From contig OY843592.1 in NCBI GenBank assembly GCA_963692865.2, positions 1,632,001-1,696,000 of the forward strand: 64,000 nt of DNA, written 5' to 3'. Below are positions 1 through 64,000 of the stretch, in pieces. The translations under genes were made by a program, and so were the position numbers. The notes beneath the pieces are model-generated. The model saw only the letters and a program-made list of their open reading frames with translations, searched no databases and had not been told where the DNA came from. This DNA is from a bacterium (lineage in GTDB: Bacteria; UBA8248). How positions within the stretch are numbered: the first letter of the stretch is position 1; every line of letters starts with the position of its first letter.

Positions 1-1231
1 CATCGGCACCGAGATGCTGCTCGGCGACCTCATCGACACCAACAGCGCCTTCATCGCGGACCAGCTCAAGTCGGTCGGCGTGAACATGTATTTCAAGACC
101 ACCGTCGGCGACAATCTCGACCGAATCGCGGGCGTCATCAAACAGGCGCACGACCGCTCCCAGGTGGTCATCACCACGGGCGGCCTCGGCCCCACGGTGG
201 ACGATCTGACGCGGGAGGCATGCGCCAAGGTGATGGGCGTCGAGCTGGAGTTCCGGCAGGACCTGTATGACTACATCAGCGCCTATTTCAGCCGACGCGG
301 CTTCCACATGAGCGAGAACAACAGGAAGCAGGCCTTCATCCCCCAAGGGGCCACGCCCATCGAGAACCCGCGCGGCACGGCGCCGTGCTTCATGTGCGAA
401 GACGAGCGGGGGGTCATCATCGTGAGCCCGGGCGTGCCGCACGAGATGCGCTACATCATCACCCGGTGCGCGGTGCCCATCCTGCAGGAGAAATTCGACC
501 TGGGCGAGGTCATCCGCACGAAGGTCTTGAAGACGTGCGGCCTCGGCGAATCGCGGGTGGACGAGATGATATCGGACCTCTTCCGCGAGTCCGTCAACCC
601 GAGCATCGGCGTGCTCGCCCACCCCGGCCAGGTGGACGTGCGGATCACCGCGCGCGCGAAAGACATCGAAGAGGCGAACAACATGATAGCGGGCCTGGAG
701 GTCAAGGTGCGCGAGATTCTCGGTTCCGCCGTCTACGCCACCGGGAACGCGACGTTGGAAGAGACGCTGGCGCGCGTGCTGGCCCGGAGCGGCAAGACCA
801 TCTCGATCATCGAGTCGAACACCGGCGGCGCCTTGATCCAGAGGCTGAACGCCTGGCCCGAGCGCGTCCAGTTCTTGAAGCGCGGCGTCGTCGGCCTGCA
901 CGCGGAGGAGCTCGCGCGCATGTTCGGCGTGGATGGAAGTGATGACCCCGAGAACTTCGCCAGGGCGCTCGCGCGGAGGGTGCGTGAAGAATCGGACGCC
1001 GACTTAGGCCTTGCCGTCTTCGGCCCCAATCCGCCCGAGAACATCGAGCCGGAAAACTCCCGCCGCGCGCCCGCGCTGGGCGACACCCACATGGCGCTCG
1101 ACACGGGCGAAGACGTGTTCACCTTCACGGCGAGCTTCGGGGGCAACGAGCAGTTCGTGCAGTCGCGCGCGCCCATCTACGGGATGGAGCTCGTCCGCCG
1201 CGCGGTGCTGGGCTTGGACCCGCTCACGTGA
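1..1231 (+). CDS. cinA: CinA family protein (MoCF/COG1058 domain + degenerate PncC domain), 5'-truncated by the window edge
   Basis: Frame is open from the window start (IGTEMLLGDLIDTNS). Motifs TTGGLGPTVDDLTR, NPRGTAP, PGVPHEM, GLGES and IESNTGG. Confidence 0.9.
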   Translation, partial: IGTEMLLGDLIDTNSAFIADQLKSVGVNMYFKTTVGDNLDRIAGVIKQAHDRSQVVITTGGLGPTVDDLTREACAKVMGVELEFRQDLYDYISAYFSRRGFHMSENNRKQAFIPQGATPIENPRGTAPCFMCEDERGVIIVSPGVPHEMRYIITRCAVPILQEKFDLGEVIRTKVLKTCGLGESRVDEMISDLFRESVNPSIGVLAHPGQVDVRITARAKDIEEANNMIAGLEVKVREILGSAVYATGNATLEETLARVLARSGKTISIIESNTGGALIQRLNAWPERVQFLKRGVVGLHAEELARMFGVDGSDDPENFARALARRVREESDADLGLAVFGPNPPENIEPENSRRAPALGDTHMALDTGEDVFTFTASFGGNEQFVQSRAPIYGMELVRRAVLGLDPLT

Positions 1232-1253
1232 CGCGGGGGGCGGGTCCAATTTC

Positions 1254-1318
1254 TGAAAAATTGGATAAAATTGTATAAATTCACGGGGTTTTTCGACAAA
1301 TTTCCGTAAATTTTCGAG
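1254..1318. repeat. AT-rich ~10-bp-period dispersed repeat, inverted homologue of 24077-24140
   Basis: Reverse complement gaaatttgtcgaaaaaccccgtgaatttatac closely matches gaaatttatcgaaaaacctcgtgaatttatcc at ~24078. Confidence 0.8.
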
Positions 1319-1351
1319 GGGAAATGCGGGGAATTGCGCGTGTGGGATGCG

Positions 1352-1371
1352 CGCAAATGCGGGCAAATGCG
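1352..1371 (+). repeat. Decamer tandem motif CGCAAATGCGGGCAAATGCG, copy 1
   Basis: Identical 20-mer at 8447-8466; related copies at 3267, 24221 and 28653. Confidence 0.85.
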
Positions 1372-1465
1372 CGCGCAAAGCCGGCGGGATATGTGATCCC
1401 TCCCGAACGATGCGCCTCCCGGTCCTCTCCTCGATGCAGGCGTTCACCAGCCGGCTCCCTTTCGC

Positions 1466-3139
1466 CTAGGCCCGCCCGTAACGGCGGCGGCGCCTGTTGA
1501 TGCCCTCCAGCTTGCGCGAGAGCTTCTCGAGCGTGCGGTCGTCGCTCAGGTTCCCTTCGATGTGGATATGGTAGACGTGCGAGCCGCTTCCGCCCATCTC
1601 TTCCCGTATCGCGTCGCGTATGATGGGCCGCACGCCGCGCTGGAAGAAGTCGATGGATTGGGGGTGGTTCACGTTCATGATGTGCTCGGGCCCCGCCTCG
1701 CCCACGAGCCTGAGCGCCGAGCGCTTGACGAAGCGCCCCGCCGCGTCGCCCTCGAAGACGGGGAGCGCTTTCAAATAGGCGTCGTAAAGCTCCGCGCCGA
1801 AATACCGCCGCACGCCTTTCTGGGGCGAGATGCCCGCCTTGCCGGCCGCCCGCTGGATGAGCTGAAAGGTCAGGCCCGCCTTTTCCATCAATGGAGGATC
1901 CACGCTCATCCGGCCTTCGTAGACCGCCTTGGGAAACGAGAGAAGCCGCGCTTCTTCCGCCACGCCGGTCTTGCGGAATTTATCCAGCGCGATGTACAGC
2001 CCGGCCGCCTGCGCGAGATTCGCTATTCCCATGGTGAAGGGCGTGGATCTTTTTCTGAAGCCCTTGAAGCCGAGGAAGGAGAGCACCTGCTTGATGGCCC
2101 CGCCCTTGTTGAACAGGACGTCGGTGAGCAGAAAAGCGCCCGCAGCCGGCCCGAAGGCGGCGAGCCCCGTGGCGCCCGCGAGCGCGGGGAGGGCACCCGC
2201 GACGTTGATGGCCAGGTTCGCCCCCGTCTTCAGGGTTTTCGGGCCGCTCAGGAAGTCCAGCGCCGAAAAAGCGACCCGCAAGGTCGCCGCCGCTTTCGTC
2301 GCCGCAATCCGCGCGGCCAGAGCGGCGCTCGCCTTTTCACCCGCGGCGGTGGCGATTGCCGTGCCGCCCAGGCGATTCGCCGCCTCGAGCTCGGAGACGG
2401 ACTGGAAAAGACGCATGAGTCCGGCTTCGCCGCCGATTTTCGCCAGCGGCACCACGAGTTCCGGCCCCGCCTCGCCGATCAGGCCCAGGGTGGGCTTTTT
2501 CACCAGGCCGCCCTTGGAGAAGCCGAACACATTGAGCAGGCCCTTGCCCACATCACCCAGCAGGTTCAGCCCCAAATCCTGGAGCGCGCCCACCGCGGGT
2601 TTGATGAATTGCGTGCTCGCCATCTCGGCGGCCGCGTTGCGCACCATGTCGATGGCGTGGTTTTTGAGGTCGCTGAACAGATCCTTGGCGCTTGCGATTT
2701 CGCCGGTGAGGACGCCCGAGAAGAACCGGGTGAGCGTTTGCTCGCTCGCCGAGGCGAAGTCGTTCACTGCCCTTCCGGCGATCCGAAAAGAGGCGGGCAA
2801 GTCCGCGGCTTTCCTTTTGACTTCGCCCAGGCCTCTCGCGAGCGGGCCGGAGCCGAGTCGGGAGCCTGCGCGTTCCGCATTCCTCCACAGGGTGTTCATA
2901 CCCTCGGCGGCGCGCATGGACGAGACGCCGACTCCTTCGAGTCTGTCTGCGGATTGAACGAAGGCGCGGCTCGACTTTTCGAGCGCGCTGCGGGAGCCGA
3001 GGGTTTGCGCCTGGAGTTTTTCCGTGGCGATTCTCGCCCGGCCCGCCGCCTTGGCGAATCGATCGAGCGTCTTGAGGCTGTTCCCGGAGTTCAGGTCTAT
3101 TTTCTTTATCACCGATATCTTGTGGACTTGCTCCGGCAT
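1466..3139 (-). CDS. Phage/GTA-type tail tape-measure-like protein (557 aa)
   Basis: Ala/Gly/Leu-rich helical sequence with a segment like the lambda TMP C-terminus (LTRFFSGVLTGEIASAKDLFSDL). Motif FSKGGLVKKPTLGLIGEAGPELVVPL and a second copy LVGEAGPEH. ATG at 3139 follows GAGGGA. Confidence 0.75.
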   Translation of the reverse strand: MPEQVHKISVIKKIDLNSGNSLKTLDRFAKAAGRARIATEKLQAQTLGSRSALEKSSRAFVQSADRLEGVGVSSMRAAEGMNTLWRNAERAGSRLGSGPLARGLGEVKRKAADLPASFRIAGRAVNDFASASEQTLTRFFSGVLTGEIASAKDLFSDLKNHAIDMVRNAAAEMASTQFIKPAVGALQDLGLNLLGDVGKGLLNVFGFSKGGLVKKPTLGLIGEAGPELVVPLAKIGGEAGLMRLFQSVSELEAANRLGGTAIATAAGEKASAALAARIAATKAAATLRVAFSALDFLSGPKTLKTGANLAINVAGALPALAGATGLAAFGPAAGAFLLTDVLFNKGGAIKQVLSFLGFKGFRKRSTPFTMGIANLAQAAGLYIALDKFRKTGVAEEARLLSFPKAVYEGRMSVDPPLMEKAGLTFQLIQRAAGKAGISPQKGVRRYFGAELYDAYLKALPVFEGDAAGRFVKRSALRLVGEAGPEHIMNVNHPQSIDFFQRGVRPIIRDAIREEMGGSGSHVYHIHIEGNLSDDRTLEKLSRKLEGINRRRRRYGRA

Positions 3140-3266
3140 GGAGTCCCTCACTTATGAACGAGGTGTTGAATGAGATGCGCGAGAGAAGGCGCATCCCCGC
3201 TGCCCGCCGCTTCCATTGGCGGGGAGAGGCCCAGTGTATCGGCGGCGGGAGAAGGCCGGGGTACGG

Positions 3267-3297
3267 CAAATGCGGGCAGTTGCGGGGTTTTGCGGGA
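3267..3297 (+). repeat. Decamer tandem motif, copy 2 (caaatgcggg cagttgcggg gttttgcggg)
   Basis: TGCGGG occurs three times at exact 10-bp spacing. Confidence 0.7.
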
Positions 3298-3336
3298 GGG
3301 GTTCGGCAAAGTGGCGCGCGCCCCCGATTGTCCGCC

Positions 3337-3459
3337 CTAGTCCGCCCAGGGGTTGATGAAGTGCCACAGGTGGTTCGTGATGAGGCGCGGCTCGAAGGCC
3401 GCGACGACGCACAAGACGGCGGCTGCCGAGAAGAGCGCCGCGAGAAGGCGGGGAATCAT
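3337..3459 (-). CDS. 40-aa hydrophobic peptide MIPRLLAALFSAAAVLCVVAAFEPRLITNHLWHFINPWAD (not in ORF track)
   Basis: ATGA overlap with the upstream stop, AAGGAG RBS, single hydrophobic helix. Confidence 0.6.
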   Translation of the reverse strand: MIPRLLAALFSAAAVLCVVAAFEPRLITNHLWHFINPWAD

Positions 3460-3839
3460 GGTTGACGCTCCTTGTTCAGGCGCTCGCCGAGTCTGGCGAG
3501 CGCGATTTCGACCGCGCGCAGGCGGCGCAGGATTTGCGCGAAGGCTTGCGCGTCCTCGCGCGTTTTTTTCACCGAGATCGCTTTCAGCTCACGGAATTCG
3601 AGGTCGGCAATCGTCTTCGCCTCGCGGAGTCGCGTCTCCACTTCCCGGAAGCGGACGCGCGCGCCCGCGTTTTTCTCCAAAAGCCAGGAGTGGCCCCGCT
3701 CGCTCATGTGGGCCGCCAGACGCGCCTCCACGTTCACGATCTGGTTGTAGAGCGGGGTGTAGGCGGCCACCCCGAGGCCGGCGATGCTCAGGATGGACAG
3801 GAAAATCTGGAGTCCTTTGCCGTTTCCCTCCGAAGCCAT
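3456..3839 (-). CDS. 127-aa protein with N-terminal TM helix and coiled coil (holin/XhlA-like position)
   Basis: Starts MASEGNGKGLQIFLSILSIAGLGVAAY; TGATG coupling to the upstream gene; charged heptad C-terminus. Confidence 0.65.
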   Translation of the reverse strand: MASEGNGKGLQIFLSILSIAGLGVAAYTPLYNQIVNVEARLAAHMSERGHSWLLEKNAGARVRFREVETRLREAKTIADLEFRELKAISVKKTREDAQAFAQILRRLRAVEIALARLGERLNKERQP

Positions 3840-4534
3840 CAGCGCACCGCCTCGAAAGAGGCGGCGGCCTTCGCGAGTTTCGCATCCAGAGCCGCCACGC
3901 TCGCGGTGACGCTCGCATCCTGGGTGTCGCGTACGTACTCGTCGTAGATTTTTACGAGGGAGCCGAGCTTGCCGAGGAGCGCCGTTCTCCGGCTCGTCCA
4001 CTCATCCACCACGCTTTGGCCCGTCGCGTAGCGCGCCGGATAGGCGTCTTTTCTGTTTTTGATGAGCGAGAACCCCGGCTTGGCGAGCTTGTTCTCGTCG
4101 GAATCCTGCGCCCAGGCGTCGGCGAGTTTGGCCTTTTCCCCGTATTCGGCCAGTTTGCCGCCCAGAGCGCTCGTCGGCACGCCGACGACGCGCGCCTTGG
4201 CGCCGTTGAGCAGCAGATTGAGTTTCTCTTTCGCCTCGTCGCGGTGGATTTGCGCCACGCCGTCGGGCGCGTGCGCCGCATGAGCGGCGAGAACGGCGTC
4301 TCGCTGCGCACGGGTGCTCGAATCCGCCACGTGAATGACCCAAGTGTCAACCCCGGGGCCGTGGATTTCGGGGCGGGCGGATTCCGTCTCGCCGCGCCCG
4401 GGCCGCCAGTCGCCGTCAGGCGTCATGGCCGGTTTCAGCCGGTGCGCGCTGCCCAGGTAGATATCCGCGAGTCCGGCGGTTTCGAGTTCATCCCGAAAAT
4501 GCGGGCCGACCGCTTTTGTCACTTCGATTTCCAT
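3839..4534 (-). CDS. Hypothetical phage protein, possible tail-fibre assembly/chaperone (231 aa)
   Basis: AGGAGG RBS; follows the fibre-like gene; AQRDAVLAAH segment and helical C-terminus. Confidence 0.55.
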   Translation of the reverse strand: MEIEVTKAVGPHFRDELETAGLADIYLGSAHRLKPAMTPDGDWRPGRGETESARPEIHGPGVDTWVIHVADSSTRAQRDAVLAAHAAHAPDGVAQIHRDEAKEKLNLLLNGAKARVVGVPTSALGGKLAEYGEKAKLADAWAQDSDENKLAKPGFSLIKNRKDAYPARYATGQSVVDEWTSRRTALLGKLGSLVKIYDEYVRDTQDASVTASVAALDAKLAKAAASFEAVR

Positions 4535-4543
4535 GTTTGCCTC

Positions 4544-5485
4544 CTAAATCAAAACGACGCTTTGGAAGAGATAATCGCCGATGTTCAGGATGGTCGAACC
4601 CGCCACGCGAAAGACGAGCGTGGAGTGGACCTCGGCGAGCGCCCCTGTGTATATTCGCGTGTTCGCAATGGCGAAGTTGTCTTTCTCGTCGTTCGAGAGG
4701 CGGATGATTTCGACTTCCGGGTAGGCTTGTCCCGTCCCGTTGTACAACCCGAGATTCATATCCAGACCAACGAAGCCCGCGATGCTCGTCGAATTGACCC
4801 AGCCCTGTCCGCCCGCTTCCTGGCGGATGACGTCATGGCCCGGCCACATCAGGATTTCGTGCGTGGCGACGGAGGCCCATTTGGTGGACAGGGTGGTGGC
4901 GAGCGTTCCCTTGGCCTGGGCGGCGTATTCCGCCTTGTTCCAGAAACTTCTGACGTACACGTCGTTCGCGAGAACGAATTGCGACGAGGCGTCCGTTCTC
5001 GCGACCCCGACGAGGGTGCGGCTCTTGTCGTCCGTTTTGTGCGCCAGCCCCGTGGCGGCGTCGAACGCCCAGCTTCCCGTCCCGTCGAATTCGAGCTTGA
5101 GCGAGCCCCCGTCATCGTAGACGAAGACCGCATAGGAGCGGTTCGCCGCAAGGTCCGCGTTCGTTATCGTGATTCCCGCCCAGGGCAAATCCTCGTAGTA
5201 GACGTCTCCCGACGTTTCATCGATGAAGGGCACATGGCGGCCCGCTACGGGATTGACGACGGCGGGATAGTAGGCCGAACCCAGCGTCGGCCTGAACGCC
5301 AGGGTGGTGGCGTTCACGTAGTCGAGTCTGCCCGCGCATTGGATGGGTTGTCCGTTGGCCCTGATTTTTCCGTCCGGGAACAGCGCGGCGAGGGCCAGAC
5401 GGTCGATGACGCGGGCTTTCGTGGGGTGATGGCCGCCGATGGCTTCCTCGGTGTAGCGGGCGGACAGATCGGCTCCGATGGGCAT
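4544..5485 (-). CDS. Phage tail fibre / receptor-binding-like protein (313 aa; start MPIGADL)
   Basis: AAGGAG RBS before ATG 5485; beta-rich; AANRSYAVFVYDDGGSLKLE...KTDDKSRTLVG resembles fibre segments; position after the tip gene. Confidence 0.6.
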   Translation of the reverse strand: MPIGADLSARYTEEAIGGHHPTKARVIDRLALAALFPDGKIRANGQPIQCAGRLDYVNATTLAFRPTLGSAYYPAVVNPVAGRHVPFIDETSGDVYYEDLPWAGITITNADLAANRSYAVFVYDDGGSLKLEFDGTGSWAFDAATGLAHKTDDKSRTLVGVARTDASSQFVLANDVYVRSFWNKAEYAAQAKGTLATTLSTKWASVATHEILMWPGHDVIRQEAGGQGWVNSTSIAGFVGLDMNLGLYNGTGQAYPEVEIIRLSNDEKDNFAIANTRIYTGALAEVHSTLVFRVAGSTILNIGDYLFQSVVLI

Positions 5486-5496
5486 CGTTTTCTCCT

Positions 5497-6708
5497 TCAG
5501 GCGTAGGTGGCGGCGTCGCGCTCGGCGCCCAGGAGCCAGCCGCCTTCGAGTGTTTTTGTCCCGTCCAGAAGAGGGGAGGACGTCAGGAAAAAGCCGGTGT
5601 CTCGAATTTTGAGTTCCATGCCCTGTTCGCCCAGGTCGTAGTTCACCTCGATCACCTCTCCGATTTGATTCAAGAGGGGTTCGAGTTTCTCCGAACGCAT
5701 CCAGAGCACGCTGAACGCCACGTAGTCGTCCGGTTCGACTTCGAGCGCTCTCAGGGAGCCGTCCTCGATGGTGATCATGCGGGTCGGCTCGTGATAGCGC
5801 GCCACGATGCGCGATTGAACCGTGGCGGCCACGCTCTCGCGCCGGACCCATTTGAGCCTGAGCGGGCTTTGAAGGGGTCTTCTGACGCCATAGAGCCTTT
5901 GGGAGGACGTGTTTTGAGTGGCGCTCCCATCGTCGTGTTTGATGTAGCGCGCGCCCAGATAATCCCTGGCATAGAGCGCCGGAGCCTGATTGATGATGGT
6001 GTCGCGCGCCACCTCCGCCTCGATGCGCGACTGGCCGAAGCGGGGCAAGACCTTTCGGGGTGAAACGGCGGAAGATTCGCCTCCGGCGATGTGGATTTTC
6101 AGGCGGCCGAACGGGTCGATTTCGTATCGCCCGAGGAAATCGCCCAGAAGCGCGGTGAGGACGTCGGCGGGCGCATGGTCGTCCAGAATGATCCCGCCCG
6201 CCCGGTAGCCGAGCGCATTCGCGCCGGCCGCCGCGCGCGCGAGGGCCTGCATGTCGATATCCTGCTCGCTGAACCCCCAGACGCTCGTCATGAGGTACTG
6301 AACGACCTCGGCGGGATTTTCGATGAGCGCGCCCGCCGCGCTCTTCCTGCCCTTGCATACGGCGGTCACGCGCCCCTTCGGCGGGGTGGTGAAAGCGGCG
6401 GTGGCGATGACGCCCCTGCCTTGATGGTTCCGTGCGAGTTCGAGCGTGTAGCCCTCCGGCTCGATGCGGCCGCTGTCGTCGAACAGGGTGACGCCGCCCG
6501 CGATCTCGTGCGCGGCCACGCAGTAGACGCCGCCGTCCGCGGCGTCGATTTTCGGCGGCGCGTAGACGCCTGTTTTCTCGCGCGGAGGGGTGGTCAGGTC
6601 CCCATAGATGATGGGGAGGCTCTGGTCTTCGAATTCAGGGGCGGCGTACCTGGAAGCGCGCCCTATCTGAAACGAATCCGACAGCCGGTCCGTCGTCGGG
6701 TCGGCCAT
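5497..6708 (-). CDS. Phage tail tip/baseplate hub-like protein (403 aa)
   Basis: LPIIYG motif (cf. PIVYG of tail-tip proteins); hub-like C-terminus (LEVEPDDYVAF...IGEVIEV); terminal LDGTKTLEGGWLLG. Confidence 0.6.
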   Translation of the reverse strand: MADPTTDRLSDSFQIGRASRYAAPEFEDQSLPIIYGDLTTPPREKTGVYAPPKIDAADGGVYCVAAHEIAGGVTLFDDSGRIEPEGYTLELARNHQGRGVIATAAFTTPPKGRVTAVCKGRKSAAGALIENPAEVVQYLMTSVWGFSEQDIDMQALARAAAGANALGYRAGGIILDDHAPADVLTALLGDFLGRYEIDPFGRLKIHIAGGESSAVSPRKVLPRFGQSRIEAEVARDTIINQAPALYARDYLGARYIKHDDGSATQNTSSQRLYGVRRPLQSPLRLKWVRRESVAATVQSRIVARYHEPTRMITIEDGSLRALEVEPDDYVAFSVLWMRSEKLEPLLNQIGEVIEVNYDLGEQGMELKIRDTGFFLTSSPLLDGTKTLEGGWLLGAERDAATYA

Positions 6709-7242
6709 TCAGTTTCCCTCGCATTCAATCGTGACCGAGTCGATGCGCTCGATGATCCGGCGGATGGTGAAACTCCCGACAGAGAGAACGTCGGATATGT
6801 TTTGTCCCGAAAACCCGACGCGCACGTCGACCCTCCCGCCGATGAGCGGTTCCGTCGAGAGGATGCGGCTCATGCGCGGGTGGCCGTCCAGGTCGGGGGC
6901 GTTGTTGACGGCCATCGTGAGGCCGGAGAGTTCCTTTTCCCTGAATGCCTCGAGAACGGAGATGCCCTGAAACGCGCCCAGCGAGAAGCGGCCGCCGTCT
7001 TCTATCCAGTCATGGACGCCGAGGAGCACCTCCGCTCCCTCTCCGAGGAGGAAGGAGCCGTCGAGGACCCGGGAGCCGTCGAGGAAATGGATTCTTCCGC
7101 CTTGTCCGATCAGGGAACCGGGAACCTGCTTTCCGCAGAACACGCGCATTCCCCCGGCGGTGGAGAGGTGATAGAGGATGAAAGCCGTTTTCGCCTCGTG
7201 TCCGGCGATGTCGGCGACGGCCTGGTCCGTGGCGCGTTTCAT
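6709..7242 (-). CDS. Phage tail-associated protein (177 aa)
   Basis: ATGA-coupled to the upstream gene and abuts the downstream gene; LDGSRVLDGSFLLG motif; beta-rich C-terminus. Confidence 0.55.
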   Translation of the reverse strand: MKRATDQAVADIAGHEAKTAFILYHLSTAGGMRVFCGKQVPGSLIGQGGRIHFLDGSRVLDGSFLLGEGAEVLLGVHDWIEDGGRFSLGAFQGISVLEAFREKELSGLTMAVNNAPDLDGHPRMSRILSTEPLIGGRVDVRVGFSGQNISDVLSVGSFTIRRIIERIDSVTIECEGN

Positions 7243-8318
7243 GCGAGTCTTTCCCTGAGCTCAAGCTCGAAGGAGAAATCATCCGGTCCCGTCTGGCGAG
7301 GCGAAAAGCCGCCCGCGAAATGGGCGAGAATGACCGAATCGGGGTCGTCCACGTCCAGATGAACGAAGAACGGCTTGGCCCGTCCTGCTTCGACGTCCTG
7401 CACCGTCCGGTACATGGTGAGAAATTGCTCGCGCTGTTCGTTCGATATGCGCTCATAGGGGAGGGTGGCCGCGCGGCCGCGATTCAGGAGCACCGGACGC
7501 TCCGCCATGTTTTCCGTGCGCCCCGCCTCCTCGAAGGATTCCTCCCCCACCACGCTTCCGAACCAGAAATGATCGTCGGGTTCAAAAAAGCCGCCCAGGT
7601 AGATTTCCGAGACTTCCAGATGCGCGTCATGCCCGGCGGGGCCGCCTTCGGCCACAAGACGCCAGTGGCGATACGAGCGCGGCGCGGCGGCGAGGTAGTG
7701 GATGAGGATGGCGCTGCGCCAGGTGAGCCTTTCATCGAGCGCGGGCGCGCGCCAGTCCGCGGATGCGTTCGCCTGAATCCTGAGCCTCGCGCCGCGCGGG
7801 AAATTGTGGAGATGGGCGATGAATACGTCGGGAGAGACCCGCGCGCCGAAATCGAGGGCGAGCGCCCAGGGATCTCCCGGCGGAGAAGCGCTTCTCATCC
7901 GCGTGGCGGGGTCGAGATCGTAAATTCTCTTTGGCGAGTGAAAGCGATTCGCCGTCGCCTGCCAATGATCTCCCAAAGCGAAAGCGGGTGAGTGCGGTCC
8001 ATTCACGAAACGGACCTTCACGCCTGAATCGAGGGCGACGTCCCTCAGTGCGGTGGGGATGTTCGAGGCTTCCCAGGCGCCTGCGGGAGTGGAGGTTTTG
8101 CGCCACTTGAAACGGGCGCTTCCGACGTCGCCCGGGGCGTCGATTTCCACGTAATAGACTTGCCCGTCGTCTCCGTCGTAGGCGCCGGAGAATATCATCG
8201 AGCCGCCCGCGCCCGCGACGCGGGGCACGCCCGCGCCGACATATCCCGTTTTGACGGAAGTGGCGGTGATGACCGTCTCGTCATCGATGAAGTTTCGATA
8301 CATGAAGCGATGTCCCAT
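7239..8318 (-). CDS. Distal-tail (Dit)-like protein with inserted discoidin/carbohydrate-binding-like module (359 aa)
   Basis: Starts MGHRFMYRNFID after GGGAG; HNF...SYRHWRL...EVSEIYLG galactose-binding-like pattern; ends FSFELELRE. Confidence 0.55.
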   Translation of the reverse strand: MGHRFMYRNFIDDETVITATSVKTGYVGAGVPRVAGAGGSMIFSGAYDGDDGQVYYVEIDAPGDVGSARFKWRKTSTPAGAWEASNIPTALRDVALDSGVKVRFVNGPHSPAFALGDHWQATANRFHSPKRIYDLDPATRMRSASPPGDPWALALDFGARVSPDVFIAHLHNFPRGARLRIQANASADWRAPALDERLTWRSAILIHYLAAAPRSYRHWRLVAEGGPAGHDAHLEVSEIYLGGFFEPDDHFWFGSVVGEESFEEAGRTENMAERPVLLNRGRAATLPYERISNEQREQFLTMYRTVQDVEAGRAKPFFVHLDVDDPDSVILAHFAGGFSPRQTGPDDFSFELELRERLA

Positions 8319-8446
8319 TCCGATCTCCCGGGCGGGGAGTTCCACGTCGGGAAAACCCCTGGCTCCCGCCTTGTTTCGGCATCACTCCGGCGCAGGAGGG
8401 CGCCGGGGTCACCGAATATACGGAAATCGGGGGGGAGCGTTCGCCT

Positions 8447-8466
8447 CGCAAATGCGGGCAAATGCG
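8447..8466 (+). repeat. Decamer tandem motif, copy 3
   Basis: Identical to 1352-1371 over 20 bp. Confidence 0.85.
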
Positions 8467-8475
8467 TGGCAGAAA

Positions 8476-8841
8476 GGGGTTGTTGAAAAAGTCCTGATGA
8501 ACGGAGTGTTTTACGCGACCGGGGAGGAACGGTTTTTGTAGGTCAGACATATATGTCTGACATATCATGCGGCCCGCCTTGTGGAGGCGAAAATCAGGGC
8601 CGCATGATATGCGTGGGACAACCCCGAGGAGGGGTTGTCACCTACAAACAAATTGTCTCTCTCCGGCTTTTTCAACAGCCCCGAGAAAGGAGCGTTTGTA
8701 TCGAAGGGCTTGCCCGAGTCTGTCGAGGGGAGCGCTCCCCTTCTTGGCCGGCAATCGCTCCCGCATTGGTCGCGATTGACCTTCGATACGCGGCTTCGCC
8801 GCTAATCAGGATGAGGCGGAGAGGGCGTTTTCAACAACCCC
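8476..8841. mobile_element. Non-autonomous MITE-like mosaic 1 (one left TIR, two right TIRs, REP cargo)
   Basis: L ggggttgttgaaaaag 8476-8491; R ctttttcaacagcccc 8667-8682 and ttttcaacaacccc 8828-8841. Inverted GTAG-REP pair 8538-8561/8616-8645 surrounds a 15-bp stem 8561-8575/8597-8611. TCGAAGG-type repeat at ~8698-8816. Confidence 0.75.
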
Positions 8842-8866
8842 GTATGGGGGCGCCGGATATGGAAAT

Positions 8867-8894
8867 TTGAAATATTCAGCGAATCTGCTACAAT
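8867..8894 (+). promoter_or_regulatory. Sigma70-type promoter for the M23 peptidase
   Basis: TTGAAA-16 bp-TACAAT with extended TG. Confidence 0.55.
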
Positions 8895-8943
8895 CATAGT
8901 TCAACGGAAGAATGAAGTTTTCTGTTGTACCTGCCGGTTTTAT

Positions 8944-10440
8944 ATGAAGTCCGCCCGATTATCGAAAGGACTTTTGATGCGCAGGAGGTGGGCGCGTCTC
9001 ATCACGCAATCTGGCTCCATACGAAAACCAGGCAGTCGTTCTGCGAGGCTCTGGGCAGTTGGCGTATTGTTGGTTCTGGGCTTCGGCGCGTTGTTGCTCA
9101 GCCGTCCGATAACACCCCCTCCTCCCGAATCGTCCGAAAAGAGCCCCCCGCGTCCGGATGCGCGTGCAGCCGAAAAAGCGCTTGAAGATGAGACGCCGCG
9201 GGAAATCGCCAAAGCGCCCCGGAATCAGGCGCGCGATAGGCCCGAAGAAAATGCTTTGAAGAAAGCCTCTCGGGATCAGCCGGTCAAGAGTCCTGCGAAA
9301 GAAGAAAAACTCACCACCGAAGCAGGCAGATTCTCCAAAGCGGACACCGTCATCGGCGTTTTGATGGCGCATGACGTGCGCCGTTCGGAGATTCAGAAAG
9401 TCCTGGACAGCGTTCGTGAAAAGCGTATTTTTTCGCGCATTCGGGCGGGCCGTCGATATGAAGTGAGAAAAAAAGACGGCGAATTCCGTGAATTCGTTCT
9501 TCAACTGGACAATAAAAGCCGCCTCAGAATCTCGCGAACGCCGAACGGGACGATGAGGGCCTCGAAAGAGGGCATCCCCTATTCGATCAATATCGTTCGC
9601 ATCCAATCCCGCATCAGCAGTTCATTGCATCAAGCCGTCGCCGATGGCGGCGGCTCTCCCGTACTGGCGAACAGGCTGGGCGATATTTTCGCATACGTCA
9701 TTGATTTTCATAAGGATTTGCAAAGAGGTGACCAGGTGGAAGTCCTGGTTGAGCGAAAGCATTTTCGGGGTGAATTCGCCGGCTACGGGAGGATTCTGGC
9801 GGCGGAATTCATGGTGAGGGGCAGGCGGCACACCGCGGTGTATTTCCGGCACGCAGGCGGTAAGTATTACAACTTCGAGGGCGAATCCCTGAGGCGGGCC
9901 TTTTTGCGGTCTCCGCTGCGTTATACGCGAATCAGTTCGCGTTTCTCCAAGAGGCGTTTCCACCCCCTGCTCAAGCGCTATCGTCCCCACTTCGGCATCG
10001 ACTACGCCGCGCCCCGTGGTACGCCCGTCCATGCGGTCGCCGATGGGGTCGTCGCCTGGGTGGGCCGCAAGAGCCAGGCCGGCAAGACGATTAAACTACG
10101 CCATGGCGGTGGTTATCGGACCTCCTACCTCCACCTGTATCGATATGCGCGCGGCATCCGCAAGGGCGGGCGGGTCTTCCAGGGACAGGTAATCGGCTAC
10201 GTGGGTTCCACGGGTTTGTCCACGGGACCTCATCTGGATTACCGGCTGAGCCGCTACGGGCGGTATCTGGATCCCCTGAAAGCGAAGCTCCCCAAGGGCA
10301 TGCCGCTCCCCCGCTCCCTGCGCTCGAAGTTCGGGAAGATTCTGGACGAACGCCGGAGAATGTTTGACAACCTGCCTTTGTTGAAGGACGCTCAGGCTTC
10401 CGCCACGCCCGTGGATCGGTTGTTCGGCGCGGGTGGATAG
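8944..10440 (+). CDS. M23 family peptidoglycan DD-endopeptidase (MepM/Csd3-like)
   Basis: N-terminal TM; HFGIDY (HxxxD), YLHL and STGPHLDY (HxH) motifs. Confidence 0.9.
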   Translation: MKSARLSKGLLMRRRWARLITQSGSIRKPGSRSARLWAVGVLLVLGFGALLLSRPITPPPPESSEKSPPRPDARAAEKALEDETPREIAKAPRNQARDRPEENALKKASRDQPVKSPAKEEKLTTEAGRFSKADTVIGVLMAHDVRRSEIQKVLDSVREKRIFSRIRAGRRYEVRKKDGEFREFVLQLDNKSRLRISRTPNGTMRASKEGIPYSINIVRIQSRISSSLHQAVADGGGSPVLANRLGDIFAYVIDFHKDLQRGDQVEVLVERKHFRGEFAGYGRILAAEFMVRGRRHTAVYFRHAGGKYYNFEGESLRRAFLRSPLRYTRISSRFSKRRFHPLLKRYRPHFGIDYAAPRGTPVHAVADGVVAWVGRKSQAGKTIKLRHGGGYRTSYLHLYRYARGIRKGGRVFQGQVIGYVGSTGLSTGPHLDYRLSRYGRYLDPLKAKLPKGMPLPRSLRSKFGKILDERRRMFDNLPLLKDAQASATPVDRLFGAGG

Positions 10441-10485
10441 AAAATCATTTCTTTGAACTGAAAGCCGAAGGGGGGAGAAGCGCCC

Positions 10486-10995
10486 ATGTTGATTCCCTTC
10501 GAGGGAATGCTGCCCAAAGTCCATGAAACCGCCTGGCTGGCGGAGACCGCCGTCGTCATCGGCGACGTGGAGATCGGCGAGCACAGCAGCGTTTGGTACA
10601 ACTGCGTCCTGCGCGGAGACCATATGCCCATCCGCGTGGGAAAACGCACGAACATACAAGACGGCTCCATTCTGCACATCGAGAGCGGGAAGTACGACTG
10701 CGTGCTGGGCGACGACATTACCGTGGGCCACATGGCCATCGTGCACGGGTGCCATGTGGGAGACGGCGCCGTCATCGCGATGGGCGCCATCGTGTTGAAC
10801 AACGCGAAGGTGGGAGCGGGCGCCGTCGTCGGAGCGGGCGCCGTCGTGTCCGAGAATAAAGTGATCGATCCCGGAACCCTCTGGCTGGGCGCGCCTGCGA
10901 GATATGTTCGCGACCTCAAAGAAGAGGAGATAGAGCGCTTCAAGAACGCGGCCGTCTCCTACATGAACAACAAAGAGCGTTTCAGAAATTCCTGA
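10486..10995 (+). CDS. Gamma carbonic anhydrase family protein (YrdA-like)
   Basis: Hexapeptide repeats; LRGD, TNIQDGSILH, TVGHMAIVHGC. Confidence 0.92.
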   Translation: MLIPFEGMLPKVHETAWLAETAVVIGDVEIGEHSSVWYNCVLRGDHMPIRVGKRTNIQDGSILHIESGKYDCVLGDDITVGHMAIVHGCHVGDGAVIAMGAIVLNNAKVGAGAVVGAGAVVSENKVIDPGTLWLGAPARYVRDLKEEEIERFKNAAVSYMNNKERFRNS

Positions 10996-11019
10996 CCACG
11001 CCGGAAATCCTCTATTTTC

Positions 11020-11970
11020 ATGTCTGAACAACCCCGCGCCGACGCCTCGGCCCCGCTCGCCGCGGTGGTGGACTTGGGCACGAACGCGGCCCGCCTGGCG
11101 CTCGCCACGCTCGATGATGCGGGCAGGCTGGAATCGCGGGGCCGCTGGCGCGAACTGATTCGCCTGGGCGAGGGGGTCCGCGAAACGGGTCTGCTCTCGG
11201 AGAACGCCATGGAGAGGGGACTCGCCTGCCTTGCCCGGTTTGCGCAAATCATTCGGGAGCATCGCGTCAACCTCGTCGACGCCCTGGCGACCAGCGCGCT
11301 GCGTGAGGCGCAAAATGCGGATGTGTTTATCGAGCGCGCCTTGCGGCTGGGGGTCGCGATGCGCGTTATTCCCGCCGAGGAGGAAGCGCGTCTGGCGCTG
11401 GCGGGCGTTTTCGCCGGCGAGGAGCGCAGACCCGAGCGAGCGTTGGTGTTCGACGTCGGGGGAGGAAGCCTCGAGATAATTCTCTCCGGGAGTGGCGGGG
11501 TTCGAGAGATGGCGAGCCTTCCCGCCGGCGTGGTGTATTTGACGGAGCGTTACCTGAAAACGATGCCCACGCCGGACGAGCAGGTGCAGGCTTGTTCGCA
11601 TGCCGTGGATGCGATGTTGGCGGATGTCGATTTCGCCGAGGAGGAACCGGCGGAAACCCCCTTTGTCGGCTGCGGGGGCGTGGTGGCGCTGGCATGGTTT
11701 TTGACCGAAGGCGCGCCGCCGGGCGGGCGCGTGGATGGACTCTCGCTGCCGGGTTCTTTTTTCGAGGAATGGGTCGGCCGGTTCGCCGGTCTGACTTACG
11801 GGCAAAGGAGAGAGCTTCGCGGTTTCGAGTCCGGGCGGGAGGACGTGGCGCTCGCCGGGCTCATCGTCGTGCGCGCGCTGTTGCGGTGGGGGCGAAAGCG
11901 GGAGTTCAGCGTATCAACCGGCGGCGTTCGCGAGGGAAGGCTGCTGGAGCTGCTGCGACGGGGCGCATAG
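11020..11970 (+). CDS. ppx: Ppx/GppA exopolyphosphatase (short form)
   Basis: VDLGTNAARL, ATSALREA, EEEARL, DVGGGS, GVREG. Confidence 0.85.
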   Translation: MSEQPRADASAPLAAVVDLGTNAARLALATLDDAGRLESRGRWRELIRLGEGVRETGLLSENAMERGLACLARFAQIIREHRVNLVDALATSALREAQNADVFIERALRLGVAMRVIPAEEEARLALAGVFAGEERRPERALVFDVGGGSLEIILSGSGGVREMASLPAGVVYLTERYLKTMPTPDEQVQACSHAVDAMLADVDFAEEEPAETPFVGCGGVVALAWFLTEGAPPGGRVDGLSLPGSFFEEWVGRFAGLTYGQRRELRGFESGREDVALAGLIVVRALLRWGRKREFSVSTGGVREGRLLELLRRGA

Positions 11971-11973
11971 ACG

Positions 11974-12518
11974 GGGGTTGTTGGAAAAGACCACAGAAGG
12001 AGCGCACTGAATTTCACTCCCCCCTTGAGGGGGAGTCGAAGAGGCCGAGCGGTTTGTGCGAAGGCCGATTCGGTGGGGGGTAAAACGTGTTTGATCGCCA
12101 TTCTGAATTCTACCCCCCACCGGCTCGACTTCGGGCTTCGCCCTCGTCTTGCCGTCTGGCTTTCCCCTCGGGAAGCCAGACCCTCAAGGGGGGAGTGAAA
12201 TCAAAAGCGTGTGCGCAACTCAAAATTGCTTCCCAGGGGTTTTTCAGCAGCCCCGACAAGGGGAGGGTTAGTTTCCTGCGGGTCAAGGTGGGGTAGGGGC
12301 GGTTCGCGAACCGCCCCTACGGTTCGTCCCGATACGCGAGGTTTCCATAGGGTCAGACACATATGTCTGACCCCCCGTGGCCGCCGGTCGGTCATATTCA
12401 TCCCGATATAGGACAGGCACGGGGACCCCGGACAATCCTTTTGGGTTGTCCGGCTACGGTGAACATTTCGATGATCGGGATTCTTTCCCTCCTCGGGGAG
12501 AATTTTTTCAACAGCCCC
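11974..12518. mobile_element. MITE-like mosaic 2 (one left TIR, two right TIRs)
   Basis: L ggggttgttggaaaag 11974-11989; R 12240-12254 and 12504-12518. Perfect 21-bp IR 12011-12031/12181-12201; perfect 28-bp palindrome gtaggggcggttcgcgaaccgcccctac 12293-12320; further REPs at 12347-12373 and 12428-12457. Confidence 0.75.
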
Positions 12519-12532
12519 TTGCGCTTCGTAGT

Positions 12533-12560
12533 TTGACACGATTCGACGCCTCCCTATATT
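12533..12560 (+). promoter_or_regulatory. Sigma70-type promoter for the yceD-rpmF-plsX-fab cluster
   Basis: TTGACA-16 bp-TATATT. Confidence 0.6.
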
Positions 12561-12651
12561 TTGAATCCAGGCATGGGGAAGTTGAAGCGCGATGGGACGT
12601 ATGCCCGGCGCGTACGCTCGTCTGGTCGAATACCTCTTCCGGGGAAACGAT

Positions 12652-13188
12652 ATGGGGAAAACACTTCAATTTCCTCTCTCCCAAATTCCGGATGATGGAC
12701 TGGACCTCGCTCTGGATTTGGAGATGGATGATTTGGATGAAGTCTGGTTCAGGGCTTCAAGTCTGAAACTCGCCGGCAGGTTGGAGAAGACGGGTCCTCA
12801 CGAGGTGAACTTCCAGGGCCGGTTGAGCGGTCGGCTTGTGTTGGAGTGCTCTCTCGGGCTGGCGGAATTTGCGCATCCGTTCGATGAGCCTTTGGCCGTC
12901 TATTTTTCTCAAATGCCGCAAGGTTCCGGTTCGGAGGGTGAAATCGAACTGAATGAAGAAGACCTCGATGCCGCATACATCGACAATGAGGCGGTGGATC
13001 TGACTACGCCCGTTCGCGATCAAATCGGGCTGGCGATTCCCATACAACCCAGATGCCCTGAAAAATGTCTGGGGGAAACGCCCGAAACTTGCCGGAAACT
13101 CGATGGGGGAGAGCCCGTCGGCGTGGGCGCGGAGGGAGACCCGCGGTGGGGGGCGCTCAAGGATTGGAAACCGCGAAGCTCCGCATGA
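12652..13188 (+). CDS. yceD: YceD/DUF177 family protein
   Basis: VDLTTPVRDQIGLAIPIQPRCPEKCLG and DPRWGALK; canonical position before rpmF. Start uncertain (12592 possible). Confidence 0.85.
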   Translation: MGKTLQFPLSQIPDDGLDLALDLEMDDLDEVWFRASSLKLAGRLEKTGPHEVNFQGRLSGRLVLECSLGLAEFAHPFDEPLAVYFSQMPQGSGSEGEIELNEEDLDAAYIDNEAVDLTTPVRDQIGLAIPIQPRCPEKCLGETPETCRKLDGGEPVGVGAEGDPRWGALKDWKPRSSA

Positions 13189-13324
13189 TGCGCCGCGGCG
13201 GTTTGTGTGGGGAAATCTGGAATATGTGGTAGTATACAGAGATTGCGTTTCCGAACATGGGGCCGAAAGGGCCTGGACGGAAATCGCCGTGTTTGACGTA
13301 TTGTTTTGAAAGGAGTGCGGTGCT

Positions 13325-13504
13325 GTGGGACTTCCCAAACGTCGGCACTCGCAGACGCGAGGCCGCAAAAGAAGAACACACTATAAGGCAGCGAAACCAT
13401 CTATGGCGGTTTGCTCGAACTGCAATAATCCGGTGCTGCCCCACCGGGTGTGCAGCGTCTGCGGGTATTACAAGGGCCAGAAAGTTCTGGAAGTGAAGGG
13501 ATAA
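13325..13504 (+). CDS. rpmF: 50S ribosomal protein L32, zinc-ribbon form (missed by ORF track)
   Basis: GTG start; MGLPKRRHSQTRGRKRRTHYKAAKPSMAVCSNCNNPVLPHRVCSVCGYYKGQKVLEVKG. Confidence 0.96.
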   Translation: MGLPKRRHSQTRGRKRRTHYKAAKPSMAVCSNCNNPVLPHRVCSVCGYYKGQKVLEVKG

Positions 13505-13521
13505 TACCACCGCTGGAAGAG

Positions 13522-14637
13522 ATGATGAAAATAGCGATAGACGCCATGGGGGGAGACAACGCGCCTTCGGCAATCATCGAAGGGGCGTTGGACGCTCACC
13601 GGGAAGAGGGTATCGAATCCATCCTGGTGGGCGCGCCGGAGCGAATCGAGGCGGAACTCGACCGTCTTGGAGCCTCTAAGGACGTCTTTGAGATTCGCGC
13701 GGCGAGCCAGGTCATCGATATGGGCGAGTCGCCCACGAAGTCGGTGAAGTCGAAGCCCGATTCATCCATGCGCGTCGCTCTCCAGTTGGTCAAGGACGGA
13801 GAAGCGCAGGGTGTATTCAGCGCGGGCGACACCGGAGGCGCCTTCGCCGCGGGTCTGGCCGTCTTGCAGCGCATGCAGGGAGTTCAGCGGCCCGCCATCG
13901 CCGCCCTGATCCCCACCCTCAAAGGATTTTCCGTCATGCTGGACGTGGGGGCGAATCTGACCCCCCGGGCGCAGCACCTGTTTCAATTCGGGGTCATGGG
14001 TTCCGTATATACCCAGGAAGTGTTCAAGAAGCCCGCGCCCACGGTGGGTTTGTTGAACGTAGGGGGCGAAGATTCCAAAGGAACCGACGTGCTCAAGGCG
14101 GTCCATGAGATTTTCGTGAAAAGCGATTTGAATTTTGTGGGCAACGTGGAGGGGAGCACGATTTTTCAGGGCGGCACGGACGTGATCGTGTGCGACGGGT
14201 TCGCGGGCAACGTGGCTTTGAAGGTGAGCGAGAGCCTCAGTGAAATGTTGACGACGCTGCTCAGGGAGGAAATCGTCGGTTCGATGCGCAACAAGATTGG
14301 ATACATGTTCTTGCAAAACGGACTGAAATCCATGCGCCAGAGAACCGATTATTCCGAATATGGAGCGGCGCCGTTGCTGGGTTTGGGTGGAATTTGTACA
14401 ATCGGGCATGGCCGAAGCAACGCGAAGGCCGTGAAAAACGCCATCCGGACGACGGCGAATATCGTCAAGGTCGATCTCAATACCAAGATAGAAAAAGAGA
14501 TCGACAAGCATACTTCCATACAGCGCAGCGGGGATGTGGGGTGGCGTTTGTGGAACCAGATACGAACGGGCATTTTCTACGAGAAGGTAACAGGGGACGA
14601 AAAAAAGAGCGGCGATGAAGAAAATCAGCCCTCTTGA
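13522..14637 (+). CDS. plsX: Phosphate acyltransferase PlsX
   Basis: KIAIDAMGGDNAP, LDVGAN, VCDGFAGNVALK, IGHGRS. Confidence 0.95.
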   Translation: MMKIAIDAMGGDNAPSAIIEGALDAHREEGIESILVGAPERIEAELDRLGASKDVFEIRAASQVIDMGESPTKSVKSKPDSSMRVALQLVKDGEAQGVFSAGDTGGAFAAGLAVLQRMQGVQRPAIAALIPTLKGFSVMLDVGANLTPRAQHLFQFGVMGSVYTQEVFKKPAPTVGLLNVGGEDSKGTDVLKAVHEIFVKSDLNFVGNVEGSTIFQGGTDVIVCDGFAGNVALKVSESLSEMLTTLLREEIVGSMRNKIGYMFLQNGLKSMRQRTDYSEYGAAPLLGLGGICTIGHGRSNAKAVKNAIRTTANIVKVDLNTKIEKEIDKHTSIQRSGDVGWRLWNQIRTGIFYEKVTGDEKKSGDEENQPS

Positions 14638-14704
14638 TATCTGAGCCGGTTTTCGACTACGATCACACCTTGGCAGTAATCTCGCCCGCATAGGGAATCA
14701 TACC

Positions 14705-15694
14705 GTGACCCATTCCGTCATCTTGGGGACAGGTTCTTATGTCCCTGAAAGAATTCTCTCGAATGCCGAGCTGGAAAAAATGGTCGACACCAGCGACCAA
14801 TGGATTCGAGAGCGGACGGGAATCAGCGAGCGGCGTGTGGCGAAGCCCGACGAAGCGACTTCCCACCTGTCGATTCATGCCGCCAATCAGGCGCTGGAAG
14901 CCGCGGGGGTGGAGCCTGAGGAAATCGACCTCATCATCGTAACCACCATCACGCCGGATACGATGTGCCCGGCTGCGGCCTGCTGGCTTCAGTCTCACAT
15001 CGGCGCGCACAAGGCCGCGGCGTTCGACTTGAATGCGGCGTGCACGGGCTTCGTCTATGGTCTTCAGGCCGCGGACGCATACATTCGCTCGGGCATGATG
15101 AAGAAAGTGCTCCTGGTTTCCGCCGACGTGATGACGCGGGTCACGAACTGGGAGGACAGGGGCACTTGCGTTCTCTGGGGCGATGGAGCGGGCGCCGTCG
15201 TTGTGGGGGCGTCGGAAAACGGACGAAGAGGCGTCTTGGATTCCAGAGTCTACAGCGACGGCAATGGCGGGGAATTGATTCTGGTGCCGGGCGGTGGCTC
15301 GCGATTCGCCCCGATCACGCCGGGCGATGTGCACAACAAGGAGCATTTGTTGCAGATGAAAGGGAAAGAGACGTTCAAGACGGCTGTGCGTTATTTCCTG
15401 GAAGTCTGTAATGAAATGCTGGAGCGAAGCGGTCTCACATTGGATGATGTGGATATTTTTATTCCGCATCAGGCGAATCTGCGGATTATCGAGGCCGTGG
15501 CGAAACGGCTTGAATTCTCAATGGATAAGGTAATAATCACGATTAACAAATACGGCAATATGTCCGCGGCCACCATCCCGGTAGCGCTGGATGAGTCGGT
15601 GAGGGATGGGAAAATCAGAAGCGGAGATAATGTCCTCATGGCCGCTTTCGGTGGAGGCCTCACCTGGGGTGCGTCATTAGTCGAGTGGAAGTGA
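14705..15694 (+). CDS. fabH: 3-oxoacyl-ACP synthase III
   Basis: AACTGF, PHQAN and YGNMSAA catalytic triad; FGGGLTWG. Confidence 0.96.
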   Translation: MTHSVILGTGSYVPERILSNAELEKMVDTSDQWIRERTGISERRVAKPDEATSHLSIHAANQALEAAGVEPEEIDLIIVTTITPDTMCPAAACWLQSHIGAHKAAAFDLNAACTGFVYGLQAADAYIRSGMMKKVLLVSADVMTRVTNWEDRGTCVLWGDGAGAVVVGASENGRRGVLDSRVYSDGNGGELILVPGGGSRFAPITPGDVHNKEHLLQMKGKETFKTAVRYFLEVCNEMLERSGLTLDDVDIFIPHQANLRIIEAVAKRLEFSMDKVIITINKYGNMSAATIPVALDESVRDGKIRSGDNVLMAAFGGGLTWGASLVEWK

Positions 15695-15799
15695 TGATAT
15701 GAACGCTTGGAAAGATTTCGCTTCATCCCCCGCCCTGTTTCATCAACGAGCATAATTGATTAAAGCTTCGCCGTTCATGCCATAGGTAAGGGTTGCCAG

Positions 15800-16738
15800 A
15801 TGGGTGTGAAAATTGCGTTTTTGTTTCCAGGCCAGGGTTCGCAGTATGTCGGCATGGGCAAACAATTCCATGATGAGCATCCACTGGCGCGGGAAGCCTA
15901 TGATCAGGCGAGCGATATCCTGGGGTGGGACCTCGCAAGGCTCAGTTTTGAAGGCCCGAAGTCGGAGTTGACGCTCACCTGCCACACCCAGCCCGCGATT
16001 CTCGTTCATAGCCATATCGCATGCGCTTTGCTGCGCGAGCGCGGTTTCAGCCCCTCTCTCGCACTGGGCCACAGTCTGGGGGAATACTCCGCCCTCCTGG
16101 CGGCCGGGGCCATCGATTTCCATACGGGTGTTGAACTGGTGAAGAAAAGAGGCCGCTTCATGCACGAGGCCGTCCCCGAGCGGGGCGGCGCCATGGCGGC
16201 CTTGCTCGGCATGGAGAGAGAGGCGGCCGAAGCCATATGCGGGGAAGTGGAGGGCGTGGTGGAGGTTGCAAATTATAATGCCCCCGGCCAATATGTCTTG
16301 TCGGGAGACAAGGACGCGGTGGAATCCGCCGCTCGTCTGGCGACGGACGGAGGAGCCAGGAAGGTCGTCATGCTTCCGGTGGGAGCGCCCTTCCATTGTT
16401 CCTTGCTGAGTGAAGCGGCCGAGCGGATGGGTGAGGTTCTCGATGAAGCGGATATCGCCGACCCTTCGGTCCCCGTCTACGCGAATGTGACCGCCCAGCC
16501 CGTTCGGGAGGGAAAACAGGTAAGAGAACTGCTCAAGCGGCAGATTCGCTCCGCCGTGCGCTGGGAGGACGCCGTGCGCGCGGCAGGCGAGGAAAAACCC
16601 GACGTGATGGTCGAGTTGGGCCCCGGGAAAGTGCTCTCCGGATTGAACAGGCGGATATTGAGGGATATACCGGTGCATAATGTGGAAGATGTGCAGAGTC
16701 TGGAGAAAGCGGTTTCGGCCCTGGGCGAGTTCAACTGA
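15800..16738 (+). CDS. fabD: Malonyl-CoA:ACP transacylase
   Basis: FPGQGSQ, GHSLGEY, APFH. Confidence 0.96.
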   Translation: MGVKIAFLFPGQGSQYVGMGKQFHDEHPLAREAYDQASDILGWDLARLSFEGPKSELTLTCHTQPAILVHSHIACALLRERGFSPSLALGHSLGEYSALLAAGAIDFHTGVELVKKRGRFMHEAVPERGGAMAALLGMEREAAEAICGEVEGVVEVANYNAPGQYVLSGDKDAVESAARLATDGGARKVVMLPVGAPFHCSLLSEAAERMGEVLDEADIADPSVPVYANVTAQPVREGKQVRELLKRQIRSAVRWEDAVRAAGEEKPDVMVELGPGKVLSGLNRRILRDIPVHNVEDVQSLEKAVSALGEFN

Positions 16739-16909
16739 ATTTCATCCCCGTGTATGATGGTTGATGAGGACATTGAGGGGAAAGGAAAAAAGCAAGTCGT
16801 AGAATTCGGATGAACGCCCCGCGGCAGCGCGAATGAGTATCGGGTCTGATTTCTTGTCGAAAGGACGACCCCATACCGGTTTGATGGAAAGATTTTCGGA
16901 GGAATCGGC

Positions 16910-17158
16910 GTGACAGATGAAATCAAAGCACAAATCAAGGAAATCATTGTTGAGCAGTTGAGTGTGGAGCCTGAAAAGGTGGTGCCGGAAGCTTCATTTA
17001 CCGATGATCTGGGGGCGGACTCGCTGGATACCGTGGAGCTCGTCATGGCGTTCGAGGAGAAATTCGGTATCGAAATACCCGATGAAGAAGCGGAAAACAT
17101 CTCCACGGTTCAGGATGCGTACGACTATATCGGCAAGGTGCCCGGAGCGGGAGATTAG
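16910..17158 (+). CDS. acpP: Acyl carrier protein
   Basis: [20 protein letters not shown]. Confidence 0.97.
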
Positions 17159-17193
17159 AAAAACCCCGTTGGTCTGCAAATCGAAGAGGAAGC

Positions 17194-18471
17194 ATGAATA
17201 ATCTGGATTTGGTGAAGTCGGACGTACGGGTCGCCGTGACGGGGCTCGGATTGATTACGCCGCTGGGCTTGACGGTGGAGGAAAACTGGGAAGCCTTGAT
17301 GCAGGGCCGTTCGGGTATCGGCAAGGTGTCGAAGTTTTGCCCGGATCGCCTGACGTCTCGAATCGGCGGAGAAATCAAGGGGTTCGAGCCGGAAAACTAC
17401 TTGCCCCGCAAAGAACTCAAGAAGATGGATACCTTCATCCAGTACGTTCTTGCGGCCACCCAGATGGCTTTCGATGACGCGAGTCTCGGCGTCCCGGACG
17501 TGGATGAGGCGCCGCGATACGGCGCCATCATCGGCGTGGGGTTGGGCGGTTTGCCCGCCATCGAGGCGAACAAGGAGTTGTTGCTGACCAGAGAGCCGAG
17601 CCGCATCAGCCCCTTCTTCATCCCCATGCTGCTGGGCAACCTGGCCGCTGGCCAGGTTTCAATGCGCTGGGGATTAAAGGGGCCGAACATTTGCACCACC
17701 ACGGCGTGCGCATCCGGGAATCACGCCATCGGGGACGCGATGAAGTGCATTCAGCGCGGACTGGTGGATGTCATGGTGGCCGGTGGGAGCGAGTCCTGCA
17801 TCACGGAGTTGGCCATGGCGGGATTTTGCGCCATGCGGGCGCTCAGCACGCGCAATGATGACCCCGAGAGGGCGAGTCGTCCCTTTGATACGGACAGGGA
17901 CGGATTCGTGATGGCGGAGGGGGCGGGCGTCATGATCCTGGAGCGCTATGAACACGCCGTGGCGCGGGGCGCGAACATTTACGCCGATCTCAGTGGTTAT
18001 GGCCTCACTTCCGACGCCCACCACATCACCTCTCCGGACCCCGGCGGCGAGGGGGCGGCCCGCTGCATGGACATGGCGCTGAGCGATGCGGGGCTTGAGC
18101 CTGACGATGTGGACTACATCAACGCGCATGGCACGTCTACCGGCGCGGGGGACAGGCTCGAAACGACGGCCATCAAAAGAACATTCGGTGAGCATGCCTA
18201 CGAACTTAGTGTAAGTTCCACCAAATCTATGACCGGGCATCTGCTGGGTGCGGCGGGAGGGGTGGAATCGGTTTTCACCATCCTGGCGCTTAAAAACCAG
18301 AGTATTCCTCCCACGATCAATCTGGATACTCCGGATCCGGAGTGCGATCTCGACTATGTGCCCAATTCTGCCCGGAAAGCGGATATCGGCTGTGCCATCA
18401 CAAACTCTTTCGGGTTCGGGGGGACCAACGCGTCGCTCTTGTTCAAGAGAGCGGAAAGCAACGCGGCTTAA
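17194..18471 (+). CDS. fabF: 3-oxoacyl-ACP synthase II
   Basis: TACASG, NAHGTST, TKSMTGHLLGAAG, NSFGFGGTN. Confidence 0.97.
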   Translation: MNNLDLVKSDVRVAVTGLGLITPLGLTVEENWEALMQGRSGIGKVSKFCPDRLTSRIGGEIKGFEPENYLPRKELKKMDTFIQYVLAATQMAFDDASLGVPDVDEAPRYGAIIGVGLGGLPAIEANKELLLTREPSRISPFFIPMLLGNLAAGQVSMRWGLKGPNICTTTACASGNHAIGDAMKCIQRGLVDVMVAGGSESCITELAMAGFCAMRALSTRNDDPERASRPFDTDRDGFVMAEGAGVMILERYEHAVARGANIYADLSGYGLTSDAHHITSPDPGGEGAARCMDMALSDAGLEPDDVDYINAHGTSTGAGDRLETTAIKRTFGEHAYELSVSSTKSMTGHLLGAAGGVESVFTILALKNQSIPPTINLDTPDPECDLDYVPNSARKADIGCAITNSFGFGGTNASLLFKRAESNAA

Positions 18472-18535
18472 AAAAAGCGGTCCCGCCAAAAACGGAAACG
18501 AGGATATCTCCGGTTTCGGGGCAAGGAACGTCGCC

Positions 18536-19213
<678 letters not shown>

Positions 19214-19360
19214 CGACCCCGAGGACCCCGAGTGCCGGGGATGTGATATTTTGCTTTACGGATGCCGGAGAATTCTGATAAGTTATTGATTCCTGCCGCC
19301 CTGGTAGTGTCTTATACCGCCCCCTGAAAATGAAGTTCACTCGCCCGCCGAGGTGTTGAA

Positions 19361-22300
19361 TTGCGATTCCAACGCTTGGAGATGCAGGGGTTCAAGTCCT
19401 TCGTTGAAAAGACCGTAATCGAAATCGGCGAGGGTCTTACGGCTGTGGTCGGACCCAACGGATGCGGCAAGAGCAACGTATGCGATGCCGTCAGGTGGGT
19501 TCTGGGCGAACAGGCTCCGAAGAACATGCGCTCGAAGAAGATGGAGGATGTCATCTTCAACGGCAGCGCCGATCGAAAGCAACTCGGCATGTCCGAGGTC
19601 TCGCTCACCATCACCGACCTCAAAGGAGTGGTGACCTCTCCCGCATTCAGGGATTTTGACGAGGTGGTGGTTACCCGTCGGTTGTATCGCTCCGGGGAAA
19701 GTGAATATCTCATCAATCGCAATCCCTGTCGTCTCAAGGACATCGTCGATTTGTTTCTCGATACCGGCATTTCTCTCGACACTTTCTCCATCGTGGAGCA
19801 GGGCAAGATAGAAACTCTCGTGAACGCGAGGCCAATGGACAGGCGGATTCTGATTGAAGAGGCCGCCGGTATCATGAAATACAAAAGCAGGCGCAACGAA
19901 GCGTTGAGGAAGCTGGAGCTCGCGCAGGCGAATCTGCTTCGTGTGGCCGACATCATGCGCGAAAAAGAATCCCGCCTTCGCTCTTTGCGCCGCCAGGCGA
20001 GGAAAGCGACGTTCCATAAGGAATACCGAACTGAAATTACCGATCTTTCCCAAAAAATCATGGCGCTCGACTACCTGAAACTTGTGGATGAGCTTGTTCC
20101 GGCGGAAAAAGCGTTTGACCGTGTCAAAGAAGAAGAGCAGGCGGTATCGGCGAAACTGTCTTCTCTGGAGGCTGATAGAGAAAAAGGGCTTGTTTTGCTC
20201 GCCGAGCGCTCGGAAGCGTTGGCGGAATCTCGCCGCCGCGCAGTGGAGGTGGAGGGCTGCCTCCAGCGCCTGGAGAATCGAGTCGAGATGCTGGGCAACC
20301 GTCTCGTGGAACTCGACGCGGAAGATGAGCGTCGCGCGGAGGAAATACAGGCTCTCGACGTCGAATCCACGACCTTGGAGAACGAGAGGGTCGGGCTTGC
20401 CTCAACGCTGGAGATGCTTACGGAGCAATCGGATGTTGCGCGCCGGGAGTATGACGTCAGTGTGGCGGAGTTGGCCGCTGTTCGCGAAGCCTTGAAAGAG
20501 TTCGAACGGGTTCTTGATGAGGCCAGGCGCGATCAAGAGGAGGGAAGAGAGCGTTTGAGTGCGGCGCGTCAACAAATCGCATCCATCGAATCGAGGTGCG
20601 GGGGGATGTCCGAATCCGGAGATAGGATTGGCGAAGAGGTCGAGAAAATCAGGCGCCAACTCCAGTCGGCCCGAACCGACGTGGATGACGGGAAGAGACG
20701 GGTCGAATCGCTGGCCGCATCTGAATACCGCGCAAAACAAGAACTTGAACACGCCGGGTCGGAACATGCGAGCGCGGCGGAGTCGCTGAGCCGCCACGAG
20801 GAATCCGCGGCGGAGATCAAGGAGTCGTTGATGGAAGCGAACTCCGCTCTCTCGGTTTTAGAGGGTGTTCTTGATTCCGGCGAGAGCGGAATCGCGGATG
20901 CGGAGGCGTTCATATCCTCCGGCGCCCGAGTGTTGGCGTCTTTCTCCGATGTCATTCGCGTCGACCCGAAATTTGAAAAAGCCGTTGAAGCGGTTCTGGG
21001 AGATAAATTGCCGGGCGTGGTGGTGAAGACGCCGGGCGATGCGGTCAATGCGATTCGCGAGCTGATGGGTTCGGAGGCCGGGCGAGGCGTGGCGCTGCCG
21101 ATGGAACTGGGTGTTCAGGCGAGCGCCGTCGTCCCGCTCGGAGACGGCGTTCTGGGCGCGGCGGTGGATTTTGTGCGTTGCGATGCGGATTATCGCCCTC
21201 TCGTTCAATCGCTGCTCGGCAATGTCGTGGTGGCGGAGAATATCGATGCCGCGCAGGCGGCGTGGTGCAATGGCCCGCAAGGCGTCGTTTGCGTGACATT
21301 GAACGGCGAAATGATCCACGCGAATGGCGCGGTGGAAGGCGGGTTGAGTCGAAATGAAGGTTTTTTGGAGCGATCGAGGAGATGTGAGGAGATGCGTCTG
21401 AAAGCAGGGCGTCTCGAAGAGCAGCTTCTTGAGTTGGGGCCGATTTCTGAACAATTGAGGGGGCAACTCGCAAAAGCGGAAGGAAGAAGCCGCCATGCGG
21501 CCGAGGCGAATCAACGGGCCGAAGTGATGCGCGTGGAAGCCGAAGGGACACTCCGTCTGGCGGAAGAGAAGCGTGAGGACCTGGAAAAACGGTTGGCCGC
21601 GCTAGAGTCCACGAGAGAGGAGACGCAAGCGGAGCACGCGCGCCTCGTTGGGGCTCTCCAGGAGGCCCGGGATGAAAGTCTCCGCTCGGAGGAGATGATC
21701 CTGGAGATCGCCTCCCGGGTCCGGGAGGTCGAGAACAAGGTCGGGGACGCCGGCCTGCGGTACTCGGAGGTGGAGGCGCGCGCCACGGACAAAAAAGTCG
21801 CCTTGACGGAAATCAACGGGCGGGCGGCAGGCGGCCGGGCTGAGGTTCAACGGCTCGACGACGCGATCTCCCGGAATTCGGCCCGCAAAATCCGCAGGGA
21901 AGAAGATCGACTCGGGTCAATCGACAAGAGGAAACGCTTTCAGGAGAGCCTCGATCAGGGGAAAGAGGAAATCCGCGCCCTCCGGCATGAGAAGGCCGAG
22001 GTGGAAGCCGAACAGGCCGAGCGTGAACGCATTTTGCGGGAAGTGCAGTTGCATGATGAGAAATTGGGCGATTCGATTCGCGAGATAAAGGAAAGCCTCT
22101 CTGATCTGAACGATGCGGTCAGCGTGGCGGCGGAGCGGCGTACGACGCTTCGCGTGCAGCGGGAATCGATGGTGGAATCCGCCGAAACGGAATATCAGGT
22201 CAATCTCGAAGAGACGGCGGAGAACCGGCGGGAAGAACTTCCCCGGTACCAGGAGATTTTGAACCGCCTGGAGATGCTGACCCAGAGGCTTTCCCGCATG

Positions 22301-22945
22301 GGGGAGGTGAATCCTCTGGCTGCGCAGGAATACGATGAAATCAACCAGGAATACGTGTTTTTGCAGGAACAGCAGCAGGATTTGGAAAGTTCCATCGCCG
22401 ACCTCCACACGACGATCGAAAGGCTGAACAAGACGACGAAATCCCGCTTCCTGGCGGCGTTCGAGGAGGTGGGCAGCGCCTTCGCGGATATTTTCGGCCG
22501 CCTGTTCCAGGGGGGCGAGGCGCGCATGTACCTGCTTGACCCGAACGACCCGCTGGAGACGGGCGTCGACATAGAGGTGCGGCCGCCGGGCAAGCGTCCT
22601 TCGAACATCATGCTCCTCTCCGCCGGGGAAAAGGCGCTCACCGCCATTTCTCTGTTGTTCGCGGTCTTCAGCGTTCGGCCGAGTCCGTTCTGCATCCTCG
22701 ACGAGGTGGACGCCACCCTGGACGACGCCAACGTCGGGCGTTTCCGGGAAGTCATTGCCGAGCTCGAGGGCCGGAGCCAGTTCATCATCATCACCCATAA
22801 CAAAAAGACCATGTCTTACGCGGATCAACTCTACGGCGTGACGCAGAGGGAAAAAGGCGTCTCGGAGATCGTCTCCGTCAAGCTGAACCGCGAGGAGGCG
22901 AGAGCAAACGGCGTGGGGGAGGCGGTGCTGGAATCACAGGCGTAG
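19361..22945 (+). CDS. smc: Chromosome segregation protein SMC
   Basis: GFKSF, Walker A GPNGCGKSN, coiled coils and hinge, LSAGEK, Walker B ILDEVDATLD. Confidence 0.96.
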   Translation: MRFQRLEMQGFKSFVEKTVIEIGEGLTAVVGPNGCGKSNVCDAVRWVLGEQAPKNMRSKKMEDVIFNGSADRKQLGMSEVSLTITDLKGVVTSPAFRDFDEVVVTRRLYRSGESEYLINRNPCRLKDIVDLFLDTGISLDTFSIVEQGKIETLVNARPMDRRILIEEAAGIMKYKSRRNEALRKLELAQANLLRVADIMREKESRLRSLRRQARKATFHKEYRTEITDLSQKIMALDYLKLVDELVPAEKAFDRVKEEEQAVSAKLSSLEADREKGLVLLAERSEALAESRRRAVEVEGCLQRLENRVEMLGNRLVELDAEDERRAEEIQALDVESTTLENERVGLASTLEMLTEQSDVARREYDVSVAELAAVREALKEFERVLDEARRDQEEGRERLSAARQQIASIESRCGGMSESGDRIGEEVEKIRRQLQSARTDVDDGKRRVESLAASEYRAKQELEHAGSEHASAAESLSRHEESAAEIKESLMEANSALSVLEGVLDSGESGIADAEAFISSGARVLASFSDVIRVDPKFEKAVEAVLGDKLPGVVVKTPGDAVNAIRELMGSEAGRGVALPMELGVQASAVVPLGDGVLGAAVDFVRCDADYRPLVQSLLGNVVVAENIDAAQAAWCNGPQGVVCVTLNGEMIHANGAVEGGLSRNEGFLERSRRCEEMRLKAGRLEEQLLELGPISEQLRGQLAKAEGRSRHAAEANQRAEVMRVEAEGTLRLAEEKREDLEKRLAALESTREETQAEHARLVGALQEARDESLRSEEMILEIASRVREVENKVGDAGLRYSEVEARATDKKVALTEINGRAAGGRAEVQRLDDAISRNSARKIRREEDRLGSIDKRKRFQESLDQGKEEIRALRHEKAEVEAEQAERERILREVQLHDEKLGDSIREIKESLSDLNDAVSVAAERRTTLRVQRESMVESAETEYQVNLEETAENRREELPRYQEILNRLEMLTQRLSRMGEVNPLAAQEYDEINQEYVFLQEQQQDLESSIADLHTTIERLNKTTKSRFLAAFEEVGSAFADIFGRLFQGGEARMYLLDPNDPLETGVDIEVRPPGKRPSNIMLLSAGEKALTAISLLFAVFSVRPSPFCILDEVDATLDDANVGRFREVIAELEGRSQFIIITHNKKTMSYADQLYGVTQREKGVSEIVSVKLNREEARANGVGEAVLESQA

Positions 22946-22982
22946 CATCGTCTCGTATTTCCACGGAAGGTTTTGTTGAAGA

Positions 22983-23015
22983 CGACCCCGGAGCGCCGGC
23001 GCCGGGGTCGGTTTT
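22983..23015 (+). terminator. Putative intrinsic terminator/hairpin after smc
   Basis: 9-bp stem cgaccccgg/ccggggtcg followed by gtttt. Confidence 0.45.
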
Positions 23016-23042
23016 GCGCGGCGCGAGTCGGAGGAAACGCCT

Positions 23043-24002
23043 TTGACGTCCGGTTCCGGGAAGAGGAAAGGTTCGGGGAAAGGCGATGGCGCAAAAGGCT
23101 GGTTGGGCAGATTGCGCGACGGCCTCGCGAAGACGAGAGGGGGTTTTCTCGCCCAGGCGAGGGGTTTGCTCGCGGGACGCATCGACGAGGAAACGATCGA
23201 AGAGTTGGAAGAGGTTCTCTATATGGCGGATTTGGGTCCCCCGCTCGTCGAGGCGCTGCTGGAGAGGCTGAAAGCGGGGGAGGGCGCCGGAGCGGACGCG
23301 CAGGCGCGCATCAGGGCGATCATGCGCTCTTGTCTCGAAAGCCCCGTCCGCCCGCCCGCGTTTACGCCGCAGGCTCCTCCTGCGGGCGAACCCGGAATCA
23401 TTTTCCTGGTGGGCGTCAACGGCGTGGGGAAGACGACGACGGCCGGAAAGCTCGCATCGCGGTATTCCGCCGAAAAACTTAAAGTCATGCTCGCGGCGGG
23501 GGATACGTTCCGGGCCGCGGCCGGTGAGCAGTTGGCGGTATGGGCCGAGCGGAGCGGATGCGAAATCATCCGCCACCGGGAAGGAGCGGATTCATCCGCC
23601 GTGGTGTATGACGCCGTTCAGGCGGCGAGGGCGCGCGGCGTCGACATATTGCTCGTGGACACGGCGGGGCGCCTGCATACGAAGAAGAATCTCATGGAGG
23701 AATTAAAAAAGCTCGGGCGCGTGACGCGCCGCCTCGTCGATGCGGCCCCCCATGAGGTGCTGCTCGTGCTGGACGCCACGTCCGGGCAGAACGCGCTCGC
23801 CCAGGTGCGCGAGTTCGGCCCGGCGCTGGGCGTAACGGGCCTCGTCCTCACCAAACTCGACGGAACGGCCAGGGGCGGCGTGGCGCTGGGCGCCGCTTAC
23901 GAGAGCGGCATACCGATAAGATACGTCGGCGTGGGCGAATCGGTGGAAGACCTGGTCGATTTCGACGCCGATGCGTTCATCGAGGCGATTTTCGGCGAAT
24001 AG
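23043..24002 (+). CDS. ftsY: SRP receptor FtsY (short form, no acidic domain)
   Basis: GVNGVGKTTT, DTFRAAA, DTAGR, TKLDGTARGG. Confidence 0.96.
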   Translation: MTSGSGKRKGSGKGDGAKGWLGRLRDGLAKTRGGFLAQARGLLAGRIDEETIEELEEVLYMADLGPPLVEALLERLKAGEGAGADAQARIRAIMRSCLESPVRPPAFTPQAPPAGEPGIIFLVGVNGVGKTTTAGKLASRYSAEKLKVMLAAGDTFRAAAGEQLAVWAERSGCEIIRHREGADSSAVVYDAVQAARARGVDILLVDTAGRLHTKKNLMEELKKLGRVTRRLVDAAPHEVLLVLDATSGQNALAQVREFGPALGVTGLVLTKLDGTARGGVALGAAYESGIPIRYVGVGESVEDLVDFDADAFIEAIFGE

Positions 24003-24076
24003 TCTTTTGGGCCTTCTCGCGCCCGTTTTTGACAAGAAACGGCGAAACGTTTTGTTTATCAGTAGTTTAAGCCTCA

Positions 24077-24146
24077 AGAAATTTATCGAAAAACCTCGTG
24101 AATTTATCCGAATTTATCTGAATTCATCGAATTTTTCAGGAATTCG
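24077..24146. repeat. AT-rich ~10-bp-period repeat, inverted homologue of 1254-1318
   Basis: gaatttatcc gaatttatct gaattcatc gaatttttca units. Confidence 0.8.
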
Positions 24147-24220
24147 CCGTTTTTGAAAAACGGACGGCCCATGGTATCGCAGGGCGATCCTGCCATGCGC
24201 CCGGGAAACCGCCGCGACGC

Positions 24221-24238
24221 CAAATGCGGGCAAATGCG
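24221..24238 (+). repeat. Decamer tandem motif, copy 4
   Basis: caaatgcgggcaaatgcg, 18 bp identical to copies 1 and 3. Confidence 0.85.
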
Positions 24239-24285
24239 CCTGACCCGTAATCGGGAGCGGTCGTTTTTCGAGAGTGCGCGGCGCG

Positions 24286-27200
24286 TCAGGCGTCGCCGAC
24301 GACGACCAGCAGATCCTTGGTGTCGACCGTGGTGCCGGCCGGCGCGACGACCTTCTCGACGACGCCGCTCCGCTCGGCGCGGATCACGGTTTCCATCTTC
24401 ATCGCCTCGATCGCCACCAGCACGTCGCCCTCCTCGATCGCCTCGCCCTCACCAAAGAACACCTTGGTCACCATCCCCGGCATCGGCGCGCCGACGTGGT
24501 TGGTGTTTGCTTCCTCGGCCTTGGGCAGCGCCATGACTGCGGCGGCGGCGCTGCGGTCGGCGACGCGCACCGTCCGGGGCTGCCCGTTCAACTCGAAGAA
24601 TACCGTGCATTCGCCTTTCTGATCGGTTTCGCTTCGCGCGAGATAGCGGATGAACAGGGTGCGCCCGCGCTCGATATCGACGGCCACCTCCTCGCCCGGC
24701 TCCATCCCGTAGAAATAAACCGGCGTCGGCAGCACGCTCACGTCGCCGTATTTGCGCCGAGTGGTCGCGTAGTCGGTGAATACCTGCGGGTACATCAGCC
24801 AGGAGGCGAACTCGGCGTCGCTGATCGGGCGCTGGGCTTTCTCTTCGGCTTCCTCGCGAGAGGCTGCGAGATCGGCGTCGGGCAACACCGAGCCGGGCCG
24901 CACGGTGATCGGCTCCCTTTCTTTGAGTATCTTCTCCTGCAGTTCGCGCGGGAAGCCGCCGTGCGGCTGCCCCAACTCGCCCGCGAACAGCGAGACCACC
25001 GATTCGGGAAAGGCGATCTCGCGCTCGGGGTCCGCTACGTCTTCGGGCGTCAGCCCGCCCGTCACCATCATCAGCGCCATGTCGCCGACCACCTTCGAAG
25101 AGGGGGTGACCTTCACGATGTCGCCGAACATGCGATTGACCTCGGCAAAGGCCCGCGAGACCTCCGGCCAGCGCTGGTTGTCGATGCCCAGCGCCCGCGC
25201 CTGCTCGCGCAGATTGGTGTACTGGCCGCCCGGAATTCCGTGGTTGTAGACGTCCGAGGTGCCGGCGCGGAACTCGCTCTCGAAGGCGCGGTAGAGGTTG
25301 CGCACCTGCTCCCAGTAGGTGGATAGGGTCATCACCGTGTCGGGGTCGATTCCGGGGTCGCGCCCGGAGTGGCGCAAGGCCGCGGTGATCGAACCGAAGC
25401 TCGGCTGCGAGGTGAGGCCGCTCATCGAATCCATCGCCGCGTCCACGGCATCCACGCCGGCCTCCACGGCGGCGAGCACGCTGGCCGCGGAAATCCCGCT
25501 GGTGTCGTGGGTGTGGAAGTGGATGGGAATGCCGATCTCTTCTTTAAGCGTCTCGACGAGCGTCCGCGCCGCCGCCGGCTTGCAAAGGCCCGCCATGTCC
25601 TTGAGGCCCAGGATGTGGGCGCCCGCGGCCTCTAGTTCGCGGGCGAGCGCGACATAGTATTCGAGGTCGTACTTGGTCAGGCCCGGGTCGGTGATGTCGC
25701 CGGTGTAGCAGATCGCCGCCTCGCAGAGCTTGCCGGTCTCCAGCACCGCGTCCATCGCCGGGCGCATGTTCTCGACCCAGTTGAGCGAATCGAAGATGCG
25801 GAACAGGTCGACCCCGTTTTCGGCCGATTGTTGTACGAAATAGCGCACCACGTTGTCCGGGTAGGTGGTGTAGCCGACGCCGTTCGACGCGCGCAGGAGC
25901 ATCTGGGTCAGGAGGTTGGGCATCGCGGCGCGCAGCCGCTCCAGCCACGCCCAGGGACACTCGTTCAGGAAGCGCATCGCCACGTCGAAGGTCGCGCCGC
26001 CCCAGCATTCGACCGAGAAAAGCTGCGGCAAAAGCCGCGCATAGACGGGCGCGACCGCGATGAGGTCGTAGCTCCTGACCCGCGTCGCCAGCAGCGACTG
26101 GTGCGCGTCGCGGAACGTGGTGTCGGTCATCAGCACTTGTTCCTGCTTGAGCATCCACTGGGCGAAAGCCTCAGGACCCAGGGCGTCGAGAAGTTGCCGC
26201 GAACCGTCCTGTACCTCGTGGCCTGCCGCCTCCGGTACGCTCGGCGTCTGGCGCGTGGGCGGCTTGGGCCTTCCTTCCACCACGCTGTTGCCGTTGACGA
26301 TCACGTCCCCCAGGTAGCGCAGCAGCCGTGTCGCGCGGTCCCGCCTGTAGGCGAAGGTGAACAGCTCCGGCGTCTCATCGACGAAGCGCGTCGTGCAGGC
26401 GCCTTCCAGGAACCGGGGATGGCCGATGACGTTTTCCAGAAAGGCGAGGTTCGTGGCGACGCCGCGGATGCGGAATTCGACAATCGCCCGCCTCATCCGC
26501 CGGACCGCCTCATCGAACGTCGGCGCCCAGGCCGTCACCTTCTCCAGCAGCGAGTCGTAGAACGGCGTGATCCGCGCGCCCGAATAGGCGGTGCCGCCGT
26601 CCAGGCGCACGCCGAACCCGGTGGCGCCGCGATAGGCGGTGAGCACGCCGTAATCGGGGATGAAATTGTTCTCCGGGTCCTCGGTGGTCACCCGGCATTG
26701 CATGGCGTGGCCGTTCACCCGAACCTCGTCCTGGCCCGGGATTCCGCTCTCGGGCGCGCCGATGGCGGCTCCGCCTGCGATGCGGATCTGCGCCTTCACC
26801 AGGTCGACGCCGGTCACCACCTCGGTGACCGTGTGCTCGACCTGGATGCGCGGATTGACTTCGATGAAGTGGAACGAGCCGGCCTCGTCGTCGACGAGGA
26901 ACTCGACGGTGCCCGCGTTGTTGTAGCCGACCGCGCGGCCTATCTTGAGCGCGCTCTCGTGGATCGCCGCTCGGGTCGCGGCGTCCAGATAATGCGCCGG
27001 CGCCTGCTCGACGATCTTCTGGTTGCGCCGCTGCACCGAGCAGTCCCGCTCGTGGAGATGCGCCAGGTTGCCGTGGTTGTCCCCTAAAATCTGGACCTCC
27101 ACGTGACGCGCGCGGCGAATCAGCTTTTCGAGATAAACCTCGTCATTCCCGAACGCCGCCAGGCACTCGCGCCGCGCGGCCTCGACCGCATCGGCGAACC

Positions 27201-27750
27201 CGGCTTCACTCTCGATCATGCGCATGCCACGCCCGCCGCCGCCCCAGCTCGCCTTGAGCATGACGGGAAAACCGACCTCCCGGGCGCGCCGCGCGGCCTC
27301 GTCCGGATCGCGGGGGAGCGGGCCTGTCGCAGGCACCACCGGGACGCCGGCCGACACCGCGATTTCGCGCGCCGCCACCTTGTTGCCGAGCGCGCGCATG
27401 ATCTCAGGGCCAGGGCCTACGAAGACGATCCCTGCGTTCGCGCACGCCTCGGCGAAGTCGGGGTTCTCGGCCAGGAAGCCGTATCCGGGGTGGATCGCAT
27501 CGGCGGCGTTCTCGCGCGCTACGCGGATCACCTCGTCGATGCTGAGATAGGCCTCTATCGGGCCCATCCCCCGGCCTACCAGATAAGCCTCGTCGGCCTT
27601 GAAACGGTGCAGTGCGAACCGGTCCTCCTGCGAGTAGATTGCGATCGTCGCGATGCCGAGCTCGACCGAGGCGCGAAACACGCGGATGGCGATTTCGCTC
27701 CGGTTGGCGACCAGGATCCGGCGGAAATTGGTCTGCGGCTGGTGAATCAT
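24286..27750 (-). CDS. pyc: Pyruvate carboxylase (single-chain BC-CT-BCCP)
   Basis: ANRSEIA, GGGGRGMR, RDAHQSLLATR, ECWGGATFD, HFHTH, EAMKM. Confidence 0.97.
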   Translation of the reverse strand: MIHQPQTNFRRILVANRSEIAIRVFRASVELGIATIAIYSQEDRFALHRFKADEAYLVGRGMGPIEAYLSIDEVIRVARENAADAIHPGYGFLAENPDFAEACANAGIVFVGPGPEIMRALGNKVAAREIAVSAGVPVVPATGPLPRDPDEAARRAREVGFPVMLKASWGGGGRGMRMIESEAGFADAVEAARRECLAAFGNDEVYLEKLIRRARHVEVQILGDNHGNLAHLHERDCSVQRRNQKIVEQAPAHYLDAATRAAIHESALKIGRAVGYNNAGTVEFLVDDEAGSFHFIEVNPRIQVEHTVTEVVTGVDLVKAQIRIAGGAAIGAPESGIPGQDEVRVNGHAMQCRVTTEDPENNFIPDYGVLTAYRGATGFGVRLDGGTAYSGARITPFYDSLLEKVTAWAPTFDEAVRRMRRAIVEFRIRGVATNLAFLENVIGHPRFLEGACTTRFVDETPELFTFAYRRDRATRLLRYLGDVIVNGNSVVEGRPKPPTRQTPSVPEAAGHEVQDGSRQLLDALGPEAFAQWMLKQEQVLMTDTTFRDAHQSLLATRVRSYDLIAVAPVYARLLPQLFSVECWGGATFDVAMRFLNECPWAWLERLRAAMPNLLTQMLLRASNGVGYTTYPDNVVRYFVQQSAENGVDLFRIFDSLNWVENMRPAMDAVLETGKLCEAAICYTGDITDPGLTKYDLEYYVALARELEAAGAHILGLKDMAGLCKPAAARTLVETLKEEIGIPIHFHTHDTSGISAASVLAAVEAGVDAVDAAMDSMSGLTSQPSFGSITAALRHSGRDPGIDPDTVMTLSTYWEQVRNLYRAFESEFRAGTSDVYNHGIPGGQYTNLREQARALGIDNQRWPEVSRAFAEVNRMFGDIVKVTPSSKVVGDMALMMVTGGLTPEDVADPEREIAFPESVVSLFAGELGQPHGGFPRELQEKILKEREPITVRPGSVLPDADLAASREEAEEKAQRPISDAEFASWLMYPQVFTDYATTRRKYGDVSVLPTPVYFYGMEPGEEVAVDIERGRTLFIRYLARSETDQKGECTVFFELNGQPRTVRVADRSAAAAVMALPKAEEANTNHVGAPMPGMVTKVFFGEGEAIEEGDVLVAIEAMKMETVIRAERSGVVEKVVAPAGTTVDTKDLLVVVGDA

Positions 27751-27845
27751 AACGTTCCTTGTTTGTTCTCGCGGAACTTCCGCCTGCCGGGGTTGGATGC
27801 CAAGTCCTCGTCATCATATAGCAACTTAAAGCGGGACGCATGCGT

Positions 27846-28544
27846 GGGGCTGTTGGAAAAGTCCCTCTGACAAGGGGGGTTGGTTTCGTAGGGACAACCC
27901 TCCGTGGTTGTCCTTTTACAGGATGGCTGCTATCAGGACAGGCACGCAGGCCTGTCCCTACGGTAGGCAGCGCTTTCTTCTAGGGACCCACGGCGAATTT
28001 GGTTTTCGTTCGTCATTCCGGCGAAAGCCGGAATCCATTTTACGCCTTTTGCCTTTCGTCAGGGTTCTCGCGCATCCGCAGGGAATGAAGCGCCGTCGTT
28101 CATTCACCCGCATCCGCAAATGGATTCCGGCTTTCGCCGGAATGACGGTGAATACTCACGACGGAAGGGCTTTTTCAACACGCCCCTCAAGGGAGGAGTG
28201 ATTCTTCTCTCTACTCGGATGGAATCAACCGGATACAAGGGTCTGTAGGGACAGGCCCCCGTGCCTGTCCGAGGTGTCACGACCTGCCCATATTCATTTG
28301 CGCATCAACGCGATTGTAGGGGACGCATATATGCGTCCCTGCTTTTTTGCCTCCCGGTGATGGGCCGCATGTATGCGGCCCCTACAAAACCATCGCATCC
28401 CCACTCCTTTAGGAAGGCTTTTTCCACAGCCCCGAACGACGACCGTAGTCGGACAGGCACGGAGGCCTGTCCCTACTAAAAAGCAGGCTCCCTCAAGAGG
28501 GGGGTGGTTTGGCTCGGCCCGACAAGGGGGTTTTCGACAACCCC
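27846..28544. mobile_element. MITE-like mosaic 3 (one left TIR, three right TIRs, nested REP pairs)
   Basis: L ggggctgttggaaaag 27846-27861; R 28170-28186, 28418-28433 and 28531-28544. GTAG pairs 27888-27961 and 28245-28476, the latter enclosing 28316-28385. Perfect 30-bp CGTC IR 28011-28040/28118-28147. Confidence 0.78.
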
Positions 28545-28652
28545 CCTTCGAGGGTTTCAATATTTTCAGGCATCAGGGTTTTTCGGAAGATCGATCCGCC
28601 TCGTGGGGCAGGGGAATCCGCCATCGGCCTGGAACGCCCGCCATGGTCCGAG

Positions 28653-28666
28653 TGCGGGCAAATGCG
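28653..28666 (+). repeat. Decamer tandem motif, copy 5
   Basis: tgcgggcaaatgcg. Confidence 0.7.
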
Positions 28667-28692
28667 CACCCGGAATGGAGCGCGTTTGCGCC

Positions 28693-30981
28693 CTAACCGC
28701 CGCTCAGCATCGACGGCAGGCGGGATTTCGGGGGGCAATGCTCGGAGGGCTCCGTCCCCTCCACGAAGGCTTCCGTTATCGGTTCGCCCTCACACCAGGC
28801 GGAGGGCAGGTGGCCGGAGCGGGAATCCACGTTCACCAGGGCGACCCCCGGCGGCGGTTCGGGCGTGCGGACTTCGGTTTCCCCGCCTTCGAGCAGGCCT
28901 TTCATCACTTCGATCCAGATGGGCAGGGCCGCGCCTCCGCCCGAAGCCCGGTAGCCCATGTGCTTGTTGTCGTCGCGGCCCACCCAGACCCCCAGGACGA
29001 GGTCTTCGGAGAAGCCGATGAACCAGGCGTCGCGGTATTCGTTCGTCGTGCCCGTTTTCCCGGCCAGAAATGAGCCGATCTCCCCGGCTTTTTTGCCGGT
29101 TCCGCGCGTGACGACGCCGCGCAGCAGCATTTTCACCTGGTAGGCCGTCTCGGGCGCGATGGCGAGGTGCGTCGTGGGAATGTTTTCCTCCAGCACCCGG
29201 TTTCTCCCGTCGGTGACCTTCGTGATCTCGTAGGGCCGCGCGTATATGCCCCCCGAGGCGAACGGAATGTAGGAGGCCGTGAACTGGTACGGCGTCACCT
29301 CGATGGAGCCGAGCGCAAGCGAAAGATACGGGTTCATTTTCGTGCGGATGCCGAGCCGGTGCGCGAACGTAATCGCTTTTTCCGGCCCCATCTGGTCCAG
29401 CAGCTTGATGGTGGCCAGGTTGAGGGAAGACTCCAGTGCCCTTCTCATGGTGACGGGGCCGTAGAACTTGTTGGTGTAGTTTCTGGGTTTCCAGGCCCTC
29501 GGCGTGCCCGGCATCCGGCGGACGAAGGGGGTATCCATGAGAATGTGGACGGGCGTGTAGCCCTGAGACAGGGCTGTCCCCATGATGATGGGCTTGAATG
29601 CCGAACCCGGCTGGCGCCGCGCCTGCGTGGCGCGGTTGAACGGGAAGCGGCGGAAGTTGGTTCCGCCCGCCAGGGCGCGAAGCGCCCCGGTCCCGGCGTC
29701 GAACGCGATCACGGCGCCCTGCACGGTCTCCTGCCATTCCAGGAAGAGCTTTTTCGAGGCCCGATCCACCCTGATCACGCGCCCCAGGAGCAGGTCGCCT
29801 TCCCGGAGTCTTTGGGGGTCGATGCGTTCGGGAAGAAGCATCTCCGCCTCGTAGTCTCCGACGATTCCGCCAATCGTCTTCCCCGTGATGTCGAGAACGT
29901 GGAACTGGAACCCGTCCCCCAGGCGCGGCGGCCTCCGCATTTTTGTTCCGGGAAGCATGAACCTGCGTCTTTCGTTTATTTTCCCGATGCCGTCGATGAG
30001 CGCCCGGTGAGCGATTTTCTGCAAGTCGATATCGACGGTCGTATGAATTTGAAGGCCGCTCTTGTAAAGGGATCGTCCGAACCTGCGGCTGAGGTCGAGG
30101 CGGGTTTTTTCGATGAAGTAGGCGGCTTCCGGTACGATACTGGCCGTCTTGGGGGCCAGTCGGATCGGCTCTTCGCGAGCGGTTTTCTCCTGCTCCCCGG
30201 TAATGAACCCCGAAGCCCGCATTCTTTTGATGACCAGGTTTCGCCGGTTCATCGCGCTGTCGGGATTTATCCTGGGGTTGAACCGCGTCGGGGCCTTGGG
30301 CAGTCCCGCAATCATGGCGGATTCGGCCAGGGTGAGTTGGGCGGCCGTTTTCCCGAAATAGATCCGGGCCGCCGCCTGCACCCCGTACGCCCCGCTGCCG
30401 AGATATATCTGATTCAGATAGAATTCGAGTATCTCGTCTTTCGTGAAGCGCCGCTCGATCTCGAGGGCGAGAAACGCTTCCCGGATTTTGCGCTTGAGTT
30501 TCCTCTCGGGCGTCAAAAAGAGGACTTTCGCCAGTTGCTGGGTGATGGTGCTGCCCCCCTGCACGAATTGGCCCGCCCGCAGGTTCTTGATGAACGCCCG
30601 GGCGATATCCGGATAGCTCACGCCCGGGTGGTCGTAGAATCGGCTGTCTTCTATGGCGAGAAACGCTTGCTGCAGCGTGGCGGGGATTTGTTTCAGGGGT
30701 ATGGGGCTTCTTCTTTCCTGGTACAATTCGGCGAGGAGTTCGCCCCCCCGGGCGTAGATGCGCGTGATGGAGTTGGGTTTGTAGTTTTGGAGCCGCTCGA
30801 GCTCGGGAAAATCGTATAGATAACCGAGGCTCGCGCCGACACCCAGTCCGCAGACAACGGCCAGGGCGCCCAGCGTGAGAAGGACTGTTTTTCCATGTCC
30901 GGAACGGGGCAGCAACGGAGCGACCCTCTCGGGGAGACGGATTTTCGAGGCGTTCCTCCGCGTCCGGCGGAGACGCTTCAT
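28693..30981 (-). CDS. mrcA: Class A penicillin-binding protein 1A
   Basis: Transglycosylase motifs EDSRFYDHPG, GGSTITQQLAK, RKIRE; transpeptidase motifs SAFK, SLN, KTG. Start MKRLRR assumed. Confidence 0.9.
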   Translation of the reverse strand: MKRLRRTRRNASKIRLPERVAPLLPRSGHGKTVLLTLGALAVVCGLGVGASLGYLYDFPELERLQNYKPNSITRIYARGGELLAELYQERRSPIPLKQIPATLQQAFLAIEDSRFYDHPGVSYPDIARAFIKNLRAGQFVQGGSTITQQLAKVLFLTPERKLKRKIREAFLALEIERRFTKDEILEFYLNQIYLGSGAYGVQAAARIYFGKTAAQLTLAESAMIAGLPKAPTRFNPRINPDSAMNRRNLVIKRMRASGFITGEQEKTAREEPIRLAPKTASIVPEAAYFIEKTRLDLSRRFGRSLYKSGLQIHTTVDIDLQKIAHRALIDGIGKINERRRFMLPGTKMRRPPRLGDGFQFHVLDITGKTIGGIVGDYEAEMLLPERIDPQRLREGDLLLGRVIRVDRASKKLFLEWQETVQGAVIAFDAGTGALRALAGGTNFRRFPFNRATQARRQPGSAFKPIIMGTALSQGYTPVHILMDTPFVRRMPGTPRAWKPRNYTNKFYGPVTMRRALESSLNLATIKLLDQMGPEKAITFAHRLGIRTKMNPYLSLALGSIEVTPYQFTASYIPFASGGIYARPYEITKVTDGRNRVLEENIPTTHLAIAPETAYQVKMLLRGVVTRGTGKKAGEIGSFLAGKTGTTNEYRDAWFIGFSEDLVLGVWVGRDDNKHMGYRASGGGAALPIWIEVMKGLLEGGETEVRTPEPPPGVALVNVDSRSGHLPSAWCEGEPITEAFVEGTEPSEHCPPKSRLPSMLSGG

Positions 30982-31363
30982 TATAAATTCGCGGCGTCGT
31001 TTCCGCAATATCCGAAAAATCCGGATGGCGTCTCGGTTGAATGCAAAGGGGGGTTCCTCGCCTTGCCCGGCGGCACCGTGCCTCACGTCGCCAGGCCAAG
31101 CCATGATTCGGCTCGCTCGTATCGCTGTTCGTTCGGCTCGGCTATAGGATTTATTCCACCGCGCCGCCACTCCGTTTTGCGCGATTTCTTTCCGGCGTTC
31201 GGATGACGGCCTGCTCGTCCGCGCCTTGCCGCCCCTTCCGGGTGATTATCCGGTTTTGGGTTTGGAATTCGGTGACTTCACCCGTTGCGATCTTCGCCGC
31301 CTTGACGGGGCAACTTATCGCGTCCCCGGGTCATTCCCGTCCATCGGGTTCGCTCATGGCCTT

Positions 31364-31684
31364 TTACCCGCTGGTTCGCTCGATGAGGGCCTTCTGCCCT
31401 TCGATGAGAACCCCGAGCGCGGATGTGCTTTCCCTGAGCGCGGATGTGCCTTCCCTCTGCCCTTCGATGAGAACCCTGAGCGCGGACGTGCTTTCCTTGT
31501 GCCCTTCGATGAGAGCATCGAGCGCAACTCTGCTGTTCCTGATCTCTTCCATGTTCTCTTCGTGGCGCCGAATGCTTTCTTGCTCTCGGCGCTCCGTTCC
31601 TTTTCTCATGGAGTGAATGCCGTAAAATATCAGTCCGAGACCGACGTATTGCCCAAAGATGCTGAGCATTTCATAGGAGGTCAT
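31364..31684 (-). CDS. Small TM + coiled-coil protein with expanded heptad repeats (106 aa), paralogue A
   Basis: AAAGGAG RBS; MTSYEMLSIFGQYVGLGLIFYGI...; clear paralogy to 31993-32208. Confidence 0.75.
   Translation of the reverse strand: MTSYEMLSIFGQYVGLGLIFYGIHSMRKGTERREQESIRRHEENMEEIRNSRVALDALIEGHKESTSALRVLIEGQREGTSALRESTSALGVLIEGQKALIERTSG
31372..31525 (-). repeat. Intragenic 21/42-bp tandem repeats encoding ALxxLIEGxxExTS units
   Basis: gcccttcgatgaga occurs three times and gagcgcgga(t/c)gtgc three times. Confidence 0.85.
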
Positions 31685-31992
31685 GGCGTCTCCTTTCCGT
31701 AGGCGGCTCCCATTCTCCGCCAAAGTCTCGGGAAGCGTCAAGACGCTTTTTGAGCGCCTGCCTTGATCCGAGTTGTAATTCTCCCAATTTCATCATTCGT
31801 GCCGGGAACCCGCCTTGTCTGTCGGGGCTCTCACTGAATACAACAGCCTTACGCTATGGGACTGTTGTTCGAGACCGAGCGGATGGGAGATCGCGAGGTG
31901 GCGCCTCTTCAACAAGACATGCGCCAACGACCTGAAAACACTCGGGAGGCGACTCGTGATGAGAGGGCCGAATACATATACGAATAAGGCGT

Positions 31993-32208
31993 ATGACACC
32001 GTATGAAACCTGCAGCCTCATCGAGCGGTATATTGGCCTTGGGTTGATATTCTGCGGGATCGGGGCGATGCGGAAAGGAACAGATGCGAGAGCGGCTGAT
32101 TCCGAGCGCAGGCATGAACAGAACATGCGAAAACTCGATGAGAGCATAGAGGGGATGAGAGCCCTCATCGAAGGGCAAAAGGTTCTCATCGAGCGCACCG
32201 GCGGCTGA
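31993..32208 (+). CDS. Small TM + coiled-coil protein (71 aa), paralogue B
   Basis: MTPYETCSLIERYIGLGLIFCGIGAMRKGT...RRHEQNM...ALIEGQKVLIERTGG. Confidence 0.75.
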   Translation: MTPYETCSLIERYIGLGLIFCGIGAMRKGTDARAADSERRHEQNMRKLDESIEGMRALIEGQKVLIERTGG

Positions 32209-32209
32209 T

Positions 32210-32230
32210 ACCGGAATTTGCCGGTTTTTT
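32210..32230 (+). terminator. Putative intrinsic terminator after paralogue B
   Basis: accgg/ccggt stem followed by a T tract. Confidence 0.5.
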
Positions 32231-32292
32231 ATGCCCTCCCCTTGCGCCACCCCCATATTCAAACCGGGACGCCGCCAAAATCCGTTTGCTCG

Positions 32293-32321
32293 TTGACAAC
32301 AGGGAGCGAGGCCGACATAAA
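32293..32321 (+). promoter_or_regulatory. Putative sigma70 promoter for the HNH gene
   Basis: TTGACA-17 bp-CATAAA. Confidence 0.45.
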
Positions 32322-32379
32322 GGGATACGGAAACATGATTGGTATCCCGTCGCCCATCTGTATCGAGGGAGCGCATAGG

Positions 32380-32907
32380 GTGATCGAGCAATCACGCGTT
32401 CTGGTGCTCAATCAAACGTATGAGCCGATAAACGTCTGCAACGCGCGCCGCGCGATTCGCATGATGATCAACGGAAAAGCCGATACCGTCGAGACGAACG
32501 GTTTGCTCGTCCGCAGCGAAGCGATGGAGTTTCACCTGCCCGCCGTCATACGGTTGAGAACGTACGTTTACGTTCCGCGCCGGAGCCGGATTCCGTTCAG
32601 CAAAAAGAACGTGATGCGCCGCGACGAGAATACATGTCAGTATTGCGGGGTGAAAGGCGGATATTTGACGGTGGATCACGTGGTGCCGCGCTCCCGCGGC
32701 GGCCGCTCCACCTGGGAGAACGTGGTTTGCAGCTGCCGGAGATGCAACGCGAAAAAAGGAGACCGCACGCCTGAGGAGGCGGGCTTGAAGTTGAAGGCGC
32801 ACCCCGAGAAGCCGAGATCGTTCATATTGCACCACTTGAGCCATCGTTTCCCTGCCTCCGCGCAGCACGTGTGGGAAAAATACCTCCACCCCGCTCGATT
32901 CGCTTGA
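32380..32907 (+). CDS. HNH endonuclease (McrA-like, VLVLN-type stand-alone family)
   Basis: RVLVLNQTYEP, RDENTCQYCG, TVDHVVPRSRGG, WENVVCSCRRCNAKKG; GTG start after GAGGGAG. Confidence 0.9.
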   Translation: MIEQSRVLVLNQTYEPINVCNARRAIRMMINGKADTVETNGLLVRSEAMEFHLPAVIRLRTYVYVPRRSRIPFSKKNVMRRDENTCQYCGVKGGYLTVDHVVPRSRGGRSTWENVVCSCRRCNAKKGDRTPEEAGLKLKAHPEKPRSFILHHLSHRFPASAQHVWEKYLHPARFA

Positions 32908-32996
32908 CGCCCAAGGTTTATCAGCCTTCCTTTATCCGCTAAACTTTCATCCGCTCGATTTTTCGAGTCGCCTGAGTCGGAGGCTGAGGACCCTTC

Positions 32997-35006
32997 ATGA
33001 GCAGCTTCGAGCTCCATTCGAATTTCTCGCCCACGGGCGATCAGCCCGAGGCGATAGACGCCATCGTCCGGCAGTTCGAAGAGGGCCAGAACCACCAGGT
33101 TCTCCTGGGCGTCACCGGTTCCGGCAAGACGTTCACGGTGGCGAACGTCATCGCGAAGATGGGAAAGCCCACGCTCGTCATCGCCCACAACAAAACCCTG
33201 GCCGCGCAGCTTTATAACGAATTCAAGGGGTTTTTCCCCAACAACGCGGTGGAGTATTTCGTCAGCTATTACGACTACTACCAGCCCGAAGCCTACGTCC
33301 CCACCACGGATACGTTCATCGAAAAAGACGCCTCCATCAACGACGAACTCGACTGCCTGCGCCACGCGGCCACGCGCTCCGCTCTGATGCGCGAAGACGT
33401 CATCGTGGTGGCGAGCGTGAGCTCCATCTACGGTCTGGGTTCGCCGGCCGATTATTTCGACCTGCACATCGATATTTCCGTCGGCATGGAGATGGACCGC
33501 GAGGAGTTGCTCACGCAACTGGTGAGGATTCAGTACCGGCGCTCGGACGCGGCCTTGCGCCGCGCCTCTTTCCGCGCGCGGGGGGACGTCGTCGAAATCC
33601 TGCCCGCCCACGAGGAAGAACAGGCGATTCGCGTCGAATTCTTCGGAGATGAAATCGACTCCATCACGGAAATCGAGCCGATGCGGGGCGTCGTTTTACG
33701 GAAACTCGACCGGGTGGAGATTTACCCCAACAGCCACTACATCACGCCCGAGGAGAGGCTCTCGACCGCCATCGAGGCCATTCAGAAGGAATTGTGGGAG
33801 CACGTGGCGGAGCTCAATGCGCAAGGCAAATCTTATGAAGCGCAGCGCCTGCAGCAGCGGACCTTGCAGGACATCGAGATGCTCAGGGAAGTGGGCTACT
33901 GCCATGGGGTGGAGAACTACAGCCTGCACCTGGACGGGCGCTTGACGGGCGAGCCGCCCGCGACCCTGTTTTCATATTTCTCGCGCGATCATCTGGTGGT
34001 GATAGACGAGAGCCATCAGAGCATCCCCCAGATCAGGGGCATGTACCGGGGAGACCGCTCGCGCAAGGAAACCCTGGTGTCCTACGGCTTCCGGCTGCCC
34101 TCGGCCCTGGATAACCGCCCGCTCGAGATGAGCGAGTTCGAGGCGAATCTCAAGAACACGATCTACGTTTCGGCGACGCCCGGCCCCTACGAACTGGAGA
34201 AGAGCGAAGGCGTCGTCGTGGAGCAGTTGTTGAGGCCCACCGGCCTGGTCGATCCACCGGTGGAGGTCCGGCCGGTGCAGGGGCAGGTGGACGATCTGCT
34301 GGCCGAGGTGCGCCGAGTGGCGGCGATGGGAGACCGCGCCCTCGTCACCACCCTGACGAAAAGATTCGCCGAGGATCTGACGGAATACTATGAGGATTTG
34401 GGGGTCCGGGTACGTTACATGCACAGCGACATCGACGCGCTCGAGCGCGTGCGGATCATCCGCGACCTGCGTTCGGGCGTTTTCGACGTTCTGATCGGCA
34501 TCAACCTGTTGCGCGAGGGACTGGATTTGCCCGAAGTCGCTCTCGTGGCCATATTCGATGCGGACAAGGAAGGTTTCCTGCGATCGGAGACTTCGCTCAT
34601 CCAGACCTCGGGCCGCGCGGCGAGGCACTTGAGCGGCCGGGTCATCATGTATGCGGATCGCATTACCGACAGCATGCGCCGCGCGCTGGATGAGATGGAC
34701 AGAAGAAGGAGCATCCAGCTCGCCTACAACGAGGCGAACGGGGTTGTGCCCCGCTCCATCAGCCGCAGGATGGACGAGCTTCTGGAAGCCTCCGCCGTGC
34801 CGGGTGACGGCGACGCCTTCCCGTGGGAAGAGGCGGACGAGCCGGAATTTTCCGAGATGGACGCGGCGGCGCTGGATGCGCTTCGCGCCCGGATGCACGA
34901 GGCGGCCCAGAAGCTCGAATTCGAGCGGGCCGCCGGGATTCGCGACAAGATACTCGCCATCGAGCGCCGCCAGCTCGGCCTCAAGCCCTCCAGAATCGCG
35001 ACATGA
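32997..35006 (+). CDS. uvrB: Excinuclease ABC subunit B
   Basis: [28 protein letters not shown]-terminal UVR domain. Confidence 0.97.
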
Positions 35007-36916
35007 GTGATTCCGCGCTCTCCCCCAGTTCGATTTCCGTGGGCGAGGACCGCTCGGGGCTGAAGTCCTTGCCCGAAAAACCGGGGATATACATTTTCAG
35101 GAACCGGACGGGGGACGTGCTCTACGTCGGCAAGGCCTTGCGTCTGAGGAGCCGGGTGCGCAGTTATTTCGCGAAAAGGGCCGGCCGGGGCCCCTGGATT
35201 CAGAAAATGGTGGAGGAATCCTCCACCATAGAGCACATCGTGACGGCCAATGAGATCGAGGCGCTCATCCTGGAGAGCAATTACGTCAAGAAGCACAAGC
35301 CGCGCCACAACGTGCTTTTGCGCGACGACAAGCATTTCCCCTACATGAAGCTGAGTACGAGCGAGGACTACCCGCGCCTGAGCATCGTCCGCCGCCCCGC
35401 GGGCGACGGCGATTCCTATCTCGGGCCCTTCCCCTCGGCGAGCAGCCTCAGGCGCACGATTCGCTTCTTGCAGAAGACGTTCCACATCAGGCCCTGCACG
35501 GGCGGTCTGGAGGACAAGACGGCGAAGCGGTGCATCTATTTTCAGATGGGCCAGTGCCTGGGGCCTTGCGACGATCTGCAAAGCGAAGAGGCGTACAGGG
35601 GAGGCGTCGACGACGCGCTCGATTTCCTGAAAGGGAAGAACCGGGAGCTGGTTCGAAGGCTCAAGAAGCAGATGCAGGAACACTCGGAGGAGTTGCAGTA
35701 CGAATCCGCCGCCAAGGTGCGGGATCAGATTCGGGGCATCGAGCACGTCACCGAGCGGCAGACCATGCTGTCGGTGAAGGGGGGCGATCAGGACGTGCTC
35801 GGCTGCCACCGGGAGGGAGAGAAAGCGGCGTTCCGCCTGTTTTTCATCCGGGGCGGCAGGTTGCTGGGAGACCAGGGGTTCCACGTGGCCGCCCGCGAGG
35901 GCGTTCCCGACGGGGAAGTCGTCTCCGCGTTCGTGAAGCAGTATTACGCCGGGAAGACGTTTTACCCCGATGAAGTGCTCCTGCCCTCCCCCGTGGACGA
36001 CGCTGCGCTCATCGGAGAGTGGCTGTCCGGGAAACGCGGCAAAAGGGTGTCCGTTTTTCATCCCCGCCGTGGAAACAAGCGCCGGCTGGTCGAGATGGCG
36101 AGCGAGAACGCATCGCACGCCCAGGAGCGGGAAAACGCCCAGCTCAGCAAGGAGCAGCGAACGCTCGAGGAAATTCGCCAGGCGCTGGGGCTCGAGGAAC
36201 TGCCGGTGCGCATCGAGGCGTTCGACGTATCGAATCTGCAGGGAAGCAACATCGTCGGCGCCAGCGTCATGTTCCAGGACGGGCGCCCGCTGAAGGACGG
36301 CTACCGCCGCTACAAGGTGAGGAGCGTGGGGGAATCGCCGGATGATTATTCCTCCATGCGCGAGATCGTTTTCAGGCGTTTGGAGCGTCTGGTGAACGAG
36401 GGAGGCGAGATGCCCGATCTTCTGCTGATCGACGGAGGGAAGGGGCAACTCTCCTCGGCCGCCTCGGCGCTCGAGGAACTCGGGCTTGCGGACGTGGCGC
36501 TGTGCGCGATCTCGAAGGGCAGGAGTTCCGACAACCCCGAAGCCCACGACGTGGTTTTCCTGCCCGGACGCCCCGACCCCGTTCGGCTCGCCGAAGGCGG
36601 CGCGCCGAAGCTCCTGCTCCAGAAAATCCGCGACGAGGCGCACCGGTTCGTCCTGACGTTCCACCGGACGCGCCGCAGGCGCACCGGAATCAAGAGCGGC
36701 CTCGACGACGTGCCCGGCCTGGGCCCCAAGCGCAGGCGCGCGCTCTTGCGGACCTTCGGGAGCCTGCGGGGCGTCCTGGAGGCGAGCGATTCAAAGCTCC
36801 TGGAAGTAGAGGGCATCACGCCGAAACTCGTCGCCGCCCTGAGGGAAAAACTCGGCGGCGGGGGCGCACTCGTCGAGGGAGCCGGGGAGGGCGCTTCCCG
36901 GAGGAGCGAACCTTGA
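35003..36916 (+). CDS. uvrC: Excinuclease ABC subunit C
   Basis: GIY-YIG (PGIYIF...YVGKA), Cys cluster, [16 protein letters not shown], HhH; ATGA overlap with uvrB. Confidence 0.96.
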
Positions 36917-38460
36917 AGGCGAAGGACATCGGCTATTCCATATTCTCGGGCCTTTTGCTGGCGTCCTTGTTCCCGCCGTTTCAGTTCGAGGTTTTGGCCT
37001 GGATCGCGCTCGTTCCCCTTTTGTGGGTGCTCGAGGGCAAAAAACCGAACGAAGCGTTCGCGCTGGGCCTGGTGAGCGGCCTGGTTTCTTTCGGGATCAT
37101 CATCTGGTGGGTGAAAATTTCCATGGCCACCTACGGGGGGCTGTCGGCGGCGCTCGCGTGGCTGATCACCGCCGTCCTGGCGCTTTATCTGTCGCTCTAC
37201 CCGGCGCTGTTCGCGTTTTTGATGGTGCGGTTGCACGCGGGCGGCACTTTTCTCACCTTTTTCATGGCGGCGCCCCTGTGGGTCTCGCTGGAGCTTTTGC
37301 GCGCCTATTTTTTGTCCGGCTTCCCGTGGGCGCTGCTGGGCTACAGCCAGTACCGCCATTTGCACGTCATTCAGATCGCCGATCTGGCGGGCGTATACGG
37401 CGTGTCGTTCTTCATCGTGTTCGTCAACGCGGCGATCTGGCATTTCTTCCGCTTTCCGCGCAAGGCGCCCTTTGCGGTCGCTCTGGGCGTTTCGCTCTCG
37501 GCGGCGCTCGTGTGGGGCTATGGTTACCTGCGGCTTCACGAGGTGCCCATCGAGACGGCAGGCGCGGCGCGCGCGGTCGGCATCGTTCAGGGCAACGTCG
37601 ATCAGTCCGTGAAGTGGGCGCCCCGGTGGCAAAAACGCATCATCGCGAAGATGGGGAAGCTGACGAGGGAGTTGAGGGGCCGTTTCCCCGCGGACGGCGC
37701 GGCTCCTCCCCCCCTCATCGTCTGGCCGGAAGCGGCGGCTCCTCTTGTTTACCAGCGAAGCGCGGAGGGAAGAAGGCGTCTCCGTGAACTTGCCGGAGAC
37801 GCGAACTCCCACCTGCTGTTCGGCGTCCTCGCGGAGCGGGACGTGAAGGGAGGCCCCAGGTTGACGAATTCGGCGTATCTCATCGGCCCGGACGGCGGGG
37901 AAATCGGCCGATACGACAAGATGCACCTGCTGCCCTTCGGGGAATACGTTCCGCTCGGCAGGTTGTTGTTCTTCGTGAAAAAACTCGTGCCCGTCATCGG
38001 CGCGTTCAGAGCCGGGGAGAAACCCGAGGTGTTCGACGCCGCCGGCGGAAAGTTCGGCGTCCTGATCTGTTTCGAGGTGATTTTTCCGCGTGTGGCGCGG
38101 CGTTTGAAGGACGCGCAGTTTCTCGTCAACATCACGAACGACGCATGGTTCGGCGAGACGGCGGCTTCCGAGCAGCATTTGTCGATGGTGGCGTTCCGGG
38201 CGGTGGAGTTGCGTATGCCGATCGTCCGTTCGGCCAACACGGGAATCAGCGCGCTCATCGAGCCCACCGGAGCGATTCGGATACGAAGTCCTCTTTTCGA
38301 GGAGTGGATACACGCCGATGTCATTTCCCTGAAAAAAGACGCTCCCGGCGTTTACGCCAGGGTGGGGGATGTGTTTGCATACGCCTGCGTTTTCGTTTCC
38401 CTGGCGGCGGTTTTATTGTTCCGCTCCAGGCGGGGCTCTCGAATGTGGTATGATAGCTAG
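36913..38460 (+). CDS. lnt: Apolipoprotein N-acyltransferase
   Basis: Multiple TMs, GFPW, WPEAA, YDKMHLLPFGEY, ICFE, TNDAWFG; TTG start overlaps the uvrC stop. Confidence 0.95.
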   Translation: MKAKDIGYSIFSGLLLASLFPPFQFEVLAWIALVPLLWVLEGKKPNEAFALGLVSGLVSFGIIIWWVKISMATYGGLSAALAWLITAVLALYLSLYPALFAFLMVRLHAGGTFLTFFMAAPLWVSLELLRAYFLSGFPWALLGYSQYRHLHVIQIADLAGVYGVSFFIVFVNAAIWHFFRFPRKAPFAVALGVSLSAALVWGYGYLRLHEVPIETAGAARAVGIVQGNVDQSVKWAPRWQKRIIAKMGKLTRELRGRFPADGAAPPPLIVWPEAAAPLVYQRSAEGRRRLRELAGDANSHLLFGVLAERDVKGGPRLTNSAYLIGPDGGEIGRYDKMHLLPFGEYVPLGRLLFFVKKLVPVIGAFRAGEKPEVFDAAGGKFGVLICFEVIFPRVARRLKDAQFLVNITNDAWFGETAASEQHLSMVAFRAVELRMPIVRSANTGISALIEPTGAIRIRSPLFEEWIHADVISLKKDAPGVYARVGDVFAYACVFVSLAAVLLFRSRRGSRMWYDS

Positions 38461-38525
38461 GGTCGTCCGGGTGGACTCCGCGCCGAGGGGCCGTGGAGTC
38501 GTATTTCGAAAGATGGGAGATGTCG

Positions 38526-39648
38526 ATGGAAGAGTTATGCAGGAAATGCGAGCAACTGGAGGCGCGCCTCCTTGAACTGCGAGGGCGGCTTTGACCTCGA
38601 CCGATTGCAGGCGGAGCGCGCCAGACTCGATAAACTCGCCGGAGAAGCGGATTTCTGGAACGACGCCGAAGCCGCTCAGAACGCGCTGAGGCAGCGCGCT
38701 TCTCATGAGAAAACGATACGCAACTGGGAGAACCTGAGCGGGAGGCTCAAGGAACAGATAGAACTTCTCCAGCTTCTCGAAACGGAAGAAACGTCCGAAT
38801 CGGAATTCCTGAGCGATATCGAAAATACCGTTTCCTCTCTCCTCGAGGAGGTCGCGCGTCTGGAGTTCGAGTTGGCCATGGATTCCGAGGAAGACAGGGC
38901 AGGCGCCATTCTCTCCGTGAACGCGGGGGCGGGCGGCGTCGAAAGCCAGGACTGGGCCGAAATGCTCTTTCGCATGTATGCGAGATGGTCGGAGGAGAAG
39001 GGGTATCGGGCGCGTCTCGTCTCCATACTCGGCGGGGAGGAGGCCGGCATCAAGAACGCCACCCTCATCGTTCAGGGGGAGTATGCCTACGGATATCTTC
39101 GGGCGGAAGTCGGCGTGCATCGCCTGGTAAGGATTTCTCCCTTCGACGCCAGCTCGAAGAGGCATACCTCGTTCGCTTCCGTGGACGTCGTCCCGGAAGT
39201 GTCCGATGACGTGGAAATCGAGATCGACGAGAACGACTTGAGGATTGACGTGTTCAGGAGTTCGGGCGCCGGCGGACAGCACGTGAACACCACGGATTCC
39301 GCTGTGCGGATTACGCACCTGCCCACGGGCATCGTGGTCTCGTGTCAAAACGAGAGGAGCCAGCACAAAAACCGCGCCACGGCCATGAAGCTGCTGCGCG
39401 GGCAGTTGTACGAAATGGAGAAGCGGAGGCGCGACGAGGAAAAAGAAGCGCAGCACGCCATGAAGAAGACCATCGGGTTCGGGAGCCAGATTCGTTCCTA
39501 CATCCTGCACCCGTACCGGATGGTGAAGGATCATCGAACCGACGTGGAGCGCTCGGACGTGAACGCCGTGCTGGACGGGAGTATCGACGCCTTCATCGAC
39601 GCCTACCTCCTTTCGCTGATACAGGAGAAGGCCAATGCGCGCGCCTAG
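38526..39648 (+). CDS. prfB: Peptide chain release factor 2 with programmed +1 frameshift
   Basis: ORF1 MEELCRKCEQLEARLLELRGRL ends at CTT TGA C (38589-38595) with internal SD GAGGG. The +1 frame continues DLDRL and carries the SPF and GGQ motifs. Confidence 0.95.
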
Positions 39649-39737
39649 CCGCCGGCGTATGAACCGGGTGGCGGCGAGCGGGGGAATCGCGGTTTCCGCC
39701 GGATGCGGAAGGAAAAGGGTACGGGAGGAGCGCCTCA

Positions 39738-41270
39738 GTGGCGGATGAAGCGACGCCGTCGCCGGATGGGCGGGACGATGAAAACATCTTGATCCGGCAG
39801 CGGAGAAAGAAGCTCGAAGGGATTCGCGCGTCCGGCGCCAACCCCTTCGTGAACCGGTTCTTCACGACGCATCAAATCGGCGCCGTCGTCGAAGAGTTTC
39901 ATGAAGTGCCTGCGGATGGTTTCGATGAGGCGAAAGAAGCGAATTTTTCCGTGGCCGGAAGAATCATCGCCAAGCGGGTGCAGGGAAAGGTCGCCTTCGT
40001 CGATCTGCGCGACGGGACGGGGCAGATCCAGCTGTTCATTCGGATGAACGAAATCGGCGAGGAGGCTTTTCAGGCCGCCAGGGAGCTCGACATCGGCGAT
40101 ATCGTCGGCGCGGAGGGCGGGGTGTTCCGCACGAGGATGGGCGAACTCTCCGTCTGGGCGCGCCGGCTGAGCCTGTTGACGAAGAGTCTGAGGCCCCTGC
40201 CTGAAAAATGGCATGGCCTGCAAAACGTGGAGGCGCGCTACCGGCAGCGGTACGTGGATTTGATAGCGAACCCCGGCGTGGTCGAAGTTTTTCGGGCGCG
40301 CACCCGGATGATTCAGTCGATACGCCGCTTTCTGGACGACTTGAATTTTATTGAGGTCGAAACCCCGATGATGCAGGCCATCGCCGGCGGGGCGGCGGCC
40401 AGGCCGTTCACCACCTACCACAACACCCTGGAAATGCCTTTGTACCTCCGCGTGGCGCCCGAGCTCTATCTCAAGCGCCTGGTCGTCGGCGGAATGGACC
40501 GCGTCTACGAGATCAACCGCAACTTCAGGAACGAAGGCATATCCACGCAGCACAACCCCGAATTCACCATGCTGGAATTCTATATGGCGTATGCGGACTA
40601 CAACGATTTGATGGCGCTGACGGAGAAGATGCTGGGGTCGCTGGCCCGGGAGGTTTTGGGTGATGACGTGTTGAGGTACGGGGACGAGGAAATCTCGTTT
40701 CGGCCACCCTGGGCGCGGCGCAAATGGCGCGATTCCATCGTGGAGGTGGGCGGAGCGCCGAACGACGTCCTGGAAGATCAGGAAAAAGCCCGTCTCTTCG
40801 CCAGGAAAGTCGCGGAGCCCGAGGGTTATCCCATACCGGACGGGATGGGCCACGCGCGCATCCTGGAGTATCTGTTCGAGGAACTGGTGGAGCCGAAGCT
40901 CAGGCAGCCCACGTTCATTTATGATTTTCCAAAGGCCCTCTCGCCCTTGTCCAAGAGCCGGGAAGACGATCCCGATACCGTGGAGCGGTTCGAGCTCGTC
41001 ATCGCCGGGCGCGAGATCGCCAACGCCTACACGGAGTTGAACGACCCCGACGATCAGCGCGCGCGCTTCGAGGAGCAGGAAGCGGCGAGAGAGGCCGGCG
41101 ACGAGGAGGCCCACGAGATTGACCGGGATTATCTCACGGCCCTGGAATACGGCCTGCCGCCCACGGCGGGCGAGGGGATCGGGATTGACAGGCTTGCGAT
41201 GCTGCTGACGAATACGCATTCGATTCGCGACGTCATCCTTTTCCCCCTGATGCGGAAACAACAAGGCTGA
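39738..41270 (+). CDS. lysS: Lysine--tRNA ligase (class II)
   Basis: OB fold, [34 protein letters not shown]. Confidence 0.97.
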
Positions 41271-41272
41271 AG

Positions 41273-42532
41273 ATGTCCTTTTCCACGGAACTGTTCATCG
41301 GCTTCAGGCAATTGCGCTCGCGGAGCAAACTCGCCTTCGTCTCGCTCACCACCTGGATATCCGTGGTGGGCATCGCGCTGGGCGTCACCACCCTCATCGT
41401 CGTCGTGGGCGTCATGACGGGGTTTCAGCGGGAATTCCGCGACAAGATACTGGGCACGCAAAGCCATATCGTCGTCACGAGATCGGGCGCTTCCCTGATG
41501 CGCAAGTGGCCGGAGGTACTGGAAAAGGCGCGCGGTCACGAGGGCGTGGTGGCGGCGAGCCCCTTCGTGTACGGGCAGGCGATGTTCTCGTTCAACAACC
41601 GCGTGATGGGCGCGGTGGTGCGCGGGGTCGTGCCGGAACGGGAAATCGACGTGACGGACATCAGAAAGTACTTGAAGGATGGTTCGCTCAAGAAGGTGCT
41701 TGAGAAGCACGGCGGCAAGCCGGGCGTTATCGTCGGGGCCGAACTCGCGAGGAACCTGCTCCTCAAGGTGGGCGATTCGGTATCGATGGTCAGCCCCGTG
41801 GGCGTGGTTACGCCGATGGGCCTGGTGCCCCGGACCAAGAGTTTCCAGGTGGTCGGAATCTTTCGCAGCGGGTTTTACCAATACGACGCGAGCCTCGCGT
41901 TCATCTCGATGAAGGAGAGCCAGGCGTTCTTCGGGTTCGGAAAAGCCGTAACGGGGGTCCATTTGCGCGTGGAGGACATTTTCTCGGCCGAGCGTATTTC
42001 CCGCAAAATTCAGGGCGCCCTCTCGGGGGGGTATCTGTCGCGCTCCTGGCAGGAAATGAACCGCAAGCTGTTTTCCGCGCTGAAAACGGAGAAAACCACG
42101 CTTACCATTCTTCTTCTTCTCGTCGTGGTCGTCGCCGCCTTCAACATCGTCGGCTCGTTGGTCATGGTGGTGATGGAAAAGGGACGTGAAATCGCCATCC
42201 TGAAGTCGATGGGCGCGACGAGCGGCGCTATCTTGAGGATATTCTTCGTTCAAGGCGTTTTCATCGGTCTTTTGGGCGCCGTGCTGGGAATCGGCGGAGG
42301 CCTCGTCCTGGGCTGGAATCTCCATATAGTCGAGGGTTTTCTGGAGCGCGCGTTTGGTCTGGACATCCTGCCTCACAGCGTTTACCATATAGAGAAATTG
42401 CCGGTGCAGATGACGCCTTTTGACGTCTCTGTCACAGCGGTATCCGCTTTCTTGATCTGTTTGGCGGCGACACTTTATCCAGCGTGGCGCGCTTCTCGCG
42501 TCGATCCGGTAGAAAATCTCCGTTATGGTTGA
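41273..42532 (+). CDS. lolE: Lipoprotein-releasing ABC permease LolC/E
   Basis: GIALGVTTLIVV, EIAILKSMGA, YPAWRASRVDP. Confidence 0.88.
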   Translation: MSFSTELFIGFRQLRSRSKLAFVSLTTWISVVGIALGVTTLIVVVGVMTGFQREFRDKILGTQSHIVVTRSGASLMRKWPEVLEKARGHEGVVAASPFVYGQAMFSFNNRVMGAVVRGVVPEREIDVTDIRKYLKDGSLKKVLEKHGGKPGVIVGAELARNLLLKVGDSVSMVSPVGVVTPMGLVPRTKSFQVVGIFRSGFYQYDASLAFISMKESQAFFGFGKAVTGVHLRVEDIFSAERISRKIQGALSGGYLSRSWQEMNRKLFSALKTEKTTLTILLLLVVVVAAFNIVGSLVMVVMEKGREIAILKSMGATSGAILRIFFVQGVFIGLLGAVLGIGGGLVLGWNLHIVEGFLERAFGLDILPHSVYHIEKLPVQMTPFDVSVTAVSAFLICLAATLYPAWRASRVDPVENLRYG

Positions 42533-43259
42533 TCCGGGTATATTGGAGATGAGTGAGTCCGCTTCTCCGGGAGGCGCGTCGCCGCAGGTTATCGTCACCA
42601 GGGGCTTGGAGAAGTCATACCCCATGGGTGGCGGCGAGGTGGTGGCTCTGAGCGGCGTCGATCTCGAAGTCGGCCTTGGCGAGATGGTGGCCGTCATGGG
42701 GGTCTCGGGAGCGGGGAAAACCACCTTGCTCCATCTCTTGGGAGCGCTCGACAGGCCGACGAAGGGAGAAGTGATTCTGGAGGGCAAAAGCCTCTGCCGT
42801 TGCTCCGAAGCCGAGTTGGCCCGATTGAGAAATCTGCATGTGGGCTTTGTGTTCCAGTTTCATTACCTTTTGCCGGAGTTTTCCGGCCTGGAAAATGTTA
42901 TGATACCCGGGTTGCTGCGCGGGGCCCGTAAAAAAGAGACGGAGGAACAGGCGAAGGAATTGTTGTCTCGGATGGGTTTGGCCGACAGATGGAGTCATCG
43001 GCCGGGAGAACTTTCCGGGGGAGAGCAACAAAGGGTTGCGATTGCCCGCGCGTTAATTAACAATCCTTCTGTGGTGCTTGCGGATGAACCGACGGGGAAT
43101 CTGGATTCATCGACCGCAGAAACGATATTCGAGTTGCTTCGGGAAATTAACGAGCGAAGCGGGCAGACGATTTTGGTGGCGACGCACAATAATTCGATGG
43201 CGGAAAGAATGGATCGTGTGATCTCCGTGGTGGATGGGAAAATAGCTCATAAAGAGTAA
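42525..43259 (+). CDS. lolD: Lipoprotein-releasing ABC ATPase
   Basis: GVSGAGKTT, GFVFQFHYLL, LSGGEQQR, ADEPTGNLD. Confidence 0.92.
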   Translation: MVDPGILEMSESASPGGASPQVIVTRGLEKSYPMGGGEVVALSGVDLEVGLGEMVAVMGVSGAGKTTLLHLLGALDRPTKGEVILEGKSLCRCSEAELARLRNLHVGFVFQFHYLLPEFSGLENVMIPGLLRGARKKETEEQAKELLSRMGLADRWSHRPGELSGGEQQRVAIARALINNPSVVLADEPTGNLDSSTAETIFELLREINERSGQTILVATHNNSMAERMDRVISVVDGKIAHKE

Positions 43260-43269
43260 GGAGGGCCGT

Positions 43270-45714
43270 ATGTTCAAGCGATTCACCGAACGCGCCCGTA
43301 AGGTCATCATCTTGGCCAGAGAGGAAGCGGAACACTACCGACACGAATATCTGGGCACCGAACACGTCCTGCTGGGCGTGCTGAAAGACGGGGGTGGAAT
43401 CGCCATCGCCGTTTTGCAGAAGCTGGGGGTGGACCCCAAACAGCTTCGGCTGGAGCTTGAGCGTAATTTGCCCAAGAGTTTGAGCGGCCCCGTGGAAGGG
43501 GATATTCCGTTTACCCCGAAGGCGAAAAAGGTGCTTGAATACGCCGTCGAAGAGGCCCGCCTGATGGGTCACAACTATATCGGAACCGAGCATCTGCTGC
43601 TGGGCATCGTCAGGGAGAAGGACGGATTGGCCGCCAAGATACTGGCCAGCTTCGGCGTCAAGCTCCAGCAAACGCGGGAGCAGACCATCAACCTCCTCAG
43701 GGAGCCGGTGGCGGCGCGCTCTCGCGAGAAGAGCAAGACGCCGGCGCTCGACGAGTTTGGCCGGGACCTCACGGAGTTCGCCGACGAGGGGAAACTCGAC
43801 CCCGTCATCGGGCGGGAGAACGAGATAGAGCGCGTCATACAGATACTGGCGCGGCGCACGAAGAACAACCCCGTCCTCATCGGGGAGCCCGGCGTCGGTA
43901 AGACGGCGATTGTCGAGGGCTTGGCGCAGTCGATCATCTCGAAGGAAGTTCCCCAGATTCTGTACAACAAGCGCGTGGTTCAGCTCGATCTGGGCGCTTT
44001 GGTGGCGGGAACGAAATATCGCGGGCAATTCGAGGCGCGGCTCAAGGCCATCATGAAGGAGATCACCCAAAGCCAGGACGTGATCATCTTTATCGACGAG
44101 TTGCATACCTTGGTGGGTGCGGGTGCGGCGGAAGGCTCCATTGATGCCTCGAACATGCTGAAACCCGCGCTCAGCCGCGGAGAAGTCCAATGCATCGGCG
44201 CCACGACTCTGGATGAATATCGAAAATACATCGAGAAAAACGGCGCCCTGGAGCGCCGTTTCCAAAGCGTCATGGTGGATCCTCCATCCATGGACGACAC
44301 GGTCAGCATACTGAAGGGCCTGAGAGACAAGTATGAAAAACACCACCGCGCGCAGTTGACGGACGAGGCGCTTGTCTCCGCAGTTCGCCTGTCCTCCCAA
44401 TACGTGTCGGATCGCTTCCTGCCGGACAAGGCGATAGACGTCATCGACGAGGCGTGCAGCAAGGTTCGCCTCGAAAAAGAAACCTTTCCGAGCGACATTC
44501 GGGACCTGCAGCGCCAAATCGAAGAGACGGTTCGCACCAAAAAAGACATGATCGAGAAACAGGATTTTGAAAAGGCTGTCGAGTTGCGCGACCGGGAGGA
44601 GCAGGACAGAAGCAGGCTTGACGAGTTGAAGGCGGAGTGGGAAGCGGATCAAACGGACGAAGAGCCGTATGTCACCGACGAGGATGTGGCTTTCGTGGTC
44701 AGCCGGATGACCGGAATCCCGCTGCAGCGCATCGGAGAAGTCGAGAACGAGCGTCTTCTTCGGATGGAAGAGGAGTTGAACAGCCACATCATCGGGCAGG
44801 AAGAAGCCACGCGCGTGTTGACGAAGGCGGTTCGGCGCGCGCGCGCGGGTCTCAAGGGGCCGAAGCGCCCTATCGGCAGCTTCTTGTTCCTGGGGCCCAC
44901 GGGGGTGGGCAAGACCGAGATGGCCAGAATGCTCGCCCAGTTCATGTTCGGCGACCCCAACGCTCTGATTCGCATTGATATGAGTGAATACATGGAGAGG
45001 TTCAACGTCTCCCGCCTCACCGGAGCGCCTCCCGGATACGTCGGTTACGAGGAGGGGGGGCAGCTCACCGAGCGTGTCCGCAGAAAGCCTTACTCCGTCG
45101 TGCTTCTCGATGAAATCGAGAAGGCGCACCCGGACGTCTACCATGTCTTGCTGCAGGTGATGGACGATGGCTTGCTGACGGATAGTTACGGCCGCAACAT
45201 CGACTTCAAAAACACCATCATCATCATGACCTCGAATTTGGCGGCGCGGTCCATCGAGAAAGGCACGTCCCTCGGTTTCCAGAAGGTGGATACGGGGCTC
45301 GGCTTCGACAGGATCAAGGACAGCATTCGCGACGAGTTGAAGCGCACCTTCAATCCTGAGTTTCTGAACCGGATTGACGACGTCATCATCTTCCGGCCGT
45401 TGACCCACGAGGACATCCTCAAGATCGTGGATATCGAAATCGCCAAGGTCAACGAGACGCTGGGTGAAAAGGAAATGACGATTGAACTGAGCGAAGAAGC
45501 CAAGGACTGGCTTGCCAGGCAGGGGTTTGAACCGGCTTATGGAGCAAGGCCTCTGCGCCGCGTCATCCAAAGACACATCGAAGACACCCTCAGCGAAGAA
45601 GTTTTGCATGGTAAATTCCAGGATGGGGGAACGATCCTGGCGAAGCTGGCCGGGGACGAGTTGGTATTCGAACTGAAAGAAGACACGGAAGTGTTTAGTG
45701 TTCAGGACCTATAA
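43270..45714 (+). CDS. clpC: ATP-dependent Clp protease ATPase, ClpC type
   Basis: Double Clp-N domain, two AAA modules ([16 protein letters not shown]), UVR middle domain ([13 protein letters not shown]), LGF ClpP-binding loop. Confidence 0.92.
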
Positions 45715-45769
45715 GTTCACGGGTGAAAAACCAAAACCTGTTTCCCCTTTTTCCTCGGGGGGTGGTTTC

Positions 45770-48085
45770 ATGCGTTGTGCGGCGAAGGTATCGGCCTGCG
45801 CCGTTTTGGCCGCCGTGCTTCTCCTTGCCCTTTCTCATGATGCGACGGGGCAGTCGGCTTCACCAGCCATCACGATACGGGCCATTGAAGTGCAAGGGAA
45901 TCGTCGGGTCGATCGCTCCACGGTTCTTTTTTACGTTCGGCTGAAAGCGGGGAAAAGCTACACGAACCTGGAGTTGGTCAAGCAAATTCGTGCGGATGTT
46001 CGAGCCATATACAAGCTGGGATTTTTCCGGGACGTGAAGGTTCAAGTGGAGTCTCTGGAAGGGGGACTCCGCGTGATTTATCAGCTCAGCGAAAAACCCA
46101 CGATCAATCAGATTGAAATCATCGGAAACAGCAATTTGGATCTCGAGAAGATCCGCGAGCGCGTCACGGTGAAGGTCCAGACCATCGTCAGTGAATCCAT
46201 CCTGAAAGAAACCGTTCGGAACATCCGGAAATTATACCAGGAGAGCGGATATTATTTCGCGCGCATAGAGGCCGTTCTGAAGGAAAGCGGCCAGAATACG
46301 GTGGCCGTCACGCTCTTGATAGATGAAGGCGAAAGCGTACGCATCGGCGCAATCGATTTTGAGGGCAACGCCAATGTCTCCAGAAGAGATTTGCTCAAGG
46401 CGATGGAAACCGGTGAAACCGGCTTTTTTTCCTTTATCACGAGTTCGGGGATATTTAACGAAGATGAACTGCAAAAGGATTTGGTGCGGATTCGTCTGCT
46501 GTATCAGAGCCGCGGGTACGCGAAAGTCCAGGTCGGGCAGCCCGTTATTCGCGAGGAACGGGCAAGGGGCCGGATATATATAACGATACCGATCAGTGAA
46601 GGTTTTCAGTACAAAATCGCAAAAATTGATATTCGCGGCGGAGAGGATGTCATCCCTCAGGAAGAGATCAGGGAGAAGATGCTTCTTTTCGCGGGAGATG
46701 TTTTCAACAAAACCCGCCTGGTCTCCGACGTGCGGGCGATAACGAATCAGTTTTCCGACCGTGGCTATGCGTTTGCGGATGTCAATAGTTTCACGAAAAC
46801 GGACGATGAGAAGAAAACGGTCGACATTACCGTTCGAATCGATAAAGGGCGAAGAGTATACATCGGAAAAGTGGAAGTAAAAGGCAATACCCGCACTCGT
46901 GAGAACGTAATCCGGCGGGATGTCCGCGTTATCGAGGGGTCTCTGTATAGCGCGAAAGGGTTGGCGTTGACGCGTCGGCGCCTCGTTCGCAAGAATTATT
47001 TCGAAACCGTGAAAGTCGTTGAAAAACGGCGTCCCGGCAGCGACGAAATACTCGATGTCGAGATTGAAGTGAAGGAGAAGCCGACCGGCTCCATAACGGG
47101 CGGCATCGGCGTCAACAGCGACGAGGGTTTCTATGGGCAGGGTGAATTAAAGGAGTCGAATTTATTCGGCAAGGGTTTGGTTGGTTCATTGTTCACGAGA
47201 GTTTCTTCCGAGCGCCTCGATTTGGTTGCGGAATACCTTGACCCCAATTTTCGGGATTCCGGATTCTCGCTCGGGGGAAGCCTGTTTTTCGTCGATCAGG
47301 AATATGAGACCTTTGACAACAAGAAAAAGGGTGGCCGCATAACGGTCGGCAGGGAATTTCAGGAATTCTTGAACGCTTTCGTCTCTTTTGAGATCGCGGA
47401 ATCCCTTATCAGCAATGTCGCCGACGGGGCGACGTCCACGATTCTCGATCAGGAGGGAGAAACTTTTCTGGAAAGCAGCATTATTCCGAAGTTGGTTTAC
47501 GATAACCTGAACAGGCCCATTTTCCCGACGGACGGCACGTTCTGGAGCATTGCCTCCACCATTTCTACTTCAATGTTGGGCGGAAATGTCGACGTATTCT
47601 CCGCCGAGGCGGAATTCAGGCGGTACTATAATATCGGGGAAAGTTTCCGGAACCGCGTTTTGCGGAATTTGATTTTGGGTTTGCGGGGGAACGTCCGCTA
47701 CGTTGACGCTTTCAAGGACGATGTGCCCGCGTTCCGCCGTTTCTACGCCAGTTCAAAGCGCGCCGTTCGAGGCTTCGGTTCCAGCGATCTGGGGCCTCAA
47801 AATGCAAAGGGCGAAGCGATAGGCGGGTTTTCCTCCGCTCTCGCCTCCGTCGAATTGACGCATCCTTTCATCGGGCCGACTCAAGTCGCGGTTTTCTTCG
47901 ACATGGGAAACATTTGGGATGAGGATAATGCGTTTGACATGGGCGAATTGCGCTACGGCGCCGGGGTCGGTTTACGCATCGTGACGCCAATCGGTCCCAT
48001 GCGGTTCGATGTTGGATACAAACTGGACAGAAAATCGAACGAACGCAGAAGAGAAACGCATGTGGGAATCGGCGCTGCGTTTTAG
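45770..48085 (+). CDS. bamA: Outer membrane protein assembly factor BamA
   Basis: Signal peptide, POTRA repeats, VRGF, TPIGPMRF, C-terminal Phe. Confidence 0.95.
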   Translation: MRCAAKVSACAVLAAVLLLALSHDATGQSASPAITIRAIEVQGNRRVDRSTVLFYVRLKAGKSYTNLELVKQIRADVRAIYKLGFFRDVKVQVESLEGGLRVIYQLSEKPTINQIEIIGNSNLDLEKIRERVTVKVQTIVSESILKETVRNIRKLYQESGYYFARIEAVLKESGQNTVAVTLLIDEGESVRIGAIDFEGNANVSRRDLLKAMETGETGFFSFITSSGIFNEDELQKDLVRIRLLYQSRGYAKVQVGQPVIREERARGRIYITIPISEGFQYKIAKIDIRGGEDVIPQEEIREKMLLFAGDVFNKTRLVSDVRAITNQFSDRGYAFADVNSFTKTDDEKKTVDITVRIDKGRRVYIGKVEVKGNTRTRENVIRRDVRVIEGSLYSAKGLALTRRRLVRKNYFETVKVVEKRRPGSDEILDVEIEVKEKPTGSITGGIGVNSDEGFYGQGELKESNLFGKGLVGSLFTRVSSERLDLVAEYLDPNFRDSGFSLGGSLFFVDQEYETFDNKKKGGRITVGREFQEFLNAFVSFEIAESLISNVADGATSTILDQEGETFLESSIIPKLVYDNLNRPIFPTDGTFWSIASTISTSMLGGNVDVFSAEAEFRRYYNIGESFRNRVLRNLILGLRGNVRYVDAFKDDVPAFRRFYASSKRAVRGFGSSDLGPQNAKGEAIGGFSSALASVELTHPFIGPTQVAVFFDMGNIWDEDNAFDMGELRYGAGVGLRIVTPIGPMRFDVGYKLDRKSNERRRETHVGIGAAF

Positions 48086-48100
48086 CGCGGGTATGCCGTA

Positions 48101-48697
48101 TTGTCTTTGGCGTGGAGGATGTTTGACGTGAGGCGTTTCGGGTTATCGGTTTTGCTCCCATCGATATTTTTCGCATTTGCTTATGCGGGCGACGTGGAGT
48201 CGGCGAGTGCGAAATATGGCGTCGTCAACATTCAGCGCGTGTTGCGGATTTCAAAAGGCGGAAGGGCTGCGAGTTCGTCTTTGAACAGGGAGAAAAAAAG
48301 GCTTGAAGGCGCGATTCGAAACAGGCGTGAAGGTTTGGCCAAAATGGCGAATAAAGTGCGGGACCTGCAATTGGAGATCGATCAGAAAAGCGCGGTTTGG
48401 CGGCCGGAAGAAAAAGAACGCAAGTCGTTCGAGTTGAGAGCCCATAGAAGGGACCTGGCGCGCGAACAGGACAATCTGAGGCGGTTGTTGCGGGAGAGTC
48501 AAAGAGACCTTGAGGAGCGCCGAAGGATAGCCGTGGCGCAGGTCTTGAAGGAAATTCGCGGCATCGTTCATGAACTCGGAAAGCAAGAAGGTTTGGATGT
48601 CGTTGTAGACAGCGCCTCCGGCGGTGTTTTGTTCGCCAACCCGAGAGTGGATCTGACGGAGAAGGTGATCAAGCAATACGATCAGAAGAAGAAATAA
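48101..48697 (+). CDS. skp: OmpH/Skp periplasmic chaperone
   Basis: Signal peptide, YGVVNIQRV, coiled coil, DLTEKVIK; position after bamA. Confidence 0.88.
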
Positions 48698-48698
48698 A

Positions 48699-49706
48699 AT
48701 GCTTCTCGCGGACATCGCAAACCTGCTCGGGGGGGACTTGATCGGCGACGGGAACGTGGACCTGGAGGACGTGGCCGAGTACGAAAAAGCTTCGCCCAAG
48801 GATTTGAGCTATGTGGAGTCGGTGAAAAGGCTTGCCGCGCACTCCGACGCAGGCGCGCTTATCATCCCCCAGGGCGTGGAAATTGAGCGTCCATGTATCT
48901 CGACGAAAAATCCTCGCTTGTATTTCGCCCGCGCCGTCCGCTTGTTCCGCCCGCCTCAAAAATTCCAACCGGGGGTTGACGCCAACGCCAGTATCTCCGA
49001 CGCGGCCCGCCTGGGCGACGATGTGTACATAGGGCCGTTCGCGTCTCTTGCCGATGGCGTCGTGGTGGGCGATGGTTCCTGTATCGGGGCGGGCGTGCAT
49101 GTCGGCCAAAACGTGAGGATAGGCTCTGAATGTCATATCTACCCGAATTGCGTTTTGGGTGACGGTGTGATGATAGGGTCGAGAGTGATTCTTCATGCGG
49201 GGGTTGTCGTCGGGGCGGATGGGTTTGGGTATGTTCCCGACGAGGAGGGCCGTATTTTCAAATACCCGCAAACGGGCACGGTCGTCATCGAGGACGATGT
49301 GGAAATCGGGGCGAACACCACGATCGATCGCGCCACGCTGAGGGAAACGAGGATCGGCCGAGGCACGAAAATCGACAATCTGGTGCAGATTGCGCACAAC
49401 GTCGTGATTGGAGAGAACTGCATATTGGCCAGTCAGGTGGGCATCTCGGGCAGCGTCAGAATCGGCCGGGGCGTCATGATGGGCGGCAATGTCGGCGTGG
49501 CGGATCATGTCGAAATCGGTGACGGCGCGAAACTCGCAGCGAGGGCCGGCGTGCCGAAGAGTCTGGAGGGGGGCAAAACGTACATGCACAATCCCGCGGC
49601 GGAAATTCGGGATGCGCGCAGGCGAATCGCGGTTTTGAGGAATTTGCCGAGGCTCGCGGCAAGAGTGAACGAACTCGAAAGAAAGATGGGCGAACCGGAA
49701 TCATGA
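48699..49706 (+). CDS. lpxD: UDP-3-O-acyl-glucosamine N-acyltransferase
   Basis: Hexapeptide repeats, [20 protein letters not shown]. Confidence 0.95.
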
Positions 49707-50143
49707 TGGATAGCCGGCGAATACGGAAAATAATCCCACACCGGGATCCGTTTCTTTTCGTCGATCGGGTAATGGATATAGACCCTGAAGAAGTTTCTAT
49801 CGTAGCCCAGAAGAGCATTACCAGGGATGAGCCTTGTTTGGCGGGTCATTTCCCCGGCAACCCCATCATGCCGGGCGTGTTGGTCGTGGAAGCTTTGGCG
49901 CAAACCGGTTTGATTTGCCTGTTCGAGTTGAAATTGGCCGACCCCGGGGCTGAATTTTTCTTCACGGGCATCGAGCAGGTGAAATTCCGGCGTCCCGTCG
50001 TTCCCGGCGATTTGCTGGAGTTGCGCGCGAAACTCCTGAAGAACAAAAGGACTATATGGAAGTTCGAAGGGCGGGCGTTTGCAGGGGGGCAGATAGCCGC
50101 CGAAGGTCTTTTCACCGCCTATGCCGTCCCCCGATCCCGATAG
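49703..50143 (+). CDS. fabZ: 3-hydroxyacyl-ACP dehydratase
   Basis: [30 protein letters not shown]. Confidence 0.95.
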
Positions 50144-50146
50144 ACG

Positions 50147-50929
50147 TTGAACGATATAGCCACCACATCGCATATCGACCCGGGAGCGCGTCTCGGGCGG
50201 GATTTGAAAATCGGCCCGGGGGCTTTCGTGGGCCCGGACGTAGTTCTCCGGGATGGATGCGAAATCGGGGCGAACGCGGTTATTCAGGGCCCCGCCGTTG
50301 TCGGTGATGGGTGTCGAATTTTTCCGAACGCCGTCATCGGCCTCGAAGCACAAGTTGTCGATTTGCCGTCGGATTCGGGCGGAGTGGAAATCGGCGCGGG
50401 TACCGTCATCCGTGAAACGGCGACGATCCACCGATCCATGTATCAGGGGCAGAACACGATAATCGGCAGAAAATGCTACATCATGGTCGGCGCGCACGTG
50501 GGCCACGATTGTCTCGTGGGCGATGAGGTCGTCATGGTGAACCATTGTTCTTTGGGGGGGCACGTGGAAGTCGGGGATAGGTGCTTCATCTCCAACTTCA
50601 TCGGCGCGCATCAGCGTATGCGAATCGGAGAAGGGGCGATTCTGGTGGGTCCCACCGCGGTGAGGAAAGACGTGCCTCCGTTCGTCAAAATGGCGGGCGC
50701 TCCGTTCCGCGTGGTCGGGCTGAACGTGGTCGGTTTGCGCAGAAGAGGCGTTTCGGCCGACGTGAGGGCGAACATCAAGAGAGCGTATGGAATCCTCTAC
50801 AACGAGCCGGGCACGATGGCGCAAAAACTAGAGAGAGTAGAAGCGCAAGCGACGTTAGGAGCGGAAATCCGATCCGTGGTAGAATTCGTGCGCAATTCGA
50901 AGAACGGCATCTATCAAGGCCGCGTGTAA
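50147..50929 (+). CDS. lpxA: UDP-GlcNAc(3N) acyltransferase
   Basis: Left-handed beta-helix, AHVGHDC, LGGHV, KDVPPF, GLNVVGLRRRG. Confidence 0.93.
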   Translation: MNDIATTSHIDPGARLGRDLKIGPGAFVGPDVVLRDGCEIGANAVIQGPAVVGDGCRIFPNAVIGLEAQVVDLPSDSGGVEIGAGTVIRETATIHRSMYQGQNTIIGRKCYIMVGAHVGHDCLVGDEVVMVNHCSLGGHVEVGDRCFISNFIGAHQRMRIGEGAILVGPTAVRKDVPPFVKMAGAPFRVVGLNVVGLRRRGVSADVRANIKRAYGILYNEPGTMAQKLERVEAQATLGAEIRSVVEFVRNSKNGIYQGRV

Positions 50930-50958
50930 GTGTAGGTTTTTTAGGAGGTTGGGAGTCC

Positions 50959-51930
50959 ATGCTGGACCCTTTGCGAGTCGGCGTCGTCGGCGTCGGACAT
51001 ATGGGCAGCTACCATGTGGCCGCGCTTTCCGAACTATTGGACGCGAATTTGGCGGCTGTTTGCGACCTGGACGCCGAACGCGCCCGGGAATTGGCCGATA
51101 GATACGGGGCCGAGGCGTTTTCCGACCCGGCCGACCTGATCGGCCGCGTGGATGCCGTCACCATCGCCGTTCCCACCCTGCAGCATTTCGCCGTGTCCCG
51201 GATATTCCTCGAGAACGGCGTTCATATCCTGGTGGAGAAGCCCATTTGCACGACGATGGAAGACGCCCGGAAACTATTCGACCTGGCCACCCAAAACAGT
51301 CTGGTTCTTCACATCGGCCACGTGGAGCGGTTTAACGGCGCCGTCCAGGAATTGGGCAACATCGTGGATGCCCCCACCCTGATTGAATGCCGCAGGTTGG
51401 GGCCCTTCACGCCGAGAGTCAGGGAAGACGGCGTGGTGCTCGACCTGATGATTCACGATCTCGACATCGTCTTGCGGCTGGTGGACGAGAAGATCGATTT
51501 GCTCTCGGCAACCGGCGCGAACGTCTTGTCCGAACGGGACGACGTGGCGAACGTGCAGATTTGTTTTGCCGGCGGATGCGTGGCGAGCCTGACGGCGAGC
51601 CGGGTGACGCAGAACAAGATCAGGACGCTTTCCGTGTCGCAACCCGACGCGTTCATTACGCTCGACTATGCGGATCAGGAACTCAGAATTCACCGCCGGG
51701 CGATGAGTGAGCATCAGTTGACCCGCGAGGAACTCAAATACCGCGAGCAGTTTCAAGTCGAAAGGGTATTTGTCCACAAAGGCAATCCGCTCAAGCTGGA
51801 GTTGCGGCATTTCCTGCAGGCGGTGCAGGCGCGGGAGGTCGTTGCCGATCCGGAAAAGGAATTGCGCTCCCTGGATATCGCCATTCGCGTCGTAGAGATG
51901 TTGAAAAGCGCCATGCCCTCGATTTACTGA
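50959..51930 (+). CDS. gnnA: Gfo/Idh/MocA oxidoreductase, probable GnnA (UDP-GlcNAc 3-dehydrogenase)
   Basis: GVGHMG, VEKP, GHVERFN, DLMIHD; lies between lpxA and lpxI/lpxB. Confidence 0.72.
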   Translation: MLDPLRVGVVGVGHMGSYHVAALSELLDANLAAVCDLDAERARELADRYGAEAFSDPADLIGRVDAVTIAVPTLQHFAVSRIFLENGVHILVEKPICTTMEDARKLFDLATQNSLVLHIGHVERFNGAVQELGNIVDAPTLIECRRLGPFTPRVREDGVVLDLMIHDLDIVLRLVDEKIDLLSATGANVLSERDDVANVQICFAGGCVASLTASRVTQNKIRTLSVSQPDAFITLDYADQELRIHRRAMSEHQLTREELKYREQFQVERVFVHKGNPLKLELRHFLQAVQAREVVADPEKELRSLDIAIRVVEMLKSAMPSIY

Positions 51931-51938
51931 AACTTCCC

Positions 51939-52769
51939 ATGCCGGACTCCCAGGAAAGAATAGGTCTTGTCGCAGGTTCGGGCGGGTTGTCTGCCGAGTT
52001 CGTTTCCTGCGCGAAGAGACGAGGCAAGCGCGTGTCGGTGGTGGCTTTGTCCTCTGAAATCAAGGATTCGCTGTCGAGAGAGGCGGATTCCGTAGCCCAC
52101 ATCCCTCCCACCCAGCCGAACAGGATCATCCGGTATTTCAGCGACGAGCATGTCGGGGAAATCGGTCTCGTGGGAAAGGTGGAGAAAAGCCTCTTGTTCC
52201 AGTCCTTGCGCTTCGACCTGACGGCCCTGCGTTTCATGAAGAACGCCGAGAATATGGCCGATGCGACGATCATGGACGCCGTCATCGAGTTCGTGGAGGA
52301 AAACGGGATGAGGGTGGTGCCCCAGACGGAGTATCTCGAACATCTCGTTACCCCCCTCGGCGTGATGACGAAGAAGAGGTTGCGCCGGAATCAGCGCAAA
52401 GACGCGGCGTATGCGTTTCAGATAGCCCGAAGGGTTGCGGCGTTGGAGATAGGTCAGACCGTGGTGGTTCATAAGGGGACGGTGGTCGCCGTGGAGGGCG
52501 TGGAGGGTACGGACGAGGCGATTCGGAGAGGATGCGCCCTCGCGGGAAAAGGGTCCCTCGTGTGCAAGGTGGCCCGCCCCGGGCAGGATATGCGCTACGA
52601 CGTTCCCGCCGTGGGACCGGAGACCTTCCATGTAATGCGCGAAGGCGGCGCCTCGGCGTTGATCCTGGAGGCGGAGCGGACTTTTCTTCTCGATCGTGAG
52701 CGCCTGATACGGGAAGCCGATGCAACGGGCGCCGTCGTGGTCGGCTGGTCGGAAAATGAGCAGGCATGA
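51939..52769 (+). CDS. lpxI: UDP-2,3-diacylglucosamine diphosphatase LpxI
   Basis: IGLVAGSG, EIGQTVVV, AVEGVEGTD, QDMRYDVPAVG. Confidence 0.92.
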   Translation: MPDSQERIGLVAGSGGLSAEFVSCAKRRGKRVSVVALSSEIKDSLSREADSVAHIPPTQPNRIIRYFSDEHVGEIGLVGKVEKSLLFQSLRFDLTALRFMKNAENMADATIMDAVIEFVEENGMRVVPQTEYLEHLVTPLGVMTKKRLRRNQRKDAAYAFQIARRVAALEIGQTVVVHKGTVVAVEGVEGTDEAIRRGCALAGKGSLVCKVARPGQDMRYDVPAVGPETFHVMREGGASALILEAERTFLLDRERLIREADATGAVVVGWSENEQA

Positions 52770-53934
52770 GAGCCGCGCAAACGGCGTCATGGTGGTGGCC
52801 GGAGAGCCGTCCGGAGACGTTCACGCCGCGAATCTGGTGAAAGCGCTTCGCGCGGCAGTTCCCGACCTACGCCTGTTCGGGATGGGCGGGCGCATGATGG
52901 CCGAGGCGGGCGTCGACTTGATCCATGACATCGACGGCATCTCCATCGTCGGCTTCGCCGGGATTCCCCGCATCTACCCCAGGCTGAGAAAGATCAAGAA
53001 GGATTTGCTGGGGAACATCGCGGAGCAAAAGCCCAAAGCGGTGATTTTCGTCGATTATCCGGGGTTCAATCTTTCGTGCGCGCGCGCGGTGCGCAAGCTG
53101 CCGCAGCCGCCGAAATCCATATATTTCATCACGCCCCAGGTATGGGCCTGGTGGCGGGGCCGCGCCCGCGCCATCGCGGACGATTTCGATCTGGCCTTGA
53201 ACATATTTCCGTTCGAGCCTCCGATTTTCAACGACCTGGGCGGGAGATCGGTGTTCATCGGCAACCCCGTCGCCCATGAACTTCGCGAAGCGCCTTCCAA
53301 AGAAGCGGCCCGTCGCTCGCTGGGCATACCGATGGGCGACAAGGTGGTCGCGCTTCTCCCGGGCAGCCGGCCCAAGGAAATCGACTCTCACGTAGACGCC
53401 ATGCTGGGTGCGGCCAGGATAATTCAGGCGGAAGCGCCGGGGCTGCGGGTTCTGGTTTCGGAGGCGGTTTCATTGCCCGAGGGATGCGTGGCGAACCGGT
53501 TGAAGCCGTCGGGAGTCGGAATGCGTCCCGTCCGGGGCGACACGGAAAAGGTGGTCCGCGCGGCCGACGCCGTAGTCGTGGCGAGCGGCACGGCGTCTCT
53601 GGAGGCGGCCCTTTTGGGTGTGCCGATGGTCGTTCTCTATGCCGGAGACGTGCTTTCATATACGCTGGTCAAGTATTTTTTGCTTCAGGTGGATTACGTC
53701 AGCCTGGTGAATTTGTTGTCCGGCTGCGAGGCGGTTCCCGAGTTGTGCCAGAAACGCGCGCGCGCGCGGCCCGTTGCGGACGCCTTGAGGGAAGTGCTCT
53801 TGGATGATGACGTGAGGGCGAGGCAAATCGGGGCTTTCGAGAGGATTAGAAACGCCCTGGACGGGGCGGACCCCTACGCCTGCGCCGCGGCGCATATAGC
53901 GTCGGAACTCGGCTCCGGGGCGCGGCATGGATGA
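52756..53934 (+). CDS. lpxB: Lipid-A-disaccharide synthase
   Basis: AGEPSGD, DYPGFN, PQVWAW, LLPGSR, ASGTASLE. Confidence 0.95.
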   Translation: MSRHESRANGVMVVAGEPSGDVHAANLVKALRAAVPDLRLFGMGGRMMAEAGVDLIHDIDGISIVGFAGIPRIYPRLRKIKKDLLGNIAEQKPKAVIFVDYPGFNLSCARAVRKLPQPPKSIYFITPQVWAWWRGRARAIADDFDLALNIFPFEPPIFNDLGGRSVFIGNPVAHELREAPSKEAARRSLGIPMGDKVVALLPGSRPKEIDSHVDAMLGAARIIQAEAPGLRVLVSEAVSLPEGCVANRLKPSGVGMRPVRGDTEKVVRAADAVVVASGTASLEAALLGVPMVVLYAGDVLSYTLVKYFLLQVDYVSLVNLLSGCEAVPELCQKRARARPVADALREVLLDDDVRARQIGAFERIRNALDGADPYACAAAHIASELGSGARHG

Positions 53935-54658
53935 GGGTTCCGTCGTTTACGATGAATGGGGGCGGAATCCCGCCGCGCCGCTTTCGGCGCGGCTGGGCGG
54001 CGTGGTCGTCGCGGGTTATTTGAAAGCGGTGTGCGCCACGTCGTCCCTGGTTTTGCCGAAAACGGAATCGAATGAAAAAATGATCTGCAGGCGAGGTGAA
54101 AAATTCATCTGGGCGTTCTGGCATCATCATCTGGGTATGGCATCCTTCTTTTCTCCGGAAGATCATCACCGCACGTGTATGGCGAGCAGGAGCCGGGACG
54201 GGGAACTGCTCGCCCAGGTGATGTCGCGGCTCGGCGTCCATTGCGTGAGAGGCTCTTCCTCTTCGGTGGACGGGGCGGACAAAGGCGGAGCCGCTGCGTT
54301 TCGGCAGATGGTCGGAGTGGCGAAAAAAGGGGAGCGCCAGCTCGTCATCACGCCCGACGGCCCGAAGGGCCCGCCGGAGAAAGTGAAAATGGGGGTCATA
54401 TCCCTGGCGAGCGTCACGGGGTATCCGATTTGCCCGGTCGCTTTCACGGCGACGCGCTTCCTCACCCTTCCCACGTGGGACAGGACGATTCTCCCCCTGC
54501 CTTTCGGGAGGCTCTCCGCTTGCTGCGGAGAGCCACTGGATGTCCCCCGCACCCGTGACAAGGGCGTGTTGGAAGAGATGCGCGCAGAGATCGAAAGGCG
54601 GCTCGTTCACGCCAATGAGGAGGCGCAATCCCACCTGAAGAACACGGCGGGGAAGTGA
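53927..54658 (+). CDS. DUF374 lysophospholipid acyltransferase family protein (LpxJ-like)
   Basis: FWH, SRSRDGE, VRGSS, TPDGPKGP, WDRTILPLPFG. Confidence 0.85.
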   Translation: MDEGSVVYDEWGRNPAAPLSARLGGVVVAGYLKAVCATSSLVLPKTESNEKMICRRGEKFIWAFWHHHLGMASFFSPEDHHRTCMASRSRDGELLAQVMSRLGVHCVRGSSSSVDGADKGGAAAFRQMVGVAKKGERQLVITPDGPKGPPEKVKMGVISLASVTGYPICPVAFTATRFLTLPTWDRTILPLPFGRLSACCGEPLDVPRTRDKGVLEEMRAEIERRLVHANEEAQSHLKNTAGK

Positions 54659-54665
54659 GCCCCTC

Positions 54666-55937
54666 ATGCTGTTTCTCTACAATGTGATTGTTCTCCTCAT
54701 CTCTCCCGCTTTGCTCGCGTATTTTCTGGTTCGCCTCTGGCTTCGGGGGTTCGACCTCCGGGCCGTCCGCGAGAGGTTCGGGTTTCCGCCCCGGTTGCCC
54801 GATGCGGCGGGGGCGCGCCTTTGGCTGCACGCCGTATCCGTGGGGGAGGTGGGCGTGGCCGCCGTCCTGGTGCCTGCGCTTTTGAGAAAGAAACCGGGGC
54901 TTCAAATCGTTCTTTCCACGGTGACGCAAACGGGAAGAGACGAGGCGGAAAAAATATCGGGAGTCGAGCAACTCGTTTACTTGCCGCTGGATTTTCCTTT
55001 GGTGGTCCGTTCCGCCCTGGAGCGCATCCGGCCTTCCATGATCGCGCTGATAGAGACGGAGGTTTGGCCGAATCTCGTGGTGGAGGCGGAGAGACGGAAC
55101 ATCCCCGTATCTATCGTCAACGGGCGGCTTTCCGAGCGTTCGTATCGGAAATACAGGCGCTTTCGGTTTTTCTTCCGTCATATCCTTGATTGTTTCAGGG
55201 ACGTGCTGGCACGCGGGGAAGGGGACGCCGAACGGTTTCTGGATTTGGGCGCAACTTCCGTGCGTGTTTTCGGGAACGTCAAATTCGACGCGCCCCCGCC
55301 GGTTCGGGAGCCTCCGCGTGGCGCATATGGCTTGAGCGCGTGTCGGCACGTCATCGTGGCCGGCAGTACGCACCCGGGAGAAGAGAAGTTGATTGGACAA
55401 GCGTTGTCGTCCATTCACCGGAAAATGCCCGGAGTCGGCCTCCTCCTCGCGCCGCGCCACCTGGAAAGAGTGGCTCGGGTGGAGGCGGACTTGAAGAACG
55501 CGGGCGTCTCTCCCGTGCGGTGGAGCCGTATCGGAAAGACGGACGCCGGGAACCGGGTCGTCATTCTGGACGTGATGGGAGAACTGGCCGCAGCGTATGG
55601 GTGTGCGACGATGGCGATCATCGGTGGAAGTTTCATTCCGCATGGCGGCCAGAACCCGATAGAGGCGGCGCGTTGGGCGGCGCCGTGCCTGTGCGGCCCC
55701 CATATGGAGAATTTCGCCGAGGTGACGCGCGAGATGGTGAGGCAAGGCGGCGCGATTCAACTGAGCGGGCGGGAAAATCTGGAGGCGGCCATCATGGAGT
55801 GGCTGAACGATCCGTCATCCCGGAAACGGGCCGGAGAGGCCGCCCGCCGCGTGGTGGAGAACAACCGGGGCGCTTCCGAGCGAACGGCGGAATACATCGT
55901 TCGGATTCTGGCGGGATCGGACGGATTGTCCGCATGA
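54666..55937 (+). CDS. waaA: Kdo transferase
   Basis: WLHAVSVGE, ETEVWPN, AGSTHPGEE, APRH, GGQNPIE. Confidence 0.95.
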   Translation: MLFLYNVIVLLISPALLAYFLVRLWLRGFDLRAVRERFGFPPRLPDAAGARLWLHAVSVGEVGVAAVLVPALLRKKPGLQIVLSTVTQTGRDEAEKISGVEQLVYLPLDFPLVVRSALERIRPSMIALIETEVWPNLVVEAERRNIPVSIVNGRLSERSYRKYRRFRFFFRHILDCFRDVLARGEGDAERFLDLGATSVRVFGNVKFDAPPPVREPPRGAYGLSACRHVIVAGSTHPGEEKLIGQALSSIHRKMPGVGLLLAPRHLERVARVEADLKNAGVSPVRWSRIGKTDAGNRVVILDVMGELAAAYGCATMAIIGGSFIPHGGQNPIEAARWAAPCLCGPHMENFAEVTREMVRQGGAIQLSGRENLEAAIMEWLNDPSSRKRAGEAARRVVENNRGASERTAEYIVRILAGSDGLSA

Positions 55938-57019
55938 GTCTTCGGCGCGGTGTTCTGATGGCCTGGGAGGGCAATCCCTCGTCCCCGGCTTGGTCTCGCG
56001 CGTTGGCGAGGGGTCTCGGCCCCCTGGGTGGTCTCTACGGTGCCGCCATGGCGCATCGGCGCCGGCGTTATGAATCCGGGAAAGCCCGCGCCGCGAAAAA
56101 TCCCGCGACCGTCGTTTCGGTCGGCAACCTCACGCTCGGGGGGACGGGTAAGACGCCCGCGGTCGCCTGGTTGGTGGAAAAACTGATCGCGCGGGGGAGG
56201 AAGCCCGCCGTGGTGAGCAGGGGCTATGGCGGAAGGCCCAGGGACGTGATGGTCGTGGGCGACGGAAAAGGGCGGTTGATGTCCGCGCCGCCGGCTGCGG
56301 ATGAGGCGGCGATGCTCGCCCGCCGCTATCCCGGTCTTCTCGTCTTGACGGGCGCGGACCGCTCTTTCGTCGCGGAAAAGGCGGTGGAGGAGTTCGGGGC
56401 GGATGTCGTCGTGCTCGACGATGGATTTCAACATCTGGGGCTTTCCCGGGATATGGACCTGGTGGTTTTGCGCGGGGATTGTCCTTTTGGAAACGGCGGG
56501 GTGATTCCCGCCGGCGTTCTCCGGGAGCCGGTTTCGGCCTTGACGCGCGCAGACGCCGTTTTGGTGACGGGGGAATTCACCGACCGGACGAGAAGGGAAA
56601 TTCAGCCTCTTGTGCCGGATATCCCCCTCTTCACCGGACGCCTCGAACCCGATTCGCTCCTGGATGCGCGGGGCGAGAAAACGGGTTCGCCGAATGAACT
56701 GAAAGGCGCCAGAGTCGTCGCCGTGAGCGGACTGGGGAATCCGCATGGTTTCGAAAAAATGCTCGAATCGCTGGATGTGGAGGTGCCGGCGCATCACGAA
56801 TATCCGGACCATGCGCATTACGCCCTGGCGGATGGCGTGCGGCTCGTTTCATCGCTGCGGAAAACGAAGGCCGACTTTATTCTCACTACGGAGAAGGATG
56901 CGGTGAAGCTGTCTCCTTTGTTGGGCGACGCGCCGCTTCGCGTCCTGCGCGTGACGATGAAAATCGCCGATGAGATGAATTTGGCCGCCTTGATCGAGAA
57001 GAAGGCGTTTCCATCTTGA
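55934..57019 (+). CDS. lpxK: Tetraacyldisaccharide 4'-kinase
   Basis: VGNLTLGGTGKTP, SRGYG, LDDGFQH, TTEKDAVK. Confidence 0.95.
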   Translation: MSLRRGVLMAWEGNPSSPAWSRALARGLGPLGGLYGAAMAHRRRRYESGKARAAKNPATVVSVGNLTLGGTGKTPAVAWLVEKLIARGRKPAVVSRGYGGRPRDVMVVGDGKGRLMSAPPAADEAAMLARRYPGLLVLTGADRSFVAEKAVEEFGADVVVLDDGFQHLGLSRDMDLVVLRGDCPFGNGGVIPAGVLREPVSALTRADAVLVTGEFTDRTRREIQPLVPDIPLFTGRLEPDSLLDARGEKTGSPNELKGARVVAVSGLGNPHGFEKMLESLDVEVPAHHEYPDHAHYALADGVRLVSSLRKTKADFILTTEKDAVKLSPLLGDAPLRVLRVTMKIADEMNLAALIEKKAFPS

Positions 57020-57028
57020 GCGGGCGCG

Positions 57029-58117
57029 CTATCCCCTGATGGAGGCGAGAAAATAAGCCCCCCCCGCCAGGAAAATGGCGTTGGGTCCCCAGGCCGCCAG
57101 GATGGGCGGCAGGCGTCCGGCGTGTCCGAACGAAAGGCTCGCATGGAAAAGAACAAGGTAGACGGCGCCGATTCCGATGGCGATGGCGACTCCCAGAGCG
57201 ACCCCTCCGCTTCTGCCGTTTCGAATGGAGAAGGGCGCGCCCGCCAGGGCCAAAACGAAACTGATGAAAGGAGCGGAAATTTTCGCCCACATGTCCACGA
57301 CGTAGCGGGTCGGGTCCACGCCGCTTTTGCTCAGGTTTTCGATGTAGCGGCCGAGTTCGTGATAATTCATCGTTTCCGGATTTCTGCCTGTTTTCCTGAA
57401 ATCTTCCGGCTTTTCCGCGAGCGCAAAGACTTTTTTCCGAAAAGTTTCCTGTTTGATTTTCCCCTCGCCCGCAAAGTCATGGATCACGCCTTTGTAGAAT
57501 TCCCAATGTTTTTCGGCGGGCGCCCAAACCGCCTCGGTCGCGTCGATGCGCCGCTTCAGGCGATTGCGCCGATCCGTCCGGTACAGGGTAACGCCTCTCA
57601 TTTTTTTTGAAGACGGGTCGTAGTGCGTGATCTGCCAGATGGTGTTGTTTTCCGAGCGGTACCAGATTTTGTCTTTCTGGGCGTGCGTTCGCAAGCCGGT
57701 TTTCTGGATGTTGACTCGCCGGATGTATTCTCCGCGCTTGTTCGTGAGTGGAACGACGTATTCATTGGCCAGGAAAGTAAGGAGGCTGATTCCCAGGCTG
57801 GAGAGCAGGATTGGCGCAATGATTCGGTAGAGACTCAATCCGCCGGCGCGCATGGCGACGACCTCGTTCGCTCTGGACAGGAGAATCAGCGTGAACGTGC
57901 TCGCCAGTAGTACGGTGAGCGGAACGGAGAGGAAAACGAGATGAGGGATTTTGTACAGGAAATACAAGGTTCCGTCGGCCAGGGTGGCGTTCTGTTCGAT
58001 AAAATCGTCAATTCGCTCGATAAACTCCGCTATGAGGAACAGCGTAATGGCTCCCGCCTGACAGAGACACACCATTCTCAGAAACTGTTTCAGGATGTAG
58101 TGGTTTAGTATGTTCAT
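57029..58117 (-). CDS. lptG: LPS export ABC permease LptG
   Basis: YjgP/YjgQ architecture, NEVVAMRAGG, LAAWGPN; follows lptF. Confidence 0.88.
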   Translation of the reverse strand: MNILNHYILKQFLRMVCLCQAGAITLFLIAEFIERIDDFIEQNATLADGTLYFLYKIPHLVFLSVPLTVLLASTFTLILLSRANEVVAMRAGGLSLYRIIAPILLSSLGISLLTFLANEYVVPLTNKRGEYIRRVNIQKTGLRTHAQKDKIWYRSENNTIWQITHYDPSSKKMRGVTLYRTDRRNRLKRRIDATEAVWAPAEKHWEFYKGVIHDFAGEGKIKQETFRKKVFALAEKPEDFRKTGRNPETMNYHELGRYIENLSKSGVDPTRYVVDMWAKISAPFISFVLALAGAPFSIRNGRSGGVALGVAIAIGIGAVYLVLFHASLSFGHAGRLPPILAAWGPNAIFLAGGAYFLASIRG

Positions 58118-58126
58118 GGCGAGAGT

Positions 58127-59344
58127 TTATGAGCCGCTACGGATGAATGAAGAGAAGGGTTGGAGGAGCAGGCTCCGAATGTCGACGGCGTTGCGCCTCC
58201 CCGCGGTTCGCGCCATATATCCCGCGAGGAGGGCCAGCAATACGTTCGGGCCCCAGACGGCGGCGGAAGCGCTGGTTTGCCCGCTTTCCGCCATGCCTTC
58301 GGCGAAGGTGACGAGGGCGTAATAGAGAATCAGAATGCCCAGGCTCAGGGCGAAGCCGCCGTGGCGTCCCGAGCGCCTGTTCTGTACGCCGAGGGACGCC
58401 CCCAGGAGCGCCAGGACGAGGCATGCGAAGGGCGCGGCGAACTTCTTGTGCAACTCCACGAGAATGGCGTTGTGCCTGCTTGTTCCCGGCTCGTGTTCTT
58501 TCAGTTTGTTTCTGAGTTCATGGAGTGGAAAAGCGCGCAGGCTTCTTCGGAGCGCCTTCGTTTTTCCGATGGTTTCCGTGAGGTCGAAATTGAGGTCGTA
58601 GCTTCCGAAGCGCGCGATTTGGTAATGGCCTCCGGGCGGGGTGGCGCCGTCATGCGGCCTCGCTTTCTTGTCGGGCGCCTTCTCGGGCTCGCCGGCCGTG
58701 TGGATTGTTCCTCCGACGAGACGCAGCCATACCTTTTGGGACGTGGGGGATTTGATCAACATCCCCCGGTCGGCGAAGATGACGCGGTTCTTCCCTGCCT
58801 CCCGGGTGTCTGAAATCATGATGCCTTTCATCACTTTGCCCGGCGCTTCGATTTCTCGCACGTAGAACATGATTCCGTCGAAACGGTCGTGAAAAACCCC
58901 CTCCCGGAGATCGAACGTGTCGACTCGGCTGCGGAGCATCCGTTGACGAAGCTCCAAGGTGGTGTCTTGGCTCCAGGGGAGACCGAACATCATCAGGAAT
59001 CCGCTCAGGAGCGCGGCTGCTGCTCCCACCAGTCCAACGGGGATCAGTTGAGAGTAGAAGGTCATGCCGGAGGCGGTCATCGCCAGGGATTCGCTGTCGC
59101 TCGACAGGCGGCTGAACGCCATGATGGAGGCAATGAGAGTGGACATGGGCAAGGTGACGAGGAGAAGAACCGGCAGGGCGGCGAAAAGAAATTGCGCCAC
59201 GATGGATAGCGGCACACCCCGGTTCACCACCAGGTCGGTGAATTGGAGCATTTTGTGGAGCAGGAGCACGAACGTGAGGAAAAACAAGGATATGAGGAGA
59301 TAGGACGCCAATTCACCCAGGATATATCGGTGCAATGTCTTCAA
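58127..59344 (-). CDS. lptF: LPS export ABC permease LptF
   Basis: LHRYIL, RLSSDSE, VELHKK, WGPN. Confidence 0.88.
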   Translation of the reverse strand: MKTLHRYILGELASYLLISLFFLTFVLLLHKMLQFTDLVVNRGVPLSIVAQFLFAALPVLLLVTLPMSTLIASIMAFSRLSSDSESLAMTASGMTFYSQLIPVGLVGAAAALLSGFLMMFGLPWSQDTTLELRQRMLRSRVDTFDLREGVFHDRFDGIMFYVREIEAPGKVMKGIMISDTREAGKNRVIFADRGMLIKSPTSQKVWLRLVGGTIHTAGEPEKAPDKKARPHDGATPPGGHYQIARFGSYDLNFDLTETIGKTKALRRSLRAFPLHELRNKLKEHEPGTSRHNAILVELHKKFAAPFACLVLALLGASLGVQNRRSGRHGGFALSLGILILYYALVTFAEGMAESGQTSASAAVWGPNVLLALLAGYMARTAGRRNAVDIRSLLLQPFSSFIRSGS

Positions 59345-59531
59345 GGGGAATCCTCTGGGAGGCGGCCGCGCGATGCTCTTCCATCACACTATATGAGCGG
59401 TCGCCGGATTGCAAAACGTGTTTTCAGGCTCGTTGACGCCCATGACGGCGGTTGATAGCGTTGGAAAAAGGGCGTTTCGTTGTTTTCCCCCACGTTCCGG
59501 CGTGAGGCGGCGCATCGGGGAGGAATCTGGT

Positions 59532-60584
59532 TTGAGCGGTGATGCCGGTGGGGGGAAGTTGCACCTTGTTGTGGCGCCCATGTGGATAGGCGACACGGCC
59601 ATGTCCGCTCCCTTTTTTTCATCGTTGAGGAAAGCGCATCCCGGAGCGAGGCTGATGGCGGCGGCGGGACCCTGGACCGCCGGTTTGCTCCGCAGTTTCC
59701 CGTGGGTCGATCGGGTCTTGTCGCTCGATGCGGGGAAATGGGGCGGTTTCTTTTCTTTGAAGAGAATGTTGAAGGGCGAGGCGGTGGATTGCGCGTGGAT
59801 TCTTCCCAACAGCTTTCGCGCGGCCCTCATGGCGAAGTGGATAGGAGCAAAGAGGCGAATTGGGTACGGGACGGATGGCCGGGGCTGGCTTTTGAGCGAC
59901 CGCGTGTCTCCGCCGCCGGATGTGCCTCACTTGGTGGATTACTATCTTTACCTTCTTGAAGCGCAGGGCCATGAAACCCGGGCGCGGGTTGATGATTTCT
60001 ACATCACGCCCGAGACGCAGGAGTTTGCGGAAAATTTGCTGAAAACGCATCGGGCGGGGGAAAATGCGCCTTTGGTGGGGATTCATCCCGGGGCTTTTTT
60101 CGGCGAATCCAAGACGTGGCCGCTGGAATACTTCGAAAAACTCATCCGCCGGCTCGTGGATCTTGAAGGGGCGCGGGTTTTCATATTCGGCGGGCCGGAT
60201 GAACTGGCGCTTACGGGGAAATTGGATATGATGTCCGGGGGGAGAGCGGTGAATTTGGCCGGCAAGGATACCCTGGAGACGCTGCCCGCCCTGCTGTCTC
60301 GTCTGGACGTATTCATATCCGGCGATACCGGCCCGCTCCACGTGGCGGCCCTCGCCGGGACAGCGACGATTGCGCTGTTCGGGCCCACGGACCATCGCCG
60401 AACGGCGCCGAGAGGTCTTTGGAATCGGACCATCCACAAGAATCTCGATTGCAGCCCGTGTTTCGCGAGAACGTGCCCTCTCCGTCATCATGACTGCATG
60501 AAGCGGATTACGCCCGAAGAGGTGGCGAGCGAAGCCGCCGGGTTGCTGAACAGGAAGCCGGGGGTCGGCAAGGATGGGAATTGA
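59532..60584 (+). CDS. waaF: LPS heptosyltransferase II (GT9)
   Basis: PMWIGD, LPNSFRAA, HPGAFFGESKTWP, DTGPLHVA, CSPCFARTCP; TTG start after GGAGG. Confidence 0.85.
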   Translation: MSGDAGGGKLHLVVAPMWIGDTAMSAPFFSSLRKAHPGARLMAAAGPWTAGLLRSFPWVDRVLSLDAGKWGGFFSLKRMLKGEAVDCAWILPNSFRAALMAKWIGAKRRIGYGTDGRGWLLSDRVSPPPDVPHLVDYYLYLLEAQGHETRARVDDFYITPETQEFAENLLKTHRAGENAPLVGIHPGAFFGESKTWPLEYFEKLIRRLVDLEGARVFIFGGPDELALTGKLDMMSGGRAVNLAGKDTLETLPALLSRLDVFISGDTGPLHVAALAGTATIALFGPTDHRRTAPRGLWNRTIHKNLDCSPCFARTCPLRHHDCMKRITPEEVASEAAGLLNRKPGVGKDGN

Positions 60585-61176
60585 GAAAGGCGCCGCGAAG
60601 AAGCGGGCGGTATTTTTCGACAGGGACGGGACCTTGAATCGCGACGTGGGCTACGTGACCCACCTCGACGTATACGAACTCCTTCCCAGGGCGGCGGCGG
60701 CCGTCCGGAAGGTGAACGAGGCGGGGTGGCTCGCCGTTTTGATCACGAACCAGGCCGGCGTGGCGCGGGGCTACTTTTCCGAATCCATGATCGAAAAGGT
60801 GCACCAAAAACTTCGCGGGGAACTCGCCGCCAAGGGCGCGCGGCTCGACGCCGTCTACTACTGCCCGCACGCCCCGAACGGGGACGCTCCCGATTATGCG
60901 ATTGACTGCAGGATGCGGAAACCCTATCCCGGCATGATCTTGAGGGCGGCGGCGGAGCACGCCATCGACTTGGGAAAATCCGTCATGCTGGGAGACAAGT
61001 ATTCCGACTTGGAAGCCGGTTGGCGGGCGGGTTGCAGGTCGGGCCTTTTGCTCACGGGCTATGGGCGGGGAGAAAGAGAGCTTCGCGGGGCGCAGTGGCC
61101 CCGGCGGCCTGATTTCGTGGCGGAAGACGCCTATCATGCGGTGGAGATCATTTTGAACGAGGGCGGGAATCGCTAG
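60574..61176 (+). CDS. gmhB: D-glycero-D-manno-heptose 1,7-bisphosphate phosphatase
   Basis: DRDGTLN, TNQAGVARG, YCPH...CRMRKP, GDKYSD. Confidence 0.92.
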   Translation: MGIEKGAAKKRAVFFDRDGTLNRDVGYVTHLDVYELLPRAAAAVRKVNEAGWLAVLITNQAGVARGYFSESMIEKVHQKLRGELAAKGARLDAVYYCPHAPNGDAPDYAIDCRMRKPYPGMILRAAAEHAIDLGKSVMLGDKYSDLEAGWRAGCRSGLLLTGYGRGERELRGAQWPRRPDFVAEDAYHAVEIILNEGGNR

Positions 61177-61177
61177 C

Positions 61178-62170
61178 ATGGGTTCGCATCTGCGGGAATA
61201 TGTCGAACGATTTGCGTCCGTCCATGTGGCGGTGCTCGGCGATTTCATCGCGGATGAATTCATCCACGGCGCCACTTCGCGCATCAGCCGGGAAGCGCCG
61301 GTTCTCGTTCTGGATTTCATTCGTCGCGAGATCGTTCCCGGCGGCGGCGGCAATGCGGCGATGAACGCGGCGGCCCTGGGCGGAAACGTACGGGCCGTCG
61401 GCGCTTTGGGAGCAGACGAAGCGGGCGAAGAACTCCGCCGCGCGATGGAGAGGCGCGGAATCGATACCGAACTTTTGTGGGGGGATTCCGGGCGCATCAC
61501 TCCCACGAAGACGCGCGTGATGGCGGGGGGCCGAAACACCAAGCGCCAGCAGGTGATCCGGGTGGACCGCGAAGAGAAACTGGCACTGACCGAGGAACTC
61601 GAATCCCGGATGATCCGCGAAACGGAACGAATGGCGAACGATAATTTGGATGCCCTTTTGATATCAGACTACGGCCTGGGCGTCGTGACGAAGGGCGTAA
61701 AAGAAGCGATTCGGAAACTGCCCGTCGAACTCGTCGTAACGGTGGACAGCCGCTATGCGGGAGATTCTTTTTCGGGGGTTACCGCCTTCACGCCCAACGA
61801 AGAAGAGGTGGAGGGGTTGCTCGGGTATTGGCCCGATGAGGAGCGTCTTGACGAAGCGGGAGCCGCGCTGCTTGAAAAAACGGGCGCCCGGGCGCTTCTG
61901 ATCACCAGGGGGGACAAGGGCATGAGCCTCTTCGAGGGGAATGCTTCGAGAACGGATATTCCTATCTACGGGTCGGATCAGGTGCTCGACGTAACCGGGG
62001 CGGGGGATACGGTGATCGCCGCGTTCACGCTCTCCCTGGCCGCGGGCGCGTCGATGCGCGAGGCGGCGGAGATCGCGAATCGCGCGGCGGGGCTGGCGGT
62101 GATGAAGGCGGGGACGACGGTGGTGGAGCCTCAGGAACTCCTGGCCGCGTTCGAGGGGGAGGGCGCGTGA
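61178..62170 (+). CDS. hldA: Heptose-7-phosphate kinase (HldA/RfaE1, stand-alone PfkB domain)
   Basis: SRISREAPV, SDYGLG, TPNEEE, DVTGAGDT. Confidence 0.88.
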   Translation: MGSHLREYVERFASVHVAVLGDFIADEFIHGATSRISREAPVLVLDFIRREIVPGGGGNAAMNAAALGGNVRAVGALGADEAGEELRRAMERRGIDTELLWGDSGRITPTKTRVMAGGRNTKRQQVIRVDREEKLALTEELESRMIRETERMANDNLDALLISDYGLGVVTKGVKEAIRKLPVELVVTVDSRYAGDSFSGVTAFTPNEEEVEGLLGYWPDEERLDEAGAALLEKTGARALLITRGDKGMSLFEGNASRTDIPIYGSDQVLDVTGAGDTVIAAFTLSLAAGASMREAAEIANRAAGLAVMKAGTTVVEPQELLAAFEGEGA

Positions 62171-62328
62171 GTGTCCGGGCGAAGGGAACGCACTGCGCGC
62201 CGGACGCGGTTCCCGGACGCGAGTCGGTGAGAAGCTGCGGGGGGGAAGTCGTCATTTGCGCGGACCCCGAAGCGCATTCTTCCACGAACCCGGCCGCGCG
62301 GGCCGGGAGAGCGTCCGCGGATGGCTGA
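62167..62328 (+). pseudogene. hldC: C-terminal remnant of heptose-1-phosphate adenylyltransferase (HldC/RfaE2)
   Basis: Translates VSVRAKGTHCAPDAVPGRESVRSCGGEVVICADPEAHSSTN..., matching the AKGxDY...PE...V...GGEV...D...HSST tail. No HxGH N-terminus. Overlaps both neighbours. Confidence 0.7.
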
Positions 62329-63409
62329 GCGGTTCCTCATCATCCGCCTGGGCGCGATAGGCGACGTCGTTCATACCCTCCCCCTGGCGTCGGCCATCAA
62401 GGATGCGCGGCCCGATTCGCATATCACCTGGGCGGTCGAGCCGGCCCCGCGGGAAGTGCTTCTCGAAAATTCGGATATAGACGAGCTTTTGACCGTTGAC
62501 ACCAGGGCATGGCGCAAGAATTTCTTCTCCGGCGGCTTCTCCGCGCTCGGGCGCGACCTGCGCGCCGTGAGGAACGTGGGCGCCGACGTGGCGCTGGACG
62601 CCCAGGGGCTGATCAAGAGCGGTTTGCTGGCATGGGCGTCGGGAGCGCCCGTTCGCATCGGGTTCGAACACCGTTTTTGCAAAGAGGGGATGAACGTGCT
62701 CTTCACGACGCACCAGGCGTTTCCCCCCGGCTCCCCCCATCATGTCGTGGAGAAGAATTTATCTCTTCTGGATCCGCTGCGCTTGCCCGTTCCGTTGAGG
62801 GAGCGATACCGCTTCCCCCTTCATGAAACGAAGGAAGAGGGAGAGTGGGCGGAAAAGTATCTGGAAAGTGAGGGATGTCCGGACGGCCGCCCCTTGCTGG
62901 TGGTTCATCCCGGAGGCGGGTGGGTGACCAAACGCTGGGCGCCGGCGCGTTTCGCCCAACTCGCCGACCACTGGCGTGAGAACGGCCTGGGAGATGTCCT
63001 CCTGATATGGGGTCCGGGAGAAAGGGAGATTGTAAAGAAAGTGGCGAGCGCGATGAGAACGAAACCCCACGTGGCGCCTGCGACGGGCATCCGCGAAATG
63101 ATGTCCCTGATTCGGCGCGGTTCCTGTTTCGCGGGCGGAGACTCGGGGCCCATGCACCTCGCCGCCGCGATGGGGGTTCGCTGTCTGGCGATCATGGGGC
63201 CGACGGAACCCGTGAGAAACGGCCCGTGGGGGGCGGGGCATTCGGTTTTGCACCATCGACTCGCTTGCAGCGGCTGTTATGCGAGAAAATGCCCCGACAT
63301 CGAGTGTCTGGAGCGCGTGAAAACCGAAGAGGCGGTAAACGGGCTGAGCCGGTTGCGCCCGGCCCATGAAAAACATGGCGAGATATGCGAAACTAGGGAA
63401 GTTTCGTGA
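62321..63409 (+). CDS. waaC: LPS heptosyltransferase I (GT9)
   Basis: IIRLGAIGDVVH, DAQGLIKSG, HPGGGWVTKRW, GGDSGPMHLA. Confidence 0.85.
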   Translation: MAERFLIIRLGAIGDVVHTLPLASAIKDARPDSHITWAVEPAPREVLLENSDIDELLTVDTRAWRKNFFSGGFSALGRDLRAVRNVGADVALDAQGLIKSGLLAWASGAPVRIGFEHRFCKEGMNVLFTTHQAFPPGSPHHVVEKNLSLLDPLRLPVPLRERYRFPLHETKEEGEWAEKYLESEGCPDGRPLLVVHPGGGWVTKRWAPARFAQLADHWRENGLGDVLLIWGPGEREIVKKVASAMRTKPHVAPATGIREMMSLIRRGSCFAGGDSGPMHLAAAMGVRCLAIMGPTEPVRNGPWGAGHSVLHHRLACSGCYARKCPDIECLERVKTEEAVNGLSRLRPAHEKHGEICETREVS

Positions 63410-63511
63410 GAGAAGCGGGTGATGTTTCAATTTTTGCAGTGATGCGATGAGCGGCGCGAAGACGAGAAGGCCGTTTCAGAGATTCGATTGAAAATTGGAG
63501 ATTGGCGGAAG

Positions 63512-63709
63512 ATGAGCGTGGATAAGGAATTGTTGGAGATATTGGCGTGTCCCGTCACCAAGACCCCGCTTGAATTGAGCGAGGACGGGAATTTCTTGAT
63601 CGCGCGGGAATCGGGGTTGGTCTACAGAATCGAAGACGGCATCCCCATCATGCTCGTGGACGAGGCCATCCCGCTCGATGAGTGGGAGAAAGCCCAGGGA
63701 AAAGGCTAG
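63512..63709 (+). CDS. Trm112/YcaR family protein
   Basis: LLEILACPVTK...YRIEDGIPIML. Confidence 0.92.
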   Translation: MSVDKELLEILACPVTKTPLELSEDGNFLIARESGLVYRIEDGIPIMLVDEAIPLDEWEKAQGKG

Positions 63710-63713
63710 AAGA

Positions 63714-64000
63714 ATGTCCGGCCTGGCGGAAGCGTCTGCCGAAGCCGATACGGGGGAGAAGCCCGTATCCGGGCCGGCAAGAGAACCGATCAGCGTCGCG
63801 ATTATCGCCCATAACGAGGCGGAACGCATCGGCGCCTGCATCGACAGCGTTCGCTGGGCGGATGAAGTCATCGTCGTGGATGCGGGCAGCACGGACGGCA
63901 CCCGGGAAATATGCCGAAAGCGCGGCGCGACGGTCATCCGGAATCCCTGGCGGGGCTATGCGGCGCAGAAGAATTTCGCCCTCTCGAAAGCGAGTCATTC
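63714..64000 (+). CDS. GT2 glycosyltransferase (WaaE/LgtF-like), runs off the window
   Basis: ISVAIIAHNEAERIGACIDSVRWADEVIVVDAGSTDGT...WRGYAAQKNFAL. Confidence 0.88.
   Translation, partial: MSGLAEASAEADTGEKPVSGPAREPISVAIIAHNEAERIGACIDSVRWADEVIVVDAGSTDGTREICRKRGATVIRNPWRGYAAQKNFALSKASH

Follow-up and report, generated by a model that had tools for sequence, protein, structure and literature searches.

What does an intact phage tail tip do between two host genes of a bacterial chromosome? The question is raised by positions 1466-8318 of the window, the 64,000-nt stretch of contig OY843592.1 (GCA_963692865.2) analysed here, where eight intact, co-oriented ORFs (g1 to g8) all lie on the minus strand. 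The first-pass annotation took this module for one of the loci of a phage-derived particle that is split over the genome and maintained by the host, of a type not described in the lineage, and every refuting test that was run favoured this supported reading. We consider it probable that the module is the tail-tip and tape measure locus of a three-locus, siphovirus-derived and vertically inherited particle system of a Nitrospinota family that resembles a gene transfer agent (GTA), with the particle deduced from genomes alone. This proposal draws on observed gene identities, dispersal, conservation, selection, joint loss and a shared promoter pattern.

Table 1. Positions of the module genes, flanking genes, promoter-like elements and the two other loci
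Feature	Position	Strand	Description
CinA-like gene flank	14-1231	+	matches CinA / competence-damage-inducible protein structures, E 1.7e-50
g8	1466-3151	-	561 aa; tail tape measure protein (TMP, predicted), last in module
Promoter-like element before g8	3233..3284	-	first repeat degenerate; then TACACT
g7	3337-3459	-	40 aa; single-pass membrane peptide
g6	3456-3839	-	127 aa; N-terminal membrane helix and long helical part
g5	3839-4534	-	231 aa; conserved protein, no family
g4	4544-5485	-	313 aa; probable fibre / receptor-binding protein
g3	5497-6708	-	403 aa; baseplate hub, siphophage type (predicted)
g2	6709-7242	-	177 aa; detached N-terminal part of baseplate hub (predicted)
g1	7239-8318	-	359 aa; first gene of module
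Promoter-like element before g1	8415..8466	-	tandem CGCATTT repeat, 26 nt spacer, TATATT
M23 peptidase flank	8944-10440	+	matches M23 endopeptidases, E 2.8e-46
Locus 2	C1:3868196-3874314		protease/capsid fusion, three connector/neck genes, one further conserved protein, tube, G/GT-like chaperone pair
Locus 3	C1:3886202-3889274		terL-N, terL-C, portal

The ORF calls and the structure matches of the flanks (Table 1) bear out the arrangement first described, namely seven tightly packed genes followed by an eighth, between cinA and an M23 peptidase gene. From g1 to g7, successive genes show, in order, a 4-nt overlap, an exact abutment (0 nt), gaps of 11 and 9 nt, and overlaps of 1 and 4 nt, the last between the end of g6 and the start of g7. 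A 185-nt gap separates g7 from g8, for which the databases use the ATG at 3139 as the start, four codons in, to give 557 aa. GC3 is 0.73-0.83 in the six module ORFs that passed the filter, and the third codon positions take the substitutions when module genes are aligned with relatives. The G+C content of the module region (0.61-0.66) and that of the two other host-flanked loci (0.61-0.64) are alike. No Pfam or NCBIfam family exceeded its cut-off for any of g1 to g8, and no capsid, portal, terminase, tube or integrase gene was seen in window positions 1-12000. The description of the module as an orphan is correct for the window but not for the genome, which carries terminase, portal, capsid and tube loci elsewhere.

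A genome search for the remaining parts located terminase, portal, capsid, neck, tube and chaperone genes at two other chromosomal places, loci 2 and 3, which are 12 kb apart and both 2.2 Mb from the window module on the same chromosome. All three loci are bordered by host genes. Locus 2 encodes a protease-capsid fusion (PF25209, E 1.2e-46), an HK97 gp10-like neck protein, a tube protein (PF18906, E 3.5e-13) and an overlapping pair of chaperone genes. Locus 3 encodes a portal (phrog_10963, E 3.7e-46) and a terminase that is split across two ORFs, comprising the TerL ATPase (terL-N; PF05876, 59 bits against a cut-off of 25.6) and a nuclease part that matches positions 360-548 of phrog_675; the ATGA/GTGA junction is retained in 5/5 genomes. 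No small terminase was found, and the 900 bp upstream of terL-N are not conserved. No holin or endolysin was tied to the three-locus system, the loci have no neighbouring gene for a transposase, an integrase, replication or a repressor, and neither a candidate cargo element nor a cos site or toxin gene was observed beside any of them.

The assignment of a hub or tip protein to the module agrees with structure prediction. The AlphaFold2 model of g3 (pLDDT 92.2, pTM 0.87; alignment of 69 sequences) matches the T5 tail tip (E 1.8e-11), Chi (3.4e-10), JBD30 (2.5e-9) and RcGTA (1.9e-7) in a Foldseek search of the PDB and, more weakly, the monocin tip (7.2e-5), and VIA-align superimposes it on Chi, JBD30, Sf11, R4C, RcGTA, T5, lambda and T1 with Z scores of 17.6-13.6 over ~300 residues. 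Judged by this model, g3 is a siphophage-type baseplate hub that corresponds to the N-terminal part of lambda gpJ, T5 pb3 and the RcGTA hub. The hub fold is shared with lambda gpJ, T5 pb3, Chi and JBD30 (Foldseek E 1.8e-11 to 7.7e-7; Z 17.6-15.1), whereas the long central-fibre region at the C-terminus of gpJ and pb3 is missing from g3, which is only 10-14% identical to lambda-, T5- and Mu-like siphophage hubs. The g3 family comprises 352 representatives (E<=0.001); Pfam covered the g3-like part in none of 50 relatives scanned, and g3 had zero matches among 50,697 phage records. The preceding gene, g2, can be aligned with the first ~177 residues of proteins in which the g3 domain follows (38% identity, E 1e-36, to P0081; 31%, E 4e-10, to P0089), and its dN/dS is 0.13-0.29. 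Thus, g2 is predicted to be the detached N-terminal part of the hub, which is fused to g3 in other lineages, and g2 and g3 jointly correspond to the fused hub, split here into two genes.

The tape measure label given to g8 was upheld by profile searches, in which 12 of 14 family members matched phrog_1535 (tape measure; best E 2.1e-12), 10 matched phrog_23574 and eight matched phrog_167, and g8 itself gave a sub-threshold match to NCBIfam RcGTA_tape (E 3.3e-8, 33.5 bits; cut-off 220). Its N-terminal ~190 residues vary in length through indels of tens of residues (roughly 20-70), and its C-terminus is 44.6% identical (E 8e-17) to a 572-aa protein encoded between the chaperones and g1 in a related locus (L065). 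We predict from these alignments that g8 is the orthologue of the L065 gene and a tape measure protein that has been relocated to the end of the module. In L065 and in a Mu-like prophage (L019), g1 immediately follows the TMP gene. This gene position is the sole support for the "Dit-like" label of g1, which stands as that of a tail-tip protein in the distal-tail (Dit) position; a PDB sequence search with g1 gave no match. The 38 homologues of g1 occur only in MAGs labelled Nitrospinota or Tectomicrobia, those of sister lineages contain a LamG insertion, and distant ones match phrog_8610 (unknown function).

The remaining genes lie between the hub gene and g8, and their first-pass labels (fibre, chaperone-like, TM coiled coil and 40-aa peptide, for g4 to g7 in turn) stand as descriptions. 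g4 directly follows the hub gene and is probably a fibre or receptor-binding protein, in which the N-terminus is conserved and the rest varies. In sister lineages, its N-terminal 219-247 residues alone are conserved (39-43% identity; L065, L066), and the stretch from residue 5 to 30 is similar to the N-terminal end of a G032 protein with matches to tail-fibre PHROGs; g4 has no family match of its own. g5 has no significant family match, is kept in 6/6 same-genus loci at 65-84% identity and has a dN/dS of 0.24-0.44. g6 shows the lowest dN/dS in the module (0.11-0.20), has a single family match (phrog_34951, unknown function, E 2.5e-4) and is possibly a release or lysis protein. g7 was found in 6/6 same-genus loci; among distinct full-length copies, Cys17 is retained in 15/15 and the C-terminal 18 residues are almost invariant.

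The dispersed loci share a composite promoter-like pattern. A search for a tandem repeat followed by a 24-28 nt spacer and TAnAnT gave two matches in the window compared with none in 100 shuffles, and five matches in the 4.15 Mb genome, four of which precede terL-N, capsid, g1 and g8; the fifth sits within a multi-copy repeat. The g1 element is kept in 6/6 relatives while its spacer diverges, and the g8 element was detected upstream of g8 in two of six relatives (L011, L012) under the mismatch limit applied. One half of the pattern, the repeat, occurs genome-wide in 31-85 copies, depending on stringency, and could be a mobile repeat instead of a regulator site. A look-up of RNA runs for this stretch found none, an outcome that weighs neither for nor against expression.

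Is the system maintained by the host lineage? In 20 of the 22 other genomes of the genus, each of the three loci occurs once and in a syntenic position, and g3, capsid and full-length portal were counted individually in 20/22 each (single-copy, no stops). The module is present in close relatives. All eight module genes were present in 6/6 loci fetched, and all eight locus-2 genes are intact in 13/15 loci; the tube gene of G013 is interrupted by ~2.3 kb. Across the family, the capsid was found in 32 of 41 other genomes and in 8/9 genera. dN/dS is 0.11-0.48 for the window genes, not near 1, and 0.11-0.44 for loci 2 and 3, compared with 0.04-0.70 for the host flanks at similar dS. All 19 genes are intact although synonymous divergence within the genus reaches 0.5-1.0. 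Capsid distances correlate with those of host cofE (r 0.96; 0/5000 permutations as high), and g3 distances with those of the unlinked capsid (r 0.90). Two genomes of the genus (G009 and G010) are without all three loci and have the host flanks joined, with a 26-aa portal remnant in G010, and decayed copies with frameshifted g3 and portal occur in other lineages (L069, G023, G027). The particle system is dispensable, since it was lost in 2/22 genus genomes and not found in 4/4 genomes of one small-genome genus. These counts come mostly from MAGs, in which absences may reflect incomplete assembly, and closely related genomes do not count as independent.

The same three-locus arrangement is seen again in several chromosomes assembled as single contigs, with the same host genes between and around the loci and inter-locus distances of 0.5-2.2 Mb. 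In sister genera, the tube, chaperones, TMP, g1, g2 and g3 form one contiguous row that ends at a cupin/cofE flank, and this same flank borders locus 2 in the window genome. Therefore, the window module is a translocated piece of the row. A Mu-like prophage of another family has the order capsid, neck, tube and TMP, then g1, g2 and g3.

Could the loci be inert remnants of one old defective prophage that was scattered by rearrangement and has not yet decayed? A phage-derived, fragmented system that has decayed in L069, G023 and G027 and is missing from some genomes would be expected from such a history, which we nevertheless find improbable given 19 intact genes at this synonymous divergence, host-like dN/dS, conservation across nearly all genera of the family, translational coupling that includes the split-terminase junction, promoter elements retained while spacers diverge, and losses in which three unlinked loci vanish together. 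The tailocin alternative of the first-pass annotation, in which the window module and the tube genes form a headless F-type tailocin and the head and packaging genes belong elsewhere, is very improbable. F-type tailocins are siphovirus tails without heads, and the window has tail-tip genes only; like the module, the F-pyocins and monocins are siphovirus tails that include a hub and a tape measure and are maintained by their hosts. However, they are without head and packaging genes, and the tailocin reading does not fit because capsid, portal and terminase are here conserved with the tail genes, lost in the same two genomes and tagged with the same composite promoter pattern. Furthermore, head and tail genes make up one continuous morphogenesis row in sister genera, and the head-to-tail connector genes are under purifying selection. 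In other families, the relatives are complete prophages, either Mu-like or contiguous (G027, G032), but we give hardly any credence to a live temperate or transposable phage that only seems scattered through assembly errors, because the layout is repeated with the same surrounding host genes in several single-contig chromosomes, the loci are megabase-scale distances apart (0.5-2.2 Mb), and no transposase, integrase, replication or repressor gene adjoins them.

A particle that is made for a purpose other than general DNA transfer is unlikely but ranks above the other three alternatives. It draws on the same evidence of a conserved, selected and complete head-tail set. In one form, the host could encode a helper for the packaging of a particular small mobile element, much as satellites exploit the capsids of their helpers; in the other, the particle could have a head and serve for killing or delivery, directed against competitors or a eukaryotic host. 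The terminase belongs to the lambda gpA type (PF05876), which often packages from specific sites (cos) and not by the headful; no small terminase was found that would point to one DNA substrate, and relatives carry LamG and other carbohydrate-binding insertions on receptor-side proteins. Against this stand the lack of a cargo element, cos site or toxin gene beside any of the three loci and the observation that, according to the reviews consulted, every multi-locus head-tail set fixed in a chromosome and studied so far is a GTA.

How does the proposed GTA-like system compare with known ones? According to reviews, RcGTA-type GTAs (Rhodobacter capsulatus, Caulobacter, Dinoroseobacter) are encoded at several loci without replication or integration genes and are inherited vertically, and the Nitrospinota system is similarly a siphovirus-like head-tail set that is fixed in the chromosome, vertically inherited and multi-locus. 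The g3 model can also be superimposed on the hub chain of RcGTA, with Z 16.6 across 300 residues, and g8 weakly matches the RcGTA tape-measure model. However, none of the 19 proteins reaches an RcGTA NCBIfam cut-off and 18 are without any RcGTA match, and the ancestry differs, with a protease-capsid fusion, a gpA-type terminase and Mu-like prophage relatives. The Nitrospinota system further differs from RcGTA in its split two-gene terminase, in that no small terminase was found and in its host phylum. Reviews describe BaGTA (Bartonella), VSH-1 (Brachyspira), Dd1 (Desulfovibrio) and VTA (Methanococcus) as independently domesticated and genetically unrelated GTAs, with multi-locus encoding reported for several of them, and, on these accounts, GTA-type domestication has happened several times. 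These four were found by experiment, whereas the Nitrospinota system is known, also in comparison with RcGTA, solely from genes and genomes. Among cultured phages, the closest for the head genes is Microcystis phage Mae-JY22, a complete 41-kb phage genome, whose proteins are 39.8% identical to the portal over 96% of its length and 32.8% identical to the protease-capsid fusion over 95%; in the phage collection search, it matched neither g3 nor terL-C. At identity levels of 33-40%, Mae-JY22 is a distant relative only and not the source, and no near-identical complete phage was found.

We propose that a shared activator-dependent promoter would turn on four transcription units. A prohead would be built from the portal and the protease-capsid fusion and loaded with DNA by the two-piece terminase. 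The tape measure g8, the distal tail protein g1 and the hub g2 and g3 would form a tail initiator, onto which the locus 2 tube protein would polymerize, g4 and g5 would decorate the tip, and the membrane proteins g6 and g7 may aid release. Because the genes lie up to 2.2 Mb apart and no replication, integration or lysogeny gene adjoins them, no head could carry the system's own gene set. The packaged DNA would thus be mostly host DNA, and the particle would act as a gene transfer agent. With particle genes at three chromosomal places, all kept intact by the host lineage, the system is a strong candidate for a GTA that is new and was domesticated independently.

The module consists of eight co-oriented ORFs between cinA and an M23 peptidase gene. 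This arrangement, described in the first-pass annotation, is borne out by the coordinates (see the table), the spacing and the flank matches. The junctions from g1 to g7 are overlaps of 1-4 nt or gaps of 0-11 nt, and 185 nt then precede g8. GC3 is 0.73-0.83 for those module ORFs that the filter listed. The CinA-like flank matches solved CinA proteins (E 1.7e-50), and the other flank matches M23 endopeptidases (E 2.8e-46). The module genes are dark to ordinary annotation: NCBIfam, Pfam and PHROGs had next to no yield on the eight window proteins, with a significant Pfam match for none of the eight and weak PHROG tape-measure matches for g8 only. The M23 peptidase was rejected as a member of the system because it is kept in two genomes that have lost the module (G009 and G010) and is missing beside the module in three of six relatives. 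One relative, G001, carries three tandem paralogous genes (L011:12795-14582; 184-189 aa) with lipoprotein-like signal sequences between g7 and g8. They match phrog_1848, of unknown function, weakly and have no counterpart in the window. Extra DNA between g7 and g8 is also present at the fetched loci L012, L013 and L018.

Coordinates of the module genes, the further particle loci and the repeat copies (window positions unless the chromosome C1 or the own-genome stretch L021 is named)
Feature	Position	Strand	Size	Remarks
g1	7239-8318	minus		ORF in window
g2	6709-7242	minus		ORF in window
g3	5497-6708	minus		ORF in window
g4	4544-5485	minus		ORF in window
g5	3839-4534	minus		ORF in window
g6	3456-3839	minus		ORF in window
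g7	3337-3459	minus		ORF in window
g8	1466-3151	minus		ORF in window
Repeat copies in window	1319-1338, 1352-1371, 3265-3284, 8447-8466	all minus
Locus 2	C1:3868196-3874314			eight genes, capsid to chaperones
Locus 2, protease/capsid fusion			693 aa	PF25209 E 1.2e-46; NCBIfam fusion models below cut-off
Locus 2, two proteins			113 aa and 300 aa
Locus 2, neck protein				HK97 gp10-like
Locus 2, further protein			184 aa
Locus 2, tube protein			379 aa from true start	PF18906 E 3.5e-13
Locus 2, two small ORFs				overlapping; arranged as tail chaperones G/GT
Locus 3	C1:3886202-3889274			terL-N, terL-C, portal
Split terL	L021:11572-13274 = C1:3887572-3889274	minus
terL-N			352 aa	PF05876 ATPase 59.1 bits, cut-off 25.6; phrog_675 positions 26-343
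terL-C			215 aa	nuclease part, phrog_675 positions 360-548, E 1.3e-11
Portal, locus 3				phrog_10963 E 3.7e-46

What kind of protein is g3? By its predicted fold, g3 is a siphophage-type baseplate hub, which upholds its earlier hub/tip label. An AlphaFold2 model built from 69 diverse sequences, obtained by a library-wide profile search, reached pLDDT 92.2 and pTM 0.87; an earlier model on 17 close sequences had a pLDDT of 41 and was unusable. Foldseek matched the model to T5 (1.8e-11), Chi (3.4e-10), JBD30 (2.5e-9) and RcGTA (1.9e-7) with a probability of 1.00. VIA-align gave Z scores of 17.6 for Chi, 17.1 for JBD30 and Sf11, 17.0 for R4C, 16.6 for RcGTA, 16.5 for T5 and 15.1 for lambda over ~300 residues. 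Across nine siphophage and GTA hubs, Z ranges from 17.6 to 13.6 with an rmsd of 4.0-4.4 over 295-340 residues, clearly above the unrelated rows. The gp27-like hub domains, as in lambda gpJ and T5 pb3, are recovered with a fold that extends over most of the protein. All full-length relatives of g3 came from MAGs labelled Nitrospinae, Nitrospinota, Nitrospinaceae or Candidatus Tectomicrobia (42 proteins; 23 loci), and g3 has no match among 50,697 phage records. A g3 profile search of 1.84 billion representatives returned 352 relatives at E<=0.001, many of them fusions with NHL, BNR, LamG, F5/8-C or deacetylase domains; in the 50 relatives scanned, the g3-like part had no Pfam model in any. The leads that a language-model atlas gave for g1 and g3 read just 'viral, unknown function', with PF13550 on 20% of the members of one g3 cluster, and neither was counted as evidence.

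The preceding gene, g2, aligns with the first 177 residues of proteins in which a g3 domain comes next (38% identity, E 1e-36; 31%, E 4e-10); in the window, two genes, g2 and g3, therefore make up the hub. In sister lineages, g3 has a C-terminal LamG extension and g1 has an internal LamG (PF13385) insertion of ~220 residues (P0068-P0072, L065:7410-9218, P0031-P0035). The g1 protein of genome G026 is 904 aa long. Such differences are host-range-type variation in tail-tip proteins that are conserved in other respects.

Family matches, gene position and a helical part of variable length identify g8 as the tail tape measure protein (TMP), in agreement with its earlier label. Within the lineage-restricted g8 family, the PHROG tape-measure profiles 1535, 23574 and 167 match 12 (best E 2.1e-12), 10 and 8 of 14 members, respectively. 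The NCBIfam model of the RcGTA tape measure, NF058675, scores g8 at a sub-threshold 33.5 bits (cut-off 220), and Pfam PF10145 has no match in g8. The N-terminal part varies in length among relatives, and at the sister-lineage locus L065 the g8 orthologue lies between the chaperones and g1. The g1 gene directly follows the TMP gene at L065 and at the prophage locus L019; in G032, a g1 homologue precedes a tape-measure-like gene. From this gene order, we infer that g1 counts as the post-TMP (Dit-position) gene, position alone not being conclusive. No family match was found for g1, and its profile search of PDB sequences was empty; across the g1, g3 and g8 alignments, such searches gave chance or coiled-coil matches only. 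A complex prediction of g1 with the tube protein scored 0.01 without controls and weighs neither way.

Among the other module genes, g4 is conserved at its N-terminus and variable in the remainder. The g6 protein has one membrane helix followed by a long helical part, and g7 is a 40-aa membrane peptide with a nearly invariant tail and a Cys17 that is invariant in 15 of 15 copies. A reading of g6 and g7 as a spanin pair carries low weight; the invariant Cys lacks a canonical lipobox and the hydrophobic helix passes through it, which counts against such a pair.

The first-pass annotation regarded the module as an orphan without a head and called for a search of the rest of the genome. That search located terminase, portal, capsid and tube genes at two more loci, and the orphan status does not hold genome-wide. 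In G027, a genome of the same class and another family, g1-g2-g3 homologues (33-37% identity) close a classical morphogenesis row of capsid (PF25209), neck, tube (PF18906) and tape measure (PF10145) genes within a Mu-like prophage whose other genes include transposase A/B, Gam, endolysin, terminase and portal. Proteins of this prophage served as tblastn queries against the window's own genome and led to loci 2 and 3. Own-genome Pfam searches with PF05065, PF04860 and PF03354 found nothing; the head genes are members of other families and were reached only by tblastn with the distant prophage proteins. The prophage (L022 and L019; G027:C6:96000-134400) also contains methyltransferases and the complete row of sipho morphogenesis genes. 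A stop or frameshift disrupts its g3 homologue, and three WD40 beta-propeller genes come next.

Locus 1, the window module, is 2.2 Mb from loci 2 and 3. The portal and capsid genes are separated by ~12 kb of host genes encoding two luciferase-like monooxygenases, a dehydrogenase, a dCMP deaminase and a DisA-type cyclase, and the outer neighbours are an ammonium transporter gene and cupin/F420 genes. The two adjacent monooxygenase paralogues (L021:3308-5394) share ~60% identity, and the host block that contains them is conserved across the genus.

The substitution pattern indicates that the large terminase really is two genes. The terL-N and terL-C genes meet in a GTGA/ATGA stop-start overlap that is conserved in five of five genomes, the third-codon substitution phase switches exactly at this overlap, and both halves are under purifying selection (dN/dS 0.18-0.31). 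The ATPase and nuclease, which lambda gpA-type terminases hold on one polypeptide, are encoded here by two ORFs. No small terminase gene was found beside terL-N; the upstream 900 bp is unconserved and lacks codon periodicity, and a small terminase at this position was dropped as a candidate since no conserved ORF exists there.

The system is widely kept in the genus. Of 22 other genus genomes, 20 have g3, 20 have the capsid gene and 21 have the portal gene, the G010 portal copy being only a 26-27-aa remnant; the copies of all three genes are single and stop-free. All eight window genes are present at six of six fetched loci, with the gamma-carbonic-anhydrase/Ppx flank at all six and the CinA flank at four; a cinA match beyond g8 is absent from G002, and G011 has a partial one with 52% identity. 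Loci 2 and 3 are syntenic in the four genomes examined in full. The eight locus-2 genes are all intact at 13 of 15 loci, the exceptions being a contig that ends early and G013, whose tube gene (L039:5110-7479) has a ~2.3 kb insert after residue 250 beside seven intact genes. The insertion in the G013 tube gene may reflect a recent inactivation. In pairwise comparisons, the window genes have dN/dS values of 0.11-0.48, loci 2 and 3 have 0.11-0.44 and the host flanks have 0.04-0.70, with dS alike. These data confirm the presence in close relatives and the purifying selection on which the first-pass annotation had staked its proposal.

The particle genes also diverge together with host genes. Capsid distances correlate with those of the host CofE protein with r 0.96 (13 genomes, 78 pairs), a value reached by none of 5000 permutations, and g3 distances correlate with those of the unlinked capsid (r 0.90) and with those of CofE (r 0.87) in nine genomes; since kin are not independent, these figures describe co-divergence rather than prove it. 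Class-wide, the capsid gene is present in 37 of 51 genomes. In the family, it occurs in 32 of 41 other genomes and eight of nine genera with 62-91% identity, and outside the family identity is at most 41%; one genus with genomes of 2.0-2.2 Mb has it in none of four. Frameshifted copies of the system occur in G023, G027 and L069. G009 and G010 are without all three loci, and the host flanks are joined directly at each (cinA/M23, cupin/DisA and the Amt-neighbour host gene). The CinA proteins of G009 and G010 are 83% and 93% identical to that of the window, respectively, and therefore the two losses were probably independent.

How did the genes become dispersed? The loci L065 and L067 represent sister lineages (g3 identity 53-55%) with a single contiguous row of connector, neck, tube, chaperones, TMP-position gene, g1, g2 and g3. 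At L065, the TMP-position gene encodes a tape-measure protein of 572 aa that shares 44.6% identity with g8 in its C-terminus, and a g4-like gene comes after g3. At L067, the ORF in the TMP position (485 aa) matches neither g8 nor tape-measure families and g2 appears frameshifted; the row ends near cupin and cofE genes, the locus 2 flank in the window's genus. At a further locus, L069, the terminase-portal block is already set apart from the rest by the same host genes, and therefore the split between portal and capsid is old. Comparison of these gene orders indicates that, in the window's genus, the tail-tip block was relocated to the CinA site. Ancestrally, TMP preceded g1; in the present order, g1 to g7 come first and TMP last. 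If the tail-tip block was excised as a circle and reopened between TMP and g1, exactly the present order would result; such a reopening would explain both the last position of the tape measure and the status of g1 as the post-TMP gene. A layout unlike the others is seen at L014 (G026:C4:142500-162400), where a 457-aa protein with a weak portal match precedes a g1-g2-g3-g4-like row, an SLT lytic transglycosylase gene comes after it, and neither a tube nor a tape-measure gene was recognised.

A common upstream pattern links the dispersed units. A tandem repeat (CGCATTT, 3 nt, CGCATTTGCG, or near) lies upstream of g1, g8, the capsid gene and terL-N, and a TAnAnT hexamer follows 26 nt later. The composite occurs five times in the 4.15 Mb genome, four of which are these sites, and twice in the window versus zero in 100 shuffles. 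It is kept upstream of g1 in six of six relatives, of the capsid gene in four of four (two with TAGTTT), of terL-N in the three relatives having the repeat (G019 has no match within four mismatches) and of g8 in two of six; the spacer has diverged in every relative comparison. The repeat motif alone (20 nt) has 56 genome-wide copies at <=2 mismatches and 85 at <=3, and it was therefore dropped as a system-specific operator; only the composite with the -10-like hexamer is near-specific. Repeat copies often form inverted pairs 300-450 nt apart, resembling the ends of a small mobile repeat, and the two copies between cinA and the g8 end lack a -10-like hexamer. At the fifth composite site (C1:1157007-1157057, minus), an RBS and a 45-codon ORF follow inside a multi-copy repeat (~35 per genome), for which no match was found in G009, G010 and G015. 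A sigma-70 promoter scan upstream of g1 found nothing. The composite is read as a putative activator-dependent promoter common to four units, with the caveat of its tie to a mobile repeat family. A longer hairpin-rich element is also common to the stretches upstream of g1 (window ~8560-8650) and terL-N (L021 ~13480-13600); it has a palindrome around GTCAGACATATATGTCTGAC and the inverted repeat CATATCATGCGGCCC...GGGCCGCATGATATG, and is probably a repeat element inserted at both sites.

What type of particle would these genes build? Passages of PMC11841831 describe GTAs as remnant-like sets of structural and DNA-packaging phage genes only, without replication, integration or lysogeny functions, spread over several loci, descending vertically under purifying selection and with unlinked loci lost together. 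Between them, the three loci encode terminase, portal, capsid, connector, tube, chaperone, tape-measure and tail-tip proteins, and host genes surround them (Amt, DisA-type cyclase, F420 genes, CinA and M23). Distances between the loci reach 2.2 Mb; synteny holds throughout the genus, and the genes evolve under purifying selection. Such a gene content, dispersal, vertical descent, selection and joint loss fit a dispersed, domesticated system of the GTA kind. A further GTA trait is a small terminase that lacks a specific DNA-binding domain, and in this genome its gene could lie away from terL-N. Furthermore, genes 2.2 Mb apart cannot share one head, which provides an architectural argument for packaging that would show no preference for the system's own genes.

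The first-pass annotation left both a GTA and a tailocin part open. An F-type tailocin is a tail-only particle, as the window module alone would suggest; here, however, the head genes share the fate and the composite promoter of the tail genes. The 20 of 22 genomes that keep the tail genes also keep capsid, portal and terminase, and the two that lack the one set lack the other; on these grounds, the tailocin alternative is rejected. Membership of the RcGTA type by sequence is ruled out as well: only one of the 19 proteins, g8, matches any RcGTA NCBIfam model (NF058675), and none reaches the cut-off. The broader proposal of a split, host-maintained, phage-derived particle set is borne out and widened by the three loci, their synteny, dN/dS and co-loss. 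We consider it somewhat more probable than not that the system works as a GTA-like particle, and we hold with much higher confidence that the three loci make up a selected, complete particle gene set.

Thus, we tentatively propose, at slightly below even chances for the scheme as a whole, that this Nitrospinota family has an independently domesticated GTA that descends from a siphovirus akin to the Mu-like prophages found in neighbouring families and shows no sequence relationship to described GTAs. Its genes would have been progressively dispersed, from one contiguous tail row in sister genera to three loci in this genus; the tail-tip block probably travelled as a circle that was opened again between TMP and g1. 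A two-piece terminase would operate without a small subunit, and one tandem-repeat activator site would serve all four units.

In a literature search at the level of abstracts, no paper linked GTAs in substance with Nitrospinota or Tectomicrobia. To our knowledge, only a handful of independent GTA lineages are known. According to passages of PMC11841831, GTAs are not yet findable by sequence, given their remnant-phage look, split loci and several origins. The present system is a genome-only case with unusually complete evolutionary evidence: related genomes show contiguous ancestor-like, two-locus and three-locus states, decayed copies and clean triple losses. For annotation, the lesson is that a search of the whole genome should come before a 'headless' tail module is labelled a tailocin or a remnant. 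The host phylum comprises mostly uncultured marine bacteria, and some records are labelled as sponge metagenomes. If functional, the system would widen the known range of GTAs, supply a natural example of a split large terminase and offer a testable promoter signature with which to look for further members of the regulon.
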